A stretch of 64,000 nucleotides of DNA. Source: an uncultured delta proteobacterium. Its GTDB lineage: Bacteria; Desulfobacterota; Binatia; Binatales; Binataceae. The stretch covers positions 1,152,001-1,216,000 of the forward strand of contig CAVRVY010000004.1 of assembly GCA_963724765.1 (NCBI GenBank), in the 5' to 3' direction. Of this stretch, positions 1 through 64,000 are shown one piece after another. The notes under the pieces are model-generated. The model was not told the DNA's origin. It worked only from the letters and a program-made list of their open reading frames with translations, and made no database searches. The translations under genes were made by a program, and so were the position numbers. Within the stretch, counting starts at the first letter, position 1. Each line of letters starts with the position of its first letter.

Positions 1-41
1 GCGATCGTGATGGCCGTCCGCCCCGGAGACAATTTGCTCTT

Positions 42-428
42 TTGACAACCGGAACGAAACCCGCCCTGATCCTGGTGGAGGACGATTCATCGGTTCTCCG
101 CGCACTGCGCAGATTAATGCTCGCCGCAGGCTTTCGAGTGATGGCCTTCGATCGGCCGGACGCAGTTCTCGATAGCGAACTTCCGAAAGCCAACGCCTGC
201 CTGGTGGTCGACGTGCATCTTCCCGAGATGAACGGGGTGCAACTCTGCGAGACCCTGGCCGCTTCTGGATGCCGGTTGCCGGTGATAATGATCACCGGCC
301 ATGTCGACCAGGCTACGCGCGAATTAGTGCAGCGCGCGAAGGCCGTCGCCGTTCTGTTCAAGCCGTTTACCCGAGACTCGTTGCTGGAGGCGATTTCCGA
401 GGCTCTGGCGGCCGGCAAATGCGTTTAG
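42..428 (+). CDS. Single-domain response regulator receiver (FixJ/CheY-like)
   Basis: LVEDD acidic pocket, phospho-acceptor VVDVHLPEMNG, ITG and KPF motifs; no output domain; TTG start. Confidence 0.88.
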   Translation: MTTGTKPALILVEDDSSVLRALRRLMLAAGFRVMAFDRPDAVLDSELPKANACLVVDVHLPEMNGVQLCETLAASGCRLPVIMITGHVDQATRELVQRAKAVAVLFKPFTRDSLLEAISEALAAGKCV

Positions 429-495
429 CCTTAGCTTTGCCCGCGATGGGCATCCTTGTAGAAAGGAGCAGCGATTAGGGCTAGAATTTGCTCGC

Positions 496-1806
496 GTGTC
501 GCGAATTACGACTTCCAGACAAGCCGCCCCGCTGCGAGGCTCCAAGCATCCCGGCGCTTCATCTGATGAGACGCGCCAATTCGAGGAGTTGATCATCGAG
601 TTGGCCAGTGCGTTCGTGCGGGTCACAGGCGACAAGATCGACCGGGAAATCAATCGCTGGCTGGAGCGAATTGTTCTGGCCCTGGGCCTGGATCGCAGCA
701 CGATCGCCGAGATCAATCCTGCGGACGGTTGGGCCACCTTTAGCCACGGCTGGGCGCGCGAGCCGGAGCACATTATCGGCAGCTCGCTGGACGTCAACAC
801 TCTGATGCCTTGGACCAAGCGAAAGATGCTGGCGGGAGCGACAGTCGTGATGCCGAACGTGGACGCGCTGCCCGACGAGGCCGCCGTCGACCGTGAAAGT
901 ATGCGGCTCCACGGGCCCAAATCCAGCGTGATGGTACCGATAAGGGTTGGCGGAGTAGTCGTCGCGGCGGTCGGATTCGGAGCCCTGTACCGCGAGCGCT
1001 CCTGGCCGCCGCGGATTGTCCGGCGGCTGCAGACGGTGGCGCAGATCTTCGGCTTCGCGCTGGAGCGCAAGCGCGCGATAATCCAGGTGCTCCAACTGCG
1101 CAACGAACTGACCTATATCTCGCGCGTCAGCACCATGGGCGAGCTGGCGGCTTCGCTGGCGCATGAAATCAACCAGCCGCTGGCGGCGATTCGGAGCAAC
1201 GCCGAGGCAATCCAGAGCATGCTCGAATCGAAGACGCCGGACCTCGACGAAATCAAGGCGGCAGTCGCGGATATAGTCACTGACGACGCGCGCGCGGGCG
1301 AGACGATTCGCCGGCTGCGTGCGTTATTCCGGCGCGAGGACCTTGCGCGCTCAGAAATCGAGCTTGGAGAACTATTGCGAGAGGTCAGCCGCATAATCAG
1401 GAGCGACGCTATAATTCGCAAGATCTCGCTTACGCTTGACCTGCGCCAACCGCTGCGCCCGGTCTTTGCCGATCGAGTTCAGATACAGCAGGCGATAATC
1501 AATCTTCTCCTGAACGCGTTCGATGCGGTTTCCGGGACGGAAGAGAACTCACGCCAGGTCGCACTATCCGCGGTGGCGGAAGACTCCGGCTGCGTCAGGG
1601 TGCTCGTATACGATTCGGGCAAAGGAATCGACCCGGACGTTATGCCTCGAATCTTCGATGCCTTCTTCACGACCAAGCCCAATGGCATGGGAATGGGGCT
1701 GGCTATTTCACGATCGATCGTCGAAGCGCACGGCGGACGGCTTTCCGTTTCGTCAAACCCGGGCCACGGCACGACCTTTGAGATCACGCTTCCCTGTCCG
1801 GTCTGA
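496..1806 (+). CDS. Cytoplasmic GAF-sensor histidine kinase (FixL/NtrB-like HisKA + HATPase)
   Basis: N-terminal GAF-like region; H-box MGELAASLAHEINQPL; N-box QAIINLLLNA; DSGKG, FDAFFTTK and GMGMGLAI; no TM helix seen. Confidence 0.9.
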   Translation: MSRITTSRQAAPLRGSKHPGASSDETRQFEELIIELASAFVRVTGDKIDREINRWLERIVLALGLDRSTIAEINPADGWATFSHGWAREPEHIIGSSLDVNTLMPWTKRKMLAGATVVMPNVDALPDEAAVDRESMRLHGPKSSVMVPIRVGGVVVAAVGFGALYRERSWPPRIVRRLQTVAQIFGFALERKRAIIQVLQLRNELTYISRVSTMGELAASLAHEINQPLAAIRSNAEAIQSMLESKTPDLDEIKAAVADIVTDDARAGETIRRLRALFRREDLARSEIELGELLREVSRIIRSDAIIRKISLTLDLRQPLRPVFADRVQIQQAIINLLLNAFDAVSGTEENSRQVALSAVAEDSGCVRVLVYDSGKGIDPDVMPRIFDAFFTTKPNGMGMGLAISRSIVEAHGGRLSVSSNPGHGTTFEITLPCPV

Positions 1807-1849
1807 AGCATCCCTTTGAGGGCGAACCGAAATCGCCTATCCGCGAACC

Positions 1850-2509
1850 ATGACGCAAAGAACGGTAGTAGCTATTATCGACGACGAGGAATCGGTTCGG
1901 AAGTCGCTGGTACGGATGCTTCAGGCAAAGGGGGGGCTCCAGGCGCTGGCATTCCCGTCAGCGCAACAGTTTCTGGACAGTCCCCAAAGCAAAATCGTCT
2001 CTTGCGTCGTGTCGGACCTGCGGATGCCCGAGATGGACGGGCTGGGCTTTCAACGGATGCTGCACGCGAAGCTGCCGCATCTTTCGATGGTCTTCATCAC
2101 CGGCCACGGCGACATTCCCGCCAGCGTCACGGCGATGAAGGCCGGTGCGGTCGACTTTCTCGAGAAGCCGGTGAAGGGCGCCACCTTGATCGATGCCATA
2201 CACCGGGCCAGCGAGCGCAGCTTCAAGTTGCAGGCCGTCAATGCCGAGATCGACGCATTAAAGGCTCGCTACGAGACATTGACCCCGCGCGAGCGCGAGG
2301 TCTTCTCGCTGGTCGCAGCCGGTCTCCTGAACAAGCAGGTCGCGGCCCAGCTCGGCGTCGCCGAGAAAACCATCAAGCAGCATCGTGGCCACGTGGTCGA
2401 CAAGATGGCGGTGCAATCGCTGGCCGACCTGGTCCTGATGGCCGAGCGTCTCGGCGTCAGGCCAAACGGAGCCGATTTCGCTAGAGCCATGGGTAAGCTG
2501 ACCTTATAG
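1850..2509 (+). CDS. FixJ/LuxR-family DNA-binding response regulator
   Basis: Receiver (IIDDE, SDLRMPEMDG, AGAVDFLEKP) plus LuxR HTH LTPREREV...NKQVAAQLGVAEKTIKQHRGHV. Confidence 0.93.
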   Translation: MTQRTVVAIIDDEESVRKSLVRMLQAKGGLQALAFPSAQQFLDSPQSKIVSCVVSDLRMPEMDGLGFQRMLHAKLPHLSMVFITGHGDIPASVTAMKAGAVDFLEKPVKGATLIDAIHRASERSFKLQAVNAEIDALKARYETLTPREREVFSLVAAGLLNKQVAAQLGVAEKTIKQHRGHVVDKMAVQSLADLVLMAERLGVRPNGADFARAMGKLTL

Positions 2510-2532
2510 AGCGCGCGGCGCCAATCCCACTG

Positions 2533-2547
2533 AGACTAAAGTCCGAT
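2533..2547. promoter_or_regulatory. Palindromic putative regulator site AGACTAAAGTCCGAT upstream of the mla operon
   Basis: GAC-N4-GTC palindrome matching the two copies at 7383 and 7446. Confidence 0.5.
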
Positions 2548-2614
2548 TTGCCGCGGCTTCGCGCGCTGACATCATGGCCCAACACTGAGTCAGCATGGAA
2601 GAAGGCGTGATCCG

Positions 2615-3766
2615 ATGAGTGCTGTCGCACAGAGGCTGGATCAGGGACGGATATCCTTCGAGCGGACTGACGAGTCGACGCTCGTGGCGCACCTTTCCGG
2701 CCCCTGGCATTTGCAGCGCGATCTGCCGCCAATTTCCGTGCTGCTCGCCGAACTCGGTGCGCGGCCCGGCGCCAAGCGGCTATCGTATGAGACTGCCGAG
2801 CTTACGCACTGGGACAGCGGGCTGATCTCATTTCTGACCAATACGGCCGAGATCTGTCGCGCACGCGGGATCGTCGAGGATCGCGGCGGGCTTCCGGCCG
2901 GCCTAAGACGCCTGCTCGAACTGGCCGAGGCGGTTCCTGAAAAAAAGGGCGCGCGCAGCGAGGCGGTGCGCATCTCGTTCTTCGAGCGCGTGGGCAACGT
3001 GACGATCGGCTATGGCCTCTCAGTGGGCGAGTTTCTGGGTTTCCTCGGCGATGTGACGCTGGCCTTCGTAAAATTTTTCCGCGGCAAAGCGCGCTATCGA
3101 AAGATCGACCTGCTCGAGGTCATCCAGGAATGCGGCCCCAGCGCGGTCGGAATCGTCACCCTGATCTCGTTTCTGGTCGGTGTGATCCTCGCCTTCATGG
3201 GCGCGGTGCAGTTGTCGCAGTTCGGTGCGTCGATTTACGTCGCCGATCTAGTCGGCATCGGCATGGTCCGCGACATGGCCGCGATGATGACGGCGATTAT
3301 CATGTCGGGCCGCACCGGGGCCGCGTTCGCCGCAAAGCTCGGCACGATGAAGGTGACCCAGGAGATCGACGCGCTGACTACGATGGGCGTGTCGCCGCTG
3401 GAGTTTCTGGTCCTGCCGCGGGTGCTCGCGCTGGTGCTGATGATGCCGCTGCTCTGCCTGTTCGCAGACCTGGTCGGAATACTCGGCGGCCTGTTCGTCG
3501 GGGTCGCGATGCTCGATCTGTCCGCCGGCAGTTATCTGCGCGAGACCATCTCGACTCTGACCCTGGTCAACCTGTTCGGCGGGATAATCAAGGGAACTTT
3601 CTACGGCGTGCTGATAGCAATTGCCGGATGCCTGCGCGGCTTTCAGTGCGGCAACAGCTCCTCGGCGGTCGGCGATGCGGCGACGCAGGCGGTGGTGATG
3701 GCGATCGTCATGATCGTGGTCGCTTGCGGCCTGTTTGCCGTGGTTTTCAATTTCCTGGGGATTTGA
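2615..3766 (+). CDS. mlaE: MlaE-family ABC permease with N-terminal STAS-like domain
   Basis: STAS-like HWDSGL segment; MlaE motif GRTGAAFAAKLGTMKVTQEIDALTTMG; several TM helices. Confidence 0.92.
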   Translation: MSAVAQRLDQGRISFERTDESTLVAHLSGPWHLQRDLPPISVLLAELGARPGAKRLSYETAELTHWDSGLISFLTNTAEICRARGIVEDRGGLPAGLRRLLELAEAVPEKKGARSEAVRISFFERVGNVTIGYGLSVGEFLGFLGDVTLAFVKFFRGKARYRKIDLLEVIQECGPSAVGIVTLISFLVGVILAFMGAVQLSQFGASIYVADLVGIGMVRDMAAMMTAIIMSGRTGAAFAAKLGTMKVTQEIDALTTMGVSPLEFLVLPRVLALVLMMPLLCLFADLVGILGGLFVGVAMLDLSAGSYLRETISTLTLVNLFGGIIKGTFYGVLIAIAGCLRGFQCGNSSSAVGDAATQAVVMAIVMIVVACGLFAVVFNFLGI

Positions 3767-3780
3767 GCGCGCACCTCACG

Positions 3781-4587
3781 ATGGCTGCAGGAAACAGCGA
3801 AAATCGCTCCAACGAGGAGCCGCACATCATCGTCCGCGACCTGACGATGGCCTACGGCAGTTTCGTCCTGATGCGCGATCTCAACTTCATGGTGAAACGC
3901 GGCGACATGTTCATCATCATGGGCGGCAGCGGATGCGGCAAGAGCACGCTGCTGCGCCATCTGATCGGGCTCAAGGAACCTGCGACGGGGGAGATCCTCT
4001 ATGGAGACGTGAATTTCACCCGCGCCGGGCAGGAACAGCGCGAACGGCTGCTGCGACGCTTCGGTATTCTGTACCAGAGCGGCGCACTGTGGAGTTCAAT
4101 GACGCTAGCGGAGAACATCGGCCTGCCGCTCGGCGAGTTCACCGATTTGACGCCGTCGCAGATCCGCGAAATCGCCGCGCTCAAGCTGGCGCTGGTCGGG
4201 CTCAAAGGTTTCGAAGACTTCTACCCCAACCAGATCAGCGGCGGCATGCAGAAGCGCGCGGGGCTGGCGCGCGCGATGGCGCTCGATCCGGACATCCTGT
4301 TCTTCGACGAGCCGTCGGCCGGACTCGATCCGATTAGCTCGCGCCTGCTCGACGATTTGATCCTCGAGCTGCGCGCGAATCTTGGCGCAACGATAGTCGT
4401 GGTCACCCACGAGCTGGCCAGCATCTTTACCATCGCCAACAACAGCGTCTTCCTGGACGCGGAGTCGCGCGTCCAGATCGCGACCGGCGATCCGCATGAC
4501 ATGCTTGCGCATTCGAAAGACCCGCGGGTACGAAGGTTTCTCACTCGCGGACAAGAGGGAGGCGACTCAGTAGGCAGTCATGAGTAA
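3781..4587 (+). CDS. mlaF: MlaF-family ABC ATP-binding protein
   Basis: Walker A GGSGCGKS, signature ISGGMQKR, Walker B LFFDEPSAGLD, VTH; start reassigned to ATG 3781 just after the mlaE stop. Confidence 0.93.
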   Translation: MAAGNSENRSNEEPHIIVRDLTMAYGSFVLMRDLNFMVKRGDMFIIMGGSGCGKSTLLRHLIGLKEPATGEILYGDVNFTRAGQEQRERLLRRFGILYQSGALWSSMTLAENIGLPLGEFTDLTPSQIREIAALKLALVGLKGFEDFYPNQISGGMQKRAGLARAMALDPDILFFDEPSAGLDPISSRLLDDLILELRANLGATIVVVTHELASIFTIANNSVFLDAESRVQIATGDPHDMLAHSKDPRVRRFLTRGQEGGDSVGSHE

Positions 4588-5557
4588 ACGGGTCAGTCCA
4601 GCGGTAATCGGCGCGTTCGTCGTCGCCAGCTTTGCGATCCTGGTGGTAGCCTTGATCGTAGTCGGCTCGGGCCGGATGTTCACCAGGCCGATTCGCTTCA
4701 TCTGCATGTTCCAGGGCAACCTCAACGGATTGAAGATTGGCGCGCCGGTCAAGGTCAGGGGAGTGCAGATCGGCACGGTCGCGGCGATCGAGCTCAGGCT
4801 CTTGCCCTCCCAGGGAACGATACGACCGGGTATCAGGGGTCTTCGATTGCCGGTCATCATCGATGTCGACCGATCGCAACTGCTGGCGAGGGGAGGAACC
4901 GGCGCGGCGCTCGACAAGACCGGCTTCGATGACATGATCAAAATGGGAATGCGGGCGCAACTCAATACAGAAAGTCTTCTGACCGGACTTCTGTATATCG
5001 ATCTCGATCTCCACCCCAACACGCCAATCAAATATGTGCTGGAGCCGGGCGGACCTTACCGGGAAATCCCGACCGTGCAGACCGACCTGGCGCAGCTCCA
5101 GGAACGGCTGACGCAGGCACTGGATAAATTCGAGAAGATCGACTTCCAGGCCCTGGTCACCTCAATTACCGACGCCGCCAACTCGATCAAGACTCTCACC
5201 GGTTCGCCGGAACTCAAGGCCACGTTGGAGTCGCTCAAGGGAACAGTTGCGAATCTGAACCAGGCGGTCACCTCAGCCCGCAATCTGCTCAATAGCGCCA
5301 ACTCAAAGGTCGGTCCGCTGGTTACGGATATTCGAGAGAGCTCGGACGAAGCCAACAAGACGATGAAGGAAACCCGTGCCGCGTTGGTCAGCCTCCAGCA
5401 AACGCTCGATCCCGGCTCGCCACTGGCGGTGCATCTCAACCAGACCCTCGACTCACTTACCGAGACCTCGCGATCGCTCGGAGAGTTCACCGACTATCTG
5501 CAGCGCAATCCAGGCGCTTTGATCCGCGGACGGTACGTGCCGGACAAGGATAAGTGA
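4580..5557 (+). CDS. mlaD: MlaD/MCE-domain protein (PqiB-like, single MCE domain plus helical tail)
   Basis: N-terminal TM anchor; MCE motif GLKIGAPVKVRGVQIGTV; SLLTGLLYI; C-terminal YLQRNPGALIRG. Confidence 0.9.
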   Translation: MSKRVSPAVIGAFVVASFAILVVALIVVGSGRMFTRPIRFICMFQGNLNGLKIGAPVKVRGVQIGTVAAIELRLLPSQGTIRPGIRGLRLPVIIDVDRSQLLARGGTGAALDKTGFDDMIKMGMRAQLNTESLLTGLLYIDLDLHPNTPIKYVLEPGGPYREIPTVQTDLAQLQERLTQALDKFEKIDFQALVTSITDAANSIKTLTGSPELKATLESLKGTVANLNQAVTSARNLLNSANSKVGPLVTDIRESSDEANKTMKETRAALVSLQQTLDPGSPLAVHLNQTLDSLTETSRSLGEFTDYLQRNPGALIRGRYVPDKDK

Positions 5558-6225
5558 CCGTGATGAATCTCAAGACGAAGGTGATCGCGTTCGGCGCGTG
5601 CGCGATGGCGGCGGGATGTTCGGTACTCTCGCCCCAGCCCGACCGCTCCAAGTTCTTCATCCTGACCCCTGTTTCCGACAGCGCCAGGATGTCCGCCAAT
5701 CCGGCCTCGACCAACCCGAGTTCGCAGCTCACCATCGGGGTGGGTCCGGTCGATTTCCCCGAGTATCTTCGCCGTCTGCCGGTGGTGACGCGCGTCGCGC
5801 CCAACCGAATCGATCTCTCCGATGAAAAGCGCTGGGCCGAGCCGCTCGACAAGAATTTCGTACGCGTGCTGTCGGAAAACCTTGCGACGCTGCTGAACAC
5901 CCAGCGGATCGAGAAATATCCGTGGGCGCTGAGGGCCAAGGTCGACTACCAGATCGAAATTGACGTCCAACGGTTCGAGACCACCAGCGACGGCCAATCG
6001 CAGCTACTCGCGAGCTGGATCATCAGAGATGGCCAGAGCAGCAAAATCCTATACGCGTCACGGACCACCGCCGGAGCGCCTGCGGGGGCCGACGAGCTCA
6101 GCGCGTCATCAGCCCTGAGCAGCGATCTGGCGACGCTCAGCAAGGAGATTGCCTTGCGGGTCACGGAACTTAGCCATCATCGCACCCCCATCAACGCGGA
6201 TTCGAGTGCCGCTTCAGCCTCCTGA
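5554..6225 (+). CDS. PqiC-family auxiliary lipoprotein
   Basis: Lipobox MAAGC; GVGPVDFPEYL and RWAEPL motifs; overlaps the mlaD stop. Confidence 0.85.
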   Translation: MTVMNLKTKVIAFGACAMAAGCSVLSPQPDRSKFFILTPVSDSARMSANPASTNPSSQLTIGVGPVDFPEYLRRLPVVTRVAPNRIDLSDEKRWAEPLDKNFVRVLSENLATLLNTQRIEKYPWALRAKVDYQIEIDVQRFETTSDGQSQLLASWIIRDGQSSKILYASRTTAGAPAGADELSASSALSSDLATLSKEIALRVTELSHHRTPINADSSAASAS

Positions 6226-6303
6226 CTACCATCGCACGACGGCGGCGTGTCTCACCGGAAGCGGCTATACCGTAAACCAGGACTGGTGACGGACAATACT
6301 CAT

Positions 6304-7263
6304 TCAGAGTTCAAGCTTCGGAAATAATAGACCGACCTGAAAATTCATAGTGAATTGCTCAGTCTCATTGACAAACTGCCGATAGGCGGTCCACTCACCC
6401 GAAGCGGAAGTATCGATCGCGTAGCCATTGGAAAACTGCCAGACCCTGCCGAATCCCGCACTCAGTGGGATTGTGGTCGAGGTCTTGTGGCGCAGGTTGA
6501 AAGTCCACGTCGCGTCACTCGAGCTCAGGTACCATCCGTGCCCGAGCTCATAGCTCAGAATCGGCTGAAACGTCAGCGCGGAAACCGGAGTCGCCTTCGA
6601 CGAAGTATACGCGAATGAGGTCGCTTGCTGCAGAAGTCCGGCGATATCAAGTCCGGGAATTCCGCGATAGGAAAAAGCCCCGGCCGGTCCCATCTGCCAC
6701 GATTTGTTTCCAGTGCGGTCACTCGACGCAGTCGGAAACACCAGATATGGTCCGATTCCCAAACGCAGGCCAATCTCCTTTGAGTTCGGCCATGGTATCG
6801 CAAACAGGTCAAGCAATTGCATGTCGTCGTACGCCGTTGTCGTCGATGCGCCCTTTCCATTGGGAACGGTCACTATCTTGATTGTCGGACGGATAAGCTG
6901 TTCCACAGGGATGAATGAGAAAGGACGAATCGCGAAGATCGACCTGAGCTGTACCGTATTCGGCTGCGCATTGGTGCCGTATTCGGCCGGAGTATATAAG
7001 TCTTTGACTTGTATCTGAGTCAGGTACGAGAGCGGATCCGTTACCTGTTCGGCCAGTGGTTCATTGTCGGACTGGCTGGCAGGTACAGACACTGATTGCC
7101 CGTAACTGAGCGAAGGGCGCGCAATCAGAAGCATCGCCAAGATCAGGACCTGGCCGGGCGCGGCTTTGACATACTTGCGTGCCGGTCCATCGTTGCAAGA
7201 GCGCTGGTCCGCGCGGCTCGCCGGCCGCAACACCCGCGAGTCCGTTTCTAATGAAATTTCCAT
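6304..7263 (-). CDS. Putative outer-membrane beta-barrel protein (true start probably downstream of 7263)
   Basis: Signal-like VLILAMLLIARPSLSYG; LAEQVTDPLS; amphipathic strands (GIGPYLVFPTAS, QPILSY, IPLSAGFG); C-terminal FQVGLLFPK. Confidence 0.6.
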   Translation of the reverse strand: MEISLETDSRVLRPASRADQRSCNDGPARKYVKAAPGQVLILAMLLIARPSLSYGQSVSVPASQSDNEPLAEQVTDPLSYLTQIQVKDLYTPAEYGTNAQPNTVQLRSIFAIRPFSFIPVEQLIRPTIKIVTVPNGKGASTTTAYDDMQLLDLFAIPWPNSKEIGLRLGIGPYLVFPTASSDRTGNKSWQMGPAGAFSYRGIPGLDIAGLLQQATSFAYTSSKATPVSALTFQPILSYELGHGWYLSSSDATWTFNLRHKTSTTIPLSAGFGRVWQFSNGYAIDTSASGEWTAYRQFVNETEQFTMNFQVGLLFPKLEL

Positions 7264-7382
7264 TTTCTCTCACGATTCAAACTGACCGGCCGTCAAGGGA
7301 CAGCCGGCTTTTCGCTTTCCTCCATCACCCGGGACCACTTCGCAGTCCCCATGGTGCGTGACATTCAGAGGCCGCGCAAACC

Positions 7383-7460
7383 GGACTTAGGTCCAATAGC
7401 CCAGGCGCTCGCCGAATGGGAGACCGGCGCGGCATCCTGCGCCTAGGACCAAGGTCCAAT
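7383..7460. promoter_or_regulatory. Two palindromic sites GGACTTAGGTCCAAT (7383) and GGACCAAGGTCCAAT (7446) in a divergent intergenic region
   Basis: Seen directly; same consensus as the 2533 site; the two copies are 63 bp apart. Confidence 0.55.
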
Positions 7461-7562
7461 TGGCAAAGCTTTAGTCCGCAAGACAACATGACGCCGTCAG
7501 ACGCCTCGCGGAGGACCTGGCAGTCGAAAAACAATAAACGGGATATACGGAGAGCTAAAACG

Positions 7563-8345
7563 ATGAAAACGAAACGATCTTCACGAGCAAACGGATTGGC
7601 TATGTCGCTGGGACTGCTGGCAGGGGCCGTCCTTCTGACCAGCGCACTGTTCGCCTGCTCAGCCACCAGTCAGGGTCAGGTTGCGCTGCAACAGCCGACA
7701 CCGACCGGAGGCAGCGCTCCGACCGGTGCGGCCCAATTCCTGGGGAGTGACGCTGCGCTGCTTCAGCCCGGGGCCGAGGGCCAGGCCGCCTTTGTGTACA
7801 TCAACCCCAACGTGCAGTGGAGCAACTACAAAAAGGTCCTGCTGAAGCCCGTGGAGTTCTGGGACACTCCCAACTCGAGCGTCTCTCCTGACGACCAGAA
7901 GATGCTGACCTCGTACTTTTACAATTCGCTGCAAAAGAACCTGCAGCAGAATTTCACCCTGGTCGATCAGCCGGGGCCCGGAGTGATCACCGTCGCGGTC
8001 GCGATTATAAATGCCGAAGGGGCCACCCCCGGTTTGCGATCGGTCTCCCTGGTCATTCCGCAGGCTCGCATATTGAATTACGCGCAATCGCTTGCGACCG
8101 GCCACGCCGCCTTCGCCGGGTCCGCCGAAGCGGCTTTCAAGGCCACGGATTCGAGCACCGGCATATTGTTGGCGGAGTCGGTGGACAAGCGCGTCGGTGG
8201 CATGGCAGTGGCCAACGCGGCGCAGGTGCAATGGGGCGACGCCGAGGCCGCCATGGACTATTGGTCGCAAAAGATCACGCAGCGCGCGGTCGCGCTCGGA
8301 GCGGGCACTCCGGCTGCCGCCGCACCGGCCCCAGCGAGCAACTAA
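7563..8345 (+). CDS. DUF3313-like lipoprotein
   Basis: GGAG RBS upstream of ATG 7563; lipobox LFAC; YKKVLLKPV and TDSSTGILLAESVDKRVG motifs. Confidence 0.75.
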   Translation: MKTKRSSRANGLAMSLGLLAGAVLLTSALFACSATSQGQVALQQPTPTGGSAPTGAAQFLGSDAALLQPGAEGQAAFVYINPNVQWSNYKKVLLKPVEFWDTPNSSVSPDDQKMLTSYFYNSLQKNLQQNFTLVDQPGPGVITVAVAIINAEGATPGLRSVSLVIPQARILNYAQSLATGHAAFAGSAEAAFKATDSSTGILLAESVDKRVGGMAVANAAQVQWGDAEAAMDYWSQKITQRAVALGAGTPAAAAPAPASN

Positions 8346-8523
8346 TCAGGACATGGGAGAATCGAAATCCGACCGACGCCGGGAAGGATCGAATGCAGGT
8401 TTTCGCTCGCTCTACGACATCTAGTGTTTTACTGTTTGGATCCGAATAGATTCTTACTTAACTACTCATACCCAGATGCCTGCTCTTCCGACTCGGAACA
8501 TCGGGGCAAATGAAAGGAGACCG

Positions 8524-9165
8524 ATGATGAACGTAAAAACATCTTGTTCTCATGCGCTGCTGATATTTGCGGGCGCGACGTTCGGAGGATTTCTGTGTGG
8601 CCATGTATGGCCCAGCGATTCTTCGGCGATGGCGGCTACGCGACATCCCAAGACCATCACAGCCGAAAAGTTCATCATGGTCGACAGCAACGGCAAGCGG
8701 CGCGGCGCGATGCAGGTGTCGGAGGACGGGATGGCGACGGTCTCGCTCAATGACGCCGACGGCAGAGACCGAGCCGAATTGCGAGTCGGCCCAGAAGGCA
8801 GCGCCGGCCTGGGCTTCTTCGATCAGAAAGGGCACGAACTCGCGGTCTTCGGCGAGGGCACCGATGGAAATTCCGGTGTCAAGCTCTTCGGCCCCCAGGG
8901 CAAGGAGGTCGCGGCCTTTGGATCGCTGCCGACGGGCGAGAGCGCTCTTACCCTGTACGATGCGAACACCGGCCGGGCGCGCGCCGGATTGGGAGTCGCG
9001 GCAAAGGGCGAGCCAGCGCTGGTACTACTTGACCAAAGCGGCGCGGACCGGGCGGAACTCAGCTTGCGAACCGACGGCAGATCCGGTTTGGCTCTGCTCG
9101 ATGGGCAGGGCAAGGTCATCGCCGGACTGCCGGAAATTCAATCCAACGCCGGATCGAACCAGTGA
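8524..9165 (+). CDS. Hypothetical membrane-anchored protein with ~22-aa beta-hairpin tandem repeats
   Basis: AAAGGAGA RBS; N-terminal hydrophobic helix; repeats of the form [LFY]D.G..RA.[LF]G. Confidence 0.7.
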   Translation: MMNVKTSCSHALLIFAGATFGGFLCGHVWPSDSSAMAATRHPKTITAEKFIMVDSNGKRRGAMQVSEDGMATVSLNDADGRDRAELRVGPEGSAGLGFFDQKGHELAVFGEGTDGNSGVKLFGPQGKEVAAFGSLPTGESALTLYDANTGRARAGLGVAAKGEPALVLLDQSGADRAELSLRTDGRSGLALLDGQGKVIAGLPEIQSNAGSNQ

Positions 9166-9175
9166 GGGCCCAAGC

Positions 9176-9556
9176 GTGACACCTGATAGCAAGATCGGAC
9201 AGAACGCCGGGCGGCGTATGCGAATCGCGGGTGCCGCAATGCTGGTCGCTTGCGCATTCCTGTTGAACGCCTGCTCCGGACAGCCGCTCTCCACACGCGA
9301 GAAGGGTGCCGCCTACGGCGCGGTCGGCGGCGCGGCGACCGGCGCGATAATCGGCGCATTCACCGGCAATCCCGGCGCCGGTGCGGCAATCGGGGGTGGT
9401 CTGGGTCTGCTCGGCGGCGCGTTGATCGGCAACTCGATGCAGAATCGGGAGCACGAACAGGCTCAGACTCAATCGCAGATTCAACAGCAGCAGCGTGAGA
9501 TTCAACGCCAGCAGTACGAGATTCAGCAGCTGAAGAATCAGCAAGCGAGCCAGTAG
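9176..9556 (+). CDS. Glycine-zipper lipoprotein with Gln-rich coiled-coil tail
   Basis: Lipobox LNAC; GAAYGAVGGAATGAIIG...GAAIGGGLGLLGGALIG; start GTG 9176 or ATG 9218. Confidence 0.8.
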   Translation: MTPDSKIGQNAGRRMRIAGAAMLVACAFLLNACSGQPLSTREKGAAYGAVGGAATGAIIGAFTGNPGAGAAIGGGLGLLGGALIGNSMQNREHEQAQTQSQIQQQQREIQRQQYEIQQLKNQQASQ

Positions 9557-9890
9557 ACTGTATGCCTGGCGCCGAATGAGTTTCGCGCCGCTGAATAAGA
9601 GATCGAGCTCGAAGATGACCCGGGCCTATCGCGCCGTCACGCTCTGAATTCCCCTCCCGTCAGTGATTCCAAAACTAATCAAGGGAAACGTGATCGAGTA
9701 GTAGCGAGGAACTCGACCTGCACGCGGACATTGAATCACCGCGGGACTGCTGGCCTCTAATGGGCCTACGTTTTGGTGGTTCTCCGAGCGCCTGGCGGCA
9801 TTCGCCGGGTAGCGGCTAAAACGAAACAGGCTGCATCGCGCCAATGCGACGATGCAGCCTGGCAATTTTCGCGAGCGCGTTGATTTCTAT

Positions 9891-10250
9891 CTAGTAGCCG
9901 TACCGGCCATAGTTGCCGTACCCGCCATATCCGCCATACCCGTACTCCTGATTCTGCATGTGATTGCCGATCAGGTAGCCAACACCGGCACCGCCGAGGC
10001 CGCCAATCGCGGCGCCAGCAAGAGGAGCACCAACTGACGATCCAACCAGCGCACCACCTCCGGCGCCCACCGCCCCGCCGATCAACGTGCCTTCCGCGCG
10101 TGTGCTAAGCGGCGGACCGTAGCATCCGGCCAGCGAAAGCGTCGCGACCAGCGCAAGAGTTCCAGCGCAGTATCGCCAGATCTTCCGCCCCTTCAATTGG
10201 CTCGAGCTCTGTTTCCCGGACGCACTTGCCATAAACTTTCCTGCATCCAT
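9891..10250 (-). CDS. Glycine-zipper lipoprotein with Gly/Tyr-rich tail (paralog of the convergent gene)
   Basis: Lipobox LAGC; PLSTR motif shared with 9176..9556; GxxxG zipper; GGAG RBS. Confidence 0.78.
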   Translation of the reverse strand: MDAGKFMASASGKQSSSQLKGRKIWRYCAGTLALVATLSLAGCYGPPLSTRAEGTLIGGAVGAGGGALVGSSVGAPLAGAAIGGLGGAGVGYLIGNHMQNQEYGYGGYGGYGNYGRYGY

Positions 10251-10294
10251 ACTCAGCTCCTCCGATTATCAGGTACGAAAAGTCTGCGGTCCGG

Positions 10295-10799
10295 TTACAA
10301 AGAGAGAATCCAGCCTATGCGGTGACAGCGATATTTGCCCACGATTCGTGAGACTTTCCGGCCCAAAATCGCGTCCAGACAATCGGGGCGAGGGTGATTG
10401 TGAAAAGTTCTTTTGCGCGCCGGCGTCAAGCGCCGCGCGCCGGTGCGAGGCCCCGCCTTCCACGCGGTCAGGCCGCCGTCGGACGGGCAATGTCCGTACT
10501 CATCAGGTTCGTCCGAGAACGCCTCCACCAACTCCTCCCTACCGTCGCCGTCGAGGTCGGCCAGTTCTACATGGGCGCCACGGCAGGCTCCAGGGTACGC
10601 AGGCGGAGGCGTCTTCTCGCGCGTGAAAGATCCCTTGCCATTGCCGAGAAAGACCAAGGTTTCGCCGGTCGTGGTGAGCGCGACCAAATCCTTGTGTCCG
10701 TTGCCCTCGAGCCGCTCCCAGAGCAGCCGGCCGCGGCTCTCCCCGGCCTCGAGCACGTCCGCAGCCTCGTACGGACAGGGCACTGATACATCCTGAGGA
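10295..10799 (-). pseudogene. Fragment of an FG-GAP/VCBS-repeat protein, 5' end lost at repeat A
   Basis: LEGNGHKDLV...VFLGNGKGSF and LADLDGDGREELV motifs; the upstream part of ORF 10295..10945 reads through non-coding repeats. Confidence 0.55.
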
Positions 10800-11058
10800 G
10801 CACTATTCATAAATGCCGTTTGAGGTAGTGACATTTCCAAATCAGCGGGCGCCACGCAACACGCCTCGGCCTCGAGAAGCGTACCGCTCTCATAAGCAAG
10901 ACTAGGCTGTTCGGAAAGAAGTTTTGAGGGCGATAGAATAGCCACGAGTGATCGGCATTACGTAAAAGCCCGATCAACTCCTCCCAGCTATTCTCTGACG
11001 CGAGACCGCGGGAGCATGACTACCTAATGGGCACTACTCATAAATGCCAGTTGAGGTA
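10800..11058 (+). repeat. 28-bp direct repeat A (10800-10827 and 11031-11058), possibly IS/MITE-end remnants
   Basis: GCACTATTCATAAATGCCGTTTGAGGTA vs GCACTACTCATAAATGCCAGTTGAGGTA. Confidence 0.75.
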
Positions 11059-11913
11059 AGTCCGTCGCGGCTAGGCTGGACGGCGTTTCGTTTGCTCGAA
11101 TTCCCTGGCCGCCAGCGTGAGACGTTGATAGAAGGTCGCGCCGAACCCGGCCTCGATAGCCATTCGGCATTCGATGAACATCCGGTCGCCCTGCTCGGCT
11201 CGCAGGCAGGGGAGCTCCGAATCTTTCTCACGTCCGAACAGGGATGAGGTCTCGCGCGATGTGGCGGTCAGCAGAATCTCGCCATTCTCGAACCGGTAAA
11301 TGACGATCGGAAAAAGCACGCAGGCGAGCGGCTTGATCGAGGGCACAGGAACACCCTTTTCCAGTGCCAGCGAATGAATTCCGCAGCGCAACTGGCCACC
11401 GCCGTCGCGGTAGGAAAACGCACAGCGCCCCTTCTCCTTGACCAACGAGATCGTATGCGAGTCTTGGAAGAATTCGGCGATACTGCGTCCGGGCGTGACT
11501 CGCTCGCCGTCGTGGCGGCGGAGCAATTCGATCACGGCGTCGGCGTTCTCGACGATTCGCGCGTGCTCCTCGGGCGTAATCTCGACGTCGTAGTCGGTAC
11601 AACAGGATTCGATACCGGGGCCTCGATCGATTCCCGCGCAGGTTCGGGTATCGCAGCGAAAATGAGTCTTGAACAGCGTTCCGGCGTCGACCCTGATGCC
11701 GTCGACATCGGCCAGCAGTCCGCGCTCCTCGAGCGAGCGCAGGTACCTGCGCCAGGGGGCCTCGTTGAAGTCACGCAGCCATCGCTCGGCCAGCGGAGTC
11801 AGATCGGCAGCTTTGTTCGCGTCCATTTACCCCTCTCGCGGGCCTCAAGTTCCGTCGAGGCAGGTTCGATCATCACGGTGACATTTCCAAATCAACGGGC
11901 CGTGCGCAATACG
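10828..11913 (+). repeat. 36-bp direct repeat B (10828-10863 and 11878-11913)
   Basis: GTGACATTTCCAAATCAgCGGGCgccaCGCAAcACG vs GTGACATTTCCAAATCAaCGGGCcgtgCGCAAtACG; first 17 bp identical. Confidence 0.8.
11071..11826 (-). CDS. DUF3109/YkgJ-like cysteine-cluster protein
   Basis: FRCDTRTC, SCC, GRCAF, LRCGIH and KPLACVLFP cysteine pattern; GAGGGG RBS. Confidence 0.75.
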   Translation of the reverse strand: MDANKAADLTPLAERWLRDFNEAPWRRYLRSLEERGLLADVDGIRVDAGTLFKTHFRCDTRTCAGIDRGPGIESCCTDYDVEITPEEHARIVENADAVIELLRRHDGERVTPGRSIAEFFQDSHTISLVKEKGRCAFSYRDGGGQLRCGIHSLALEKGVPVPSIKPLACVLFPIVIYRFENGEILLTATSRETSSLFGREKDSELPCLRAEQGDRMFIECRMAIEAGFGATFYQRLTLAAREFEQTKRRPA

Positions 11914-12002
11914 AGTCGGCCGCAAGTGCGCACAGGCGAAGCGCGGCGCATCTTTTGCGCCGGTTGCCTGGGCTCACGATCTTCTGCCAGATAGAGGGAT
12001 TG

Positions 12003-13199
12003 GTGAGCACAGCGCCCAAAATACCGGCCGACGCGCAGAAGACGGAGGGGGCCGACTACAAATCGATAGCTCTGCTTTCCGCCTGCCACTTCTCCGACGA
12101 CCTCAACCAGGGCGTCGTGCCGGCGATGCTGCCGTTTTTCATCGCGTCATATCATCTGAGCTACGCCGCCGCGGCCGGCCTGGTCCTCGCGCAGACCCTT
12201 TTTTCGTCGGTGGCCCAGCCCTTGTTTGGTCTGCTGGCGGATCGGCGGCCGTCGCCCTGGCTCATTCCGATCGGGCTGAGTTTCGCCGGCATTGGAGTCG
12301 CGCTCACGGGCCTGACGCACGCCTATGAACTGATTTTCGCCGCAATCGCCGCGAGCGGCCTGGGCGTCTCCGCCTTTCATCCGGAGGCCGCGCGCCGAGT
12401 CAGGTACCTCGGCGGCGCACGCGCGGCCACCTCGATGAGTCTTTTCACGGTGGGCGGGATGGCGGGTTTCGCGGCCGGCCCTGTTCTGATCACGCCGACG
12501 CTGATCGCCTTCGGCACTCGCGGCGCGGTGCTGCTCGCGTTGCCGGTCGTGATCATGTCGCTCGCGGTGACCTGGCAGTTGCCGCGCATCGCGGCCGAAA
12601 GCATTCCACGACATCATGGCGCCCAGCGGACCGCTTCGGCCGACGGCCGCGAGCAGTGGAGCGCCTTCGCGCGCCTCACGATCGTCGTGATGCTGCGTTC
12701 GATCGTGTTTTTCGGACTCAACACGTTCATCCCGCTCTATTGGTCCCACGTACTGCATGGGTCGGAAGCCGGCGGCGGCTACGCTCTGACCACGATGTTG
12801 AGTGCGGTGGTGGCCGGCACGCTCATCGGCGGGCGAATGGCCGATCGCTATGGCCGCAAAATCGTGGTCGTGGTGGCGCTGGCCGCGCTCGCGCCGTTGC
12901 TGTTCGTGTTCCTGGGCACGCACGGCCTGACCGCGGCGGGCTTGCTCCTCATTCCGGTCGGGATCGGGCTCGGGGCCCCTACCAGCGTGGTCGTCGTCAT
13001 GGCTCAGGAGTATCTGCCGGATCGGATAGGGTTGGCTGCGGGCGCGACGCTGGGGCTCTCGATGACGGTGGGCGGTGTGTTGATGCCGGCGTTCGGTGCG
13101 ATAGCCGATCATCACGGATTGCGCATGGCGATGACCCTGCTTGCGCTGGTACCCGCGCTGGGCTTCGCGATGAGCGTGACTTTGCACGAGCCCTCATAA
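12003..13199 (+). CDS. MFS transporter, Fsr (fosmidomycin resistance)-like
   Basis: CHFSDD, QPLFGLLADR, AFHPEA and GGRMADRYGRK; about 12 TM helices. Confidence 0.9.
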   Translation: MSTAPKIPADAQKTEGADYKSIALLSACHFSDDLNQGVVPAMLPFFIASYHLSYAAAAGLVLAQTLFSSVAQPLFGLLADRRPSPWLIPIGLSFAGIGVALTGLTHAYELIFAAIAASGLGVSAFHPEAARRVRYLGGARAATSMSLFTVGGMAGFAAGPVLITPTLIAFGTRGAVLLALPVVIMSLAVTWQLPRIAAESIPRHHGAQRTASADGREQWSAFARLTIVVMLRSIVFFGLNTFIPLYWSHVLHGSEAGGGYALTTMLSAVVAGTLIGGRMADRYGRKIVVVVALAALAPLLFVFLGTHGLTAAGLLLIPVGIGLGAPTSVVVVMAQEYLPDRIGLAAGATLGLSMTVGGVLMPAFGAIADHHGLRMAMTLLALVPALGFAMSVTLHEPS

Positions 13200-13223
13200 C
13201 CCGCACCTGAACACGAGGCTCAC

Positions 13224-13688
13224 GTGACTCCTTTGCGCAATGGCGTCGATATTCTCGTACCTTTGGCTGTCGGCGCAGCAACGACCCTCGCCACGATCTT
13301 CATCCACGCGCTGGCCCTGATAACGATTGTCCACTTCGTCCGTCGCGAGCGAAGGCTTGGCTATGCCGGCGTCATCTTCTGGAAGGACGCGACCATCGTG
13401 GCCGCGGCAACGTCGGTGGCACTCGCCGCCCACTTGGTTGAGATAGCGGGATGGGCGCTGGTGTTCTTGCGATGCGGCGAATTCCGCGAATTCGCTGCGG
13501 CCTTTTATAGCTCCGCGGAAAACTACACGACGTTGGGCTACGGCGATGTGATCATGTCAGCTTCGTGGAGACTGTTGGGACCGCTCGAAGCTGCCGACGG
13601 GATGCTGATGTTCGGGGTGACAACCGCGATGATCTTCACCGTCATCCAGCGGTTGGTTCAAACCAGGCTCGGCGATTCACGCGCCTGA
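13224..13688 (+). CDS. Small potassium channel family protein (Ion_trans_2)
   Basis: Pore motif YTTLGYGDV flanked by TM helices. Confidence 0.85.
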   Translation: MTPLRNGVDILVPLAVGAATTLATIFIHALALITIVHFVRRERRLGYAGVIFWKDATIVAAATSVALAAHLVEIAGWALVFLRCGEFREFAAAFYSSAENYTTLGYGDVIMSASWRLLGPLEAADGMLMFGVTTAMIFTVIQRLVQTRLGDSRA

Positions 13689-13798
13689 TGCGGAACCGGC
13701 GGGCCGTGTCGCGATGCGATCGTGACGCGACGCCCGGCGGCGTCCCCAGGGCGAGAACACCCTCACCCCAAGGACCCAAGGACGCCGCGGGAACGCTA

Positions 13799-15002
13799 TC
13801 AGCGAATCTTGTCGGTGAAGCGCGGCAGCACCTTGGTGGTCAACAGTTCCAGGGTGCGCATCGCCGCCTTTTGCGGTACCAACTCATTATATATGTAGGC
13901 CCAGAAATACTCGGCGGGCAGATCCTTGAACAGTTTCTCCAGCTTGCGCGACACCGTATCCGGGCTGCCGCAGATGGTCAGTCCGCGGTCGACCATCGAC
14001 TCAAACGTGTTCGGCACGTCCTTGTAGTTTTCTCCCGGGCCGGGCGATCGCGGCATTGAAGCCAAACGGCTCGAAGAACTTGGTCCAGATAAAGCAGCCG
14101 GCCTCGCGCGCGATCGCAATCGCTTCCTCGTCGGTATCGGCGACCACCATTTCGCGGGTGATGCCGATTCCCTGGCCGAAGCTGTACTTCTTGCCCACCT
14201 GCGCGGCGCCGTCCTGGCAGGCCTTGAACTGCCCGGTACATATCTCCTTGTCGCACACGATCGTGATGGGTACGACGTTGTGTTGCGCCGCCCATCGCAC
14301 CGACGACTCCGAGAAACTGAACGGCTGGAACAACGGCGGATGCGGCTTCTGGTAGGTTTCCGGCACCGTCCCGATCTCCTGCAGAATGCCCTTGTCGTCG
14401 ACGCCGCGGCCATACTTGCGAGTGACATTGTGCGCGGCCCAGAAAATGTTGGGCGGCGGTATCTGCCAGTGCTTGCCGTGATGGCTGAAGGTCGGGTTGG
14501 TCCACGCCTTCATGATGATCTCGAAGTGCTCTTCGTAGAGTTCCTTCTTGAGTTTTTCGTAGGCTTCGGGATCGGTCTGATTGTCCGCGAGTCCCTTGTA
14601 GTGCTGGCCGAGCGTATTGACCCATCGCGGCTGGTAGCCGCGCGCGAATCCGGCAAACGCCCTGCCCTTGGTTACCTGGTCGAGAATCGCGACATCCTCG
14701 GCGATGCGAATGGGATTGTGGCAAGGCAGGACCAGCCCCAGTTGTCCGACCCGCAGCCGTTTGGTCTGCATCCCGAGGTACATGTCGAGCAGGATCGGGT
14801 TGGTGGAAACCTCTTCGCCCTCGATATGAAAATGATGTTCGGTGAAGGCGACACCGTAGTAGCCATGCTCGTCGAGGTGACGGGCCTGCTCGCTCAGGTT
14901 GGTCAGCATCCGCTGGTAAAGGTCGGTGCGCCTGCCCGCCATCCCAGCGCTTATCTCAGCCTTGGTGCCGATGCTCGGCAGGTAAAATACGCCAACTTCC
15001 AT
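13799..15002 (-). pseudogene. LLM-class flavin-dependent oxidoreductase split by a single-base frameshift near 14034-14036
   Basis: TEHHF, HNPIRIAED and YQKPHPPL in ORF 14001..15017; the C-terminus (GSPDTV...LELLTTKVLPRF) is in another frame; removing one G gives 400 aa. Confidence 0.8.
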
Positions 15003-15253
15003 TTTGTCACCTCGCAAGGATCCGTTTCGCCGTTCTGGTCATCAGACTGTAGCCGAAATCGCGCCCGGACGGTATCGATACGCTGTCGCTTTTGGCCCGC
15101 GCGAACTGGCCGCCACCTGCCGCCGGCGCTCGATGATTGCGCGTTTCCACGCCCCGGCGCGCGACGCTGGCTTGACGGCCGCGACTGATCGTATCCTCAC
15201 GGCCGATGCTCGTGCGGTAGCCGGATTCACGGCGCGCCGTCAGGGAGGCTCAC

Positions 15254-16027
15254 ATGTCGATACGGCTTCGCCAGATCTGCCTGGTGGCGGCAAAGCTCGC
15301 TCCGGTGGTTGACGACTTCAAGGCCATCTTCGCGCTCGACGTCTGTTTCCAGGACCCCGCGGTCGCGGCCTTCGGCCTCGAGAACTCGCTGCTGCCGATT
15401 GCCGGCAACTTCCTCGAAGTGGTCGCACCGGTCAAAGAGAACACGGCTGCCGGACGCTACCTCAAGCGCCGCAACGGCGACGGCGGCTACATGATCATCT
15501 GCCAGTGCGATACGCACGAGACCCAGCTCGCGCGCAAAGCCCGCGCCGCCGCGCTCAACGTGCGCATCGCGTGGGAGCACGAGGGCAAGTCGTTTCACGG
15601 CCTGCAACTGCATCCGGCCGACACCGGGGGCGCCTTTTTCGAGATCGACTGGGACGCGATGGGAGAGCCCGAGGGCCATTGGATGCCCGCCGGCGGCAGC
15701 GAATGGGTCAGCCAGATGCACACCGACGTCGTCAAGTATTACAGCGCGGTTGAGCTGCAATCGGCCGACCCGCGCGGGCTCGCCGAGCGCTGGAGCAGCA
15801 TCGCCGAGATTGCGCTGCGCAAGGATTCCCAGGGGCGTTTCGAAATGCCGCTGGAAAACGCGAGCGTGCGTTTTGTCGAGGCGGCCGACGGCCGCGGCGA
15901 CGGCCTCGGAGGTATCGACGTCGCCGTCTCCGATCGCGCCCGCGTACTGGCGGCGGCCGCCGCGCGCGGACGCAGGACCGGCGACGACCAGGTGATGATC
16001 TGCGGGGTACGCTTCAACCTGCGTTAG
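15254..16027 (+). CDS. VOC/glyoxalase-like domain protein
   Basis: GGAGG RBS; IRLRQICLVA, FGLEN, FLEVVAP, GDGGYM and LQLHPADTGG. Confidence 0.75.
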   Translation: MSIRLRQICLVAAKLAPVVDDFKAIFALDVCFQDPAVAAFGLENSLLPIAGNFLEVVAPVKENTAAGRYLKRRNGDGGYMIICQCDTHETQLARKARAAALNVRIAWEHEGKSFHGLQLHPADTGGAFFEIDWDAMGEPEGHWMPAGGSEWVSQMHTDVVKYYSAVELQSADPRGLAERWSSIAEIALRKDSQGRFEMPLENASVRFVEAADGRGDGLGGIDVAVSDRARVLAAAAARGRRTGDDQVMICGVRFNLR

Positions 16028-16081
16028 CCTCCGCTCGATTCGCCGCTGCACGAGCGCGTCACGAGCGGACTCGGAGTAGTC

Positions 16082-16942
16082 ATGGCCAGCTTGCGTCAAA
16101 TGATTAGCGGCCCTTCGTTGATTGAAGCGCCGGTGGTGTTCAATCCGCTGAGCGCGAAACTCGCGCAAGCCGCAGGGTTTGCAGCGCTCTACCTCGGCGG
16201 CGGCGGCCTCGGCTACATCCAATGCGTCACCGAGGCCAACCTGACGCTTACAGAGATGGTGCGCATCGGGATCGACATCCGCACCGTGTGCCCGCTCCCG
16301 CTGATCCTCGACGGCGCGTGCGGCTGGGGCGATCCGATGCACCTGCATCGAACCATCAATATGGTCGAGGCGGCCGGCTTTGCGGGAATCGAGATCGAGG
16401 ACCAGCTCTTGCCCAAGCGCGCCCATCATCATATCGGGATCGAGCACATGATTGACGCCGGCCTGATGAGCGCGAAGATCCGCGAGGCCACCAAGGCCCG
16501 CCGCGACCCGGACTTCCTGATCATCGGGCGCACCAACGCGCTGCGCTCGAGCACGATGGACGACGCGCTCAGTCGGGCCGAGGCGTACCGCGCCGCCGGC
16601 GCCGACGTGCTACTGGTGATGGCGCATAAGGCCGAGCAATTCCGCCAGCTAGGCGAACGCCTGGGGCCGCCGCTGATGACGCTTACCAGCGATGGACAGT
16701 TGCGGAAAATGGGCCTGACGAAGGCCGACCTTGCGGCGCTCGGCTTCAGGCTACTGGTCGACGCGATGAGCCCGGTATTGCTGTTTCACAAGACGATGAA
16801 GCGATGCTACCAGGCGATCGCTAACGGGGAGTCGGCGAGCCTGTTTGCGCCGGAAGGGCTGGGACACGAGCAGAACGAACTCCATCAGACCATCGGCCTC
16901 GACGAGTTGCTCGCGATCGAACGCGAGACGGTAGAGAAATAG
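16082..16942 (+). CDS. Isocitrate lyase/PEP mutase superfamily protein with atypical catalytic loop
   Basis: ILDGACGWG, GIEIEDQ..PKR, IIGRTNA and AYRAAGAD; KRAHHH in place of KRCGH. Confidence 0.85.
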   Translation: MASLRQMISGPSLIEAPVVFNPLSAKLAQAAGFAALYLGGGGLGYIQCVTEANLTLTEMVRIGIDIRTVCPLPLILDGACGWGDPMHLHRTINMVEAAGFAGIEIEDQLLPKRAHHHIGIEHMIDAGLMSAKIREATKARRDPDFLIIGRTNALRSSTMDDALSRAEAYRAAGADVLLVMAHKAEQFRQLGERLGPPLMTLTSDGQLRKMGLTKADLAALGFRLLVDAMSPVLLFHKTMKRCYQAIANGESASLFAPEGLGHEQNELHQTIGLDELLAIERETVEK

Positions 16943-17082
16943 CGCGTCGGGTTGTTTGACGCGGCCCGCGCCCTTCGCCACTGGCGAGAGACGCTTCTTC
17001 GCTCAGGATGATCCGCAGAGGCCGTTGGTCAGGATGACCTCATGTACGCAGCTTATTAATGAGACATTACACTAAGCGCGGC

Positions 17083-17439
17083 CTATCGGCTGAGCCACTT
17101 CGGATTGTTTATCGCCAGCGCGTCGGCCAGCGATTGACGCAGATGCGCACGCAGGTTCGTGTCGTTCAAATCAATAGCGCCGCGGCGGATCAATTCGGAT
17201 AGTTCGCCGCTTAAGGTTTCGGTGTCGCCGTCGTGTCCGACCAGCGCGCGAAGGCGCTCGCGCTCCGCCGCCGATTGCGTCTCGCGCAACTCGAGCTCCC
17301 GCCGCACGATATTCAGCACATTGGCGGTGACCCTGGTCTGAAAGCGATGATATCCGGTCAGCGTGGGAAGCAGCTCTTCTTCGAGATACTTCACCGCCGC
17401 GGTGAGAAGAACAGGCGCGCTCGGCATACTCTGTGGCAT
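17083..17439 (-). CDS. DUF6285 protein (LvaB-like)
   Basis: FQTRVTANVLNIVRREL and C-terminal LAINNPKW; directly downstream of the APH kinase gene. Confidence 0.75.
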   Translation of the reverse strand: MPQSMPSAPVLLTAAVKYLEEELLPTLTGYHRFQTRVTANVLNIVRRELELRETQSAAERERLRALVGHDGDTETLSGELSELIRRGAIDLNDTNLRAHLRQSLADALAINNPKWLSR

Positions 17440-17469
17440 TGTCAGTTCCTCTCCGGCTGTTTTCTCCGG

Positions 17470-18471
17470 CTATTTCCGGCTCTCGATCAGATTGAGAAAA
17501 TCCCATAGCGGTTCTTCGATACGCCTTCCGATCGCGGATCGCTCGATGCCGACCTCGCCGACGCCGCGGGTCCCCAAAAGCAGGCAATCGACCGCCCATT
17601 TGACGTTGCCGAACGCCTCCCAGAATTTGACGTGCCCGGGATCGACCGGGTAACCGCTCGCCCTCTCATACGCAGCGAAAAGATCTTCGCGCGAGCCAAA
17701 GCCACCGACCGGCCCGGCGCCGCCGAAACGCCACGTCCTGATGCACAGCCATCCGAGATCCTGCATCGGGTCGCCGGTCTGCGCGAGTTCCCAATCGAGG
17801 ACGCATCGGATGCCCTCCTCGCCCACGATCATATTCCCTGTGCGGAAATCGCCGTGCAGAACGGTGAGGCGTTGATTGCGCGGCACGTTCTCGGCGGCCC
17901 AGCGCAAGGCGAGTTCGAGCGCGGGCAGCCTGAAGTTGTAGGTATCGACGATCCTGCGATGCGCCGCGACGTGTTCGGCGGCGTCCTGTCGCATCAGGAA
18001 TGGCGCCTCGACCGAATCGATCCGATGAATCGCAGCGAGAATCTCTCCGCATTGCCGCGCCATCACGCTCCGCGCCGCCGCGAACCGCTCATCGCGCACG
18101 ATCCGCGAGCCGAGCGTCTCTCCCGCAACGCGTTCCGTGACGTACCCTTCGCCGAGGCCGTCTGCGGGCTCCAGAATCGCGACCACGCGCGGCGCCGGAG
18201 CGCCCACGCGCGCGGCCGCGATCATAAGGCGCGCCTGCTCTGCGGGAGTTATTTGCGGCACGATTCCGGCCACCGAATCGAAAGTCTCGGTGCCGAGCTG
18301 AATGATAAATTGCCGGCGCTGGCCGCCGGCGTCGGCATCGTCCGCGTCAAACGACATCGTCGTCCGATTCGCGCCGCCGGTCAGGCGCTGCAGGTCATGC
18401 ACTTTCGCGGGCTTGCCAGTATGCCGCGCGAGCGCCATCTCGAGCCGAACCAAAAACGCGTCATCGCTCAT
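17470..18471 (-). CDS. APH-family phosphotransferase (LvaA/ACAD10 kinase-like)
   Basis: LTGGANR, HGDFRTGN, LDWELAQTGDPMQDLGW and WRFG. Confidence 0.9.
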   Translation of the reverse strand: MSDDAFLVRLEMALARHTGKPAKVHDLQRLTGGANRTTMSFDADDADAGGQRRQFIIQLGTETFDSVAGIVPQITPAEQARLMIAAARVGAPAPRVVAILEPADGLGEGYVTERVAGETLGSRIVRDERFAAARSVMARQCGEILAAIHRIDSVEAPFLMRQDAAEHVAAHRRIVDTYNFRLPALELALRWAAENVPRNQRLTVLHGDFRTGNMIVGEEGIRCVLDWELAQTGDPMQDLGWLCIRTWRFGGAGPVGGFGSREDLFAAYERASGYPVDPGHVKFWEAFGNVKWAVDCLLLGTRGVGEVGIERSAIGRRIEEPLWDFLNLIESRK

Positions 18472-18498
18472 GCACTACGTCCCCGGGCGTGACGCCGC

Positions 18499-19770
18499 CT
18501 ATTCGTTCGCCCTTCCCCGGCTACCGAAACCGAACATTACCTGCGCCACGCGCCGCATCTGAATCTCCTCCGCGCCTTCGGTAATTCGATAGCGCCGATG
18601 ATGCCGGTAGATGTGCTCGAACGGTTTGTGGCGCGAATAGCCGAGGCCTCCGTGAATCTGCATCGCACGATCGGCGGCCTCGCATACCAGACGGTTCGCG
18701 CGATAGTTGCACATCGCAACCTTGTCCGAGAGTTTCTCCGCCACCTCGGGCTTGGACATCTGGTCCATCTCCCACGCCGTCTTGTGAATCAACGCGCGGA
18801 GCATCGCGGCCTCGGTCTGATGCTCGACCAGCGGCCATTGGATGGCCTGGTTGGTGGCGAGCGGCTTGCCGAAAGGCTTGCGCTCCTTCGCATACTGGAT
18901 GCTTTCGTTGATGCAATATTGCGCGGCGCCGAGCGAGGAGGCCGCCTGCCGGATGCGGTTCTCGTGCACGAAGTGCTGCGCGACTTCCAGACCGTTTTCC
19001 GGATCGCCAAGCGTCGCGTCGCCCGGAACGTACACGTCGGTGAGCGAGATTCGCGGATGGTCTGTCGGCATGTTGAAGGTCCAGAGGTATTCCTCGATTT
19101 TGAAACCTTCGCTGTTGACCGGAACGATGAAGCAGGTGATGCCCTTGGCGCCGCCGTCACGTCCACTGGTCCGGGCAAACACGAAATCGTGCGTCGCGAC
19201 GTGCAGGCCCGTGTTCCAGATTTTTGCTCCGTTGATGCACCAGCCGTCGCCTTCGCGGACGGCGCGCGTCTCCATCCAGGTGGCGTCGGAGCCGTGATTC
19301 GGCTCGGTCAGGCCGAACGCTACGCTAATCGAGCCGTCAAGGATTCGCGGGATGAACGCGTCCTTCTGCTCCCTGGTGCCAAAATCGCGGAACATCAGGA
19401 CCGTCGGCAGGTTGCCCACGATCGAGCTCTCGTTCTGAAGATCGTTGTGCAGGCCCAACCCCTTGGCCGCGAGGTGCTCCCGTATGATCGCCATCGCTAG
19501 GTTGGAGCCGTCCTTGCCGCCGTACTCCCTGGGAAGCGCGAAGCGATAATGCCCCGCCCGGTCGGCGCGCCGGCGCATCTCGGTTAGCAAGTCTTCCCAT
19601 TCATGGCGCGGCAGTCCACCGCGTTCGAAGTCGGTGCGCGCCCATTCGCGGCGATGGTCGAAGAAGCGGATATTGTCGTTTTCGCGTTCGAGCGGCTTGA
19701 TTTCGCGCTCGATGAACTGATCCAGTTCCGCAAGGTAAGCGGCAATTTCTGCTGGAATTTTGAAATCCAC
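18499..19770 (-). CDS. Acyl-CoA dehydrogenase family protein (LvaC/ACAD11-like)
   Basis: FGLTEPNHGSDA, INGAKIW, RKPFGKPL, AMQIHGGLG and RITEGAEEI; GTG start after CAGGAG. Confidence 0.92.
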   Translation of the reverse strand: MDFKIPAEIAAYLAELDQFIEREIKPLERENDNIRFFDHRREWARTDFERGGLPRHEWEDLLTEMRRRADRAGHYRFALPREYGGKDGSNLAMAIIREHLAAKGLGLHNDLQNESSIVGNLPTVLMFRDFGTREQKDAFIPRILDGSISVAFGLTEPNHGSDATWMETRAVREGDGWCINGAKIWNTGLHVATHDFVFARTSGRDGGAKGITCFIVPVNSEGFKIEEYLWTFNMPTDHPRISLTDVYVPGDATLGDPENGLEVAQHFVHENRIRQAASSLGAAQYCINESIQYAKERKPFGKPLATNQAIQWPLVEHQTEAAMLRALIHKTAWEMDQMSKPEVAEKLSDKVAMCNYRANRLVCEAADRAMQIHGGLGYSRHKPFEHIYRHHRRYRITEGAEEIQMRRVAQVMFGFGSRGRANE

Positions 19771-20029
19771 GGCTGCGCTCCTGTAGCAATGTTTCTCGGA
19801 CTGTCCTGATCTCATCCAGTCGCATCCCGGCCACTGGCCAGACGCCCGAGCCTCGCCCAGAGTACGCAAACCGAAAGCCGTCGAACAAACGCTGTGCGCA
19901 AACCCCGGCAGCCTTCGCCGTGCCGCTTCAGGCAACCGATCCGACGCTTTTCTTCCGGTAGCAATTCGGAATGAACTGGACGTATGATGCGCCAAACTGT
20001 TTGCGGCGCCTGCTGGAGGTTAGAACGCG

Positions 20030-21256
20030 ATGAAATTCATGTACTTTTTTCTTCCCACTATTCCCGCCACGCTCGAAGAGCGGCGCGCGCTTCGTCCAAT
20101 CGCGAACCATACTGACCGCTGGCAACGCTTGATCGCAGAAGTGGTGGAGATCGCTCAGCAGGCGGAGGAACTGGGCTTCGATGCGGTGGGCTTCCCGGAG
20201 CATCATCTACATAGCGAAGGAATCGAGGTCGGCAGCCTGCCGCTCCTCACGCAGCACGTGATTCAAAACACCAAGCGTATCAAGGTCGGGCCCATCGGCT
20301 ACGTTCTGCCGGGATGGAACCCGCTTAGGCTGGCGCTCGAAATTGCGTGGCTCGATCAGTTGACCAAGGGCAGAACCTTCGTGGGCCTCGCGCGCGGTTA
20401 CCAGGCCCGCTGGCTCAACCAGATGGCGCAGAAGATCCACGTTGGCGCAACCAGCAGCGACAAGAGCGAAACCGACCGCATCAATCGCGAGGCTTTCGAA
20501 GAGGTTTTCCGCTTTCTCAAGCTGGCATGGGCCGACGAACCCTTTCGCTTCAAAGGCAAGCATTACGAGTATCCCTTTCCGCAGGAGGGAACGCCGTGGC
20601 CGCCGCATGAATTTACGCGCAAGTACGGCTTCCCCGGCGAAGTCGACGAAGAGGGACGCATCCAGAAGATCAGCGTGGTCCCAAAGCCATATCAGAAACC
20701 GCATCCTCCGTTGTTCCAGGCCTTTTCGATGAGCGAGGAGACGGTGCGCTGGTGCGCTCGCGAGGCGATTACACCGACCATCCTGATCTCGCAGCCAGAG
20801 CGACTGCGCAAGCTGGCCGAGGCCTATCAGGAAGAGGCAAAAAAGGCCGGCCGTCAGTTAAAGCTGGGCGATAACATCGGCGTGCTGCGCACGGTGTACA
20901 TGGCGGAAAATCACGCGAAGGCGGAGAAGCTGGCCGAAGCCGGACAATGCGGATTTGCCTTCCGCGAGTTCTTTTACCATTTCGGTTTCTTCGAGGCCTG
21001 GCGCGAGGCCGCTGACGACGTCAAGTACGGCAAAAAGATGCTGCCCGTCGAGGAAGCCACCACCGCGCGCATGGAGCGGGCGGACTTCGCCTACATCGGC
21101 AGTGTCGACGACGTCCGGCGCAAGATCGATGCGCTGGTGGAAAACGCCCATCCGGAATGGTTTGTCTGGCAGGGCGACCAGGGACTGATACCGCTCGCTG
21201 AGGCCAAGCGACAGGTCGAGCTCTTCGGCAAGGAACTGCTGCCGCGCTACAAGTAG
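20030..21256 (+). CDS. LLM-class flavin-dependent oxidoreductase
   Basis: FPEHH, WNPLRLA, LDQLTKGR, PYQKPHPP and ELFGKELLPR; GGAGG RBS. Confidence 0.92.
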   Translation: MKFMYFFLPTIPATLEERRALRPIANHTDRWQRLIAEVVEIAQQAEELGFDAVGFPEHHLHSEGIEVGSLPLLTQHVIQNTKRIKVGPIGYVLPGWNPLRLALEIAWLDQLTKGRTFVGLARGYQARWLNQMAQKIHVGATSSDKSETDRINREAFEEVFRFLKLAWADEPFRFKGKHYEYPFPQEGTPWPPHEFTRKYGFPGEVDEEGRIQKISVVPKPYQKPHPPLFQAFSMSEETVRWCAREAITPTILISQPERLRKLAEAYQEEAKKAGRQLKLGDNIGVLRTVYMAENHAKAEKLAEAGQCGFAFREFFYHFGFFEAWREAADDVKYGKKMLPVEEATTARMERADFAYIGSVDDVRRKIDALVENAHPEWFVWQGDQGLIPLAEAKRQVELFGKELLPRYK

Positions 21257-21261
21257 GCTGC

Positions 21262-21299
21262 TTTTTACCTCCTCCCCAAGACAATCGGAGGAGGAAAAA
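21262..21299. repeat. Inverted repeat/hairpin between convergent LLM genes
   Basis: TTTTTACCTCCTCC-N11-GGAGGAGGAAAAA; no U-tract follows the stem on either strand, so it is REP-like or an atypical terminator. Confidence 0.5.
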
Positions 21300-21315
21300 T
21301 AAAGACCCGGCGCGG

Positions 21316-22344
21316 TCACCGCAGATGCGGCAGCACCTCTTCGCCGAAGAGTTGGAGGCATTGCATCGTTTCGGCGCGGCGCGGGCCAAGCGGCACGCGG
21401 CTCCGAATGATTAGGTAGTCGGCGCCTAAAGCGCCGCACCAATATTTGGCGCGTTCGACGCAAGTCTGCGGATCGCCAAGCACCAGGAACTTGCGCATCT
21501 TCGCCACGGTAAAATCCGACTCGCTCTGGAACTCCGGATTCGGCGTGAGCAGGCCGTAGCGGAAGTAGTAGAGCATGTCCTGAACCCACAGTTCGCCGAA
21601 GGTGCGCTCCGCTTCCTCCTGCGTCCGCGCGACCCATCCGTCGCGCATCAGCACGACCATCGGGCGCCGCGCATGCTTCGCCGCCTCGTTGCGATAAATA
21701 TCAGCCTGTGATCGCAGCGTCTCGAACGAATCCCAAAACGGTAGAATCGCCCACGCGTCACCCAGGCGGCCGGCACGCTTGATGGCTTCTGGATAAGCCG
21801 CGCCGATCCAGAGCGGCGGCCCTCCCGCCTGATACGGCTTCGGCGAGAGCAGCACGCTGTCGAAATGATAGCGCTTGCCGTGGAACGAGTACTTGGCGGT
21901 GCTCGACCATGCGCCGCGAAGAATTTCGATCGACTCCTCGAAGCGCGAGAAGCGCTGCTTGTGCGGTTCGCCGAAGAGGTTGAAGTAGTCAGGATGATAG
22001 CCCATCCCCACTCCGAGCCTGACCCGCCCGCGGGAGAGGTTATCGATCATCGCTACGTCTTCTGCCAGATGCATCGGATTGTACAACGGGGGCTGCAAGA
22101 CCATCGTGCCGAGGTCGACCCGCCTGGTCCGCACAGCCAGCGCCGCCATGATGATGAGCGGTGGCGGAAACACGCATTCGCTGCGGGCGTGACGTTCCGG
22201 GAAGAAAACCCCGTCGAAGCCGCTGCGCTCGGCCTGCTCGCCCTCTTCGAGCAGTTGCTCGGCGAAGTCGGCGACCGTCTCGCGTGAGGGAATCGGCTGG
22301 CCGTACGCACCGCTATGCGTGTCGGGCATGTATCCGATCTTCAT
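21316..22344 (-). CDS. LLM-class flavin-dependent oxidoreductase
   Basis: FFPERH, YNPMHLAED, IDNLSRGR, PPLWIG and LFGEEVLPHL; AGGAGG RBS before ATG 22344. Confidence 0.9.
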   Translation of the reverse strand: MKIGYMPDTHSGAYGQPIPSRETVADFAEQLLEEGEQAERSGFDGVFFPERHARSECVFPPPLIIMAALAVRTRRVDLGTMVLQPPLYNPMHLAEDVAMIDNLSRGRVRLGVGMGYHPDYFNLFGEPHKQRFSRFEESIEILRGAWSSTAKYSFHGKRYHFDSVLLSPKPYQAGGPPLWIGAAYPEAIKRAGRLGDAWAILPFWDSFETLRSQADIYRNEAAKHARRPMVVLMRDGWVARTQEEAERTFGELWVQDMLYYFRYGLLTPNPEFQSESDFTVAKMRKFLVLGDPQTCVERAKYWCGALGADYLIIRSRVPLGPRRAETMQCLQLFGEEVLPHLR

Positions 22345-22370
22345 GACCGCCTCCTGCGGGGAGTCTGTTC

Positions 22371-23054
22371 CTACCAGATTCCGGGCAGTAACCGGTAGCG
22401 CACCGCGTCCGCGTAGGTCAAATAGCCCTTGAGGTTGCTTTTCAGAAACCGATCTTCGGCGACGGTGCGGCCGAGGAGCAGTGGCACGCACGCCACGGCG
22501 GGCAGCAACGCGAGCCACGATCCCAGTGCGACGCCGCTCGACAGACAGAACATCAATCCGGCGATGTAGCCGGGATGCCTGACCCAACGATAAGGGCCGC
22601 CGGTTATCAGCACGTGCCCGCGATCCTCCTGCAAGCGGATTATCGAGGAGAAAACCCGATTGGTCCGCATCGCCCAGACGATCAACGCGAGCGCCAGGGC
22701 GAAGATCGCCAGTCCTACAATCTGAAAGTCTTGCGCAACGGAATCGGACCAGTGAAATCGTCCGACATCAAGCCCGGCGATACACCAATGCACCACGGGC
22801 GGAAGGAGCAACGCATAGTATCGATACTTCAGCGGTTGGCCGCCGGGCCGTACCCGTTCGTAGAGCAGTTCCGAATCGATGACACATGCCGCGACGGTGA
22901 ACGACGCGACGCAATCGAGCAGGTACGCCCAAAAGAAAGGGATGTTTAACCGGCCCGCGCATCCAAAAAGCAGCAGTCCGATTAGCGCGCAAAACCCGAG
23001 CGACTGCGAAATCCAGAAAAGCCTGGACGAAGAGAACGAACTCCCCCCGGGCAT
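22371..23054 (-). CDS. Isoprenylcysteine carboxyl methyltransferase (ICMT/PEMT) family membrane protein
   Basis: HVLITGGPYRWVRHPGY, RTVAEDRFL and Y...VRYRLLPGIW. Confidence 0.88.
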   Translation of the reverse strand: MPGGSSFSSSRLFWISQSLGFCALIGLLLFGCAGRLNIPFFWAYLLDCVASFTVAACVIDSELLYERVRPGGQPLKYRYYALLLPPVVHWCIAGLDVGRFHWSDSVAQDFQIVGLAIFALALALIVWAMRTNRVFSSIIRLQEDRGHVLITGGPYRWVRHPGYIAGLMFCLSSGVALGSWLALLPAVACVPLLLGRTVAEDRFLKSNLKGYLTYADAVRYRLLPGIW

Positions 23055-23094
23055 GCCGCGCGATCGTCCCGCACGAATCGACGGTGCGCCGTCG

Positions 23095-24906
23095 TTAGCG
23101 GCCGCCGCCGGCCGCGGCCACCGCCTCGGCCTTGGGACGATCCGCCCGCGTGCGCTTCGTCGCCTCGCCGTCGACCGTCCGCGATTTGGAATCGATGACT
23201 ACTCCGTAGTTGTCACGCGCCTGGGCCGGCGTCACGTAGCCGTCGAGAAAGTCTTCCAGCACCCGTGCCGGCTCGCGCATCATCGGATCGCCCCAGCCGC
23301 CGCCGCCGGTGGTCAGGACTTCGAACCGATCGCCCGCTTCAAGGCGCTTGCCGCGCAGCGGATTGTGCCATACGCCGTCGGGGGAAATGCCGCCGAAGAC
23401 GTCGAGCTTGCCGTCCGCGGTAAGGCGCGAGACCCGCTGCGCCACGCTATCGCCGCCGCCCGCGACTCCCGGAGTGCCCGTCCGTGTGCGCGAGGTCTCG
23501 ATCGATACTTCCGAGGAGCCAAGCATGGTGATCACCATGCGCGAGCCCAGTCCGCCGCGGTTGCGGCCGGCGCCGGCGGAATCGGCGCGCAGGTCAAAGG
23601 CCTCGTAGCGGATCGGGAAGAGCAACTCCGCGACCTCAGCCGACAGATTGGCGCAGTTGCCCAACGGATCCTGGGTCACGTTCATCCCGTCGTGGAGCGG
23701 CGTGCCGCCCCATCCCCCGGCCGGCAGATCCGAGAAGACGAAATTTTCACCGCTTATCGGATCTTTCACAGAGCACACGAACCAGTTGCATTCCGCGAAG
23801 GTCGGCGCGACCGCGCGATCGGGAATCGCATCGGAAAGCGCCTTCCAGATGGCCGCCGTAATCTTGGACGAGGTGAGCGTTGTACAACCGATCGTCGGCG
23901 AGGGCCACTTGGCGTTGAGCCAGCTATGCTCTGGCAGCCGAATCTCGATCGGACGGAAGCTGCCCGCGTTGGCCGGCGCATCCGAGGAGAGAAAAAACTT
24001 CAGTGAGTAATAGACCGCCGAATAGGTATTGGCCATCGGCGAGTTGATTCCGCCGGCGACTGGTTTATCGCTGCCCTCGAAATCCACGATGATGCGATCG
24101 TCCTCGACCTTGAGCGTGACTTCCACGCGCACCGGCTCGTCGGAGATGCCGTCGGTGTCGGCATAGTCGACCGCGTGGTAAGTGCCGTTGGGGATCTCGC
24201 GAATAGCGTTACGCGTGAGGCGCTCGGTATAGTCCAGGACCTCGCGCATGCCCTGGCGCACGGTTTCCATCCCATAGCGGCCGGCGATGCGCTGCAGTTC
24301 CGCCTCGGCCACGCGCAGCGCCGCGAGATGAGCCTGCAAATCGCCCTTGATGTACTGCGGGGTGCGCGTGTTGGCGACGATGATCCGCAGCAGGTCATCG
24401 TTGACGCGATAATTCTCATACATCCGAAGCGGCGGCAGCCGCAGTCCCTCGCCGGCGATGTGCGTTCCGAAGGCCTGACCACCGGCCGCGCCGCCGCCGA
24501 CGTCGGTCCAATGGCCGCGCGAAACCGCAAAGCCCAGGATGTCGCCCTCGAAAAAGACCGGCATCGTGAAGGTCATGTCGTTCAGATGCGTGCCGCCGTC
24601 GTAGGGATCGTTGAGCACGAAGATGTCGCCGGGGCGCAGGCTTTCAAAGCCGAAATGCTTGACCGAGGCCTGTGCCGAAAAATGCATCGCCGCAATATGG
24701 ACCGGGCAATTGGCGGTCTGGCCGAGCAGCTCCAGCTTCTCGTTGTAGATCGCGTTGGAAAAATCGACCATGTCGTAGATGATCGGCGAGAAGGCGGCCT
24801 TCTGCAGCACCGTGCTCATCCTGCCGCAGACGTATTCGAAGGAGCTGCGCAGGACTTCGAAGGTTACCGGGTCAAGCCGCTTGCCATTTTCGTTGGAGGT
24901 GTTCAT
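23095..24906 (-). CDS. Hydantoinase B/5-oxoprolinase family subunit
   Basis: LDPVTFEV, NDPYDGGTHLND, GHWTDVGG, GAGRNRGG and TGGGGWGDP; AAGGAG RBS. Confidence 0.93.
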   Translation of the reverse strand: MNTSNENGKRLDPVTFEVLRSSFEYVCGRMSTVLQKAAFSPIIYDMVDFSNAIYNEKLELLGQTANCPVHIAAMHFSAQASVKHFGFESLRPGDIFVLNDPYDGGTHLNDMTFTMPVFFEGDILGFAVSRGHWTDVGGGAAGGQAFGTHIAGEGLRLPPLRMYENYRVNDDLLRIIVANTRTPQYIKGDLQAHLAALRVAEAELQRIAGRYGMETVRQGMREVLDYTERLTRNAIREIPNGTYHAVDYADTDGISDEPVRVEVTLKVEDDRIIVDFEGSDKPVAGGINSPMANTYSAVYYSLKFFLSSDAPANAGSFRPIEIRLPEHSWLNAKWPSPTIGCTTLTSSKITAAIWKALSDAIPDRAVAPTFAECNWFVCSVKDPISGENFVFSDLPAGGWGGTPLHDGMNVTQDPLGNCANLSAEVAELLFPIRYEAFDLRADSAGAGRNRGGLGSRMVITMLGSSEVSIETSRTRTGTPGVAGGGDSVAQRVSRLTADGKLDVFGGISPDGVWHNPLRGKRLEAGDRFEVLTTGGGGWGDPMMREPARVLEDFLDGYVTPAQARDNYGVVIDSKSRTVDGEATKRTRADRPKAEAVAAAGGGR

Positions 24907-24915
24907 CGGCACTCC

Positions 24916-26955
24916 TTACACGGTTATGGACAGATTGCCCTCAGCGTCGACCATCGCCGAACTTGCGGGCGCGAGCGCGGTACATGAATGTTCGTGCTCG
25001 ATTATCGCGGGTCCTTCAATCTTGTGTCCGGGGCGCAAGGCGGCGGCATCGTAGAGCGCGGTCCGGATCTTCTTGCCGTCGAAAATCACGTCTCGCTCGC
25101 CCTTGACCACGTTTCCAGTATCGCTTTTCCGGGCGCCCGCGGGAACAGCCTGCGAATTGCCCGATCCGTGCCCGGCCACCACGCCCAGCGCGGTCACGCC
25201 CAGGCTGACGAAGGCCGGCGCGAACTCCTCCGAGGCGACGCCGTACTCGCGCAAATGCGACTTGTGAAAATTTCCCCTGACCTCGTCGAGCGCCGATCCG
25301 ATATGGTCCGGGATTGGCGTCAGGACCTCGTAGCTCTGACCGACGTAACGCATCTGCGCGGTGCGCTTGAGCCTCACCGCGGCAAGCGCGATTCCTTCGC
25401 GCGACAAAAGCGCGCGGCCTTCATCCTCGAGCGTGCGATAAAGCTGCTCGAGTTGCTCCGGGTTGGTATCCGCGACCGGTGAATAAAAAAACCGCTCCAG
25501 GTCGTGGCGCAAATCCATCCGGGTCGCGCCGTAGGCCGACGCGACACCGGCGTACGCAGGCACGATGACCGTGGGAATTCCGAGCGAGCGAGCGATCCAG
25601 CACGCGTGCATCGCACCCGCGCCGCCCGAACTGGCAAGCGCGAAATCGCGCGGGTCGCGTCCGCGCTCGGCCAGGGCGAGACGAATCGCCTGGGCCATGT
25701 TTTCCGTGCAGATCGACACGATACCTTCGGCCGCCGCGATCGGCTCGAGTCCCACACGCTTGCCGATCTCGGCGACCGCGCGATGGGCGGCGTCACGGTC
25801 GAGAACCATCTTACCGCCGAGCGTCGGCTCCAGCCGGCCGAGCAGCAGATTGGCGTCGGTGACGGTTGCGTGCCTGGCACCTTTGCCATAGCAGGCCGGG
25901 CCAGGGTCGGATCCGGCGCTGCGCGGTCCCACCCGCAACGATCCGCCCTCGTCAATCCAGGCTATCGAGCCGCCGCCCGCGCCGATGCTCCTGATGTCGA
26001 GCATCGGAGTGATGATCGGCATCTCCCAGCGCAGTTCGTAGGAGTTGGTGATAAGCCCCTCGCCGTCTTCGACCACCGCAACGTCGAACGAGGTGCCACC
26101 CATGTCGGTGTGGATGACCTTCGCGGCCTCACGCATCGAGCGCGAGAGCGCGCTGGCGTAGGCCACACCGCCGGCCGGCCCTGATTCGATCAGCTCCTCG
26201 GGCCGTTCGATCGCGGAAGCGACGCCCATCACGCCGCCGTTGGACTTGATGATGAGCAGCGAGCCCTTGAAACCCCATTGGGCGAGTTCGTGTTCGAGGT
26301 CCTGGAGATAACCGGCCATTACCGGCAGCAGAACGGCGCGTACTACCGTGGTCATGAAACGGCCCAGCTCGCGGAACTGCGGGCGGGTCTCGCTGGAAAT
26401 TGCGACCCGCACTTTCGGCGCGGCTTCGCGTATCAGTTCGCGCACCCGCCGTTCATGGCGGCCGTCGACGTAGGCGTTAATGAAGCAGACCGCGATTGTT
26501 TCGGCGCCCTGTGCGAGCGCGTCCGCGATCACCTCGCGCGCCGCCTTTTCGTCCAGCGGCCGGACCGTCTCGCCCTGGGCCGACATCCGCTCGGTGAGCG
26601 CGAACCGCATGCGCCGCGGGATGAGCGGCCGCTCCTTGACCTGGTATGGATCGTAAAGGCGTTCGCGGCGCTGGCGGCCAATCTCGATCGTGTCGCGAAA
26701 CCCTTCCGTGGTGATCATCGCCGCGGTGGGAAAGGTGCGCTCGATCAAAGCGTTGGTCGCGGTCGTGCTGCCGTGCACTATTTCCGCGACCTTGGCCGGG
26801 TTGATGCCCGTTTGCGCGAGCGCGCCGAGCACGCTTTCGACCAGCCGATGCTTGGTTCCGAGAACTTTGGCCGTGCGGGTTTCGCCGTTCTCTTCATTGA
26901 CCGCGAAGAGATCGGTGAAGGTTCCGCCAACATCTATTCCTATTCGCCAGGACAT
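24916..26955 (-). CDS. Hydantoinase A/5-oxoprolinase family subunit (ATP-binding)
   Basis: GIDVGGTFTD, HGSTTATNA, SGPAGG, DMGGTSFD, GAGGGS and GPACYG. Confidence 0.94.
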   Translation of the reverse strand: MSWRIGIDVGGTFTDLFAVNEENGETRTAKVLGTKHRLVESVLGALAQTGINPAKVAEIVHGSTTATNALIERTFPTAAMITTEGFRDTIEIGRQRRERLYDPYQVKERPLIPRRMRFALTERMSAQGETVRPLDEKAAREVIADALAQGAETIAVCFINAYVDGRHERRVRELIREAAPKVRVAISSETRPQFRELGRFMTTVVRAVLLPVMAGYLQDLEHELAQWGFKGSLLIIKSNGGVMGVASAIERPEELIESGPAGGVAYASALSRSMREAAKVIHTDMGGTSFDVAVVEDGEGLITNSYELRWEMPIITPMLDIRSIGAGGGSIAWIDEGGSLRVGPRSAGSDPGPACYGKGARHATVTDANLLLGRLEPTLGGKMVLDRDAAHRAVAEIGKRVGLEPIAAAEGIVSICTENMAQAIRLALAERGRDPRDFALASSGGAGAMHACWIARSLGIPTVIVPAYAGVASAYGATRMDLRHDLERFFYSPVADTNPEQLEQLYRTLEDEGRALLSREGIALAAVRLKRTAQMRYVGQSYEVLTPIPDHIGSALDEVRGNFHKSHLREYGVASEEFAPAFVSLGVTALGVVAGHGSGNSQAVPAGARKSDTGNVVKGERDVIFDGKKIRTALYDAAALRPGHKIEGPAIIEHEHSCTALAPASSAMVDAEGNLSITV

Positions 26956-27004
26956 CGCCGCCGATGCTAGCCGTCCACACGATCCAGGTCAAAGGAAACG
27001 GGGC

Positions 27005-29041
27005 TCAGGCCGAGGCCACCGGGTCCACGGTAACCTCCACGGCGTGCACGCTGGTGCTTTCCCCCATGTCCGACTTGCGCCCGGGATTCAGCACGTTCAC
27101 GTTTCTTTGCCCGGTTTCCTGCTTGGGCCAGCGGCCCTTGTACGACAGCGCGACGCCGCGAGGCAGCGTCTCGGTCAAGGTGACGCGCATCACCAGGCGG
27201 CCGGTTTCATTCGCCACCAACGCCTGGTCGCCCTCGGCGAGACCCCGACCGGCGGCGTCGGCCGGATGCATCGCGATCGCGGCCGGGCCCACGTGGGCCA
27301 CTATCTTGGCCACGTTGGAGAAGCTGTCGTTCAGACTCCATTGCGACGATGGCGACAACAATCGCAGCCGCCCCGACGCCGGTCGGGGATCGGCGAGCGG
27401 CTGCGGAACTCGCGGATGGCCGTCGGCCGCGGCGCTCTCCGAGGCGATTTCGATACGTCCGCTGGGAGTAGGAAAGTTGAGGTCGCGAAATTGGATCGCC
27501 GGCTCGGCGGGAAGGTGCACGGGCGTTCGTGCGGCGAACGCGCGGAAATCCCCGTCGAGCTTTGCACGCTTTAGCAGCGTGACGATCATTTCGGCATCGC
27601 TCTCATGCAGTTCGGGCTCGGTAAAGCCCATCGCGCGGGCCAGACGGCGGAATATTTCCGAATTGGGCAGCGCCTCGCCGATCGGCTCTGCCGCCTTGAC
27701 CTGCGCCGCTAGCGTCAAATGAAAGTAGCTCGCCACGAGATCGTCGAATTCCAGGAAGCTCGCCGCCGGCAGTACAAAGTCGGCAAAGTCGGTGGTGTCG
27801 GTCGGGAACAGATCGAGCACGACGGTCAGCAGGTCTTCCCGCACAAGCGCCTTGCGCAGGCGCTGCTGCTGCGGGTTGGACGCCGCGATATTGATGTTCC
27901 AGCAGATCAAGGCCTGCGCGCGCGCCGGGTCTTCAAGACAGGCCGCGAGGTCCATGTGGCTGATTGACGGAGCGCCGCCCTTGCTCAGATGCGGCGCGGT
28001 CAGATATTCGGCGTCGATCCCGCGTTGCGCCATGTCGAAGTTCAAGTACACGAAACCGGTGCCGGGCTTGCCGATATTTCCGGTGACCGCGGGAAGAATC
28101 GAGCACGCGCGCATCACGTTGCCGCCGGTCGGCTGACGCTGGAGCGCCTGGCCCATCCACAGCAGCGACGGCCCCCGGCCATACAGTTGCGCAACCTCCT
28201 CGATCAGGTGGGCCGGCACGCCGGTCTGAGCTGCGCCCCAAGCGGGAGTACATGGCGCCAGCATCGGTTCGAGTTCGTTCCATCCCACGGTGTGTTGTGC
28301 GACGAAGTCGCGATCGACCAGCCCTTCCCGCTGGATGACGTGCAGCATCGAAAACGCCAGCGCCGCGTCGCTCCCCGGGAACGGTTGAAGATGGATATCC
28401 GCGGCCTTAGCGGTCGGCGTGCGCACTGGGTCGATTACGACCACCTTGCCCGGCAGCTTCTCGATCCAATGCTCCTGCACGTGCGGACCCGAAGCTGAAG
28501 GATTGGCGCCCCATACGATGATACAGGCGGCGGCGTCGCCGATGCGCGGATCGAAGCCGCTCACCGAAGTTCCATAAACGTAGTGCAGGGCCACGTGGCC
28601 GGCCATGTTGCAAATCGTGTCGGGACTGACCTCGGTCGCGCCGAGCCGGTTGAAGAAACGCGTCGGAAAGAGGTATGCGATGAGCGAGATGGTGCCGCTG
28701 TAGTGCGTGTTGAGGATGGCCTGCGGCCCGGCGCTCGCGACGATCCGCTTGAGCCGGTCGGCGATCGCGGACAGCGCAACGTCCCATGACACCGGCTCGA
28801 AGCGGCCCTCGCCCTTGCCTCCGACGCGGCGGAGCGGCCGAGTCAGACGCGCACGCGGGTCCAGCCACTCGTTGTTGTAGCCAATCGAGCATTTGGGGCA
28901 CAACTGGCCCTGGCTTACGAAATGCGCGGGATCGCCGCGTACCGACTCGATCGCGCCGTTGCGCTTATGAACCGCAACACCGCAGGTATCGTAGCAATCG
29001 CGCGGGCAGGTGGTGCGAACGATTTCCTCGAGCTCGCTCAT
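27005..29041 (-). CDS. Cytoplasmic molybdopterin (Mo-bisPGD) oxidoreductase with N-terminal 4Fe-4S site
   Basis: CPRDCYDTC...CPK, RLTRPLRR, putative Mo ligand in TICNMAG, ADFVLPAA and C-terminal MHPADA; no Tat signal; start reassigned to ATG 29041. Confidence 0.92.
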   Translation of the reverse strand: MSELEEIVRTTCPRDCYDTCGVAVHKRNGAIESVRGDPAHFVSQGQLCPKCSIGYNNEWLDPRARLTRPLRRVGGKGEGRFEPVSWDVALSAIADRLKRIVASAGPQAILNTHYSGTISLIAYLFPTRFFNRLGATEVSPDTICNMAGHVALHYVYGTSVSGFDPRIGDAAACIIVWGANPSASGPHVQEHWIEKLPGKVVVIDPVRTPTAKAADIHLQPFPGSDAALAFSMLHVIQREGLVDRDFVAQHTVGWNELEPMLAPCTPAWGAAQTGVPAHLIEEVAQLYGRGPSLLWMGQALQRQPTGGNVMRACSILPAVTGNIGKPGTGFVYLNFDMAQRGIDAEYLTAPHLSKGGAPSISHMDLAACLEDPARAQALICWNINIAASNPQQQRLRKALVREDLLTVVLDLFPTDTTDFADFVLPAASFLEFDDLVASYFHLTLAAQVKAAEPIGEALPNSEIFRRLARAMGFTEPELHESDAEMIVTLLKRAKLDGDFRAFAARTPVHLPAEPAIQFRDLNFPTPSGRIEIASESAAADGHPRVPQPLADPRPASGRLRLLSPSSQWSLNDSFSNVAKIVAHVGPAAIAMHPADAAGRGLAEGDQALVANETGRLVMRVTLTETLPRGVALSYKGRWPKQETGQRNVNVLNPGRKSDMGESTSVHAVEVTVDPVASA

Positions 29042-29055
29042 CGTGAACGCTCCTG

Positions 29056-30483
29056 TTAATTCGGCGCATCGCCCGTGGCTTGCGCGACTTCCGATGCGGG
29101 CTGATTCGCGCCGGCGAATCCGGCAATCCGTTTGCCCCGGGCGCGGATCCAGAACAACCCTATTATCATGTACGCAAGGAATATGTATGGGAAAACGCCA
29201 TACGGCCAAGCAGGGATTGGATATACGCTCCCGACCGCAGGAAACAGCAGCAACAGCGCCGCCGCGCCGGCGAGCGCATAATCGCGGCCGCGAACGATGC
29301 CTTCGTGCTTCAGATATGCGGGCGCCGCGATTGAAACCAGGAAGTATGAGCCGATGAATCCGAACGCGGTCAGAGTTCCGGCGTAACCGACGATGTCGAA
29401 CGGCTGCGTCCCCGGCACCAGCAGCATCGCAGCCGGCACCACGAAGAGCAGCGCGCCCATTATGGTTACCGCGACGTGCGGCGTTTCGTGGGTGTCGTGC
29501 GCGGCGCCGACGGATGAAGGGAGAAGCCCGTGATGGCTCAGCGAGTAGAGAATCCGCGCGCCCGAATTGAGACACGCCAGCCCGCCCGAGAAGCAGCTTA
29601 CGATGACTGCCAGGGACAACGGCACCACCAGCGCGGGCATCCTCACCACCTGGGCCAGGATGTTGAGCGGCGTATCGACCTTATCCAGCGGCGTCTTGTA
29701 ACCGATGAAGCCGAGTATCTCGGTGTAGGAAACCAGCACGAAAAAGAGACCCGTCAGCACCAGGTTTACGATCAGCACGCGCGGAATCGTAACCAGCGGC
29801 TCCTTCGCCTCATCGCCGAAGGCGGTGGCGTTCTCGAAGCCTACCAGACTGAAGACCGCGATATTCACGCCCATCGCGATTCCGGACAGCGAGGATCCTT
29901 TCAGGGTGAGCTGCGCGGTATCCAGCGCGAATTTGTGTTTGGACAGCACCACGGCACAGAGGATCAGAATCATCGTTATCGAGACGGCTTCGAACACCAG
30001 CATCACGATGCTCGAAATCTGTACGTCCTCGTAAGCGAGGAACCAGATTATGAAGCACAGGATCGCAAACATCAGCATGTTCGGTATCTGGAACCCGAGC
30101 ATCCCGAGCAGCGCGTTGCCAAAGATCGCGAAGCCCGCCACCCCGGCGATACCGTCGAAGAGGTAAGCCCAGACCAGGCACCATCCCGAGACCCCGCCGG
30201 TCGTCGCACCGAGTCCCATCACCGTGTAGGTGTGCATGGAACCGGTCGCGGCCGAACGGCGCGCGAACTGGTTCAGATTGAAGGTCACGAACAGCAGCAT
30301 GATCGTTCCGAAGAGGTAAGCGAGCCAGCTTGCATTGCCGGCGTTGGCGTATATCAGCGGAACGATCAGCGCCGCGACGATGGTCGGCCCGATATTCGCC
30401 ACCGAGATCGCCGAGAGCTCGGTGAAGTTGAGGCATCCGGCGCGTAATGCTCCCGCCGCGGCCTTTTTCGAGGAGGTTTCCAT
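29056..30483 (-). CDS. APC-family amino acid/amine permease
   Basis: ANIGPT, FSLVGFE, GDEAKEP, ARILYSL and HETPHVA; about 12 TM helices. Confidence 0.9.
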   Translation of the reverse strand: METSSKKAAAGALRAGCLNFTELSAISVANIGPTIVAALIVPLIYANAGNASWLAYLFGTIMLLFVTFNLNQFARRSAATGSMHTYTVMGLGATTGGVSGWCLVWAYLFDGIAGVAGFAIFGNALLGMLGFQIPNMLMFAILCFIIWFLAYEDVQISSIVMLVFEAVSITMILILCAVVLSKHKFALDTAQLTLKGSSLSGIAMGVNIAVFSLVGFENATAFGDEAKEPLVTIPRVLIVNLVLTGLFFVLVSYTEILGFIGYKTPLDKVDTPLNILAQVVRMPALVVPLSLAVIVSCFSGGLACLNSGARILYSLSHHGLLPSSVGAAHDTHETPHVAVTIMGALLFVVPAAMLLVPGTQPFDIVGYAGTLTAFGFIGSYFLVSIAAPAYLKHEGIVRGRDYALAGAAALLLLFPAVGSVYPIPAWPYGVFPYIFLAYMIIGLFWIRARGKRIAGFAGANQPASEVAQATGDAPN

Positions 30484-30510
30484 AGGACCGTACAATCTAG
30501 TTTCGCGCGA

Positions 30511-30554
30511 TGGCCCGTGCAAAGAGCCACTTTGCTGCGATCTTATAGAGCCAC
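30511..30554. promoter_or_regulatory. Putative MocR operator: AGAGCCAC direct repeat (30523 and 30547) plus inverted-type TGGCCC (30511)
   Basis: Seen in the divergent intergenic region; MocR regulators typically bind combined direct and inverted short repeats. Confidence 0.45.
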
Positions 30555-30662
30555 CTAGCGCATGCGGCCGACCAGGTTGTAATCGGCCTCATCGTGTAAT
30601 TGACTGGCAGCGGCGGGGTTTTGCGCTCGAATTTGCATTCGGGGGCGCCGCCGATATCGGCA

Positions 30663-32147
30663 ATGTTTCTCAAGCTCGATCAGCAAGGGTTGCTCTACAG
30701 CCAGGTTTACCGGGCGCTCCGCCGGCAGATCCTCAGCGGGAGGATGCGTCCGGGCTCGCGCCTGCCGTCGACCAGATGGCTCGCCTCGGAACTTGGGATT
30801 TCGCGCAACACCGCGCTGCTCGCGTACGAGCAGCTAATCGCCGAAGGATACCTGACCGCGGGCTCGCACGCCGGCACGAAGGTGGCCTCGGAACTTCCCG
30901 AGAATCTCACTTTCGTCGCGCCCGACCGGGTCTCTGGCAAACACGCAATCCCGTCCGCGGTCCGGCTATCCAGCTTCGCCTCCGTGATTGCCGACGATCC
31001 GGTCAGTGCGTCATTGATTCGGGAGATACTGCTGCGCCCCGCGTTGCCCTACGATTTTCGCTACGGCCGTCCTTCGTTTGCCGATTTCCCGCATGCGACT
31101 TGGGATCGCACGTTGGCGCGCCGCGCAAGGCGCCGTTCGATTGGCGACCTCGACTACGGAGCACCGGAAGGAATGGCGCCGCTGCGCAAGGAGTTGGCGG
31201 AATATCTGCGCCGCGCACGCGCGGTCAACTGCTCGCCCGAGCAAGTTATTGTTGTGAGCGGCTCACAACAGGCCATCGACCTCGCCGTGTGTGTCCTGAT
31301 CGATCGCGGCGACCGCGTGGTGCTCGAGAATCCGCACTACTTTCCCGCGCGCAACGTATCGCGCGCGGCCGGCGCATCGATCGAATTCGTCGACGTCGAT
31401 GACCAGGGGATGAAGATCGGCGACCTGGCGGCGAAAAGAGGACGGGTCAAGTTGGTCTTCGTCACCCCATCGCATCAGTTTCCCACCGGCGCGCTGATGC
31501 CGCTTGGGCGCAGGCTGGAGCTGCTGGCCTGGGCAAATCGTACCGGCGCGGTCGTTTTCGAGGACGACTACGACAGCGAGTATCGCTATTCCGGCCGGCC
31601 GGTCGAAGCGCTCCAGGCGCTCGACGAGAGCGGCCGGGTGCTGTATTCGGGCACCTTTTCAAAGACGATGTTTCCCGGTTTGCGGCTCGGCTACCTGGTA
31701 GTCCCCAATCAGCTCGTCGATATCTTCCGCTCGGTCAAGTCTTTGCTCGACGCCGCGTGCCCCACGAACACGCAGCTTGCGCTCGCGGAATTCATGCGCG
31801 ACGGCCACTTCGAGCGGCATCTGCGCCGATCGAATGCGCGCAACGCCGAGCGGCGTGCCGTGTTGCTGGAGTCGATCGGCCGCCACCTCGGCGGACGGGT
31901 CGAGGTGTCGGGCGCCGAAGGTGGGCTGCACATTCTGCTCTGGCTGAGCGACATTTCGATGCGCCGCAGCGCCGACGTTGTCGCGCGCGCCGAGCAAGCG
32001 GGGGTGGGTGTTTACCCGGTCGGCCCATTCTACGCGAAGCCGCCCAGGCGCACGGGCCTGTTGCTCGGCTATACTTCGCTCACGGCAAGGGAAATCGCGG
32101 AAGGAATTCGACGGCTGGCGTCAGTGGTCGCCGCGATGAGCGGCTAG
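30663..32147 (+). CDS. MocR/GabR-family regulator (GntR HTH + PLP aminotransferase-like domain)
   Basis: RLPSTRWLASELGISRNT, VTPSHQFPTG, EDDYDSEY and GTFSK...PGLRLGY. Confidence 0.95.
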   Translation: MFLKLDQQGLLYSQVYRALRRQILSGRMRPGSRLPSTRWLASELGISRNTALLAYEQLIAEGYLTAGSHAGTKVASELPENLTFVAPDRVSGKHAIPSAVRLSSFASVIADDPVSASLIREILLRPALPYDFRYGRPSFADFPHATWDRTLARRARRRSIGDLDYGAPEGMAPLRKELAEYLRRARAVNCSPEQVIVVSGSQQAIDLAVCVLIDRGDRVVLENPHYFPARNVSRAAGASIEFVDVDDQGMKIGDLAAKRGRVKLVFVTPSHQFPTGALMPLGRRLELLAWANRTGAVVFEDDYDSEYRYSGRPVEALQALDESGRVLYSGTFSKTMFPGLRLGYLVVPNQLVDIFRSVKSLLDAACPTNTQLALAEFMRDGHFERHLRRSNARNAERRAVLLESIGRHLGGRVEVSGAEGGLHILLWLSDISMRRSADVVARAEQAGVGVYPVGPFYAKPPRRTGLLLGYTSLTAREIAEGIRRLASVVAAMSG

Positions 32148-32255
32148 ATGTGCCGATTAAATGCCATTGGAATAAATGCGATTGATTGATCGATCGCACG
32201 ATTGAAGGGACTCGACCGTGCGGCCAGGAGCTAATAGAGTTACCCTTCTTCAGCA

Positions 32256-33236
32256 ATGAACCAGACAATCAAAGAACCGTTAGCGGAGAACTCGGCGATG
32301 ATCGGCAAGTACATGCGCTACCCTTTCGCCGAGGGCAACTACAGTCTTGCGCTCGGCCTGGTGCCGATGGGCGAGGAGACCTGGCTCGACATCGACGAGC
32401 ACTATGCCGATGAGATGCGCGAAAAGGCGCGCCGCCTGCGCGATGAATACGCGATGGTGTTCTGCGCGATGTCGGGCAGTGAGCGCGGCCAGGCCGAAGT
32501 GCTGGAGATGCTGCTGGAGCATCTGGCCACCTATTATCCGAATTTGTTTCGCATCACGCGCGCCGCGGCTTCGCGGGGCGCGGACGACGGCATCGAGCCC
32601 GACGCCCGCATCGAAAATCTTATCAATGGCGAAATCTGGCGCGTGGGCGACTTCAGCGCCGCGCCGCTCGACCTGGCCGGCCGCCTGGTTCAGGAAGACC
32701 TCTGCCTCATGAGCCCTGACGGCAAGGGCACTTACGTGCTCAGCGCCGGCTCAGTCTGCTTTCCATTGCGCTGGGAGCTGACGGAAAAATTCGGGTTGCC
32801 GATGGCCGGTATTCATCAGGCCGTTCCCGGCTACGATGAGAAGCTCGCGGCCCCGTCCGACCGCTACATGGTGGGACTCAAGGCGCACAAGCCCTCGTGG
32901 CGGTCCAACTGGAGCATCGTCGACGCACCGGACCTCTATTTGAAGCAGCGCCGGTTCAGGCAGGACCGGAACAGCGAGATCACGGCCGTGAACGCCGGCC
33001 ACAAGCTGTGGATTAGATCGGAGCGGCAAAGCCTGCGAAGATTGCCGCGCTCGGGCGATGTGATTTTCACGATCCGAACGTACATTCGGCCACTGTCGGT
33101 GCTGGAGAGCCTTCCGTCCGTGGCGCGAGGCTTAGCTCAGGCGCTCGACAAACTTCCCGCCGAGATGCGCAGCTACAAGAATCAGCTTCCAATCCGCGAC
33201 GCCCTGCTCGCCTACCTAAGCCGTATCAGCGGCTGA
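32256..33236 (+). CDS. DUF3445 heme-dependent oxidative N-demethylase alpha-subunit-like protein
   Basis: LVQEDLCL, CFPLRW...KFG, IHQAVPG, WRSNW, RSERQSLRRLPRSG..IFTIRTY. Confidence 0.85.
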   Translation: MNQTIKEPLAENSAMIGKYMRYPFAEGNYSLALGLVPMGEETWLDIDEHYADEMREKARRLRDEYAMVFCAMSGSERGQAEVLEMLLEHLATYYPNLFRITRAAASRGADDGIEPDARIENLINGEIWRVGDFSAAPLDLAGRLVQEDLCLMSPDGKGTYVLSAGSVCFPLRWELTEKFGLPMAGIHQAVPGYDEKLAAPSDRYMVGLKAHKPSWRSNWSIVDAPDLYLKQRRFRQDRNSEITAVNAGHKLWIRSERQSLRRLPRSGDVIFTIRTYIRPLSVLESLPSVARGLAQALDKLPAEMRSYKNQLPIRDALLAYLSRISG

Positions 33237-33253
33237 GCACTGCCCTGTATAAG

Positions 33254-33275
33254 CCTCTCCTTGTCCAAGGAGAGG
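33254..33275. repeat. Palindromic hairpin between convergent genes (REP-like or terminator)
   Basis: CCTCTCCTTG-TC-CAAGGAGAGG. Confidence 0.55.
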
Positions 33276-33312
33276 TCGCCGGAAGGGACCGCGTCAGTTA
33301 TGTAGAGGTCTC

Positions 33313-33885
33313 TCAGTGCGGCCGCAGGACGGTTGGCGGCGGCGGCGCATCGGTAGTGTCCAGCGCACGCGCCGGGCGCTCTCCCATCACACCAGTCAGA
33401 TACAGGAACACGGTCCAGAAACTGCGCGACCAGGGAAAGCTCACGAACAGGCTGACCATCACGCAGGCTGAAATCACGGCGATTTCCACGATCTGCGGGA
33501 GTGTCGTGAAACCCAGCTCGAGCGCCGCCCACGCCACGATTGCGATGCCGGCGGCGCAGGCCCAATCGATCACGAACGCGCCGAGCCATTCGCCCTGGTC
33601 GACCCAGAAGACCGCATCGCATTGGCTGCATCGCGGATTCATCCTGAAGTAGGAAGCGAAGACCATGCCGCGGCCACATCGCGGACATCGTTTGCCGAAC
33701 GCTCGCCGAACCAGCGTCCATCCCGGCACGCGCGGCTCCACGTCTCCAGCCGCGGCGCGTTGCGCGGCGGCCTCGGCACTGTCCTCACGCGCCATCGCAA
33801 GGGCAAGGATGACGCCGAGCCCCGCCATCATCGCGATAATCCCGAGCGCCGCGATCATCGCGAATATCATCTGAAACTTGCTCAT
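33313..33885 (-). CDS. DUF983-like zinc-ribbon membrane protein
   Basis: KRCPRCGRG..F...CSQC followed by two TM helices; extra N-terminal TM helix. Confidence 0.7.
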   Translation of the reverse strand: MSKFQMIFAMIAALGIIAMMAGLGVILALAMAREDSAEAAAQRAAAGDVEPRVPGWTLVRRAFGKRCPRCGRGMVFASYFRMNPRCSQCDAVFWVDQGEWLGAFVIDWACAAGIAIVAWAALELGFTTLPQIVEIAVISACVMVSLFVSFPWSRSFWTVFLYLTGVMGERPARALDTTDAPPPPTVLRPH

Positions 33886-33926
33886 AGCTGGCCCTGCTTC
33901 TTGCATCTTATCGCGTAGCGCTGCTG

Positions 33927-34724
33927 ATGCTATCCATGAAGGCGATGGCGCCCCGGCTTCACCAGTTCTATGCAATCGCCTTTGAAGAAAATCTGGCGCT
34001 CAGGCAACTCGCCCTGGTTTTTCCGCAAGCGAAGATTTCCCCACATGAGCTATACGCGCCGATCGAGCCGGAAGGCGGCATTTACGCCTTCCCCTTCGGC
34101 GCGGTGGTGGCCTACGACGTGCCGCCCGAGCGCCGCGAAGCCGAACTGGCGCGGCTCTTCCGCATGGGGCCGAAGCTTACCACGCAAGTGATTCGCGAAG
34201 ATTACTCGGTGCTCGAGGATCCCGGCTTCTCCACGGGGATCGTCGAGGGCACGCTCAGAGTCGACCGTCTCACCCCCGCGCGCGCCGGTATCGTTTCGCT
34301 AATCGTGGCGCAGAGCGCGGCAATGGAGTACTACGAGCGAATCGTTGACCGGCTTTCCACTCGCACCGGGAGCTTCGTCGAACGTCTGGAACGGCGCGGA
34401 ACGGTACCGTTGCGCACGCGCCGGCTCTATCGTTTCATCGGTGAGGCCATCTCGACCCGCAGCGAGGTGCTGCAGGTGCTCCATCTGTTGGACAAGCCCG
34501 ACGCGGCGTGGGACGACTCGGAGATGGATCGAATCTACGGCGACCTCAGAGCCGAATTCGACCTGGTCGACCGCTATCGGGCGCTGGAGCTCAAGCTGCG
34601 CGCCGTTCAGGAGGCACTGGAGCTACTGGCGGAAGTCGCGCGCGACCGGCGCGTGCTTTTGCTGGAGATAATCGTCGTCATCCTGATCCTCCTGGAGGTC
34701 GTGATGCCCCTGGTTCGGCTATAG
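33927..34724 (+). CDS. RMD1/DUF155 family protein
   Basis: FPFGAVV, AQSAAMEYYE, EFDLVDR...KL and C-terminal TM LEIIVVILILLEV. Confidence 0.85.
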   Translation: MLSMKAMAPRLHQFYAIAFEENLALRQLALVFPQAKISPHELYAPIEPEGGIYAFPFGAVVAYDVPPERREAELARLFRMGPKLTTQVIREDYSVLEDPGFSTGIVEGTLRVDRLTPARAGIVSLIVAQSAAMEYYERIVDRLSTRTGSFVERLERRGTVPLRTRRLYRFIGEAISTRSEVLQVLHLLDKPDAAWDDSEMDRIYGDLRAEFDLVDRYRALELKLRAVQEALELLAEVARDRRVLLLEIIVVILILLEVVMPLVRL

Positions 34725-34830
34725 ATGACCGTCATCTGGTATTTTTTGCGCATTTGTGACAAATGCGTCCTTCGACAGACGCTCGCAAGGTGTCACATCC
34801 GCAAGGTATCAATCCGATCGAGGTGCTCTT

Positions 34831-35862
34831 ATGCCAACCGATACGCAAAATCCGCGACTGCGCTTTGGCCTCTGGGTCGATTTCCGTAATCCGCCCCAGT
34901 GGCGCCGTCCTTATAAGGACCTTTACGCGGAGACGCTGGAAATGATCGCCTGGGCCGAGAGTATCGGCTACCACGACGTCTGGCTGAGCGAGCATCACTT
35001 CGTTGACGACGGCTACTCGCCTGCGCAGATGCCGATCGCGGCGGCGATTGCGGTCAAGACGAAAAAAATCAGGATCGGCACCTCGGTCGTGCTGCTGCCA
35101 ATGTACGATCCGGTGCGGCTGGCGGAGGATGGCGCGACCGTGGACATCCTTTCGGACGGCCGCTTCGAGCTCGGTGCAGGCCTGGGCTACCGGGCCGGGG
35201 AGTTCGAGGGACTGGGACTGAAATACAAGGAGCGCGCCGGACGGATGAACGAGGCGCTCGAGATCATTCGCCGGCTGTGGGAGGGCGAAACGCTCACTTT
35301 TCACGGCAAGCACTTCCATATTGAAGGAGCACGGGTCTCGCCCGAACCGGTGCAGAAGCCACGCCCTCCGATTTGGGTCGGTGGCTTTGCGGCGGCGGCG
35401 ACCCGGCGCGCGGCGCGCTACGGCGACGGTTTTATCGCGATCAATGAAGTGCGGGCCTCCTACGACAATTACGTGGCCGAGTTGCGCGCGCTGGGCAAAG
35501 ATCCCGCCAAGGCCCACGTCATCGCCGGGCACGTCTGGCTGGTGGTGGCGAACGATCCCGACAAGACCTGGCGCGAACTCGCGCCGCACGTGCTCTATCA
35601 GATCAATCTCTACGCCAAGTGGATGGGTGATTCGGGACAGGACTTCTTTCCGCACCTGAGTTCGGTGGAAGAGCTGCGCAAAAGCGGCTTGCTCAACGTG
35701 GCCACCCCCGCGCAGGCGGTTGAGCTGATTCGCGACTATGCCTCGCGCATCCCGATCGAGCGCTACTACACCTGGACTTGTCCGCCGGGTTATCCGCCGA
35801 AAAAGATGTACGAGCACCTGGAGCTGTTCGCGAGCAAGGTGATGCCGCATTTTCGCGGCTGA
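34831..35862 (+). CDS. LLM-class flavin-dependent oxidoreductase
   Basis: WLSEHHF, YDPVRLAED, PVQKPRPPIWVGG and LELFASKVMPHF. Confidence 0.92.
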   Translation: MPTDTQNPRLRFGLWVDFRNPPQWRRPYKDLYAETLEMIAWAESIGYHDVWLSEHHFVDDGYSPAQMPIAAAIAVKTKKIRIGTSVVLLPMYDPVRLAEDGATVDILSDGRFELGAGLGYRAGEFEGLGLKYKERAGRMNEALEIIRRLWEGETLTFHGKHFHIEGARVSPEPVQKPRPPIWVGGFAAAATRRAARYGDGFIAINEVRASYDNYVAELRALGKDPAKAHVIAGHVWLVVANDPDKTWRELAPHVLYQINLYAKWMGDSGQDFFPHLSSVEELRKSGLLNVATPAQAVELIRDYASRIPIERYYTWTCPPGYPPKKMYEHLELFASKVMPHFRG

Positions 35863-35900
35863 CGATAAGACCGTCGCGTGATCGCCGGCGGCCGGCCCGT

Positions 35901-36884
35901 CTAAGCGGCGCCGCGCGTTCGCCGGCGGAGAGTTCGAATCGCGCTGGCGAGCTGCTCGCGCTGCCCGGTCCGCTCGATGCGGTTGAGCAGGCTCAGAACC
36001 CGGCGCGGCTCACCAAGGTCGCTCCATTCGAGATTGCTCACCGCAAGCACGGCCAGCGTTTCAGGCGCACGGGCCAGCACGCGTTGGGAAAACTCGATCC
36101 GCGGCAGGTCGCGATAGAGCGATTCGATAGTCCGCCCCTCGAACATCGTGCCCAGCACGGGCCTTACGCTGTGAAAGGCGCCATGCAGCCAAGGCAACGT
36201 TTTCAGAATCAGGCTCAGCAGCGCCGAGACCTTGGCCACCAGGATGAAGCTGTTCCTGTGCGCACCGGCATTCCAGATCGCGCGCGTGGTTTCGGCGGGC
36301 GGTTTTTCCCAGAAACGGCGCACCTCAAATAGCCGTGCCGCCTCGTTGATTATTGGCGCTCCAAGCTCGAACCAGCCATAGCCAGATTCCGGCCGCTCGG
36401 CCGCGACTCCCAGAGCCACCGTGTGCTCCGGAAACTCAGAGACCAGTGCGAAAGCATGCTCCACGTTGCGCATCAACTCCGCGTCGTCGCTGAACCAGTG
36501 GTCGGAGGGGAACACGGCGACCGAGGCCGTGGGATCCGTTTCCGCCAGGCAAAACGCGCCATAGGCGATCGCGGTGGCAGTGCCGCGGTTTTCGGGCTGA
36601 ACCATAAAGTTACGATGCAGGTTGTGATACGGAAGTTCCGCCATCATCGGCGAGAAAAATCGCTCATGCGAGCGGGTCACCACGGTCAGGGTTTGGTCAG
36701 GATTAACCGCCAGGGCGACGCGACGGAGCGTCATTTGCAGCAGAGTTTCCCGCTCCAGGAGCGGGCAGAACTGCTTGGGCACATCATAGCCCAGCCGGCG
36801 GGTCAACGTGCGCAGACGCTGGCCTTCACCTCCGGCCAGAACGATCGCCCATCGATTTTGATTTTGCGTGTCCAGCGTGTCCAT
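35901..36884 (-). CDS. Sugar-phosphate nucleotidyltransferase (mannose-1-phosphate guanylyltransferase-like, no cupin domain)
   Basis: LAGGEGQRL...VPKQF, QPENRGTA, FPSDH, FWEKP and WSDLG; alternative GTG start at 36899. Confidence 0.88.
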   Translation of the reverse strand: MDTLDTQNQNRWAIVLAGGEGQRLRTLTRRLGYDVPKQFCPLLERETLLQMTLRRVALAVNPDQTLTVVTRSHERFFSPMMAELPYHNLHRNFMVQPENRGTATAIAYGAFCLAETDPTASVAVFPSDHWFSDDAELMRNVEHAFALVSEFPEHTVALGVAAERPESGYGWFELGAPIINEAARLFEVRRFWEKPPAETTRAIWNAGAHRNSFILVAKVSALLSLILKTLPWLHGAFHSVRPVLGTMFEGRTIESLYRDLPRIEFSQRVLARAPETLAVLAVSNLEWSDLGEPRRVLSLLNRIERTGQREQLASAIRTLRRRTRGAA

Positions 36885-36932
36885 CTCGATTATGCACACT
36901 ACTGCGTCGCGAGAACGAAGTAGCGCGCAGCG

Positions 36933-36970
36933 ATTACGCTGTGATGAATGATTGATTAATCAATTTTGAC
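36933..36970 (-). promoter_or_regulatory. Pho-box-like array of four 11-bp-phased repeats upstream of the nucleotidyltransferase
   Basis: Minus strand GTCAA-N6-TTAAT-N6-TTCAT-N6-GTAAT (plus-strand pentamer starts 36966, 36955, 36944, 36933). Confidence 0.6.
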
Positions 36971-37019
36971 GGATAGGGCTTGACGGATCGCTGCGTCTTT
37001 AGGCTGGGGCAGCGACGCC

Positions 37020-37478
37020 CTATCGCTGCGGCAACAACGCGATCGCGCGCATCAGCAAATCGCGTGTGCTGAAAGGCTTGGTCACGTAATCATCCGCCCC
37101 CATCGCGAGGCCCAGCGCCTTTTCGGAAGCGCTCGACTTGGCGCTAACGACCATGATTGGCAGCCGTGCGGTTTCCGCCCGCGAGCGCAGCCGCCGGCAA
37201 ATCTCGAGTCCCGGCATCCCGGGCAGCATCAGGTCCAGCACGATCAGGTCGGGCGCGAACGCATGCAGTTTCTCGAGCGCCTCAGCCCCGTCACTCGCCT
37301 CTTCCACTTCGAGTCCTGCCTGCGCGAGGCTGTAGCGAATCAGTTCCCGGATATCGGCCTCATCCTCGACCAGCAGGACCCTGGCTCGAGCGGCCGCCAC
37401 CGCTTGCGCTTTTTCCTCCACCACTGCCGCTGCCTCCGCTCTGTCCGCGAAACTGCCGGAGCGTCTTCGGTAACTCAT
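37020..37478 (-). CDS. Receiver-only response regulator, PhoB/OmpR-like, no DNA-binding domain
   Basis: LVEDE, PDLIVLDLMLPG, LGLAMGADDYVTKPFS; stops right after the receiver domain. Confidence 0.82.
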   Translation of the reverse strand: MSYRRRSGSFADRAEAAAVVEEKAQAVAAARARVLLVEDEADIRELIRYSLAQAGLEVEEASDGAEALEKLHAFAPDLIVLDLMLPGMPGLEICRRLRSRAETARLPIMVVSAKSSASEKALGLAMGADDYVTKPFSTRDLLMRAIALLPQR

Positions 37479-37572
37479 TAGTCAGACAAGTCCGAACCTG
37501 TCGGACCCTCCTGTCGGACTTACTGCCTATTTGAGCCAAACATCGATCGATGATCGGAGTATTCCGGCGGTA

Positions 37573-37599
37573 TTAATGAACGATTAAACCTCAATTCAA
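37573..37599 (+). promoter_or_regulatory. Pho-box-like array of three 11-bp-phased repeats upstream of the CYTH-like gene
   Basis: TTAAT (37573), TTAAA (37584), TTCAA (37595). Confidence 0.5.
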
Positions 37600-37667
37600 A
37601 CAGGAGGTTCCTCGCGCGCTGGCGAACGCTAAAGCTGTGGGTAACAATTGCTCCGGAGAGACCGACG

Positions 37668-38285
37668 ATGCCGTTTTCCCAATCAAAGACTGCGGGCGAG
37701 GCCACCGGGCCTCGCTATGAATTCAGGATCTGGACTGCGTCGCTCGCGGAAGTGAAAGGGCGGCTGGAAAAACTCTCAAGGCCGCAGCCAGCCGAGCAAA
37801 CACGTGAGACTTACATCGTCTCGGACGCGACCGATGACACGAACACAAAAATCAGGGCCGGGGCGATCGATATCAAGGTCCTGCTGCGCACGCATCTGAA
37901 TCTGGAGCAATGGAAGCCCTATCTGAAGACGGAATTTCCGATCGACACGACGCTCATCGCGGAAAAGATCTTCCCGGCCCTACGCGTCGATCCGCCAGAA
38001 TTGCGCCCGCAGCTTTTCACTGCCGAAGTCTTCGTGGATACCGTGGTGAAACAGCATCCCCGGCTCGCCGCGGTTGAGCTCGGAAAGGTCAGGCGCCGCT
38101 ACGTGCTCGGCGGATGCGCGGGGGAGTTCGTCGAAGTCGAAATTGGCGGCCGCGTGATGCACAGCGTCGCGGTCGAGTCCGCCAGTCCGCGCGCCGTCCT
38201 GGACGCCGTAGACGAACTGGCGATTGGCGGCTACCCGAACATCAGCTACGTGCGGCAGATCAAATCTATCCTCGGACGCGGCTAG
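37668..38285 (+). CDS. Putative CYTH/triphosphate-tunnel-like protein
   Basis: N-terminal YEFR, ETYIVS, NTKIR, K.RRRY and C-terminal VAVES/ISY pattern resembling the CYTH fold. Confidence 0.55.
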   Translation: MPFSQSKTAGEATGPRYEFRIWTASLAEVKGRLEKLSRPQPAEQTRETYIVSDATDDTNTKIRAGAIDIKVLLRTHLNLEQWKPYLKTEFPIDTTLIAEKIFPALRVDPPELRPQLFTAEVFVDTVVKQHPRLAAVELGKVRRRYVLGGCAGEFVEVEIGGRVMHSVAVESASPRAVLDAVDELAIGGYPNISYVRQIKSILGRG

Positions 38286-38291
38286 CGCGCG

Positions 38292-39677
38292 TTATTCTAC
38301 CGGCGGACGTTGATCGCGCCACGGCCGCGCCTCCTCGAAGGCCGCGGCGAGCGCGATAATGCCGAGTTCGCCGGCGGGCCGGCCTATTATCTGCAACCCG
38401 ATCGGCAACCCCGACCTGGTAAACCCGTTGGGCAGCGAGAAGGCCGGTTGGCCGGTGGCGTTGAACGGAAACGTGAACTGGATAAACGGGTAGAGTTGTT
38501 CGTCGAACTTTTCGGTCGGCAGGCCGAGCCGGGGCGCCGCACTGGGCAACGTCGGCGCGAGGATCGCGTCGTAGGGCGCCAAAGCCTGCACGATCTCGCG
38601 CGAGGTGTTGTGCATCCGTGCCACCGCTCCCAGGTAGTCGGTGGCGGAAAGACGTTTGCCGGCCTCCCACGCCCGGCGCACCACCGGGTCCATCGCGTCG
38701 GGCTCCTTGATCGGCACCGTCGCGATGCCAGCGCTGATCGCGATACGCGTGTAGTCGGCCAGGCGCTTAGCCGGATCGACGTCGACCGGATCGACGCTGT
38801 GGCCCATCGCGCGAAAGACTTCGCAGGCGCGATCCAGCGCGGCGCGAATCTCGGCGTCAACCGGGCCGAGCGCGCTTTCCGCGATCAGTCCGAGCCGCAG
38901 CCGCTGTGGCCGATCCGTCACGGCGCTCACGAAGGGTTTGGCTGGCGGCGGCGCCCAGTAAGGATCGCCCAGCGCCGGACCAGCCATCACGTCGAGCATC
39001 AACGCTATGTCGCGCACCGAACGCGCGATCGGTCCCTCGGTCGCAAACCCGGCCCATCCCTCGCCCATCACCGGAGCAAAGCTGATACGTCCGCGCGAGG
39101 GCTTCAGCCCGACCACGCCACAGCACGCCGCCGGTATGCGAATCGAGCCGCCGCCGTCTGTGCCTTCGGCCAGCGGACCCATCCCGGCCGCGACCTGCGC
39201 CGCGGCGCCGCCGCTGGAGCCGCCGGCGCTATATTCGAGGTTCCACGGATTGTGCGCCGGCGGGCAGAGGCCGCCCTCGGTGGTCGGACGGCCGCCGAGT
39301 TCGGGCGTGGTGGTTTTGCCGAGCAGGATTCCGCCCGCGTTGCGCAAGCGCACTGCTAACTCGGCGTCTGCACGCGGGCGAAAGTTCTCGTAGTTCTTCG
39401 AGCCCATCGTGGTGCGGATGTCGCGCGTCCAGGTCAGATCCTTGAGCGAGTAGGCGACGCCATAAAGCGGCATCGCGGCGGCTTCGTCGGCGCTCGCACT
39501 CTCCAGGCGTGCCGCGTCGGCGAGCGCGCGCTCGGCGGCGACGGTCATGAAGGCGCCGAGTTTGGGATTGAGCCGTTCGATTCGAGCCAGATAGAATTCC
39601 GCAACCTCGCGCGGGCGAAGCTCTTTTTTGAGCACCAGTTCACGCAACTCCGAGGCTTCGATATACGCGTCAATCAT
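38292..39677 (-). CDS. Amidase signature family protein
   Basis: LKD, GGSSGG, GTDGGGSIRIPA, GLKPSRG and GLPIGLQ. Confidence 0.93.
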   Translation of the reverse strand: MIDAYIEASELRELVLKKELRPREVAEFYLARIERLNPKLGAFMTVAAERALADAARLESASADEAAAMPLYGVAYSLKDLTWTRDIRTTMGSKNYENFRPRADAELAVRLRNAGGILLGKTTTPELGGRPTTEGGLCPPAHNPWNLEYSAGGSSGGAAAQVAAGMGPLAEGTDGGGSIRIPAACCGVVGLKPSRGRISFAPVMGEGWAGFATEGPIARSVRDIALMLDVMAGPALGDPYWAPPPAKPFVSAVTDRPQRLRLGLIAESALGPVDAEIRAALDRACEVFRAMGHSVDPVDVDPAKRLADYTRIAISAGIATVPIKEPDAMDPVVRRAWEAGKRLSATDYLGAVARMHNTSREIVQALAPYDAILAPTLPSAAPRLGLPTEKFDEQLYPFIQFTFPFNATGQPAFSLPNGFTRSGLPIGLQIIGRPAGELGIIALAAAFEEARPWRDQRPPVE

Positions 39678-39929
39678 CTTTCACATTCCTCTTTCCAGCA
39701 ACATTTCCGGCGCGGCTCCGATATCGCCGCTTTGGGGATTGGAAAGCGAACCGCGCACCGACTAACGAGACCGTTCAAGCCGCGCTCTTTATTCTTGTGT
39801 TAGTGCAAAATCCCGATTTCAACAATACTCGCGCCTTCGCTAGTGTGAGATGCGACGCAGACGCTGCGCGAAACGCTTACGCGCGAAGCCTACGGAGGTA
39901 GGGCCGGCGTGCGCACCGGCCGGCCGACG

Positions 39930-40382
39930 ATGCTCAGAACCACCTTCTTATGGATTCACGTGCTCTGCGGCGCAATCTGGGTCGCCGTCAGCTTGAGCTT
40001 CGTGCTGGCCGCCGGCGCTTCCACCGAGACCGAGCACGAGGGGTTCGCCGCGCGCGTCGCGCCGGTGCTCAATCGGCTGAACCTGGCCGCGATCGTGCTT
40101 CTGCCGCTAAGCGGAATCGCGAACCTTATCTTTGTCGCACGCGAGCATCAGTTCAAACTTCCCGCAGCCTTCGTGGAGGTGTTGGGCGCGAAATTGCTGC
40201 TGCTGTGCGGGATGGCGGCCGCGTTGGCGATCGCATGGGGAACGGCGGCGAGGCTTGGCTCGGGCGCGCCGCCTGGCGCATCGAACGCCAGCGAACGGCG
40301 GCTCTTGTGGCTTTACGGCGCGATGGCCGCGATGGGCGCGGTCGCGCTGATGCTCGGTTTGTGGCTGGCGGGAAGCGCGTGA
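39930..40382 (+). CDS. Hypothetical 4-TM membrane protein (CopD/DUF2269-like)
   Basis: WIHVLCGAIWV N-terminal His motif; LGAKLLLL; stop codon abuts the next ATG. Confidence 0.6.
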   Translation: MLRTTFLWIHVLCGAIWVAVSLSFVLAAGASTETEHEGFAARVAPVLNRLNLAAIVLLPLSGIANLIFVAREHQFKLPAAFVEVLGAKLLLLCGMAAALAIAWGTAARLGSGAPPGASNASERRLLWLYGAMAAMGAVALMLGLWLAGSA

Positions 40383-41282
40383 ATGGAGATAGCGAAAGTG
40401 TCAGTGAAAAAAATCAACGTCGGCGAATTCGAGATCGCGATGCTCAGCGATGGTCTGTGGCGCAACGACGGCGGATGCATGTTCGGCGTGGTGCCGCGCG
40501 AGCTATGGCAGCGCGACCATCCTGCCGACGACCGCAACCGCATCCGACTCAACCTCACGTGCCCGCTCATCATGCGCGGCGGCGCCGCGGTGCTGGTCGA
40601 CACCGGAATTGGCAACCGGCTGAGTTCGGTCGAGCGCAAGATTTTCGATCACGGCGAGGGCTGGCTTCCCGAGGGGCTCAAGGCGCTCGGGATGGAGCCG
40701 GGTGACGTGACGCACGTCGTGCTCTCGCATCTGCACTTCGACCACTGCGGGGGGATCGTGCGGCGGCGGCCGTCGGGCGTGCTGGAGGCGGCGTTCCCGC
40801 GGGCCAGGGTGATGGTGCAGCGGGGCGAACTGGAAATCGCTCACGGATCGCGCAATGAACGATTGCGGGCCGCGTATCGTCACATAGAGGAGTGTCTTGC
40901 GCCGCTGCAAAATGCGTTGGAAGCGCTTGAGGGCGACACCGAGTTGATGTCGGGATTGGACATCCGGGTGACCGGCGGCCACACCTCCGATCATCAAATT
41001 GTGCAAGTGCGCGCCGAAGACGGCGGATGCTTCGTGCATCTGGCGGACATCGTGCCAACCCGCTCGCACATGAAAGGTCCGTGGAACCAGGCTTACGATC
41101 TCGATGCGCTGCGCACGATGGAGGTCAAGGCGGACTATCTGGGGCGCGCGGTCGCGGGCGGATGGTGGGTGTCGTTCGCGCACGACGATCGAGTGCTGGC
41201 GGCGCAAGTGCGCAACGATCGTGGACGGCTCGCGCTGGGTGAGTCGATCCCGATGCCGTCGCTGGAGCGGGGGCGAGAGTAA
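40383..41282 (+). CDS. MBL-fold metallo-hydrolase (YtnP-like)
   Basis: DGGCMFGVVP, VDTGIG, SHLHFDHCGG, GGHT and FAHD. Confidence 0.92.
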   Translation: MEIAKVSVKKINVGEFEIAMLSDGLWRNDGGCMFGVVPRELWQRDHPADDRNRIRLNLTCPLIMRGGAAVLVDTGIGNRLSSVERKIFDHGEGWLPEGLKALGMEPGDVTHVVLSHLHFDHCGGIVRRRPSGVLEAAFPRARVMVQRGELEIAHGSRNERLRAAYRHIEECLAPLQNALEALEGDTELMSGLDIRVTGGHTSDHQIVQVRAEDGGCFVHLADIVPTRSHMKGPWNQAYDLDALRTMEVKADYLGRAVAGGWWVSFAHDDRVLAAQVRNDRGRLALGESIPMPSLERGRE

Positions 41283-41537
41283 GGCAAAGGTTGATATTTT
41301 CGAGGCGAAGTGCGGCCTTTGTGAGAGGCTATCGCATCGTCGCGTTACAGTGGATAATCTTATTGTTGTGGACAACTGGCTTCGCGAGGTGGATTTAGGC
41401 GAGGCTGCGCATTGATCGCGTCGCGAGTTCGGTTATGCTCAATCGCATAGGATGCGCATCAACCAAAGAATCGTCCTGCCCGTTTTCTCTTCGAACGAAC
41501 ATTCTCCCTAGGTGTCTGCTCAACAAGGAGTCTGCTG

Positions 41538-43472
41538 ATGACCGCAGTTAACGACTTTGAGCGCGTGATCAAGCAAGACCGGGCCTCGCGCGAATCGAAG
41601 CAGTGGCGCGGAACGCTGCTCGAATACTTCGAGATCGTGAAGGCCGATCCTACGTTCACCAAGCTTTCTCACGCGCGTGTCTATGACCTGATCATCTCGA
41701 GCGGCATGCATAATATCCAGGAAGCCGACGATCCGCGCACCAAACGGCTCTACAAGGACGAGCCGGTGAAGGTCTACCACTTCTTCGCCGACGAGTTCTT
41801 CGGTATCGAACGCACCATCGCTCAGCTCGTGCGCTACTTCCACTCGGCCTCGCTCAAGGGCGAGGAGAGCCGCCAGGTGCTGTACCTGATGGGCCCGGTG
41901 GGTTCGGGCAAGAGCTCGCTGGTCGAGCGCGTCCAGCGCGGCCTCGAGCAGGCGAGCCCCGTGTACGCGATCGAGGGCTGCCCGATGCATGAGGAGCCGC
42001 TGCATCTGGTCCCGCGCCACCTCAGGCGCGAATTCGAGAAGATGCTCGGCGTGCACATCGAGGGCGACCTGTGTCCGGTGTGCCGCTATCGGCTCAAGGA
42101 AGAGTTCGGACAGCGCTACGAGGAAGTGCCGATCGAAACCCGGAGCTTCTCCAAGCGCAACCGCATCGGAATTGGCGTGGTGCCGCCGGTCGATCCCAAC
42201 AACCAGGACACCTCGGTGCTGATCGGATCGGAGGACATCTCCAAGCTCGACCAGTACTCCGAGGGCGATCCGCGGGTGCTCGAGCTCAACGGCGCGCTCA
42301 ACGTCGGCAACCGCGGACTGGTCGAGTTCATCGAGGTGTTCAAGAACGAGACCGAGTATCTGCACGCGATGATCACGGCGACGCAGGAAAAAGTCATCCC
42401 GGCGCCCGGCCGCCATGGCATGGTCTACGTCGACACCTGCATCCTGGCCCACTCCAACGAGGCCGAGTGGCAAAAGTTCAAGGCCGACCACACCAACGAG
42501 GCGATCCTCGATCGTATCGTGGTAATCAAGGTGCCGTACAATTTGCGGCTGTCCGAGGAAGTGAAGATCTACCAGAAGATCATCCGTAACTCGGACTTCC
42601 GCGCCCACGTCGCGCCGCACACGCTGGAGCTGGCCTCGATGTTCGCGATCCTGTCGCGGCTCGAACCGACCTCCAAGTGCGATCTGATGACCAAGCTGCG
42701 CCTGTACAACGGCGAAGAAGTGGTCGAAAAGGGGCGGACCAAGAAGATCGACGTGGCGGAGCTCAAGGAAGACGCCAAGCGCGAAGGGATGTCGGGAATC
42801 TCGACCCGCTTCATCATGAAGGCGCTGGACAACGCGCTCTCCGACAACGTCAGCGGCAACTGCATCAATCCGATCAACGTGCGCGAGGCGCTGATCGGGA
42901 TGGTCAAGGAGGGCGATCTGCCCGACGACAGCCGCAAGCAGTACCTCGAGTTCCTCCAGGATACGTTACACAAGGAGTACCTCGATCTGCTCGAGAAGGA
43001 GATCACGCGCGCCTTTGTTTACTCCTACCAGGAGCAGGCCGAGGCGCTGTTCCAGAACTATCTCGACCACGCCGAGGCCTACGTCAACAAGACCAAGGTG
43101 CGCGACCGCAACACCAAGGAAGAGCTGCCGCCGGACGAGGGCTTCCTGAAATCGATCGAGGAGCAGATAGCGATCATCGGCTCGACCGCCGACGGTTTCC
43201 GCCAGGAAGTGATCGCATACCTGTGGTCGACCTCGCGGCGCGGTGAAAAAGTCAGCTACCGCAGCTACGAGCCGCTCAAAGAGGCGATCGAGAAGAAGCT
43301 TATGACCTCCGTGCGCGACATCTCGCGGATCATCACCAAGGCTCGCACGCGTGACGAGGAGCAGGCCGAGAAGTACGGCGCGATGGTGCGCAACCTGCTG
43401 GAGAACGGCTACTGCGAATCGTGCGTCGACGTGGTGCTCAAGTACGCCGCCAACAATCTCTGGAAAGATTGA
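41538..43472 (+). CDS. prkA: PrkA/YeaG-family AAA+ serine protein kinase
   Basis: Walker A GPVGSGKS, CPMHEEPL, GNRGLVEFIEVFK, AHSNEAEW, VPYNLR and EGMSGISTRF; AAGGAG RBS. Confidence 0.96.
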   Translation: MTAVNDFERVIKQDRASRESKQWRGTLLEYFEIVKADPTFTKLSHARVYDLIISSGMHNIQEADDPRTKRLYKDEPVKVYHFFADEFFGIERTIAQLVRYFHSASLKGEESRQVLYLMGPVGSGKSSLVERVQRGLEQASPVYAIEGCPMHEEPLHLVPRHLRREFEKMLGVHIEGDLCPVCRYRLKEEFGQRYEEVPIETRSFSKRNRIGIGVVPPVDPNNQDTSVLIGSEDISKLDQYSEGDPRVLELNGALNVGNRGLVEFIEVFKNETEYLHAMITATQEKVIPAPGRHGMVYVDTCILAHSNEAEWQKFKADHTNEAILDRIVVIKVPYNLRLSEEVKIYQKIIRNSDFRAHVAPHTLELASMFAILSRLEPTSKCDLMTKLRLYNGEEVVEKGRTKKIDVAELKEDAKREGMSGISTRFIMKALDNALSDNVSGNCINPINVREALIGMVKEGDLPDDSRKQYLEFLQDTLHKEYLDLLEKEITRAFVYSYQEQAEALFQNYLDHAEAYVNKTKVRDRNTKEELPPDEGFLKSIEEQIAIIGSTADGFRQEVIAYLWSTSRRGEKVSYRSYEPLKEAIEKKLMTSVRDISRIITKARTRDEEQAEKYGAMVRNLLENGYCESCVDVVLKYAANNLWKD

Positions 43473-43582
43473 GATTGGCGGCGCTCGGCGGCCAGGAGAA
43501 CATGTCTGAAATCCGCATTGCTGCGGCAGGCCGACGCTCGGGTCACGGTCGGGTGATGTAGTTAAACCGGGCGCGCGCGCCG

Positions 43583-43588
43583 TATAAT
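43583..43588 (+). promoter_or_regulatory. Possible internal sigma70 -10 element TATAAT upstream of yeaH
   Basis: Perfect TATAAT in a 152-bp GC-rich intergenic gap; -35 element weak. Confidence 0.3.
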
Positions 43589-43624
43589 TCGTAGCGGAGG
43601 AGGAGGAACCCGCGAGGACCGAAA

Positions 43625-44872
43625 ATGGCTCTCGAAAGCATCTTTCGCGAATACAGCCGCTCCGACGCGGAGCACTCCGACCGCTCGGCTGGCGATCGTG
43701 CGCGGCATCGCCAGAAGGTCCGCGAGTCGATCCGCGAAAATATCGCGGACATCATCGCGGAAGAATCGATCATCGGCAAAGACCGCGACCGCGTGATCAA
43801 GGTTCCGCTCCGCGGCATCAAGGAGTACCGCTTCATATACGGCGAGAACGCGCCCGGCGCTGGCCAGGGCCAGGGCGACACGCGCCCCGGCCAGGTCGTG
43901 GGCAAGACCGGCAAGGATGGCCAGGGCAAGGGCGACGGCCAGGCCGGCGACCGCCCCGGCATCGATTACTACGAGACCGATGTCACGCTAGACGAACTGA
44001 TCGAGATCATGTTCGAGGATCTCGAACTGCCCAATCTTGAGCGGCGCGCGCTGCGCCAGATTCCCTCCGACCGCTCCTTCAAGCGCAAGGGCTACCGGCA
44101 CGTCGGCATCCGTATCCGGCTCGACAAGCGGCGCACGGCGCGCCAGCGCGTGATGCGGATTCTCGCCGCGCGCCATCGCCATGCGGCCGAGCGCGCGCTC
44201 GAGGTGGCGGAGGCCGCGGAACTCGAGGCCGATACCGGCGGCGAGGAAGAAGAAGCGCAAGAGCGGCGCTTCCCCTTTCACCAGGACGATCTGCGCTACC
44301 GCCACGTCGAGACTGACACCAAGGAAGAGTCCAATGCGGTCGTGATGTGCATCATGGACACCTCGGGCTCGATGGACACGATGAAGAAGTATCTGGCGAG
44401 GAGCTTCTTCTTCATGCTCTACCAGTTCATCGCGACGCGCTATCGCAACGTCGAAATCGTCTTCATCGCCCATCATACGGAGGCCCGCGAGGTCACCGAG
44501 GAAGAGTTCTTTCACAAGGGCGAGGGCGGCGGTACCTTCATTTCATCGGGCTATTTGAAGGCGCTCGAGATCATCAACGAGCGCTACCATCCCTCGCTGT
44601 GGAACATCTACGCCTTTCACTGTTCCGACGGCGACAACTTCGACTCCGACAATCCGGCGGCGCTCAAGTCGGCCAAGGAATTGTCCGAGCTCTGTAACCT
44701 GTTCGGCTACGGCGAGATCAAACCGCTGGGATCGCGCTACTATGAATCGTCGATGCTCAACGTGTTCCGGCGGCTCGAGGCATCCAACTTCCACTCGGTG
44801 CTGATCGAACGCAAGGAGGACATCTGGCCCTCCTTCAAGGCCTTTCTCGCCAAAGATCGGATTAAAGAATAG
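43625..44872 (+). CDS. yeaH: YeaH/YhbH (DUF444, vWA-like) protein
   Basis: DRARHRQKV, Gly-rich linker, DDLRY, MIDAS-like MDTSGSM, FHKGEGGGT and HCSDGDN. Confidence 0.95.
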   Translation: MALESIFREYSRSDAEHSDRSAGDRARHRQKVRESIRENIADIIAEESIIGKDRDRVIKVPLRGIKEYRFIYGENAPGAGQGQGDTRPGQVVGKTGKDGQGKGDGQAGDRPGIDYYETDVTLDELIEIMFEDLELPNLERRALRQIPSDRSFKRKGYRHVGIRIRLDKRRTARQRVMRILAARHRHAAERALEVAEAAELEADTGGEEEEAQERRFPFHQDDLRYRHVETDTKEESNAVVMCIMDTSGSMDTMKKYLARSFFFMLYQFIATRYRNVEIVFIAHHTEAREVTEEEFFHKGEGGGTFISSGYLKALEIINERYHPSLWNIYAFHCSDGDNFDSDNPAALKSAKELSELCNLFGYGEIKPLGSRYYESSMLNVFRRLEASNFHSVLIERKEDIWPSFKAFLAKDRIKE

Positions 44873-44925
44873 TTCGAATTAAAGGATAGATCGGATCAAG
44901 GATATAGTTCAGACCGAAACCTAAG

Positions 44926-46356
44926 ATGGCGAACTACGAACTCAAGGACTTGGTCGAATGGGACGCGCGCATCCGCGACAAGGTCGCCGAGTTCGGGCTC
45001 AACTGCTTCACGCAGGAGTTCGAGCTGTGCGACCACTTCGGGATGCTCGGCTACATGGCGTACTCGGGGATGCCCTCGCATTACCCGCACTGGTCGTACG
45101 GCAAGTCCTACGAAAAGCTCAAGACGCTCTACGACCACGGGGTGAGCGGCCTGCCCTATGAGATGGTCATCAACTCCGACCCGGCGCTCGCCTACCTGAT
45201 GCGTGACAATACGCTGCTGCTCCAAATCCTGACCATCGCGCACGTTTACGGCCATAACGACTTCTTCAAGAACAATTTCACCTATCGCACTACCCGCGCC
45301 TCGCTGACCATCGAGCTGTTCAAGGCCCACGCGTTGCGCGTGCGGCATTACGCAGAGGATCCTTCCATCGGCGTCGACAAGGTCGAGCACGTTCTCGACG
45401 CGGCGCACGCGCTGAGCTGGCAATGCCGGCGCAACCTTGCGATCCGCAAGCTCAGCCACAACGAGCAGCTCGAACGCCTGGTGGAAGCGGCTCATCCCAA
45501 GACCGATCCCTTCCATCGCATCCATGCGCGCGAGGAGGTCCACGAGCCCGATATCCACAAGGTGCCGGTCGAGCCCGACGAGGACCTCCTGCTGTTCATC
45601 CGCGACCACAACCCGTTTCTCGCCGAATGGGAGAAGGACCTGCTGACCATCGTGGACGAGGAAGCGAAGTACTTTCTGCCGATGCTCGAGACCAAGATCA
45701 TGAACGAGGGATGGGCGAGCTACTGGCACAAGCGCATCGTGGAGTCGCTCGATCTCGAACAGGGCCTGCACCTGGAATTCATCGTGCGGCACAACCAGGT
45801 CGTCCGTCCGATACCCGGCCAGATCAATCCCTACTACCTCGGGTTCAAAATCTGGGAAGACATCTACCGCCGCCACACCAATCCGACGGCCGAGGAGATC
45901 AAGCGTGACGGCCCCCCGTCCAAGAACGGCGAAGCCAAGATCTTCGAGGTGCGCGAGGCCGAGCGCGACAGCTCCTTTCTGCGCCGTTTCCTGACCGAGG
46001 AATTGATGCGCGAGATGGACCTGTTCAAGTACGAGGCGCGCGGCGACGATTTGGTGGTCGACAAGGTCTCCGATGAAGAAGGCTGGCGCGAGGTCAAGGA
46101 CACGCTCATCCGCAACGTCGGCGCCAGCTCGATTCCCGTGATCAAGGTCGAGGACGCCGACTTCGGCCAGAACCGCACGCTGTACCTCAAGCACAGTCAT
46201 GACGGCCGCGATCTCCAGCTCGAGTACGGCGAGAAAACGCTCGCCTACGTGGCCCGCCTGTGGGGACGCGAGGTCGTGCTTGAGACCACGCTGCAGGGCA
46301 AGCGCTCGCTGCTCTGCTACAACGAGCGGGGCTTCTCGATGCGCGCGTTGAAGTAG
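44926..46356 (+). CDS. spoVR: SpoVR/YcgB family protein
   Basis: GMPSHYPHWSYGK, YEMVINSDP, AHVYGHNDFFKNN, TKIMNEGWASYWH and NPYYLG. Confidence 0.96.
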   Translation: MANYELKDLVEWDARIRDKVAEFGLNCFTQEFELCDHFGMLGYMAYSGMPSHYPHWSYGKSYEKLKTLYDHGVSGLPYEMVINSDPALAYLMRDNTLLLQILTIAHVYGHNDFFKNNFTYRTTRASLTIELFKAHALRVRHYAEDPSIGVDKVEHVLDAAHALSWQCRRNLAIRKLSHNEQLERLVEAAHPKTDPFHRIHAREEVHEPDIHKVPVEPDEDLLLFIRDHNPFLAEWEKDLLTIVDEEAKYFLPMLETKIMNEGWASYWHKRIVESLDLEQGLHLEFIVRHNQVVRPIPGQINPYYLGFKIWEDIYRRHTNPTAEEIKRDGPPSKNGEAKIFEVREAERDSSFLRRFLTEELMREMDLFKYEARGDDLVVDKVSDEEGWREVKDTLIRNVGASSIPVIKVEDADFGQNRTLYLKHSHDGRDLQLEYGEKTLAYVARLWGREVVLETTLQGKRSLLCYNERGFSMRALK

Positions 46357-46389
46357 CGGGCCGCGTCTCGCGCGCTGCGGCACGCCGCG

Positions 46390-47718
46390 ATGGCCTCCTC
46401 CAGCGAAAAATTCGAAACCGGCCTGCGCATGATCCTCGAAGCCCTCGACGAGGCGGCGCGCGAAGACCACGCGCCGCTCAGCGCCAGTGCGATGCGCGCC
46501 GAATTGGAGCGCCTTGCGCTGATGCGCGGGCGGCCGGCCTTCTATCCCTACCTCGGCTCAGGCATCGGACGCGGCGCGCGCGCGATGCTCGCGGACGGGC
46601 GATGGGTGCTCGACTTCGCACTCGGCATTGGCGTCCATCTGTTCGGCCATGGCGACCCGGATCTGATCGCTACCGCGATTCGCGCTGCCGCCTCCGACCT
46701 GGTGATGCAGGGCAACCTGATTTTCAATCGCGAATACGGCGCGCTGATGGAGACGCTGCTGCGGCACGCGCCCGCCGGGATGGAAAACTGCTGGCTCGCG
46801 CTGTCCGGAGCCGACGCCAACGAGAACGCGCTCAAGCTCGTGCGCTACAAGCGCGCCGGACGTCCCGGCGTGATCGCGTTTCGCGGATGCTTTCACGGAC
46901 GGACCAGCGCGATGGCGGAAATCACCGACCGTCCGGACTACCGAATGGGCCAGCCGGCAACCTTCCCGGTGCACTATGTCCCCTTTTACGACCGCAACGA
47001 CCCCGACAGCATCGCCAAATCGCTAGCCGCGCTCCGCGACGCGATCGCGCGCGAGGGCGAGCGCGTAGCGGCCTTCATCGTCGAACTGGTGCAGGGCGAA
47101 GCCGGCTTCGTGACCGCACCACGCGAATTTTTCGTGGCGTTGTTCGAAGAATGCCGCCGCGCCGCGATCCCAATCTGGGCCGACGAGGTGCAGACCTTCG
47201 CCCGCACGGGTGAACTGTTCGCAACCGACCTGCTCAAGCTTGCCGACTATGTCGACGTCATCACCATCGGCAAGGTCTTCCAGGGCAGCGCCGTACTGCA
47301 TCGGCGCGACTTCGCGCCCGACCCCGCGCTCATCTCGGGAACTTACTCGGGCGCGACCGTGCCGATGGCGGTCGCGCGGCGGATGATCGAGCGAATGTTT
47401 GAAGGTGGAATGTTCGGGCCGCAGGGGCGCGAGCGCGAACTGGAGCGGCTGACGCGCGAGCATCTGCGCATACTTGCCGAGCGCCATCCCGGCGTGGTCT
47501 CCGAGATCGACGGCGTGGGCGCGATGCTGTCATTTAGGGTCGGTGATGGAGCGCTTGAAACCACGCGGGCTTTCATCCGGCGATGCTTCGACGCGGGGCT
47601 GGTGCTCTACTACGGCGGGCACGAGCCGGCATGCGTGCGGCTCTTTGTGCCGGCGGCGGTCGTGACCAACGACGAACTCACTGACGCGTTCACTATCCTC
47701 GACCGCTGCATGGATTGA
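46390..47718 (+). CDS. Class III PLP aminotransferase (lysine-6-/ornithine aminotransferase-like)
   Basis: SGADANENA, FHGRT, ELVQGEAG, DEVQTFARTG and PLP lysine in IGKVFQ. Confidence 0.88.
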   Translation: MASSSEKFETGLRMILEALDEAAREDHAPLSASAMRAELERLALMRGRPAFYPYLGSGIGRGARAMLADGRWVLDFALGIGVHLFGHGDPDLIATAIRAAASDLVMQGNLIFNREYGALMETLLRHAPAGMENCWLALSGADANENALKLVRYKRAGRPGVIAFRGCFHGRTSAMAEITDRPDYRMGQPATFPVHYVPFYDRNDPDSIAKSLAALRDAIAREGERVAAFIVELVQGEAGFVTAPREFFVALFEECRRAAIPIWADEVQTFARTGELFATDLLKLADYVDVITIGKVFQGSAVLHRRDFAPDPALISGTYSGATVPMAVARRMIERMFEGGMFGPQGRERELERLTREHLRILAERHPGVVSEIDGVGAMLSFRVGDGALETTRAFIRRCFDAGLVLYYGGHEPACVRLFVPAAVVTNDELTDAFTILDRCMD

Positions 47719-47748
47719 GCGGCGCCCCGGCGCGAAGGAAGTTGGCTC

Positions 47749-49110
47749 TCAGAGCTGTGCTGCGGGCGGCAGCGCGTCGAACGCCAGAACTTCCTCGCAC
47801 CATCGTGCGACGCTCAGCAGGCGGCCCTCATCGAGCGCAGCGCCGGTAAGCTGGATCGATATCGGCAATCCCGAGGGCGCGAGCGCGCAGGGCAGCGCGA
47901 TCACGGGATGGCCGCTTAAGCTCCACGGCAGGTTGAACGAGGGATCGCCGGTCGCGCCGATTCCGGCCGGCGCGGGCGCTGGCGTAGCAGGGGTCAAAAT
48001 CGCGTCGAAGCGCGCGAGCACATGATCGACCTCGCGGCGAAAGCGCGTCTGCACCTCGAGCGCGCGGATATATTCCCAGGCCGGGGTGTCGAGGCCGCGC
48101 TCGACGTACTCGCGAATCTTCGGCCCGTATAGATCCTTCTTCCCCGCGAAGCGCTCGCGATGGACCTCGGCGGCCTCGGCGCATAACTCGAGCATCGTGT
48201 TCGCCGTGATGTAAGCGAAACTCGGCGGCTCGTCGACGGTTTCGATCCGCGCACCGGCATCGGCGAACCTGGCGATGGCCCCGGCGACGGCGGACCGCGT
48301 CTGCTCGCCCGCGCGATCGTCGAACGCCTTCGGCATCAGCGCGATTCGGAGCCCCTCTGCCGGCTGCGCCGCAGCGTGAATATAGTCGTCGATCGCGACG
48401 GCAAGGCTAACCGGGTCGCGCGGATCCTCCCCGGCCATCGCCTGGAGCATCGCGGCCGCGTCGGCGACCGAGCGCGCGAAGATCCCGACGTGATCGAGAC
48501 TCGGCGCCAGCGGCAACATTCCATAGCGGCTGATTCGTCCGTAGCTCGGTTTCATCCCGACGACGCCGCAGTATGCGGACGGGCGGATGGTCGAGCCAAC
48601 GGTTTGCGAACCGATCGCCGCATAACACATCCGCGCCGCCACCGCGGCGCCCGATCCGCTGCTGGAGCCACCGGGAGTGTGCTCGAGATTCCACGGGTTG
48701 CGTGTGGCGGCCGGATCCAACAGCGCGAATTCGGTGGTGGCGAGCTTGCCCAGGATGATCGCGCCGGCGCGTTTAAGCCGCGCCACCGCCTCGGCGTCGT
48801 AGTCGGGAACGTAGCCGGCGAGCGCCTTCGAGCCACCCTCGGTTGCGAGCCCGGCGGTATAGAAGATGTCCTTGATCCCGACCGGCACGCCGTGGAGCGG
48901 CCCGCGAAAGCGCCCCTCGCGCGCTTCGCGGTCCAACTCGGCCGCGGCGCTGCGCGCCCGCGCGCGATCGATCCCGACCCAGGCCTTGATCGCGCCGTCG
49001 ATCCGATCAATGCGTGCAAGCGACGCGTCGACCAATTCGACCGGCGAGAGCTTGCGCTCGCGGACAAGGCGGGCCGCCTCCGTGAGCGTGAGCGCGTACG
49101 GTTGTGCCAT
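47749..49110 (-). CDS. Amidase signature family protein
   Basis: GIKD, TPGGSSSGS, GSQTVGSTIRPS and GMKPSYG. Confidence 0.92.
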   Translation of the reverse strand: MAQPYALTLTEAARLVRERKLSPVELVDASLARIDRIDGAIKAWVGIDRARARSAAAELDREAREGRFRGPLHGVPVGIKDIFYTAGLATEGGSKALAGYVPDYDAEAVARLKRAGAIILGKLATTEFALLDPAATRNPWNLEHTPGGSSSGSGAAVAARMCYAAIGSQTVGSTIRPSAYCGVVGMKPSYGRISRYGMLPLAPSLDHVGIFARSVADAAAMLQAMAGEDPRDPVSLAVAIDDYIHAAAQPAEGLRIALMPKAFDDRAGEQTRSAVAGAIARFADAGARIETVDEPPSFAYITANTMLELCAEAAEVHRERFAGKKDLYGPKIREYVERGLDTPAWEYIRALEVQTRFRREVDHVLARFDAILTPATPAPAPAGIGATGDPSFNLPWSLSGHPVIALPCALAPSGLPISIQLTGAALDEGRLLSVARWCEEVLAFDALPPAAQL

Positions 49111-49158
49111 CGCCTCTTTCCTCAATGGCTCCGTTGCTTCAGTGCGTCGGGTGCCGTC

Positions 49159-49932
49159 TCATTTCTTGCCCTTGAGATGCGTGTCGAAGTACGCCGCCAT
49201 CTTGGGCCACAGCTCGAAGGCCGCCTTCTCGCGGTAGCTCGGCCGGTAGTCGGCGAAGAACGCGTGGCCGGCATTCTTGAACATGTCGATGGTGAAGGTC
49301 TTGCCAGCCTGCTGCAGGCGCTGACGCAACACCTCGACCTGTGCGGGCGAGGGACTTGCGTCTTCCTCGCCGCAGACCGCGTAGAGCGGGCAACCGAGGC
49401 GCGCCACCAGGTCGACGATCGGCGTGGGACGCTGCGGCGTGACGGGCGCCGCGTCGGCGGTGATGCCGCCTCCCCAGCAATCGATCGCCGCGCTCAACCG
49501 GTTGCTGCTGCACGCATAGAGCAGCGTGGTGCGCCCGCCCATGCAGAATCCGACGCAGCCGATTTTGCCGGTCATCCCGGGCTGCGCCGCGAGCAGGTCG
49601 GCGGCCTGGTCGAGATCGCGCACCAGTTGCGCGTCGGGCAGCGCCAGCATCCGGCTGAGCACGATGTTCATGGGGTCTTCGGGCTTGGGCGCCCCGACCC
49701 GCGTATAGAGGTCGGGCGCGAGGGCGATGTAGCCGAGGCTGGCGAAGCGCCGCGCCACGTCGCGAATATGCTCGATCACGCCCCAGGCCTCGTGAATCAC
49801 GATAATGCCGGGATAGGAGCCAGGCGCGCGCGGCCTAACCAGGTAGGCGTTGATCGCAGTGCCGTCGCTCTGGAAGGTCACGTCGCGTCCTTCCAGTCGT
49901 TCGGGATTGGTTACTTGTCCTGCCAGTGCCAT
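49159..49932 (-). CDS. Dienelactone hydrolase family protein
   Basis: HEAWG, APDLY, nucleophile GFCMGG and AGHAF; AAGGAGG RBS. Confidence 0.93.
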   Translation of the reverse strand: MALAGQVTNPERLEGRDVTFQSDGTAINAYLVRPRAPGSYPGIIVIHEAWGVIEHIRDVARRFASLGYIALAPDLYTRVGAPKPEDPMNIVLSRMLALPDAQLVRDLDQAADLLAAQPGMTGKIGCVGFCMGGRTTLLYACSSNRLSAAIDCWGGGITADAAPVTPQRPTPIVDLVARLGCPLYAVCGEEDASPSPAQVEVLRQRLQQAGKTFTIDMFKNAGHAFFADYRPSYREKAAFELWPKMAAYFDTHLKGKK

Positions 49933-50170
49933 GATGCGTTCCTCCTTGGAATCAACCGAACGGCGCGCCGCGCCGCATCACCTGAATTTTTTGCCCGATC
50001 CTCTTCGTACCCAATAGCGCATTTTGCCGAGGCGGGGCTAATGCTCTTGCAGCGGCGAGTCGCTTCGCACCGCATCCGGGACTGTCTGAATTGCGCACCG
50101 AATCCGCACGAATCTGCCGGAAAGATCAATCTCTTGTTCAGGCGAGTTCCGGCTGATAGCCCTTGTTGCC

Positions 50171-51547
50171 ATGTTCGCAGCCAAGTCCGGCAGCGCACGC
50201 GGCCAGGCACGCGCCGCGTACATCGTCGCGGCCGTATGTCTTGGCGCGGCGATCGTGGTTCCCGCACTTTTCGGCGGGCGCGCCGAGCGGATTTATCGCG
50301 ATACTATCGCGCAACTGGCCGGTGCGGGCCGTGCCGTTAGCCTCGACTCCTATCGGCGCGGATGGTTCTCCTCGCAAGCCATCGTCACCGTCGCGGCGGG
50401 CCGCGGCTCGATAACCTTCGTGCAGCACGTGCATCACGGCCCGTTCGGATTTTACAACGGATGGCACGTCGCATTTCCGGTCGCGGCGATCGTCGATACC
50501 GATCCACCGCCCACACTGCAGAGCAATCTCGACAAGATCTTCGGTGATGCGCCGATAGTCATTTCGACGGTCGTCTGGATGGGCGGCACGCTCGATACTT
50601 ACATCTCACGCGCCGCAACCGAGCGCGCCGACACGGCCCACAAGTTCGCCGCCAAATTCGGCGGCTTCAACTCGGAAGTGCATCTGGCGCAGGACTTTTA
50701 CACCATTCGAGGCGACGCTCCCGCCATAACCGCCGCCGGCGCTTTCGGCGAAGCCGGGATGGCCGGCCTGACGATAAGCGGCGAGTCGCATCGCCACGCC
50801 GGCAGCGGACTGTGGCTCGGCTATGGCGCCTTCAACCTCGGTCGCTTTAACTACAGCATCGTTGGCAGCGGCGCCCGCCCTTCGGCCAGCGGTCTGGTGC
50901 AGGACGTCGGCCTTTCCGCGCTCACCGAAATCAGGAATGGCCGGCTCGATGCACGTGAAACCGTATCGGTCGGCAATATAGCAGCCGGCGCCCTGAAACT
51001 GGGACCGATGAGCCTGAGGGCCGGAATCGACAACGTCGCACCGGAGCCGATCACACAATTCACCAATGCGCTCGCGTCGATTTCGCACTCGGCGTCCGAT
51101 CAACAGACGCGGTCGCGGATGCTTCAGGAAAAAATGGCCGATCTGTTCGTTGCGATAGTGAAAGAGTCGCCGGTTCTGTCTGTCGATCTGCACGCCGCCA
51201 GCCCCAATGGCGAGGCGGTGGGCAAGGCCACGCTCGGAATCTCTCCCGAGCTCGCCAATGATCCACTGATAAAGGCCGACAATCCTGATCGCAAGGGTAT
51301 GATCGCGCAAGCCTGGAAAAAGTACGGGCATGCGTCGGTCGAACTCGTCGCGCCGACCGGCTTTCTCGCGCAGTTGACAAAGGAGGATCAACTCAAGCAA
51401 CTCGAACAAAGCGGCATCCTCGACCGTGACGGCGCCAATTATGTCTGCCGCGCGAATTTCAAAGACGGCGGATGGCTGATCAACGGCCACAAGCTCAAAC
51501 TCCCGGCTCCGCCCGCTCGTCCCAACCTCACCAATCGCCATAGCTAA
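50171..51547 (+). CDS. YdgA/DUF945 family protein
   Basis: N-terminal TM; YRRGWFSS, HVHHGPF and C-terminal LINGHKL. Confidence 0.78.
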   Translation: MFAAKSGSARGQARAAYIVAAVCLGAAIVVPALFGGRAERIYRDTIAQLAGAGRAVSLDSYRRGWFSSQAIVTVAAGRGSITFVQHVHHGPFGFYNGWHVAFPVAAIVDTDPPPTLQSNLDKIFGDAPIVISTVVWMGGTLDTYISRAATERADTAHKFAAKFGGFNSEVHLAQDFYTIRGDAPAITAAGAFGEAGMAGLTISGESHRHAGSGLWLGYGAFNLGRFNYSIVGSGARPSASGLVQDVGLSALTEIRNGRLDARETVSVGNIAAGALKLGPMSLRAGIDNVAPEPITQFTNALASISHSASDQQTRSRMLQEKMADLFVAIVKESPVLSVDLHAASPNGEAVGKATLGISPELANDPLIKADNPDRKGMIAQAWKKYGHASVELVAPTGFLAQLTKEDQLKQLEQSGILDRDGANYVCRANFKDGGWLINGHKLKLPAPPARPNLTNRHS

Positions 51548-51677
51548 ACCCAAGCCTCACGTCGCCGTTACACATCGGCGCGTCGCTCAGGCGACGCCCC
51601 CTTACCTTGGCTGGCCGATTCGGGCAAGCTTTAGCGACGTTGGGGGGAGTGGCGCGGCCGCGAAGATCGAACCGCTG

Positions 51678-52310
51678 ATGCATCATCTCACGAACCCTGC
51701 CGAACTGTCCGACCTGCTCGCGACCTGGGGCTATCTCGGCATCTTTCTCTTTGTTTTTGTCGGCAACCTGGGAGTGCCGGTCCCGGAGGAGAGCGTGCTG
51801 ATCGCCGCGGGCTTTCTCGCCTCGCATGGCCTGCTCGATCTCGAATGGGTCTATGTGGTGGCGGTGGCGAGCGCGGTTACCGGCGACTGCTCCGGCTTCT
51901 TGATCGGACGCACGGGCGGCCAGCATCTGCTGGAGCGCCTCGCCGCGAGATTCGCGTTCGTGCGCCGGCGTATCGAGCAGCTGCGCCTGTTCTTTGATCA
52001 GCACGGCAGCAAAGCGGTCTTCATGGCGCGTTTCATCGCGGGCGCGCGCTTCCTGGCGGGACCGATGGCAGGGGCGGCGGGGATGCCTTTTTTGCGGTTT
52101 CTGGGATGGAATGTGACGGGGGCGCTCATCTGGTGCTCGCTCATGGTGACGATCGGGTACCTGGTGGGTGACGAGGTCTGGCGCGCAGTCGGGTTCGTCC
52201 ATTGGGGCGCGCGATGGATCGCGCTCGGCGCGGCGGTGATCTGTCTGGTCGTCTACCTGATTCACTGGTGGACGCATCAGACAGCGCCGGGCCCTGACGC
52301 GCGCGCCTGA
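51678..52310 (+). CDS. DedA family membrane protein
   Basis: GVPVPEE, GD...LIGR, ARFIAGAR and AGAAGMPFLRF. Confidence 0.92.
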   Translation: MHHLTNPAELSDLLATWGYLGIFLFVFVGNLGVPVPEESVLIAAGFLASHGLLDLEWVYVVAVASAVTGDCSGFLIGRTGGQHLLERLAARFAFVRRRIEQLRLFFDQHGSKAVFMARFIAGARFLAGPMAGAAGMPFLRFLGWNVTGALIWCSLMVTIGYLVGDEVWRAVGFVHWGARWIALGAAVICLVVYLIHWWTHQTAPGPDARA

Positions 52311-52451
52311 GCGGCGCGAAACGCCATACCGCGAGCGCCTCGTTTGCATCGGGGCGTATCCCGGGACTAGGCTTCGCCATCCCCGCACCGGCCCAACGTC
52401 CGCTGCAAAGACTTAATTCGGCGCGGCAACCGCAACGGAGGAACAGGCGCG

Positions 52452-53012
52452 ATGGCGCTGCTACCGTACGTCGACGAATCGAAGGCTTCCGACAAGACCC
52501 GCGAAATCCTGGGCAACACCCCGCGCAAGATGAACGTCGCCCGCATGATCGCCAACAGCAGCGACGCGGTGTTCCAGAATTTCTCGCGCCTGGGTCACTC
52601 GCTGCTGACGCGCGCGAAGCTCGACAGTAAACTGCGTGAGATCGCGATCCTGCGCACTGCCAAGCTCACCGGCTCGGTCTACGAATGGACCCAGCACGTG
52701 CCGATCGCGAAAGCCTGCGGAGTCAGCAACGAACAGATGGCGGCGATGGAAAGTTGGGAAGGCACCAAGTGCTTCGACGAAGTCGAACGCCTGGTGCTCA
52801 CGCTCACCGACGAGGTCACGCGCAACATCAAGGGCAGCAAGCGAACGCTCGATGCGCTGAAAAAGCATCTCGGCACCACGGAACTAGTCGAGCTGATCCT
52901 TTCGATCGGCTTCTGGGGCATGGTGGCGCGGCTGCTCGAGACCACTGAAGTCGACCTCGAGGACTTCGCCGGCAAGCTCAATATGCTGGAACGCGGCCCG
53001 CGCAAATCCTAG
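52452..53012 (+). CDS. Carboxymuconolactone decarboxylase/AhpD-like protein
   Basis: LREIAILRTA...YEWTQH motif; GGAGG RBS. Confidence 0.88.
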   Translation: MALLPYVDESKASDKTREILGNTPRKMNVARMIANSSDAVFQNFSRLGHSLLTRAKLDSKLREIAILRTAKLTGSVYEWTQHVPIAKACGVSNEQMAAMESWEGTKCFDEVERLVLTLTDEVTRNIKGSKRTLDALKKHLGTTELVELILSIGFWGMVARLLETTEVDLEDFAGKLNMLERGPRKS

Positions 53013-53014
53013 CT

Positions 53015-53854
53015 TTACGGCGCTGGGACAATAGCACCTGCCGTGCTGCGCGCTTTCTCCGCTGCCAGCGCCGGTGGCAGCGAGGAATCCCAGAGGCTCG
53101 CGACAAAGCGAGCGCCGGTAACCGCATCGGCCATCTCTGACACGAGCCACAGGAGCGGCTGCACCACGATCTCAGGACGGAACAGCCGGCTGCGGAATTC
53201 AGGCGCAATATCGCCTGGGACCATCCCGGTGTCAGTTGCTCCGCCTGGCAGCAATGAGTTGACGGTCACCCCGGTCCCGGCCAGATCCTGCGCCCAAATG
53301 ATCGTCTCCGACTCGAGCGCCGCCTTGGAAGGTCCGTACGGAGCGAACCCGGCCCGGCGCATCGTCTCATAGTTCATGGAGATGTTGATGATGCGGCCCC
53401 AGTGCTGTTTGAGCATATGGGGCACCACCGCACGCGCCATCAGAAACGGCCCGGTCACGTTAGTGTCGACGATCATCCGCCACACTGCCGGGTCGGTCTG
53501 CCAGAACTTCGTCGGAGTGTCGAGGAAATTCTCGCTGACGAAACGCATCCCGCGCCCGGCATTGTTCACCAGGATGTGGATCGAGCCAAACTCGCGGATG
53601 GCCTCGCTTACCACGAGCAGACCGTCCTGTTCACTCGTGACATCAGCCGTCAACCCGCGGACGGTCCCCGCCTGTAAGGTCTTCGCTTCATCCGCGACCG
53701 CTTCGATTTCATGACGGCCGCGCGCGGCCGTAATCACTACGTTCGCCCCGGCCCGGGCTAAGCCCAACACCATCGCGCGCCCCAGTCCGCGGCCGCCGCC
53801 AGTGACTATTGCCGTCTTGCCCGCAAGTTTTCCCACAAGTTCGCCGTTCGGCAT
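53015..53854 (-). CDS. SDR family oxidoreductase
   Basis: TGGGRGLG, LVNNAG and catalytic YGPSK; start reassigned to ATG 53854. Confidence 0.9.
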   Translation of the reverse strand: MPNGELVGKLAGKTAIVTGGGRGLGRAMVLGLARAGANVVITAARGRHEIEAVADEAKTLQAGTVRGLTADVTSEQDGLLVVSEAIREFGSIHILVNNAGRGMRFVSENFLDTPTKFWQTDPAVWRMIVDTNVTGPFLMARAVVPHMLKQHWGRIINISMNYETMRRAGFAPYGPSKAALESETIIWAQDLAGTGVTVNSLLPGGATDTGMVPGDIAPEFRSRLFRPEIVVQPLLWLVSEMADAVTGARFVASLWDSSLPPALAAEKARSTAGAIVPAP

Positions 53855-53909
53855 TTGCGTGTGCTCGTCCGGTTCAATCCGCGCGCAGGCCCGCGACCGA
53901 ATTCGGCCA

Positions 53910-55202
53910 TCAACTGTTGCGCGCGCGGCCGGCGAACCATAGATAGCCGTCGCTGTCGCGCGAGGCCAGGTCGCCGGTGAAGTAGTAATCCCCGCGAAAC
54001 GCCGCCGCATTCGCTGCGGGATTTTTCCAGTACTCCAACAAAAGCGAGGGCGGCCGCTGGGGATTTATCCGGATCACGATCTCGCCTGTCTCGCCGTCGC
54101 CCGCCTCTTTGTCCTCGGCGCCGAGCACGCGAACGTCGTGACCGAGGAACGGCTGCCCCATCGAACCCGGCTTAATTTCCATTCCCGGCGTATTGGCCGC
54201 GACGATGGCCGTCTCGGCCTGTCCATAGCCGTCGTGGATTGTAAGTCCTAAACCGTCACGCCAGACGCCGATGATTTCCGAATTGAGCGCTTCGCCGGTG
54301 GCGGTGCAATGGCGCAGAGTCGGGAGCTTGTGGGATGCGAGGTCCTCTTGCATCAGCCGCAGGTATTCCGTGGGTGTCGCGCACAGCGTCGCGATCGAAT
54401 AGCGCGCGAGCAACTCCAGTTGCTTTCGAGGCTCGAGGACGCCGTTGTACATGAAGGTCGTAACCCCGTTCATCCACGGGCCGAACAGCTCGCCGTACCC
54501 CGCCTTGGCCGATCCGGTGTCCGCAGGGGCCCAGTGCAATTCGCCCGGACGCACGTCGAGCCAGCGGCTCCCGGTGTAACGCTGGCACCAGCTGTAGGCA
54601 TGGCTGTGCAGCACAGCCATGGGTTCGTCCGCGGCGCCGGAAGTGTAGAGGCAAAGCGCGGGATCGCTCGCGCGCGTACGCACCGGCGAAAAGTTGGCCG
54701 AGGCCTGGCCCATCGAGGCCCGCATCCCGAGCCATCCGCTGCGCGGGCTGCCCGCGATGAGATAGTGCTTGAGCGCCGGACATCGGTTGCGCAGGTCGCT
54801 GATGAGGCTGGCGTTCTCGACCGCGGCGATGATCGCGACCGCGCCCGAATGAGTGGCGCGGTAAACGAAGTCCTTGTCGCGCAGCGCCGCGCCGCATGGG
54901 ATCACGATCGCGCCGGCCTTGAGCGCGCCCACGTAAGCCGCCTGCCACAGCGTGATGCGCGGCAGCGCGATCATCACCGGGTCGCCCGGCTTGACCCCGA
55001 GACCCGCCAGCACGTTGGCGAAACGGTTGGACTGTTCGCGAATGTCGGCGAAGCACAAACGCGCGCGGTTACCGTCCTGGTCCTCGCACAGGATCGCGGG
55101 GCGGCCCGGCTCGGCGCCGAAGGCGTCGATGGTCGCGCCAAAATTGAAGTGCTCCGGCACCTCCCAGCGGAAGTCGCGGTATGAATTTTCGTAGTCGCTC
55201 AT
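53910..55202 (-). CDS. Medium-chain acyl-CoA synthetase-like protein, C-terminally truncated with degenerate P-loop
   Basis: FRWEVPEHFNF, DGYGQAE, TGD and WFAGR; P-loop reads YTSGAADEPM; stops 4 residues after GR, so the C-terminal domain is absent. Confidence 0.75.
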   Translation of the reverse strand: MSDYENSYRDFRWEVPEHFNFGATIDAFGAEPGRPAILCEDQDGNRARLCFADIREQSNRFANVLAGLGVKPGDPVMIALPRITLWQAAYVGALKAGAIVIPCGAALRDKDFVYRATHSGAVAIIAAVENASLISDLRNRCPALKHYLIAGSPRSGWLGMRASMGQASANFSPVRTRASDPALCLYTSGAADEPMAVLHSHAYSWCQRYTGSRWLDVRPGELHWAPADTGSAKAGYGELFGPWMNGVTTFMYNGVLEPRKQLELLARYSIATLCATPTEYLRLMQEDLASHKLPTLRHCTATGEALNSEIIGVWRDGLGLTIHDGYGQAETAIVAANTPGMEIKPGSMGQPFLGHDVRVLGAEDKEAGDGETGEIVIRINPQRPPSLLLEYWKNPAANAAAFRGDYYFTGDLASRDSDGYLWFAGRARNS

Positions 55203-55233
55203 CAGCGGCACGTCCGCGCGAATCCAGCACGCG

Positions 55234-56955
55234 TCAGGAGCGCGGGCGGCCATGATGGCCGCCGCTGTTGCGGCGCTCGGCGGGCGGCGCCTGCGAGCGC
55301 TCGGCGGCGGCCTGGATGTATTTCAGGGTGACCGGCGAAAGATCGTCACGGCCGACCTTGGCGTCGATGATCGCGAAACCGGCGCCGCGATGAGCGGCTT
55401 CAAGGGCGCTGCGCAGTTCGGCCGGGTTGTGCGCGTCGAAACCGGTTCCGCCCCAGTCCTCACCCAATCGCGCGTAGGGCCATGGCGGGATATCGAGCAG
55501 GTCGCGCCGCTCGCTCGCGACGGGCCGGAAGATGCCCCATCCACCGTTGTTGATTATGATCACGATCGGATTGGCGCCGAAGATCGGCGCGTGCGAGATT
55601 TCCGGGCCGGTCATCTGAAAGCCACCGTCGCCGCAGAGCACGATCGGACGCACGCCCGATCCCACTTGCGCACCCAGCGCGGCCGGCACCGCGAAACCCA
55701 TCGAAGCGTAAAATCCCTGTGCCAGGTAGGTTCCGTTGTGCGGCACGCGTACGTCCAGTCCGCCGAACAGCATGTCGCCCGACTCGGCCACCACCATGTA
55801 GCGCTTATGCGCGGCGAGAAACTCGTTGACCACCGTAAGGATCTCGCCGACCCGCAGCGGCGCGCCGCCGCCGTTGGCGGCGCCCGCCGCTTCGCGCAGA
55901 TTGTCGGCGTAATGCACGGTCTCGTCGTGATGCTGGATGCTCTGCTTGCGCAGTGCGCGCACGAAATCACGCACCCCGACATTCATATAGGTGTGATACT
56001 TGACGTCGACGCGCCGGTCGACCGCCCACACCGACTTGCCTTCGATGATATGCGGCGGGCGATTGCCGAAGTTCATGTCGGTCTTCAGGCAGCCGAGGTT
56101 CAGCACGAAATCCGCCTCGTCCATGCGGGCTACGATCGGCGGCGGGCTTATCGGCCCGACGTGCACGCCCATGTACAACGGATGGTCCATCGGGAAGGCG
56201 CCCTTGCCGAGCACCGTGGTCATCACCGGCGCGCCCATCTGCTCGGCCAGCTCGACCAGCTCGCGCGCGGCTTTATAGCGATGGATCTCGATGCCCGCGA
56301 TCAGCACCGGCTTGCGGCTTTCGTTGAACATCGCGGCGGTCTCGCGCGCCGCCTCTTCAAGCCGGCGAGCGTCGGATTCGTGAAAGCGCAGATGGCCGTC
56401 CCATTCCAGCACTTCGTCGGGCACCTCGATCTCACGGTCGACCATGTCGCGATGGATCTCAATGTAGCCGGGGCGCTGCTCGGCCCAGATCGCGCGCACC
56501 ACGTCGTGCAGTTGCATCGCGGCGCGGCGCGGGTCGGTCAACACGGCCGAGGCGCAAGTGACCTCCTGGTAGATGCGATGCTGCGATTCTATTTCGCGCG
56601 CCTGATGGTGAATCAGGGTGCCCAGCTTGCGCTCCTCCTCGCCAGGGCCGCCTGACAGAATGAGCAGCGGTACGCGCTCGGAAAACGATCCCGCCACCGG
56701 GTTGACCGTGTTGTGGCCCCCAGCGCCATAGGTCACGCAGATCACGCCGATTTTGCCGGTGGCGCGCGCGTAGCCGTCGGCCGCGAAACCGACCCCCGGC
56801 TCGTGCGAAAAGGTCAGGATTTGTGGTCCTTCGCGCCTGCCCAGCGCAAAAAACAGCTTGAGGGCCAGATCGCCCGGAATACCGAAAACGTGGGTTACAC
56901 TGATCTTCCGCAGGTAAGCGACCAGGAAGTCGCCCATCGACATATGCCGTTTCAA
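55234..56955 (-). CDS. ipdC: ThDP-dependent indolepyruvate/phenylpyruvate decarboxylase family protein
   Basis: FGIPGD, HEPGVGFAADGYAR, VTYGAG, SMGFAVP and GDGGFQMTG...NNGG; TTG start after GAGGAGG (alternative ATG 56943). Confidence 0.82.
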   Translation of the reverse strand: MKRHMSMGDFLVAYLRKISVTHVFGIPGDLALKLFFALGRREGPQILTFSHEPGVGFAADGYARATGKIGVICVTYGAGGHNTVNPVAGSFSERVPLLILSGGPGEEERKLGTLIHHQAREIESQHRIYQEVTCASAVLTDPRRAAMQLHDVVRAIWAEQRPGYIEIHRDMVDREIEVPDEVLEWDGHLRFHESDARRLEEAARETAAMFNESRKPVLIAGIEIHRYKAARELVELAEQMGAPVMTTVLGKGAFPMDHPLYMGVHVGPISPPPIVARMDEADFVLNLGCLKTDMNFGNRPPHIIEGKSVWAVDRRVDVKYHTYMNVGVRDFVRALRKQSIQHHDETVHYADNLREAAGAANGGGAPLRVGEILTVVNEFLAAHKRYMVVAESGDMLFGGLDVRVPHNGTYLAQGFYASMGFAVPAALGAQVGSGVRPIVLCGDGGFQMTGPEISHAPIFGANPIVIIINNGGWGIFRPVASERRDLLDIPPWPYARLGEDWGGTGFDAHNPAELRSALEAAHRGAGFAIIDAKVGRDDLSPVTLKYIQAAAERSQAPPAERRNSGGHHGRPRS

Positions 56956-57073
56956 CCGCGAGCCCTCCTCTCCGTCCTGCGTGTCACTGTAGCAGATTGG
57001 CGCCCCGCGCTCCCGCCTAATCCGTCTGGCCTTGGGCCTGAGGCCAGGGTGGAGTATAAAAGGAGAGCAAGCC

Positions 57074-57388
57074 GTGTTTAGTCGAATTCTCAGGATGCAA
57101 TTGATGGGCCCGCTGCAGATGCGCGGGCTAATAATGTTTTTGCCGCAGTTCGTCCGCGTGTTCTGGCGTCTGATGCACGACGCGCGGGTCACCATGCTGG
57201 CCAAGGCGGTGCCGTTCCTAGGACTCCTGACCCTGATTTCACCGCCGCTGCTGGAACTCGACTTCATTCCAATTGTCGGCGAACTGGACTGGATCCTTGT
57301 CGGTTTCATCTGCCTCAAGATCTTCATCTGGATGTGCCCGCCCGACGTGGTGCGTGAGCACGTAAGCAACGTCGCGCGCGGCGCCTAG
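57074..57388 (+). CDS. YkvA/DUF1232 family small membrane protein
   Basis: RLMHDARV...AK and ISP...DFIPIVGELD; AGGAG RBS. Confidence 0.78.
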   Translation: MFSRILRMQLMGPLQMRGLIMFLPQFVRVFWRLMHDARVTMLAKAVPFLGLLTLISPPLLELDFIPIVGELDWILVGFICLKIFIWMCPPDVVREHVSNVARGA

Positions 57389-57409
57389 CGCTGGGGGGAG
57401 CCCATATAG

Positions 57410-60190
57410 ATGCGACCGCGGATTATCCTGTTCGGCCTTGCTGCGCTCATTATCGTCATCCTGATTGTCCTGGGGCTCGCCGATGAGCTGCTGGTCGATC
57501 TCTTATGGTTCGGCGTGCTCGGCTACCGCTCGGTCTTCCTGACTCAGCTCGGCGCTCAGGTCACGATCTTCGTGGCCGTGTGGTTCGTGGCCTTCGTCGC
57601 CATATGCGTCAGCGGCTTCGTCGCGTTGGGCCTGAGCCAGGAGCGCGAGCGGCTCCACATCGTGCGCCGCTCCGAGGAGATGACCGAGGTCAATCTACCC
57701 GAGCTGATTCGCGCTTTCGGCGACCGTATTCCCTGGCGGCTGCTGGTGGTCGCGGCCTCGGCCCTGCTCGGCCTCTTCGCGGCTTCGGGCGAGGCGTCGT
57801 CATGGGATACCTACTTGAAAGGGTTCTACGCGGTGCCTTTTGGCCACACGGATCCGGCTTTCGGCAAGAACCTCGCATTCTACATCTTCACCCTGCCGCT
57901 GCTGGAAGACTGGCGCGACCTTTTCATGCTGATCCTGTTCCTGACCGCCGTGGTGACGGGCGTCGTCTACTGGGCACGCGGGGCGCTGGATTTCCGTGAC
58001 TCGCCCCCGCGTATCTCACGCGGCGCCGCTGCACATTTCTCTGTACTGCTCGCCGTCTTCTTCCTGCAGCGTGCGATGAACTACTGGCTGGCGCGCCCCG
58101 AACTGCTCCTGCATAGCAACGGAGTCGTCTACGGCCTGCGTTACGTCGATCACGTGCTATGGGAACCGGGCGTGTGGCTGCTGGTGGTGCTATCGTTGGT
58201 GGCCGCCGGAATCTGTCTGGCCAACCTGGGACAGCGCGGGCTCAGGCTGCCGGTATTCGCGGTGATCGTCCTGTTCGGCCCGGCGATCCTGCTCAACCTA
58301 ATCCAGCCGGTAATCGAGAAACTGTACGTCAAGCCCGACGAGCTGCGGGTCGAGAAGCCGTACCTCGAGCGCAACATCGCACTGACCCGCATGGCCTATC
58401 ATCTCGATAGCGTCGACGTGCGGCAGTTCAACGGCAAGGGCACTCTCACGCGGGCCTCGCTCGAACAGGATGCGCCCACCGTCAACAATATCCGGCTGTG
58501 GGACCCGCGCCCGCTGCTCGCGACCTACCGCCAGCTCCAGGAAATCCGCCTCTACTACGATTTCCAGGACGTGGACATCGACCGCTACTGGATCAATGGC
58601 AAGTATACGGAGGTGATGCTCTCGCCGCGCGAGCTCAATATCTCACTGCTGCCGGACAACGCTCAGACCTGGGTCAACCGCCATCTCAAGTTCACCCATG
58701 GCAGCGGCCTTACGATGAGCCCGGTCAATGCCAAGGACAGCGAAGGACTGCCGGTCTTTTATATCAAGAACATCCCGGCCGAATCCGACGTCGGGTTCAA
58801 GGTCCCGCAACCGGCTATCTACTTCGGCCAGGAGCCGGACAGCTATGCGATCGTCAAGGCAGCGACCCCGGAATTTGACTATCCATTGGGGGCCGACAAC
58901 GTCTACTCATATTACAAGGGCAAGGGCGGCGTACCGGTCAGCGGACTGATTCGCCGCTTGCTGTTCAGCTACTTCTACCGCGATATCAACCTGCTGGTGA
59001 CCAGCAATATCCTCGAGGGCAGCCGCATCATGATTCGGCGCAACATAAGCGACCGCGTCGCGCGCCTAGCGCCATTTCTGGGCCAGGACCGCGATCCTTA
59101 CCTGGTGCTGCATGACGGCCATCTGGTTTGGATCCTCGACTGCTACACCACCAGCGATCATTTTCCCTATTCGCAGCGCAATACCGAGGGCATCAACTAT
59201 ATCCGCAACTCGGTCAAGGTGGTGGTAGACGCTTACAACGGCACCACGGATTTCTATGTCGCCGACCCCGCCGATCCGATCATCCGGACCTGGCAGCGGA
59301 TTTTCCCCGCGATGTTCAAGCCGATGTCGGCCATGTCCGACGATTTGCGCCAGCACATCCGTTATCCCGAAGACTATTTCCTGATTCAGGCCGACATCTA
59401 TCGGACCTATCATATGATCGACCCGGCCGTGTTCTACAACCGCGAAGACCAGTGGGGTTTCCCGCGCGAGAACTACGCCGACGAGACCGTGCCGATGCAG
59501 CCCTACTACGTAGTCATGCGGCTCCCCGGCGAGACCCACGACGAATACATACTGATGCTGCCGATGGTGCCGGAGAGCCGCGGCACGGTGCGTGACAATA
59601 TGATTTCGTGGCTGGCCGCGCGCTGCGACGGCACTGATTATGGCCATCTGTTCGAGTTCGCCTTCTCCAAGGATCGCCTGTTCTACGGCCCTTACCAGAT
59701 CCAGGCGCGCATCAACCAGAATCCTGACATTTCGCAACAGTATTCGCTGTGGAACCAGATGGGCTCCAAGGTAATCCTGGGCAACCTGCTGGTCTTCCCG
59801 ATCGAGAACGCGTTGCTGTACGTCGAACCGCTGTACATCCGCGCGCAAACCGGCCAGCTTCCCGAGTTGCAGCGCGTTATCGCCGCCTACAGCGACCGTA
59901 TCGTGATGGGCAACAACCTCGGAAGCGCGCTGAACGCCCTTTTCACCGCGCCGGCCGAAACCCCGCCGCCAACCATCTCTTCCGCCGCGGCGCAGGCGGT
60001 GACGACGGCGATGGCGTCCGGCGGCGCTAAGAAGCCGCCGCCAGCCGTCAAGGGTGACCTCACGGGGGCCAGCATGCATTACAACCGCGCCTTGGCCGCA
60101 CTCAAGACCGGCGACTGGGCCGAGTTCGGCATCGAGATGCAGCAACTCGGCGTGCAACTCGGCCAACCGGCCGAGAAAGCCCAGCATTAG
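57410..60190 (+). CDS. UPF0182 family membrane protein
   Basis: LWFGVLGY..VF, DPAFGKNLAFYIF.LP, NIRLWD, DVDIDRY, FTHG, NYIRNSVK, HIRYPE and LLYVEPLY. Confidence 0.95.
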   Translation: MRPRIILFGLAALIIVILIVLGLADELLVDLLWFGVLGYRSVFLTQLGAQVTIFVAVWFVAFVAICVSGFVALGLSQERERLHIVRRSEEMTEVNLPELIRAFGDRIPWRLLVVAASALLGLFAASGEASSWDTYLKGFYAVPFGHTDPAFGKNLAFYIFTLPLLEDWRDLFMLILFLTAVVTGVVYWARGALDFRDSPPRISRGAAAHFSVLLAVFFLQRAMNYWLARPELLLHSNGVVYGLRYVDHVLWEPGVWLLVVLSLVAAGICLANLGQRGLRLPVFAVIVLFGPAILLNLIQPVIEKLYVKPDELRVEKPYLERNIALTRMAYHLDSVDVRQFNGKGTLTRASLEQDAPTVNNIRLWDPRPLLATYRQLQEIRLYYDFQDVDIDRYWINGKYTEVMLSPRELNISLLPDNAQTWVNRHLKFTHGSGLTMSPVNAKDSEGLPVFYIKNIPAESDVGFKVPQPAIYFGQEPDSYAIVKAATPEFDYPLGADNVYSYYKGKGGVPVSGLIRRLLFSYFYRDINLLVTSNILEGSRIMIRRNISDRVARLAPFLGQDRDPYLVLHDGHLVWILDCYTTSDHFPYSQRNTEGINYIRNSVKVVVDAYNGTTDFYVADPADPIIRTWQRIFPAMFKPMSAMSDDLRQHIRYPEDYFLIQADIYRTYHMIDPAVFYNREDQWGFPRENYADETVPMQPYYVVMRLPGETHDEYILMLPMVPESRGTVRDNMISWLAARCDGTDYGHLFEFAFSKDRLFYGPYQIQARINQNPDISQQYSLWNQMGSKVILGNLLVFPIENALLYVEPLYIRAQTGQLPELQRVIAAYSDRIVMGNNLGSALNALFTAPAETPPPTISSAAAQAVTTAMASGGAKKPPPAVKGDLTGASMHYNRALAALKTGDWAEFGIEMQQLGVQLGQPAEKAQH

Positions 60191-60227
60191 TCAGTCGGCA
60201 TGTACTAGCATGCATTAGTCAGTCGGC
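60184..60227 (+). repeat. 16-bp direct repeat GCATTAGTCAGTCGGC (60184 and 60212) upstream of the kinase
   Basis: Two exact copies 28 bp apart. Confidence 0.75.
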
Positions 60228-60235
60228 GCGACAGC

Positions 60236-61894
60236 GTGCCGCAGGGGGGAGCGAGGGTGACCGACCGATCTGTGCTCAGCCGCGCTGAGTCTGGCGCCAT
60301 GGCATACGCGGCGCCGGCCGACTCACTCGCCGGCCGGATGAATACTCTCGCCGCGCTCGCGGCGGCCGCGGCCAGCGGCGGAGCCTGCCTCATCTCATGG
60401 CAGCGCGCAACCGATACCGGCGCCGCCTATGCACCCGCCGACCCCGGATGGGAGCCGGCGCTGTGGGCGATTCTCGGGATGCTCGCGCGTCAGGGCGGCG
60501 CGGATGGACCTGGCGGCGACGCGACGCTCAAGATGAGCGCCGCGGAAGTCGCGCTCCGATGCGGCCGGGCGCTTCCCGTGCAAACCCGCCTCGAAGCGTA
60601 CGGCGTATCGTCGTCGGCCTTGCCTACCGCCCACGCCAGTATCGTGATGCTGGTGCCGCAGGGCGTGCTGCCCTCTCAGAGCGAGGCCCTGCTGAACCTC
60701 GTCCGACGCCAGGCGCTGGCTGAAATCGAGCTCAGTGAAGAAGCTGCCTCGCTATGGTTCTGGCGCGATCGGGCCGCGACCGCGACCGAGCGGCTTGCCG
60801 CCGAGCGCGCGGCGGCGCGGCGCGAGCGCGGCGATAGCGGCCGCGTCGAGCGTGCGATCGCCGCCGCGTTCAAGTTCGCGCCGCGCGAGCGCTGGGCCGG
60901 CCTGGGGCGGCTCTTCGCGGCAACCGGACCGTTTGCCGCCTGGATTGTGGCGGTGGCCGAAGGCGGCGCCGCCGTGCCTCGCGTCGCCGCCGCCTCGGCG
61001 CGTTCGCTGAGCGCCACGCTCCGCCTTGACGGGAAAAGCGCGCTCGCCGACGCGATGCGCCGGCGCGTCACCATCGTGCGCAGCGCCGCGGCGCCGCGCG
61101 GCGGCGTCCTCCACGAGGATGGCGCGTTCAAGAGCTTTGCCGATTATCTTTGCGTTCCGTTCGAGGGCGGCGCGATCGCACTCGCCAGCGCCAAGCCGCT
61201 GGAGGCCGCGGCGCGCGAGCGCGCCGAGACGCTGGCCGCGCGGCTTGGCCCAGTGAGCGCAGGATGGGCCGCGGCCGAGCACGCGGCGCGGCTCCAGGAG
61301 CTGGTGCGCGCGCTGGGCGTGCGGCTGTTCGGCGCGGTCGAGGCAGAGCGCGCGCGCATCGCGCGCGATCTGCATGACGACCAGGCCCAGCTTCTCGCCG
61401 CCGCGCGCCTCGCACTTGAGGGCGGAGGCAACGAAGCGCGCGCCATCTTCGAGCGGCTCGAGGCGGAACTGCGCGTGCGGCTGCGCGAGCTGCGTCCGGC
61501 GGAGCTGGGCAAGCGCGCGCTGGGCGCGGCGCTGCGGGCCGAGCTCGACCGTCTCGCCGCGGGCGGGATGGATACGCAGCTCAAGGGCACCGCAGCCGCC
61601 AATCGCCTTCCCGATAGCGTACGCCAGGTCTGCTACCAGGTCGCGCGCGAAGCGCTGGCCAATATCGTCCGTCACGCCCGCGCCACTCGTGCCGAGATTC
61701 TTATCGAGCGCGACGCCGGCCTCGCGCGCCTCACGGTCAGCGACAACGGCCGCGGAATCGAGCCCGGCGCGCGCGCGGCGGGCGGGATGGGGCTGGGCGG
61801 GCTCGCCGAGCGGCTGGAGCTTCTGGGCGGCGCGATGCGGGTCGAGTCGAGCCGCGGGATGGCCAGGCTGGTGGCCGAGATTCCATTGGAGTAG
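60236..61894 (+). CDS. HisKA_3 (NarX/UhpB-like) sensor histidine kinase with divergent Ala-rich N-terminus; start uncertain
   Basis: ERARIARDLHDD, REALANIVRHA, VSDNGRG and GMGLGGLAER. Confidence 0.85.
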   Translation: MPQGGARVTDRSVLSRAESGAMAYAAPADSLAGRMNTLAALAAAAASGGACLISWQRATDTGAAYAPADPGWEPALWAILGMLARQGGADGPGGDATLKMSAAEVALRCGRALPVQTRLEAYGVSSSALPTAHASIVMLVPQGVLPSQSEALLNLVRRQALAEIELSEEAASLWFWRDRAATATERLAAERAAARRERGDSGRVERAIAAAFKFAPRERWAGLGRLFAATGPFAAWIVAVAEGGAAVPRVAAASARSLSATLRLDGKSALADAMRRRVTIVRSAAAPRGGVLHEDGAFKSFADYLCVPFEGGAIALASAKPLEAAARERAETLAARLGPVSAGWAAAEHAARLQELVRALGVRLFGAVEAERARIARDLHDDQAQLLAAARLALEGGGNEARAIFERLEAELRVRLRELRPAELGKRALGAALRAELDRLAAGGMDTQLKGTAAANRLPDSVRQVCYQVAREALANIVRHARATRAEILIERDAGLARLTVSDNGRGIEPGARAAGGMGLGGLAERLELLGGAMRVESSRGMARLVAEIPLE

Positions 61895-61899
61895 CGGAC

Positions 61900-62574
61900 G
61901 TGGCGATGGGCAGCGAGCGCATCAGCGTCCTCATCGCCGACGATCATCGCATGTTTCGCGAGGCGTTGCGCTCCGTGCTCGAGCGCGAGTGCGATGTCGT
62001 CGGTGAAGCGGCGAGCGGCGAGGAAGCGGTGGCGCTGGCCGCGCGCTCGCGCCCCGACATCGTGCTGCTGGACGTTGGGATGCCCGGAGTGGGCGGCCTC
62101 AACGCGGCGCATCGTCTGGCCAAGGAAGCGCCGTCCTCCAAGGTCGTGATCCTGAGCCAGCATGACGATGAGGAGTACGTGATCGAGGCGATGGTCGACG
62201 CCGGCGCGGCCGGCTACCTGGTCAAGACCGACGCCGCCGCCGAGTTGCTGAGCGCTTTGCGCGCGGTGGCCATGGGCAAGCACTACCTGAGCGCCGCGGT
62301 CGCACCGGCTGTGCTCGCGCGGCTCAAGAATACTCGCGGAGCGTCCGGCGGCGGCGCGGCGCCGGCAGCGGTAGTAAAACTCACGCGGCGCGAGCGCGAA
62401 GTGCTGAGCCTCATCGGCGAGGGGGCGACCAGCAAAGACATCGCCGCGCGCCTCGGTATCAGCCCCAAGACCGCCCAGGTCCATCGCGACAACCTCAAGC
62501 AGAAGCTCAAGGCGAAATCGACGGCCGCGATGGTGCGTTACGCGATCAAGCACAAGTTGATCCGCGCCGAGTAA
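61900..62574 (+). CDS. NarL/LuxR-family response regulator
   Basis: IADDH, LLDVGMP, GYLVK and LTRREREVL...IAARLGISPKT. Confidence 0.93.
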   Translation: MAMGSERISVLIADDHRMFREALRSVLERECDVVGEAASGEEAVALAARSRPDIVLLDVGMPGVGGLNAAHRLAKEAPSSKVVILSQHDDEEYVIEAMVDAGAAGYLVKTDAAAELLSALRAVAMGKHYLSAAVAPAVLARLKNTRGASGGGAAPAAVVKLTRREREVLSLIGEGATSKDIAARLGISPKTAQVHRDNLKQKLKAKSTAAMVRYAIKHKLIRAE

Positions 62575-62659
62575 GACTCCGCCGGTTCGATTTCGCCGCG
62601 CGCTCCGTGATAATTGGAAGGTGGCCGCGAGCCCGCGGCTAAAGGAGCTAGCTACTGCG

Positions 62660-63340
62660 ATGGCGGAAATTGGACTGTTCGAGGCGATGTATTCGGCGCG
62701 GGCGCTCAGGCGCTTCAAGCCTGAGCCGGTGCCCGACGAAATTATAACCAGGATACTCGACGCGGCGATTCGCGCGCCGTCGGGCAGCAACGCGCAGACC
62801 TGGCTGTTCGTCGTAGTCAAGGACGCGGAGAAGCGCCGCCAGCTTGGTGCGATCTATAACAAGGCGTCGCGGATCATAACCAAGCTCTACGCCGAGCGGC
62901 CGCGCGCCAGCCATTTCAGCGACGAACAGTACCGCCGCTTTATGAGCTCGGTGACCTATCTGTTCGACAACATGCACGAGGCGCCGGTGCTGCTGCTCGC
63001 CTGCCTCAAGTCGGCGCCGGCTGGCGCGGCGCCAAGCGCGCTCAGCCCCGAGGTCCAAAGCGCGATGACGAAAGCGGTCGGCACCCAAGGCGCGAGCATC
63101 TATCCCGCCGTGCAGAACATCATCCTGGCATGCCGCGCCCTCGGTTTGGGCACCGTGCTGACCACGATCCATGCCTTCTTCGAGGAGGAGGTCAAAGCGA
63201 TCGTCGGACTGCCACCCGAGGTGGCGACTTTCGCGCTGATGCCGATCGGCTATCCGCGTGACAAGTTTGGACCCGTCCGCCGACTGCCGGTAAACGAGGT
63301 TACCTGCCTCGACAATTACGGAAAGCCCTGGCCCGGCTAG
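62660..63340 (+). CDS. Nitroreductase family protein
   Basis: RALRRF, RAPSGSNAQ.W.F, SIYPAVQNIILACRALGLG and IGYP; AAGGAG upstream. Confidence 0.92.
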   Translation: MAEIGLFEAMYSARALRRFKPEPVPDEIITRILDAAIRAPSGSNAQTWLFVVVKDAEKRRQLGAIYNKASRIITKLYAERPRASHFSDEQYRRFMSSVTYLFDNMHEAPVLLLACLKSAPAGAAPSALSPEVQSAMTKAVGTQGASIYPAVQNIILACRALGLGTVLTTIHAFFEEEVKAIVGLPPEVATFALMPIGYPRDKFGPVRRLPVNEVTCLDNYGKPWPG

Positions 63341-63379
63341 CCGCGGGACGGCATACCGGGGCTTGAGGCGGGCGCCGCG

Positions 63380-64000
63380 ATGATCCCGCTGCGCGACAAT
63401 GTCGCCCGCCATCGGCTGAGCCCTGTCAACACGCTGCTCATCGCGGCCAACGTCGCGGTGTTCATGTACGAGGTTTCGCTGGGCCACCATCTGGATGCGT
63501 TCGTCACGCGCTACGCGATGGTGCCCGGGCTGCTTGCCCGCGCGCGTCTGGACGGCGCCGTGCTTCTGAACGCTCGTGGCCGCCTGTGGCCGCCGTTTAC
63601 GGTCATCACTTCGATGTTCGTCCATGGCGGCCTGGGCCACGTCGCCGGCAACATGCTCTACCTCTTCATCTTTGGCCCCGCGGTCGAGGAGCGGACCGGT
63701 CCGGCGCATTACTTGTCGTTCTACCTATTGAGCGGTATCGCCTCGGCCACTGCGACGGTGGTGATGGCGCCGCAATCGATGGTGCCGGTGATCGGCGCGA
63801 GCGGCGCGATCGCCGGCGTTCTCGGCGCCTACTTCATCCTCTATCCGCGCGGCAGCATCCTGACCTTCTTCCCGCCGTTCTTTTTCCGTCTTCCGGCGGT
63901 GCTCTACCTGATTGTTTGGTTCGCCGCGCAATTGTTCTCAGGAATAGCCAGCGGAGCGGCGGGCTCATTGATGGGCGGGGTGGCCTGGTGGGCGCACGTC
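63380..64000 (+). CDS. Rhomboid-family intramembrane serine protease (runs off the window end)
   Basis: My own translation from ATG 63380: MIPLRD, SMFVHGGLGHVAGNMLYL, catalytic GASGA and VAWWAH; absent from the ORF track because no stop lies in the window. Confidence 0.9.
   Translation, partial: MIPLRDNVARHRLSPVNTLLIAANVAVFMYEVSLGHHLDAFVTRYAMVPGLLARARLDGAVLLNARGRLWPPFTVITSMFVHGGLGHVAGNMLYLFIFGPAVEERTGPAHYLSFYLLSGIASATATVVMAPQSMVPVIGASGAIAGVLGAYFILYPRGSILTFFPPFFFRLPAVLYLIVWFAAQLFSGIASGAAGSLMGGVAWWAHV

Follow-up and report, generated by a model that had tools for sequence, protein, structure and literature searches.

A candidate variant of the nmp-type lactam pathway with a stand-alone DUF3445 haem protein in an uncultured Binataceae bacterium

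Introduction

The described system that the core of the present locus resembles is the nmpABCDEF cluster. According to the available parts of two reports, nmpA/B encode an N-methylhydantoin amidohydrolase, nmpC an amino acid oxidase and nmpF a succinate-semialdehyde dehydrogenase, and in Paracoccus sp. ZQW-1 the cluster is induced 102-690 fold by N-methylpyrrolidone (NMP) (PMC12866759; PMC6987047). In the same strain NMP is oxidised to N-methylsuccinimide before ring opening, by an enzyme left unnamed in the available part of the report (PMC12866759).

We analysed a stretch of 64,000 nucleotides (the window) from the genome of an uncultured Candidatus Binataceae bacterium. A sequence-only reading had put eight neighbouring genes in it forward as a candidate pathway and did not recognise their combination from any described one, but their core resembles the nmp cluster. 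The host comes from soil. Phyletic and synteny patterns were surveyed in 165 Binataceae genomes, a 401-genome phylum sample, 33 genome loci with an orthologue of the Mo/W enzyme, and metagenome loci.

Results

Open reading frame calls and Pfam/NCBIfam matches recovered all eight genes on the strands given earlier, six minus and two plus (Table 1). The Pfam matches of all eight lie far above gathering scores, and the identifications are therefore not due to chance. Gene content, strands and spacing, anticipated at about 10-50 bp between the six minus-strand genes, were borne out, the measured gaps being 14, 49, 3, 40 and 26 bp, and the end coordinate first given for the block was correct. Such gaps of 3-49 bp on one strand suggest a single transcript. 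The real starts of the Mo/W enzyme and the luciferase-like oxidoreductase (LLM) are ATG 29041, which lies behind AGGAG and replaces an 856-aa open frame, and ATG 22344. Likely starts of the permease and the MocR-type regulator are ATG 30483 and ATG 30663 (longest open frames from 30522 and 30600, respectively).

Table 1. Features of the locus, in window coordinates.
Feature	Position	Strand	Remarks
PF11927/DUF3445 haem protein	32256..33236	+	326 aa; stand-alone, HODM alpha-like; core part
MocR-type regulator	30663..32147	+	GntR wHTH and aminotransferase-fold domain; accessory
Control region	30494..30554	-	two direct repeats and promoter-like site
APC-superfamily permease	30483..29056	-	475 aa; PF00324/PF13520; accessory
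Mo/W-bisPGD oxidoreductase	29041..27005	-	678 aa; N-terminal 4Fe-4S motif; core in one genus only
Hydantoinase/oxoprolinase A (HyuA)	26955..24916	-	679 aa; ATP-binding part of ATP-dependent lactamase; core
Hydantoinase B (HyuB)	24912..23095	-	605 aa; catalytic partner; core
ICMT/PEMT-like membrane protein	23054..22371	-	227 aa; pathway membership doubtful
LLM (luciferase-like oxidoreductase)	22344..21316	-	342 aa; last gene of the operon

HyuA contains three Pfam domains, the N-terminal and central ones matching nearly the full profile and the C-terminal one positions 12 to 183 of 193, and HyuB covers PF02538 completely (1-519 of 519). Scores against the NCBIfam models CapA (HyuA, 477 bits) and CapB (HyuB, 311 bits) fall far under the equivalog cut-offs, both 1000, which places the pair in a different subfamily. 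Among solved structures HyuA comes closest to an N-methylhydantoinase (7hk5, 396 bits), followed by the caprolactamase alpha subunit (318 bits). Nearest relatives of the pair from cultured organisms (54-60% identity) are found in nmpABCDEF-like clusters for NMP degradation in Paracoccus pantotrophus, Agrobacterium, Pseudomonas amygdali and Natrinema, where they sit with an FAD-binding oxidoreductase; several of these plasmid clusters add succinate-semialdehyde dehydrogenase, a cupin and PucR. We call these clusters nmp-like from their gene order and genus, not from the NmpA/B sequences of Alicycliphilus BQ1 or Paracoccus ZQW-1. HyuA shares 54% identity with its nmp-like counterpart from Paracoccus, and orthologues of HyuB at 55-60% identity occur in 14 plasmid records, the next tier reaching at most 36.5%. 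A quick tree places the window HyuB within a 25-row subfamily (SH-aLRT 99) that includes the nmp-like trio and leaves the paralogues outside; its clade is sister to the trio, not nested within it. The same subfamily also occurs with BKACE, SDR and an ABC transporter in Mesorhizobium, and with an ABC transporter and a large FAD oxidoreductase in Phaeobacter. Given this sister position and these other contexts, the substrate may differ from that of the nmp-like enzymes. The window encodes neither succinate-semialdehyde dehydrogenase nor an FAD amine oxidase, and its sole class-III aminotransferase gene lies 13 kb away.

The DUF3445 protein matches PF11927 at 251 bits and HODM (5lte) with an E value of 1.5e-26 across residues 15-324. 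Its identity to Dmm-type proteins is about 27-29%, and 43 columns, H89 and H187 among them, are invariant between it and these proteins. Partners of canonical DUF3445 genes (a DmmA-family protein, a PDR/VanB reductase, an aminomethyltransferase) are absent from its immediate neighbourhood. Relatives also occur apart from hydantoinases: one at 64-66% identity adjoins a P450 gene (G493), those of family f4 adjoin MatE, and in genome G110 the DUF3445 relative and HyuAB are about 2 Mb apart.

The Mo/W enzyme has Molybdop_Fe4S4, Molybdopterin and Molydop_binding domains with an N-terminal CxxCxxxC motif; no TAT leader is visible at its N-terminus and no partner subunit gene lies beside it. One cysteine aligns with the ligand cysteines of FdhF and PhsA. 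A formate dehydrogenase identity was considered and rejected, as the ligand-adjacent histidine and the active-site arginine of those enzymes are both replaced by asparagine. DMSO, TMAO and biotin-sulfoxide reductases use serine as the Mo ligand. The N-oxide reduction proposed earlier is not favoured, because the metal-ligand position of the window enzyme is cysteine. Orthologues from other phyla, at 52-75% identity, lack conserved neighbours, and among five genomes with a solitary orthologue four lack a HyuB of this subfamily and four lack DUF3445. The family is widespread, usually solitary and uncharacterised; it occurs without the other genes.

The ICMT-like protein scores 39.9 bits with PF04191 and 37.2 bits with PF04140, and its orthologues at 66% identity or more were found in genus g1 only. 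It had been listed with the candidate pathway, but it is separable from HyuAB: in G519 the gene stands beside an acyl-CoA dehydrogenase operon (ACAD-APH) without HyuAB, and the G523 locus has HyuAB without the ICMT-like gene, which is probably outside the pathway. LLM matches PF00296 at 203 bits and TIGR03619 at 157.2 bits, under the cut-off of 166.9; its cofactor is probably F420 or FMN, and the host genome encodes both CofD and CofH. There are 92 LLM genes in this genome, and other LLM paralogues adjoin HyuAB in G523, g265 and G110. Membership of LLM in the pathway is plausible, and it may take part in it.

Among NCBIfam models the regulator scores 434 bits with PdxR (cut-off 320), 424 with MocR and 313 with GabR, and it matches Pfam GntR and Aminotran_1_2. 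The context holds nothing related to vitamin B6, despite the score over the PdxR cut-off. The permease reaches the cut-off of no NCBIfam family. Two direct repeats of GTGGCTCT (30554..30547 and 30530..30523, minus strand) lie immediately upstream of a promoter-like TTGCAC-N17-TAGATT (30522..30494), and the permease ATG follows 10 nt past the -10 element. The proximal repeat and promoter-like site are exact in the window and in four of six MocR-bearing loci; L010 and L016 each show a single deviation. None of the three MocR-less loci that retain the control region has kept the distal repeat. MocR would thus bind at the two repeats and, as their position and the joint loss of MocR and the distal repeat suggest, probably controls the operon, in line with the earlier proposal.

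An orthologue of HyuB was found in 19 of the 165 Binataceae genomes (g1, 15/16; g263, 1/10; g265, 2/3) and one of the Mo/W enzyme in 17, which include the same 15 g1 genomes. In the 401-genome phylum sample a HyuB with more than 50% identity is confined to G000 and G110. DUF3445, Mo/W enzyme, HyuA and HyuB are linked in every g1 variant seen, the most divergent included, and occur together with the ICMT-like gene and LLM at 12 of the 33 genome loci. At the G523 locus DUF3445 is divergent from Mo-HyuA-HyuB, and a different LLM comes after HyuB. In another genus (G466) HyuA-HyuB is directly divergent from DUF3445 (67% identity), with a class-III aminotransferase nearby and no Mo/W gene. The stable core is DUF3445 with hydantoinase A/B, adjacent in two genera despite several rearrangements; the Mo/W enzyme belongs to it in this genus only. 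The two genera are sister lineages, so that the adjacency may count as one inherited arrangement. MocR is present at six of the 12 syntenic genome loci. The stretch from DUF3445 to the Mo/W gene is fully covered in 14 metagenome loci, of which three have an intact MocR, while the permease is intact in six, partial in four and absent in four; HyuA and HyuB are present in all nine metagenome loci that extend far enough to show both. Across sister loci the permease is intact, split, truncated or absent. MocR and permease are dispensable accessory parts. Conserved synteny, suggested by the sequence-only reading as a check, is seen for DUF3445 next to HyuAB, and not for the eight genes as one conserved unit outside a single genus.

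Discussion

The cluster probably serves the breakdown of a small, N-methylated cyclic amide. Our preferred reading, to which we give a probability of roughly 0.4, is that it represents a new variant of the nmp-type lactam pathway in which a stand-alone DUF3445 protein replaces the flavin oxidase in amine oxidation, and that an uncultured Binataceae genus carries it as a genus-specific accessory catabolic module. Among possible substrates an N-alkyl gamma-lactam or imide of the N-methylpyrrolidone/2-pyrrolidone type is the likeliest; it would enter the cell by diffusion or by the optional permease. HyuAB would then spend ATP to open the ring, giving an N-methyl omega-amino acid, from which DUF3445 is proposed to strip the N-methyl group oxidatively; in the nmp clusters of Proteobacteria and haloarchaea amine oxidation is carried out by a flavin amine oxidase. 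Lactam opening followed by N-methyl amine oxidation had been foreseen from the gene content, and it fits the neighbours of the nearest relatives. Where MocR is present, the primary amino acid product is a plausible PLP-binding effector and would switch the operon on by way of the two direct repeats. Between DUF3445 and hyuA this genus would have recruited the cysteine-ligated, cytoplasmic Mo/W enzyme, whose likely contribution is a redox or hydration reaction with the same or a related compound.

An unlikely alternative is a mosaic island whose Mo/W, lactamase, ICMT-like and LLM functions are separate, share no substrate and are co-transcribed for convenience, the ICMT-like gene belonging with the acyl-CoA dehydrogenase operon. 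It would account for Mo/W orthologues without conserved neighbours, mostly in genomes without subfamily HyuB or DUF3445, for the ICMT-like gene that stays beside ACAD-APH in the absence of HyuAB, for the wealth of LLM genes and for the repeated loss of MocR and permease. Against it stand the close one-strand spacing, the unbroken DUF3445-Mo-HyuA-HyuB linkage in g1, and the occurrence of Mo/W enzyme and HyuB in identical g1 genomes within the family. The same spacing, the gene order and the constant place of the Mo/W gene between DUF3445 and hyuA would suit the full linear route that follows from the sequence-only reading. There, under MocR control, the permease imports the substrate, the Mo/W enzyme carries out an obligatory oxidation or N-oxide reduction, and lactam opening, N-demethylation and additional ICMT/LLM steps come next; the MocR repeats and the oxidation that precedes ring opening in ZQW-1, as given in the available part of that report (PMC12866759), also point this way. 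We consider this route quite improbable, as many sister loci have lost permease and MocR or keep them in degraded form, G466 combines DUF3445 and HyuAB without the Mo/W enzyme, the ligand is cysteine rather than the serine of DMSO/TMAO/biotin-sulfoxide reductases, and the ICMT-like gene is separable.

The match of HyuA to N-methylhydantoinase, at 396 bits against 318 for caprolactamase, brings in a creatinine/N-methylhydantoin-type route, in which A+B would yield N-carbamoylsarcosine, an amidase would release sarcosine and DUF3445 would demethylate it. Sarcosine is a secondary amine, the HODM-type substrate class, and the window has two amidase genes (38292..39677 and 47749..49125). These genes, however, lie 5-15 kb off, outside the conserved core, the operon has no creatinine deaminase gene, and the far closer relatives (54-60%) accompany succinate-semialdehyde dehydrogenase and point to C4 lactams, which leaves the creatinine-type route still less probable than the linear one. 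That the pair is a housekeeping 5-oxoprolinase among unrelated neighbours would accord with Pfam names, as the family includes 5-oxoprolinases, and is highly improbable: the pair is confined to 19 of the 165 family genomes, the host has six further Hydantoinase_B genes, one of which is a fused-type open frame of 1275 aa, and the g265 operon that carries the pair also contains a separate PxpABC set and a class-III aminotransferase. The proposal that A/B is a specialised lactamase-type enzyme thus holds up.

Set beside described systems, the preferred nmp-type reading places the window lactamase in the same subfamily as those of nmpABCDEF (Alicycliphilus sp. BQ1, Paracoccus sp. ZQW-1) and the plasmid look-alikes, identities to the look-alikes being 54% for A and 57-60% for B. 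The logic of ring opening and subsequent oxidative removal of the N-substituent is common to both. The nmp clusters have the FAD amino-acid oxidase NmpC, a cupin, PucR and NmpF, none of which is present at this locus, which instead has the stand-alone DUF3445, the Mo/W-bisPGD enzyme, MocR and the APC permease. Caprolactamase CapAB (Pseudomonas jessenii, PDB 6yra), valerolactamase OplBA and the ATP-dependent N-methylhydantoinase (7hk5) share family and two-subunit build and supply the best NCBIfam/PDB matches, but represent a different subfamily. The DUF3445 protein has the full-length PF11927 domain of HODM/DmmABCD (PDB 5lte) and is homologous to the catalytic alpha subunit of that enzyme; it lacks the 16-residue insertion of Dmm-type proteins, and it presumably acts on an N-methyl amino acid and not on dimethylamine. 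FdhF-type formate dehydrogenases, PsrA/PhsA and acetylene hydratase have the same domain order, 4Fe-4S motif and ligand-aligned cysteine as the Mo/W enzyme, although the best matches among such cysteine-ligated Mo/W-bisPGD enzymes reach merely 125-171 bits and no characterised member is close. The regulator resembles GabR/MocR-type proteins in its GntR wHTH and aminotransferase-fold architecture, its divergent orientation and its two direct repeats upstream of the promoter-like site; it is dispensable, having been lost in at least half of the sister loci.

Gene content and layout of the cluster

All eight genes described in the sequence-only reading of this locus were recovered, on the strands claimed, by the ORF list and by Pfam and NCBIfam scans; that observation holds, while the pathway built on it is borne out only in part. 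The six minus-strand genes, an APC permease, a Mo/W-bisPGD enzyme (Mo enzyme), hydantoinase subunits HyuA and HyuB, an ICMT-like gene and a luciferase-like oxidoreductase (LLM), are separated by 14, 49, 3, 40 and 26 bp, the 3-bp gap lying between HyuA and HyuB. MocR, a PLP-type regulator gene, and a DUF3445 gene lie on the plus strand. The genome comprises 5.4 Mb in 4 contigs. Terminator and promoter scans marked a terminator-like hairpin where the LLM gene stops and, between the Mo gene and hyuA, a promoter-like site, but we draw no inference from them because their counts were not above those of shuffles (11 vs 9.9 and 3 vs 2.3). DNA runs holding 21-51% of the sampled words were labelled as soil, peat and freshwater-sediment metagenomes.

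Features of the cluster and its surroundings, in window positions
Feature	Position	Strand	Remark
Mo enzyme	start ATG 29041	-	AGGAG ahead of ATG; 678 aa; start corrected by reading the DNA
LLM of the cluster	21316-22344; start ATG 22344	-	start corrected by reading the DNA
Permease	ATG 30483	-	most likely start
MocR	ATG 30663	+	most likely start
Direct repeats GTGGCTCT	30554..30547 and 30530..30523		24 nt apart
Other LLM genes	14001-15017; 20030-21256		
LLM gene	34756-35862	+	PF00296, 212 bits; the real gene, not the overlapping 372-aa minus-strand ORF
Acyl-CoA dehydrogenase, APH-type phosphotransferase, DUF6285	17083-19995	-	in a row; trio kept in sister genomes
Amidase-signature genes	38292-39677; 47749-49125	-	5-15 kb from cluster
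Class-III aminotransferase	46390-47718	+	5-15 kb from cluster
PrkA kinase, DUF444 and SpoVR-like genes	41538-46356	+	in a row; presumably a YeaG-YeaH-YcgB-type stress module

Conservation across genomes

The eight genes had been read as a single unit, and the synteny search across genomes speaks against this. Among 33 species-representative loci encoding a relative of the Mo enzyme, homologues of DUF3445, Mo enzyme, HyuA, HyuB, ICMT and LLM genes occur in the order of the window in 12. All of these are from Binataceae, are 86-92% identical and have flanking genes in common as well, which makes plain vertical inheritance the main source of their conservation. In the 21 loci outside this group, Mo orthologues at 52-90% identity occur in bins labelled Actinomycetes, Gaiellales, Solirubrobacterales, Alphaproteobacteria, Rokubacteria, Thermomicrobiales, Acidobacteriota and, in two cases, delta proteobacterium. 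Homologues of the other seven cluster genes (E 1e-10 or better, half of the query covered) were lacking in these 21 loci, some of them on short contigs, with few exceptions: LLM paralogues at 23-36% identity in L017 and L029 and an acyl-CoA dehydrogenase at 29% in L018.

A HyuB orthologue was found in 19 of 165 Binataceae genomes, including 15 of 16 in the genus of the window (g1), 1 of 10 in genus g263 and 2 of 3 in genus g265. Mo orthologues (E 1e-200 or better) are present in 17 of the 165, among them the same 15 g1 genomes; one g265 genome has its Mo orthologue, at 57% identity, on another contig. The ICMT-like gene at 66% identity or above is confined to 16 genomes, all of g1, and the remaining matches (104 of the 165 genomes have any) are paralogues at 28-42%. 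These tallies take in six genomes flagged as unpublished, mostly negatives, two of which give ICMT paralogue matches at 31-36%. DUF3445 genes were found in 58 genomes of a 401-genome sample of the class: in 10 of 10 from g1, in one genome of genus g268 (66% identity) and in 43 of 55 from another family (40-49%). These counts mark the module as accessory and all but confined to one genus.

The core as seen in natural variants

In G523, the most divergent g1 member, DUF3445 lies divergently to Mo-HyuA-HyuB and a different LLM comes after HyuB; G523 lacks the permease, MocR and the ICMT-like gene. In G466, from g263, DUF3445 (67% identity) is directly divergent from HyuA-HyuB, there is no Mo enzyme, and nearby genes encode an MBL-fold protein, a class-III aminotransferase and an LLM. 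The g1 genome G519 is without HyuB and the Mo enzyme and has kept the ICMT-like gene (69%) immediately upstream of the acyl-CoA dehydrogenase, APH phosphotransferase and DUF6285 trio. The flanks are rearranged in G519, and an empty-site comparison with it therefore gave no clean island borders.

The same picture emerges within the syntenic loci, where the permease is present in 10 of 12 and MocR in 6 of 12. In L033 (9060-10020) the permease is a truncated remnant retaining only the C-terminal part of the reading frame, and in L028 (7600-8600) an extra gene lies between MocR and the permease and the control region with its repeat and promoter-like site is duplicated. Permease identities to the window version cluster at 63-73% and at 83-91%, a split suggestive of two alleles or of a replacement. 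We also collected 23 metagenome contigs with DUF3445, 14 of which span the interval from DUF3445 to the Mo enzyme. Of these 14, three have an intact MocR; an intact permease is found in six, a partial or split one in four, and none in four. All nine contigs long enough to reach HyuA and HyuB carry both. Taken together, these natural variants define a stable core of DUF3445 and HyuAB, joined in g1 by the Mo enzyme. MocR and the permease, which had been counted as parts of the pathway, are optional, and the ICMT-like gene is separable.

Regulator and control region

MocR combines an N-terminal GntR-type wHTH with a C-terminal fold-type I aminotransferase-like domain, the architecture of the MocR/GabR family; it scored 434 bits with the NCBIfam PdxR model (cut-off 320), 424 with MocR (650) and 313 with GabR (600). 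GabR-type regulators activate through direct repeats. The two direct repeats of the window lie directly upstream of a conserved TTGCAC-N17-TAGATT, a promoter-like site that ends 10 nt before the permease ATG. The window and four of the six loci that carry MocR have the proximal repeat and this site without any deviation; L010 has a proximal repeat one base short, L016 has a different -10-like hexamer, and the distal repeat differs by one or two bases in most of these loci. Three MocR-less loci (L011, L012 and L014) have kept the promoter-like site and lost the distal repeat, and in two others (L030 and L033) the repeats are degenerate too. This pattern of loss fits MocR as a putative activator.

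The ICMT-like gene and the LLM

It is doubtful that the two downstream genes belong to the pathway. The ICMT-like protein matches the Pfam ICMT and PEMT domains above their cut-offs (39.9 and 37.2 bits) and reaches 45.4 bits with the NCBIfam model for protein-S-isoprenylcysteine O-methyltransferase (NF040696, cut-off 160); these scores would place it in the ICMT/PEMT superfamily. Membership of the LLM is a weak case, since the genome encodes 92 LLM genes, about one per 59 kb, four of them in the window. Some LLM paralogue adjoins HyuAB in four different arrangements. The cluster LLM scored 157.2 bits with TIGR03619 (F420-dependent LLM, cut-off 166.9), and CofD and CofH exceed their cut-offs in the genome, by which F420 production is predicted to be within its means.

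LLM genes also occur near Mo genes elsewhere. A Mo enzyme paralogue in the same genome (G000:C1:441079-444609; loci L002 and L008), 41% identical, lies about 0.7 kb from another LLM, and an LLM is also near the Mo orthologues of L017 and L029. Where a genome carries 92 LLMs, such proximity may be due to chance.

The Mo/W-bisPGD enzyme

The Mo enzyme carries Molybdop_Fe4S4, Molybdopterin and Molydop_binding domains in this order, as expected of the Mo/W-bisPGD (DMSO reductase) superfamily. Its N-terminus, MSELEEIVRTTCPRDCYDTCG, holds a 4Fe-4S cysteine motif (CxxCxxxC, residues 12-19), and no twin-arginine leader is visible in the N-terminal sequence. The Cys of TICNMAGH aligns with the ligand Cys of FdhF (7qv7) and PhsA/Psr (2vpw). 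In formate dehydrogenases, the His after the (Se)Cys ligand and an active-site Arg are conserved, whereas in S-/N-oxide reductases of the DorA, TorA and BisC type the Mo ligand is Ser. FdhF has C-H at the ligand and Arg in 'plR'; in contrast, the Mo enzyme has C-N and 'yln'. With Cys at the ligand position and Asn at both the His and the Arg position, it belongs neither to the formate dehydrogenases nor to the Ser-type S-/N-oxide reductases. None of the NCBIfam models came near its cut-off, with scores of 224.7 bits for Fdh-alpha (cut-off 666), 182.8 for bisC_fam (1017) and 97-105 for TorA (909-1465), and the ESM Atlas returned generic names only. The ligand alignment and the bisC_fam and TorA scores thus tell against N-oxide reduction, one of the two reactions suggested for this enzyme from the sequence.

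Across at least five phyla, orthologues of the Mo enzyme keep 52-75% identity. No partner recurred among 38 neighbours annotated with Pfam in eight of the 21 loci outside the syntenic group, and among five genomes with a solitary orthologue, one has a HyuB of the window's subfamily, on another contig, and one has any DUF3445. The family is thus widespread, usually solitary and uncharacterised. The orthologue in G534 (C5:139787-141817) has one in-frame TAG, as does a HyuB relative in G862 (C13:373092-374876); these may be assembly errors or pseudogenes.

The DUF3445 haem protein

DUF3445 matches PF11927 at 251.4 bits (cut-off 25) and aligns over nearly its whole length with the catalytic subunit of haem-dependent oxidative N-demethylase (HODM, 5lte; E 1.5e-26), which has the same domain. 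Identity to Dmm-type (dimethylamine monooxygenase) proteins of Acinetobacter and Rhizobium plasmids is about 28-29%, with 43 invariant columns that include H89 and H187. The genes for these plasmid proteins are flanked by a DmmA-family gene, a PDR/VanB reductase and an aminomethyltransferase, whereas in the gene neighbourhoods surveyed none of the three adjoins the window DUF3445 or its Binatia relatives. Judged by this neighbourhood, the window protein appears to be a stand-alone form, and the literature search returned no account of the function of DUF3445. Kinship with piperazate synthase and NohD was considered and dropped, as a published paper places those enzymes in PF04299.

Stand-alone DUF3445 has a different conserved context in another Binatia family, where relatives at 42-44% identity (L099 7138-9473 and L100 8611-11120) pair with a gene for a MatE transporter and have HPPK in their vicinity. 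In L099, and likewise in L103, a DAO-type FAD oxidoreductase lies near the DUF3445 relative.

The hydantoinase pair and its relatives

HyuA covers (nearly) the full Hydant_A_N and Hydantoinase_A profiles and positions 12-183 of 193 of Hydant_A_C, and HyuB matches Hydantoinase_B over (nearly) its full length. The two are accordingly annotated as adjacent, full-length subunits of the hydantoinase/oxoprolinase A+B family. Their nearest solved relatives are N-methylhydantoinase (396 bits) and caprolactamase (318 bits). HyuB relatives at 55-60% identity are found on 14 plasmid records of cultured organisms, after which identities drop to 36.5% or below.

In a quick maximum-likelihood tree with SH-aLRT support only, whose root is uncertain owing to long paralogue branches, the window HyuB belongs to an 8-row Binataceae clade, itself part of a subfamily of 25 rows (SH-aLRT 99, long stem), with paralogues outside. 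This subfamily also includes a trio of sequences from gene clusters that resemble nmp, the N-methylpyrrolidone cluster; the window clade is sister to this trio. The HyuB tree thus places the window protein in a subfamily shared with sequences of nmp-like clusters, though not nested among them, and the class of its lactam substrate is accordingly a putative one.

Other relatives show further arrangements. The g265 order is LLM-PxpA-aminotransferase III-PxpB-PxpC-HyuA-HyuB: L063 (1216-10400) and L064 (3458-12610) place HyuA-HyuB of the window's subfamily in a single operon with the full PxpABC set (LamB/YcsF, CT_C_D, CT_A_B), a class-III aminotransferase and an LLM, and nitrile hydratase genes come next after HyuB. 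By its gene content, this operon would combine two different ATP-dependent lactamase systems. Five metagenomic HyuB relatives (P0160, P0161, P0162, P0165 and P0176; 61-63% identity, 909-945 aa) have a C-terminal PF00005 ABC-transporter ATPase domain and thus look like lactamase-ATPase fusions.

Interpretation of the cluster

Our preferred reading of the cluster is that of a genus-specific variant of ATP-dependent lactam pathways with a core of DUF3445 and HyuAB, plus the Mo enzyme. In the specific mechanism that we propose tentatively, at a probability of roughly 0.4, HyuAB would open a lactam and DUF3445 would then carry out N-demethylation, the permease and MocR forming an optional layer of import and regulation. 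The main rival is that the locus is a mosaic of unrelated functions. The usually solitary Mo family would sit well with a mosaic; the pairing of DUF3445 with HyuAB in the natural variants points to the lactam pathway. A bolder joint claim is improbable in our view: that N-dealkylation in a lactam pathway is the work of a stand-alone DUF3445 haem oxygenase without the three Dmm/HODM partners, and that the adjacent Cys-ligated cytoplasmic Mo/W-bisPGD enzyme does a new ring reaction, for example water-dependent hydroxylation beside the ring nitrogen before ATP-dependent opening. Were it true, two orphan enzyme groups would receive their first functions.

Binatia are abundant in soils and peats, uncultured and rich in unexplained oxidoreductases. 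If the lactam model holds, a DUF3445 protein without partners would gain its first role, and there would be a handle on a widespread Mo/W enzyme family of no known function; if it fails, the locus simply joins the many uncharacterised catabolic islands of this genome. Mild opening of stable gamma- and delta-lactams and of N-methyl lactams is wanted for solvent-waste treatment and for nylon-4 and nylon-5 chemistry.

Comparison with known lactam systems

The window pair differs from CapAB, whose models (NF050156 and NF050157, cut-off 1000 bits) it matches at only 477.1 and 310.9 bits. Its counterpart on a Paracoccus pantotrophus plasmid shares 54% (A) and 60% (B) identity and comes first in a row of six co-directional genes: HyuA, HyuB, an FAD-binding oxidoreductase, a cupin, a PucR regulator and a succinate-semialdehyde dehydrogenase. 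Agrobacterium, P. amygdali and Natrinema have such partners in part; Phaeobacter and Mesorhizobium have HyuAB with other partners. Published accounts describe nmpABCDEF as a six-gene cluster of Alicycliphilus BQ1 and Paracoccus ZQW-1 (PMC12866759; PMC6987047), with nmpA/B as N-methylhydantoin amidohydrolase, nmpC as amino acid oxidase and nmpF as succinate-semialdehyde dehydrogenase, induced 102-690 fold by N-methylpyrrolidone, and with an nmpB knockout made (PMC12866759).

In nmp clusters NmpC and NmpF adjoin the pair, whereas the window cluster is without both, and neither an FAD amino-acid oxidase nor a succinate-semialdehyde dehydrogenase is among the scanned ORFs of the 64-kb window. As the cluster has no flavin amine oxidase, we propose that DUF3445 may take the amine-oxidising role of NmpC. 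If the model holds, ATP-dependent lactam opening can have a haem N-demethylase as its partner in place of a flavin oxidase.
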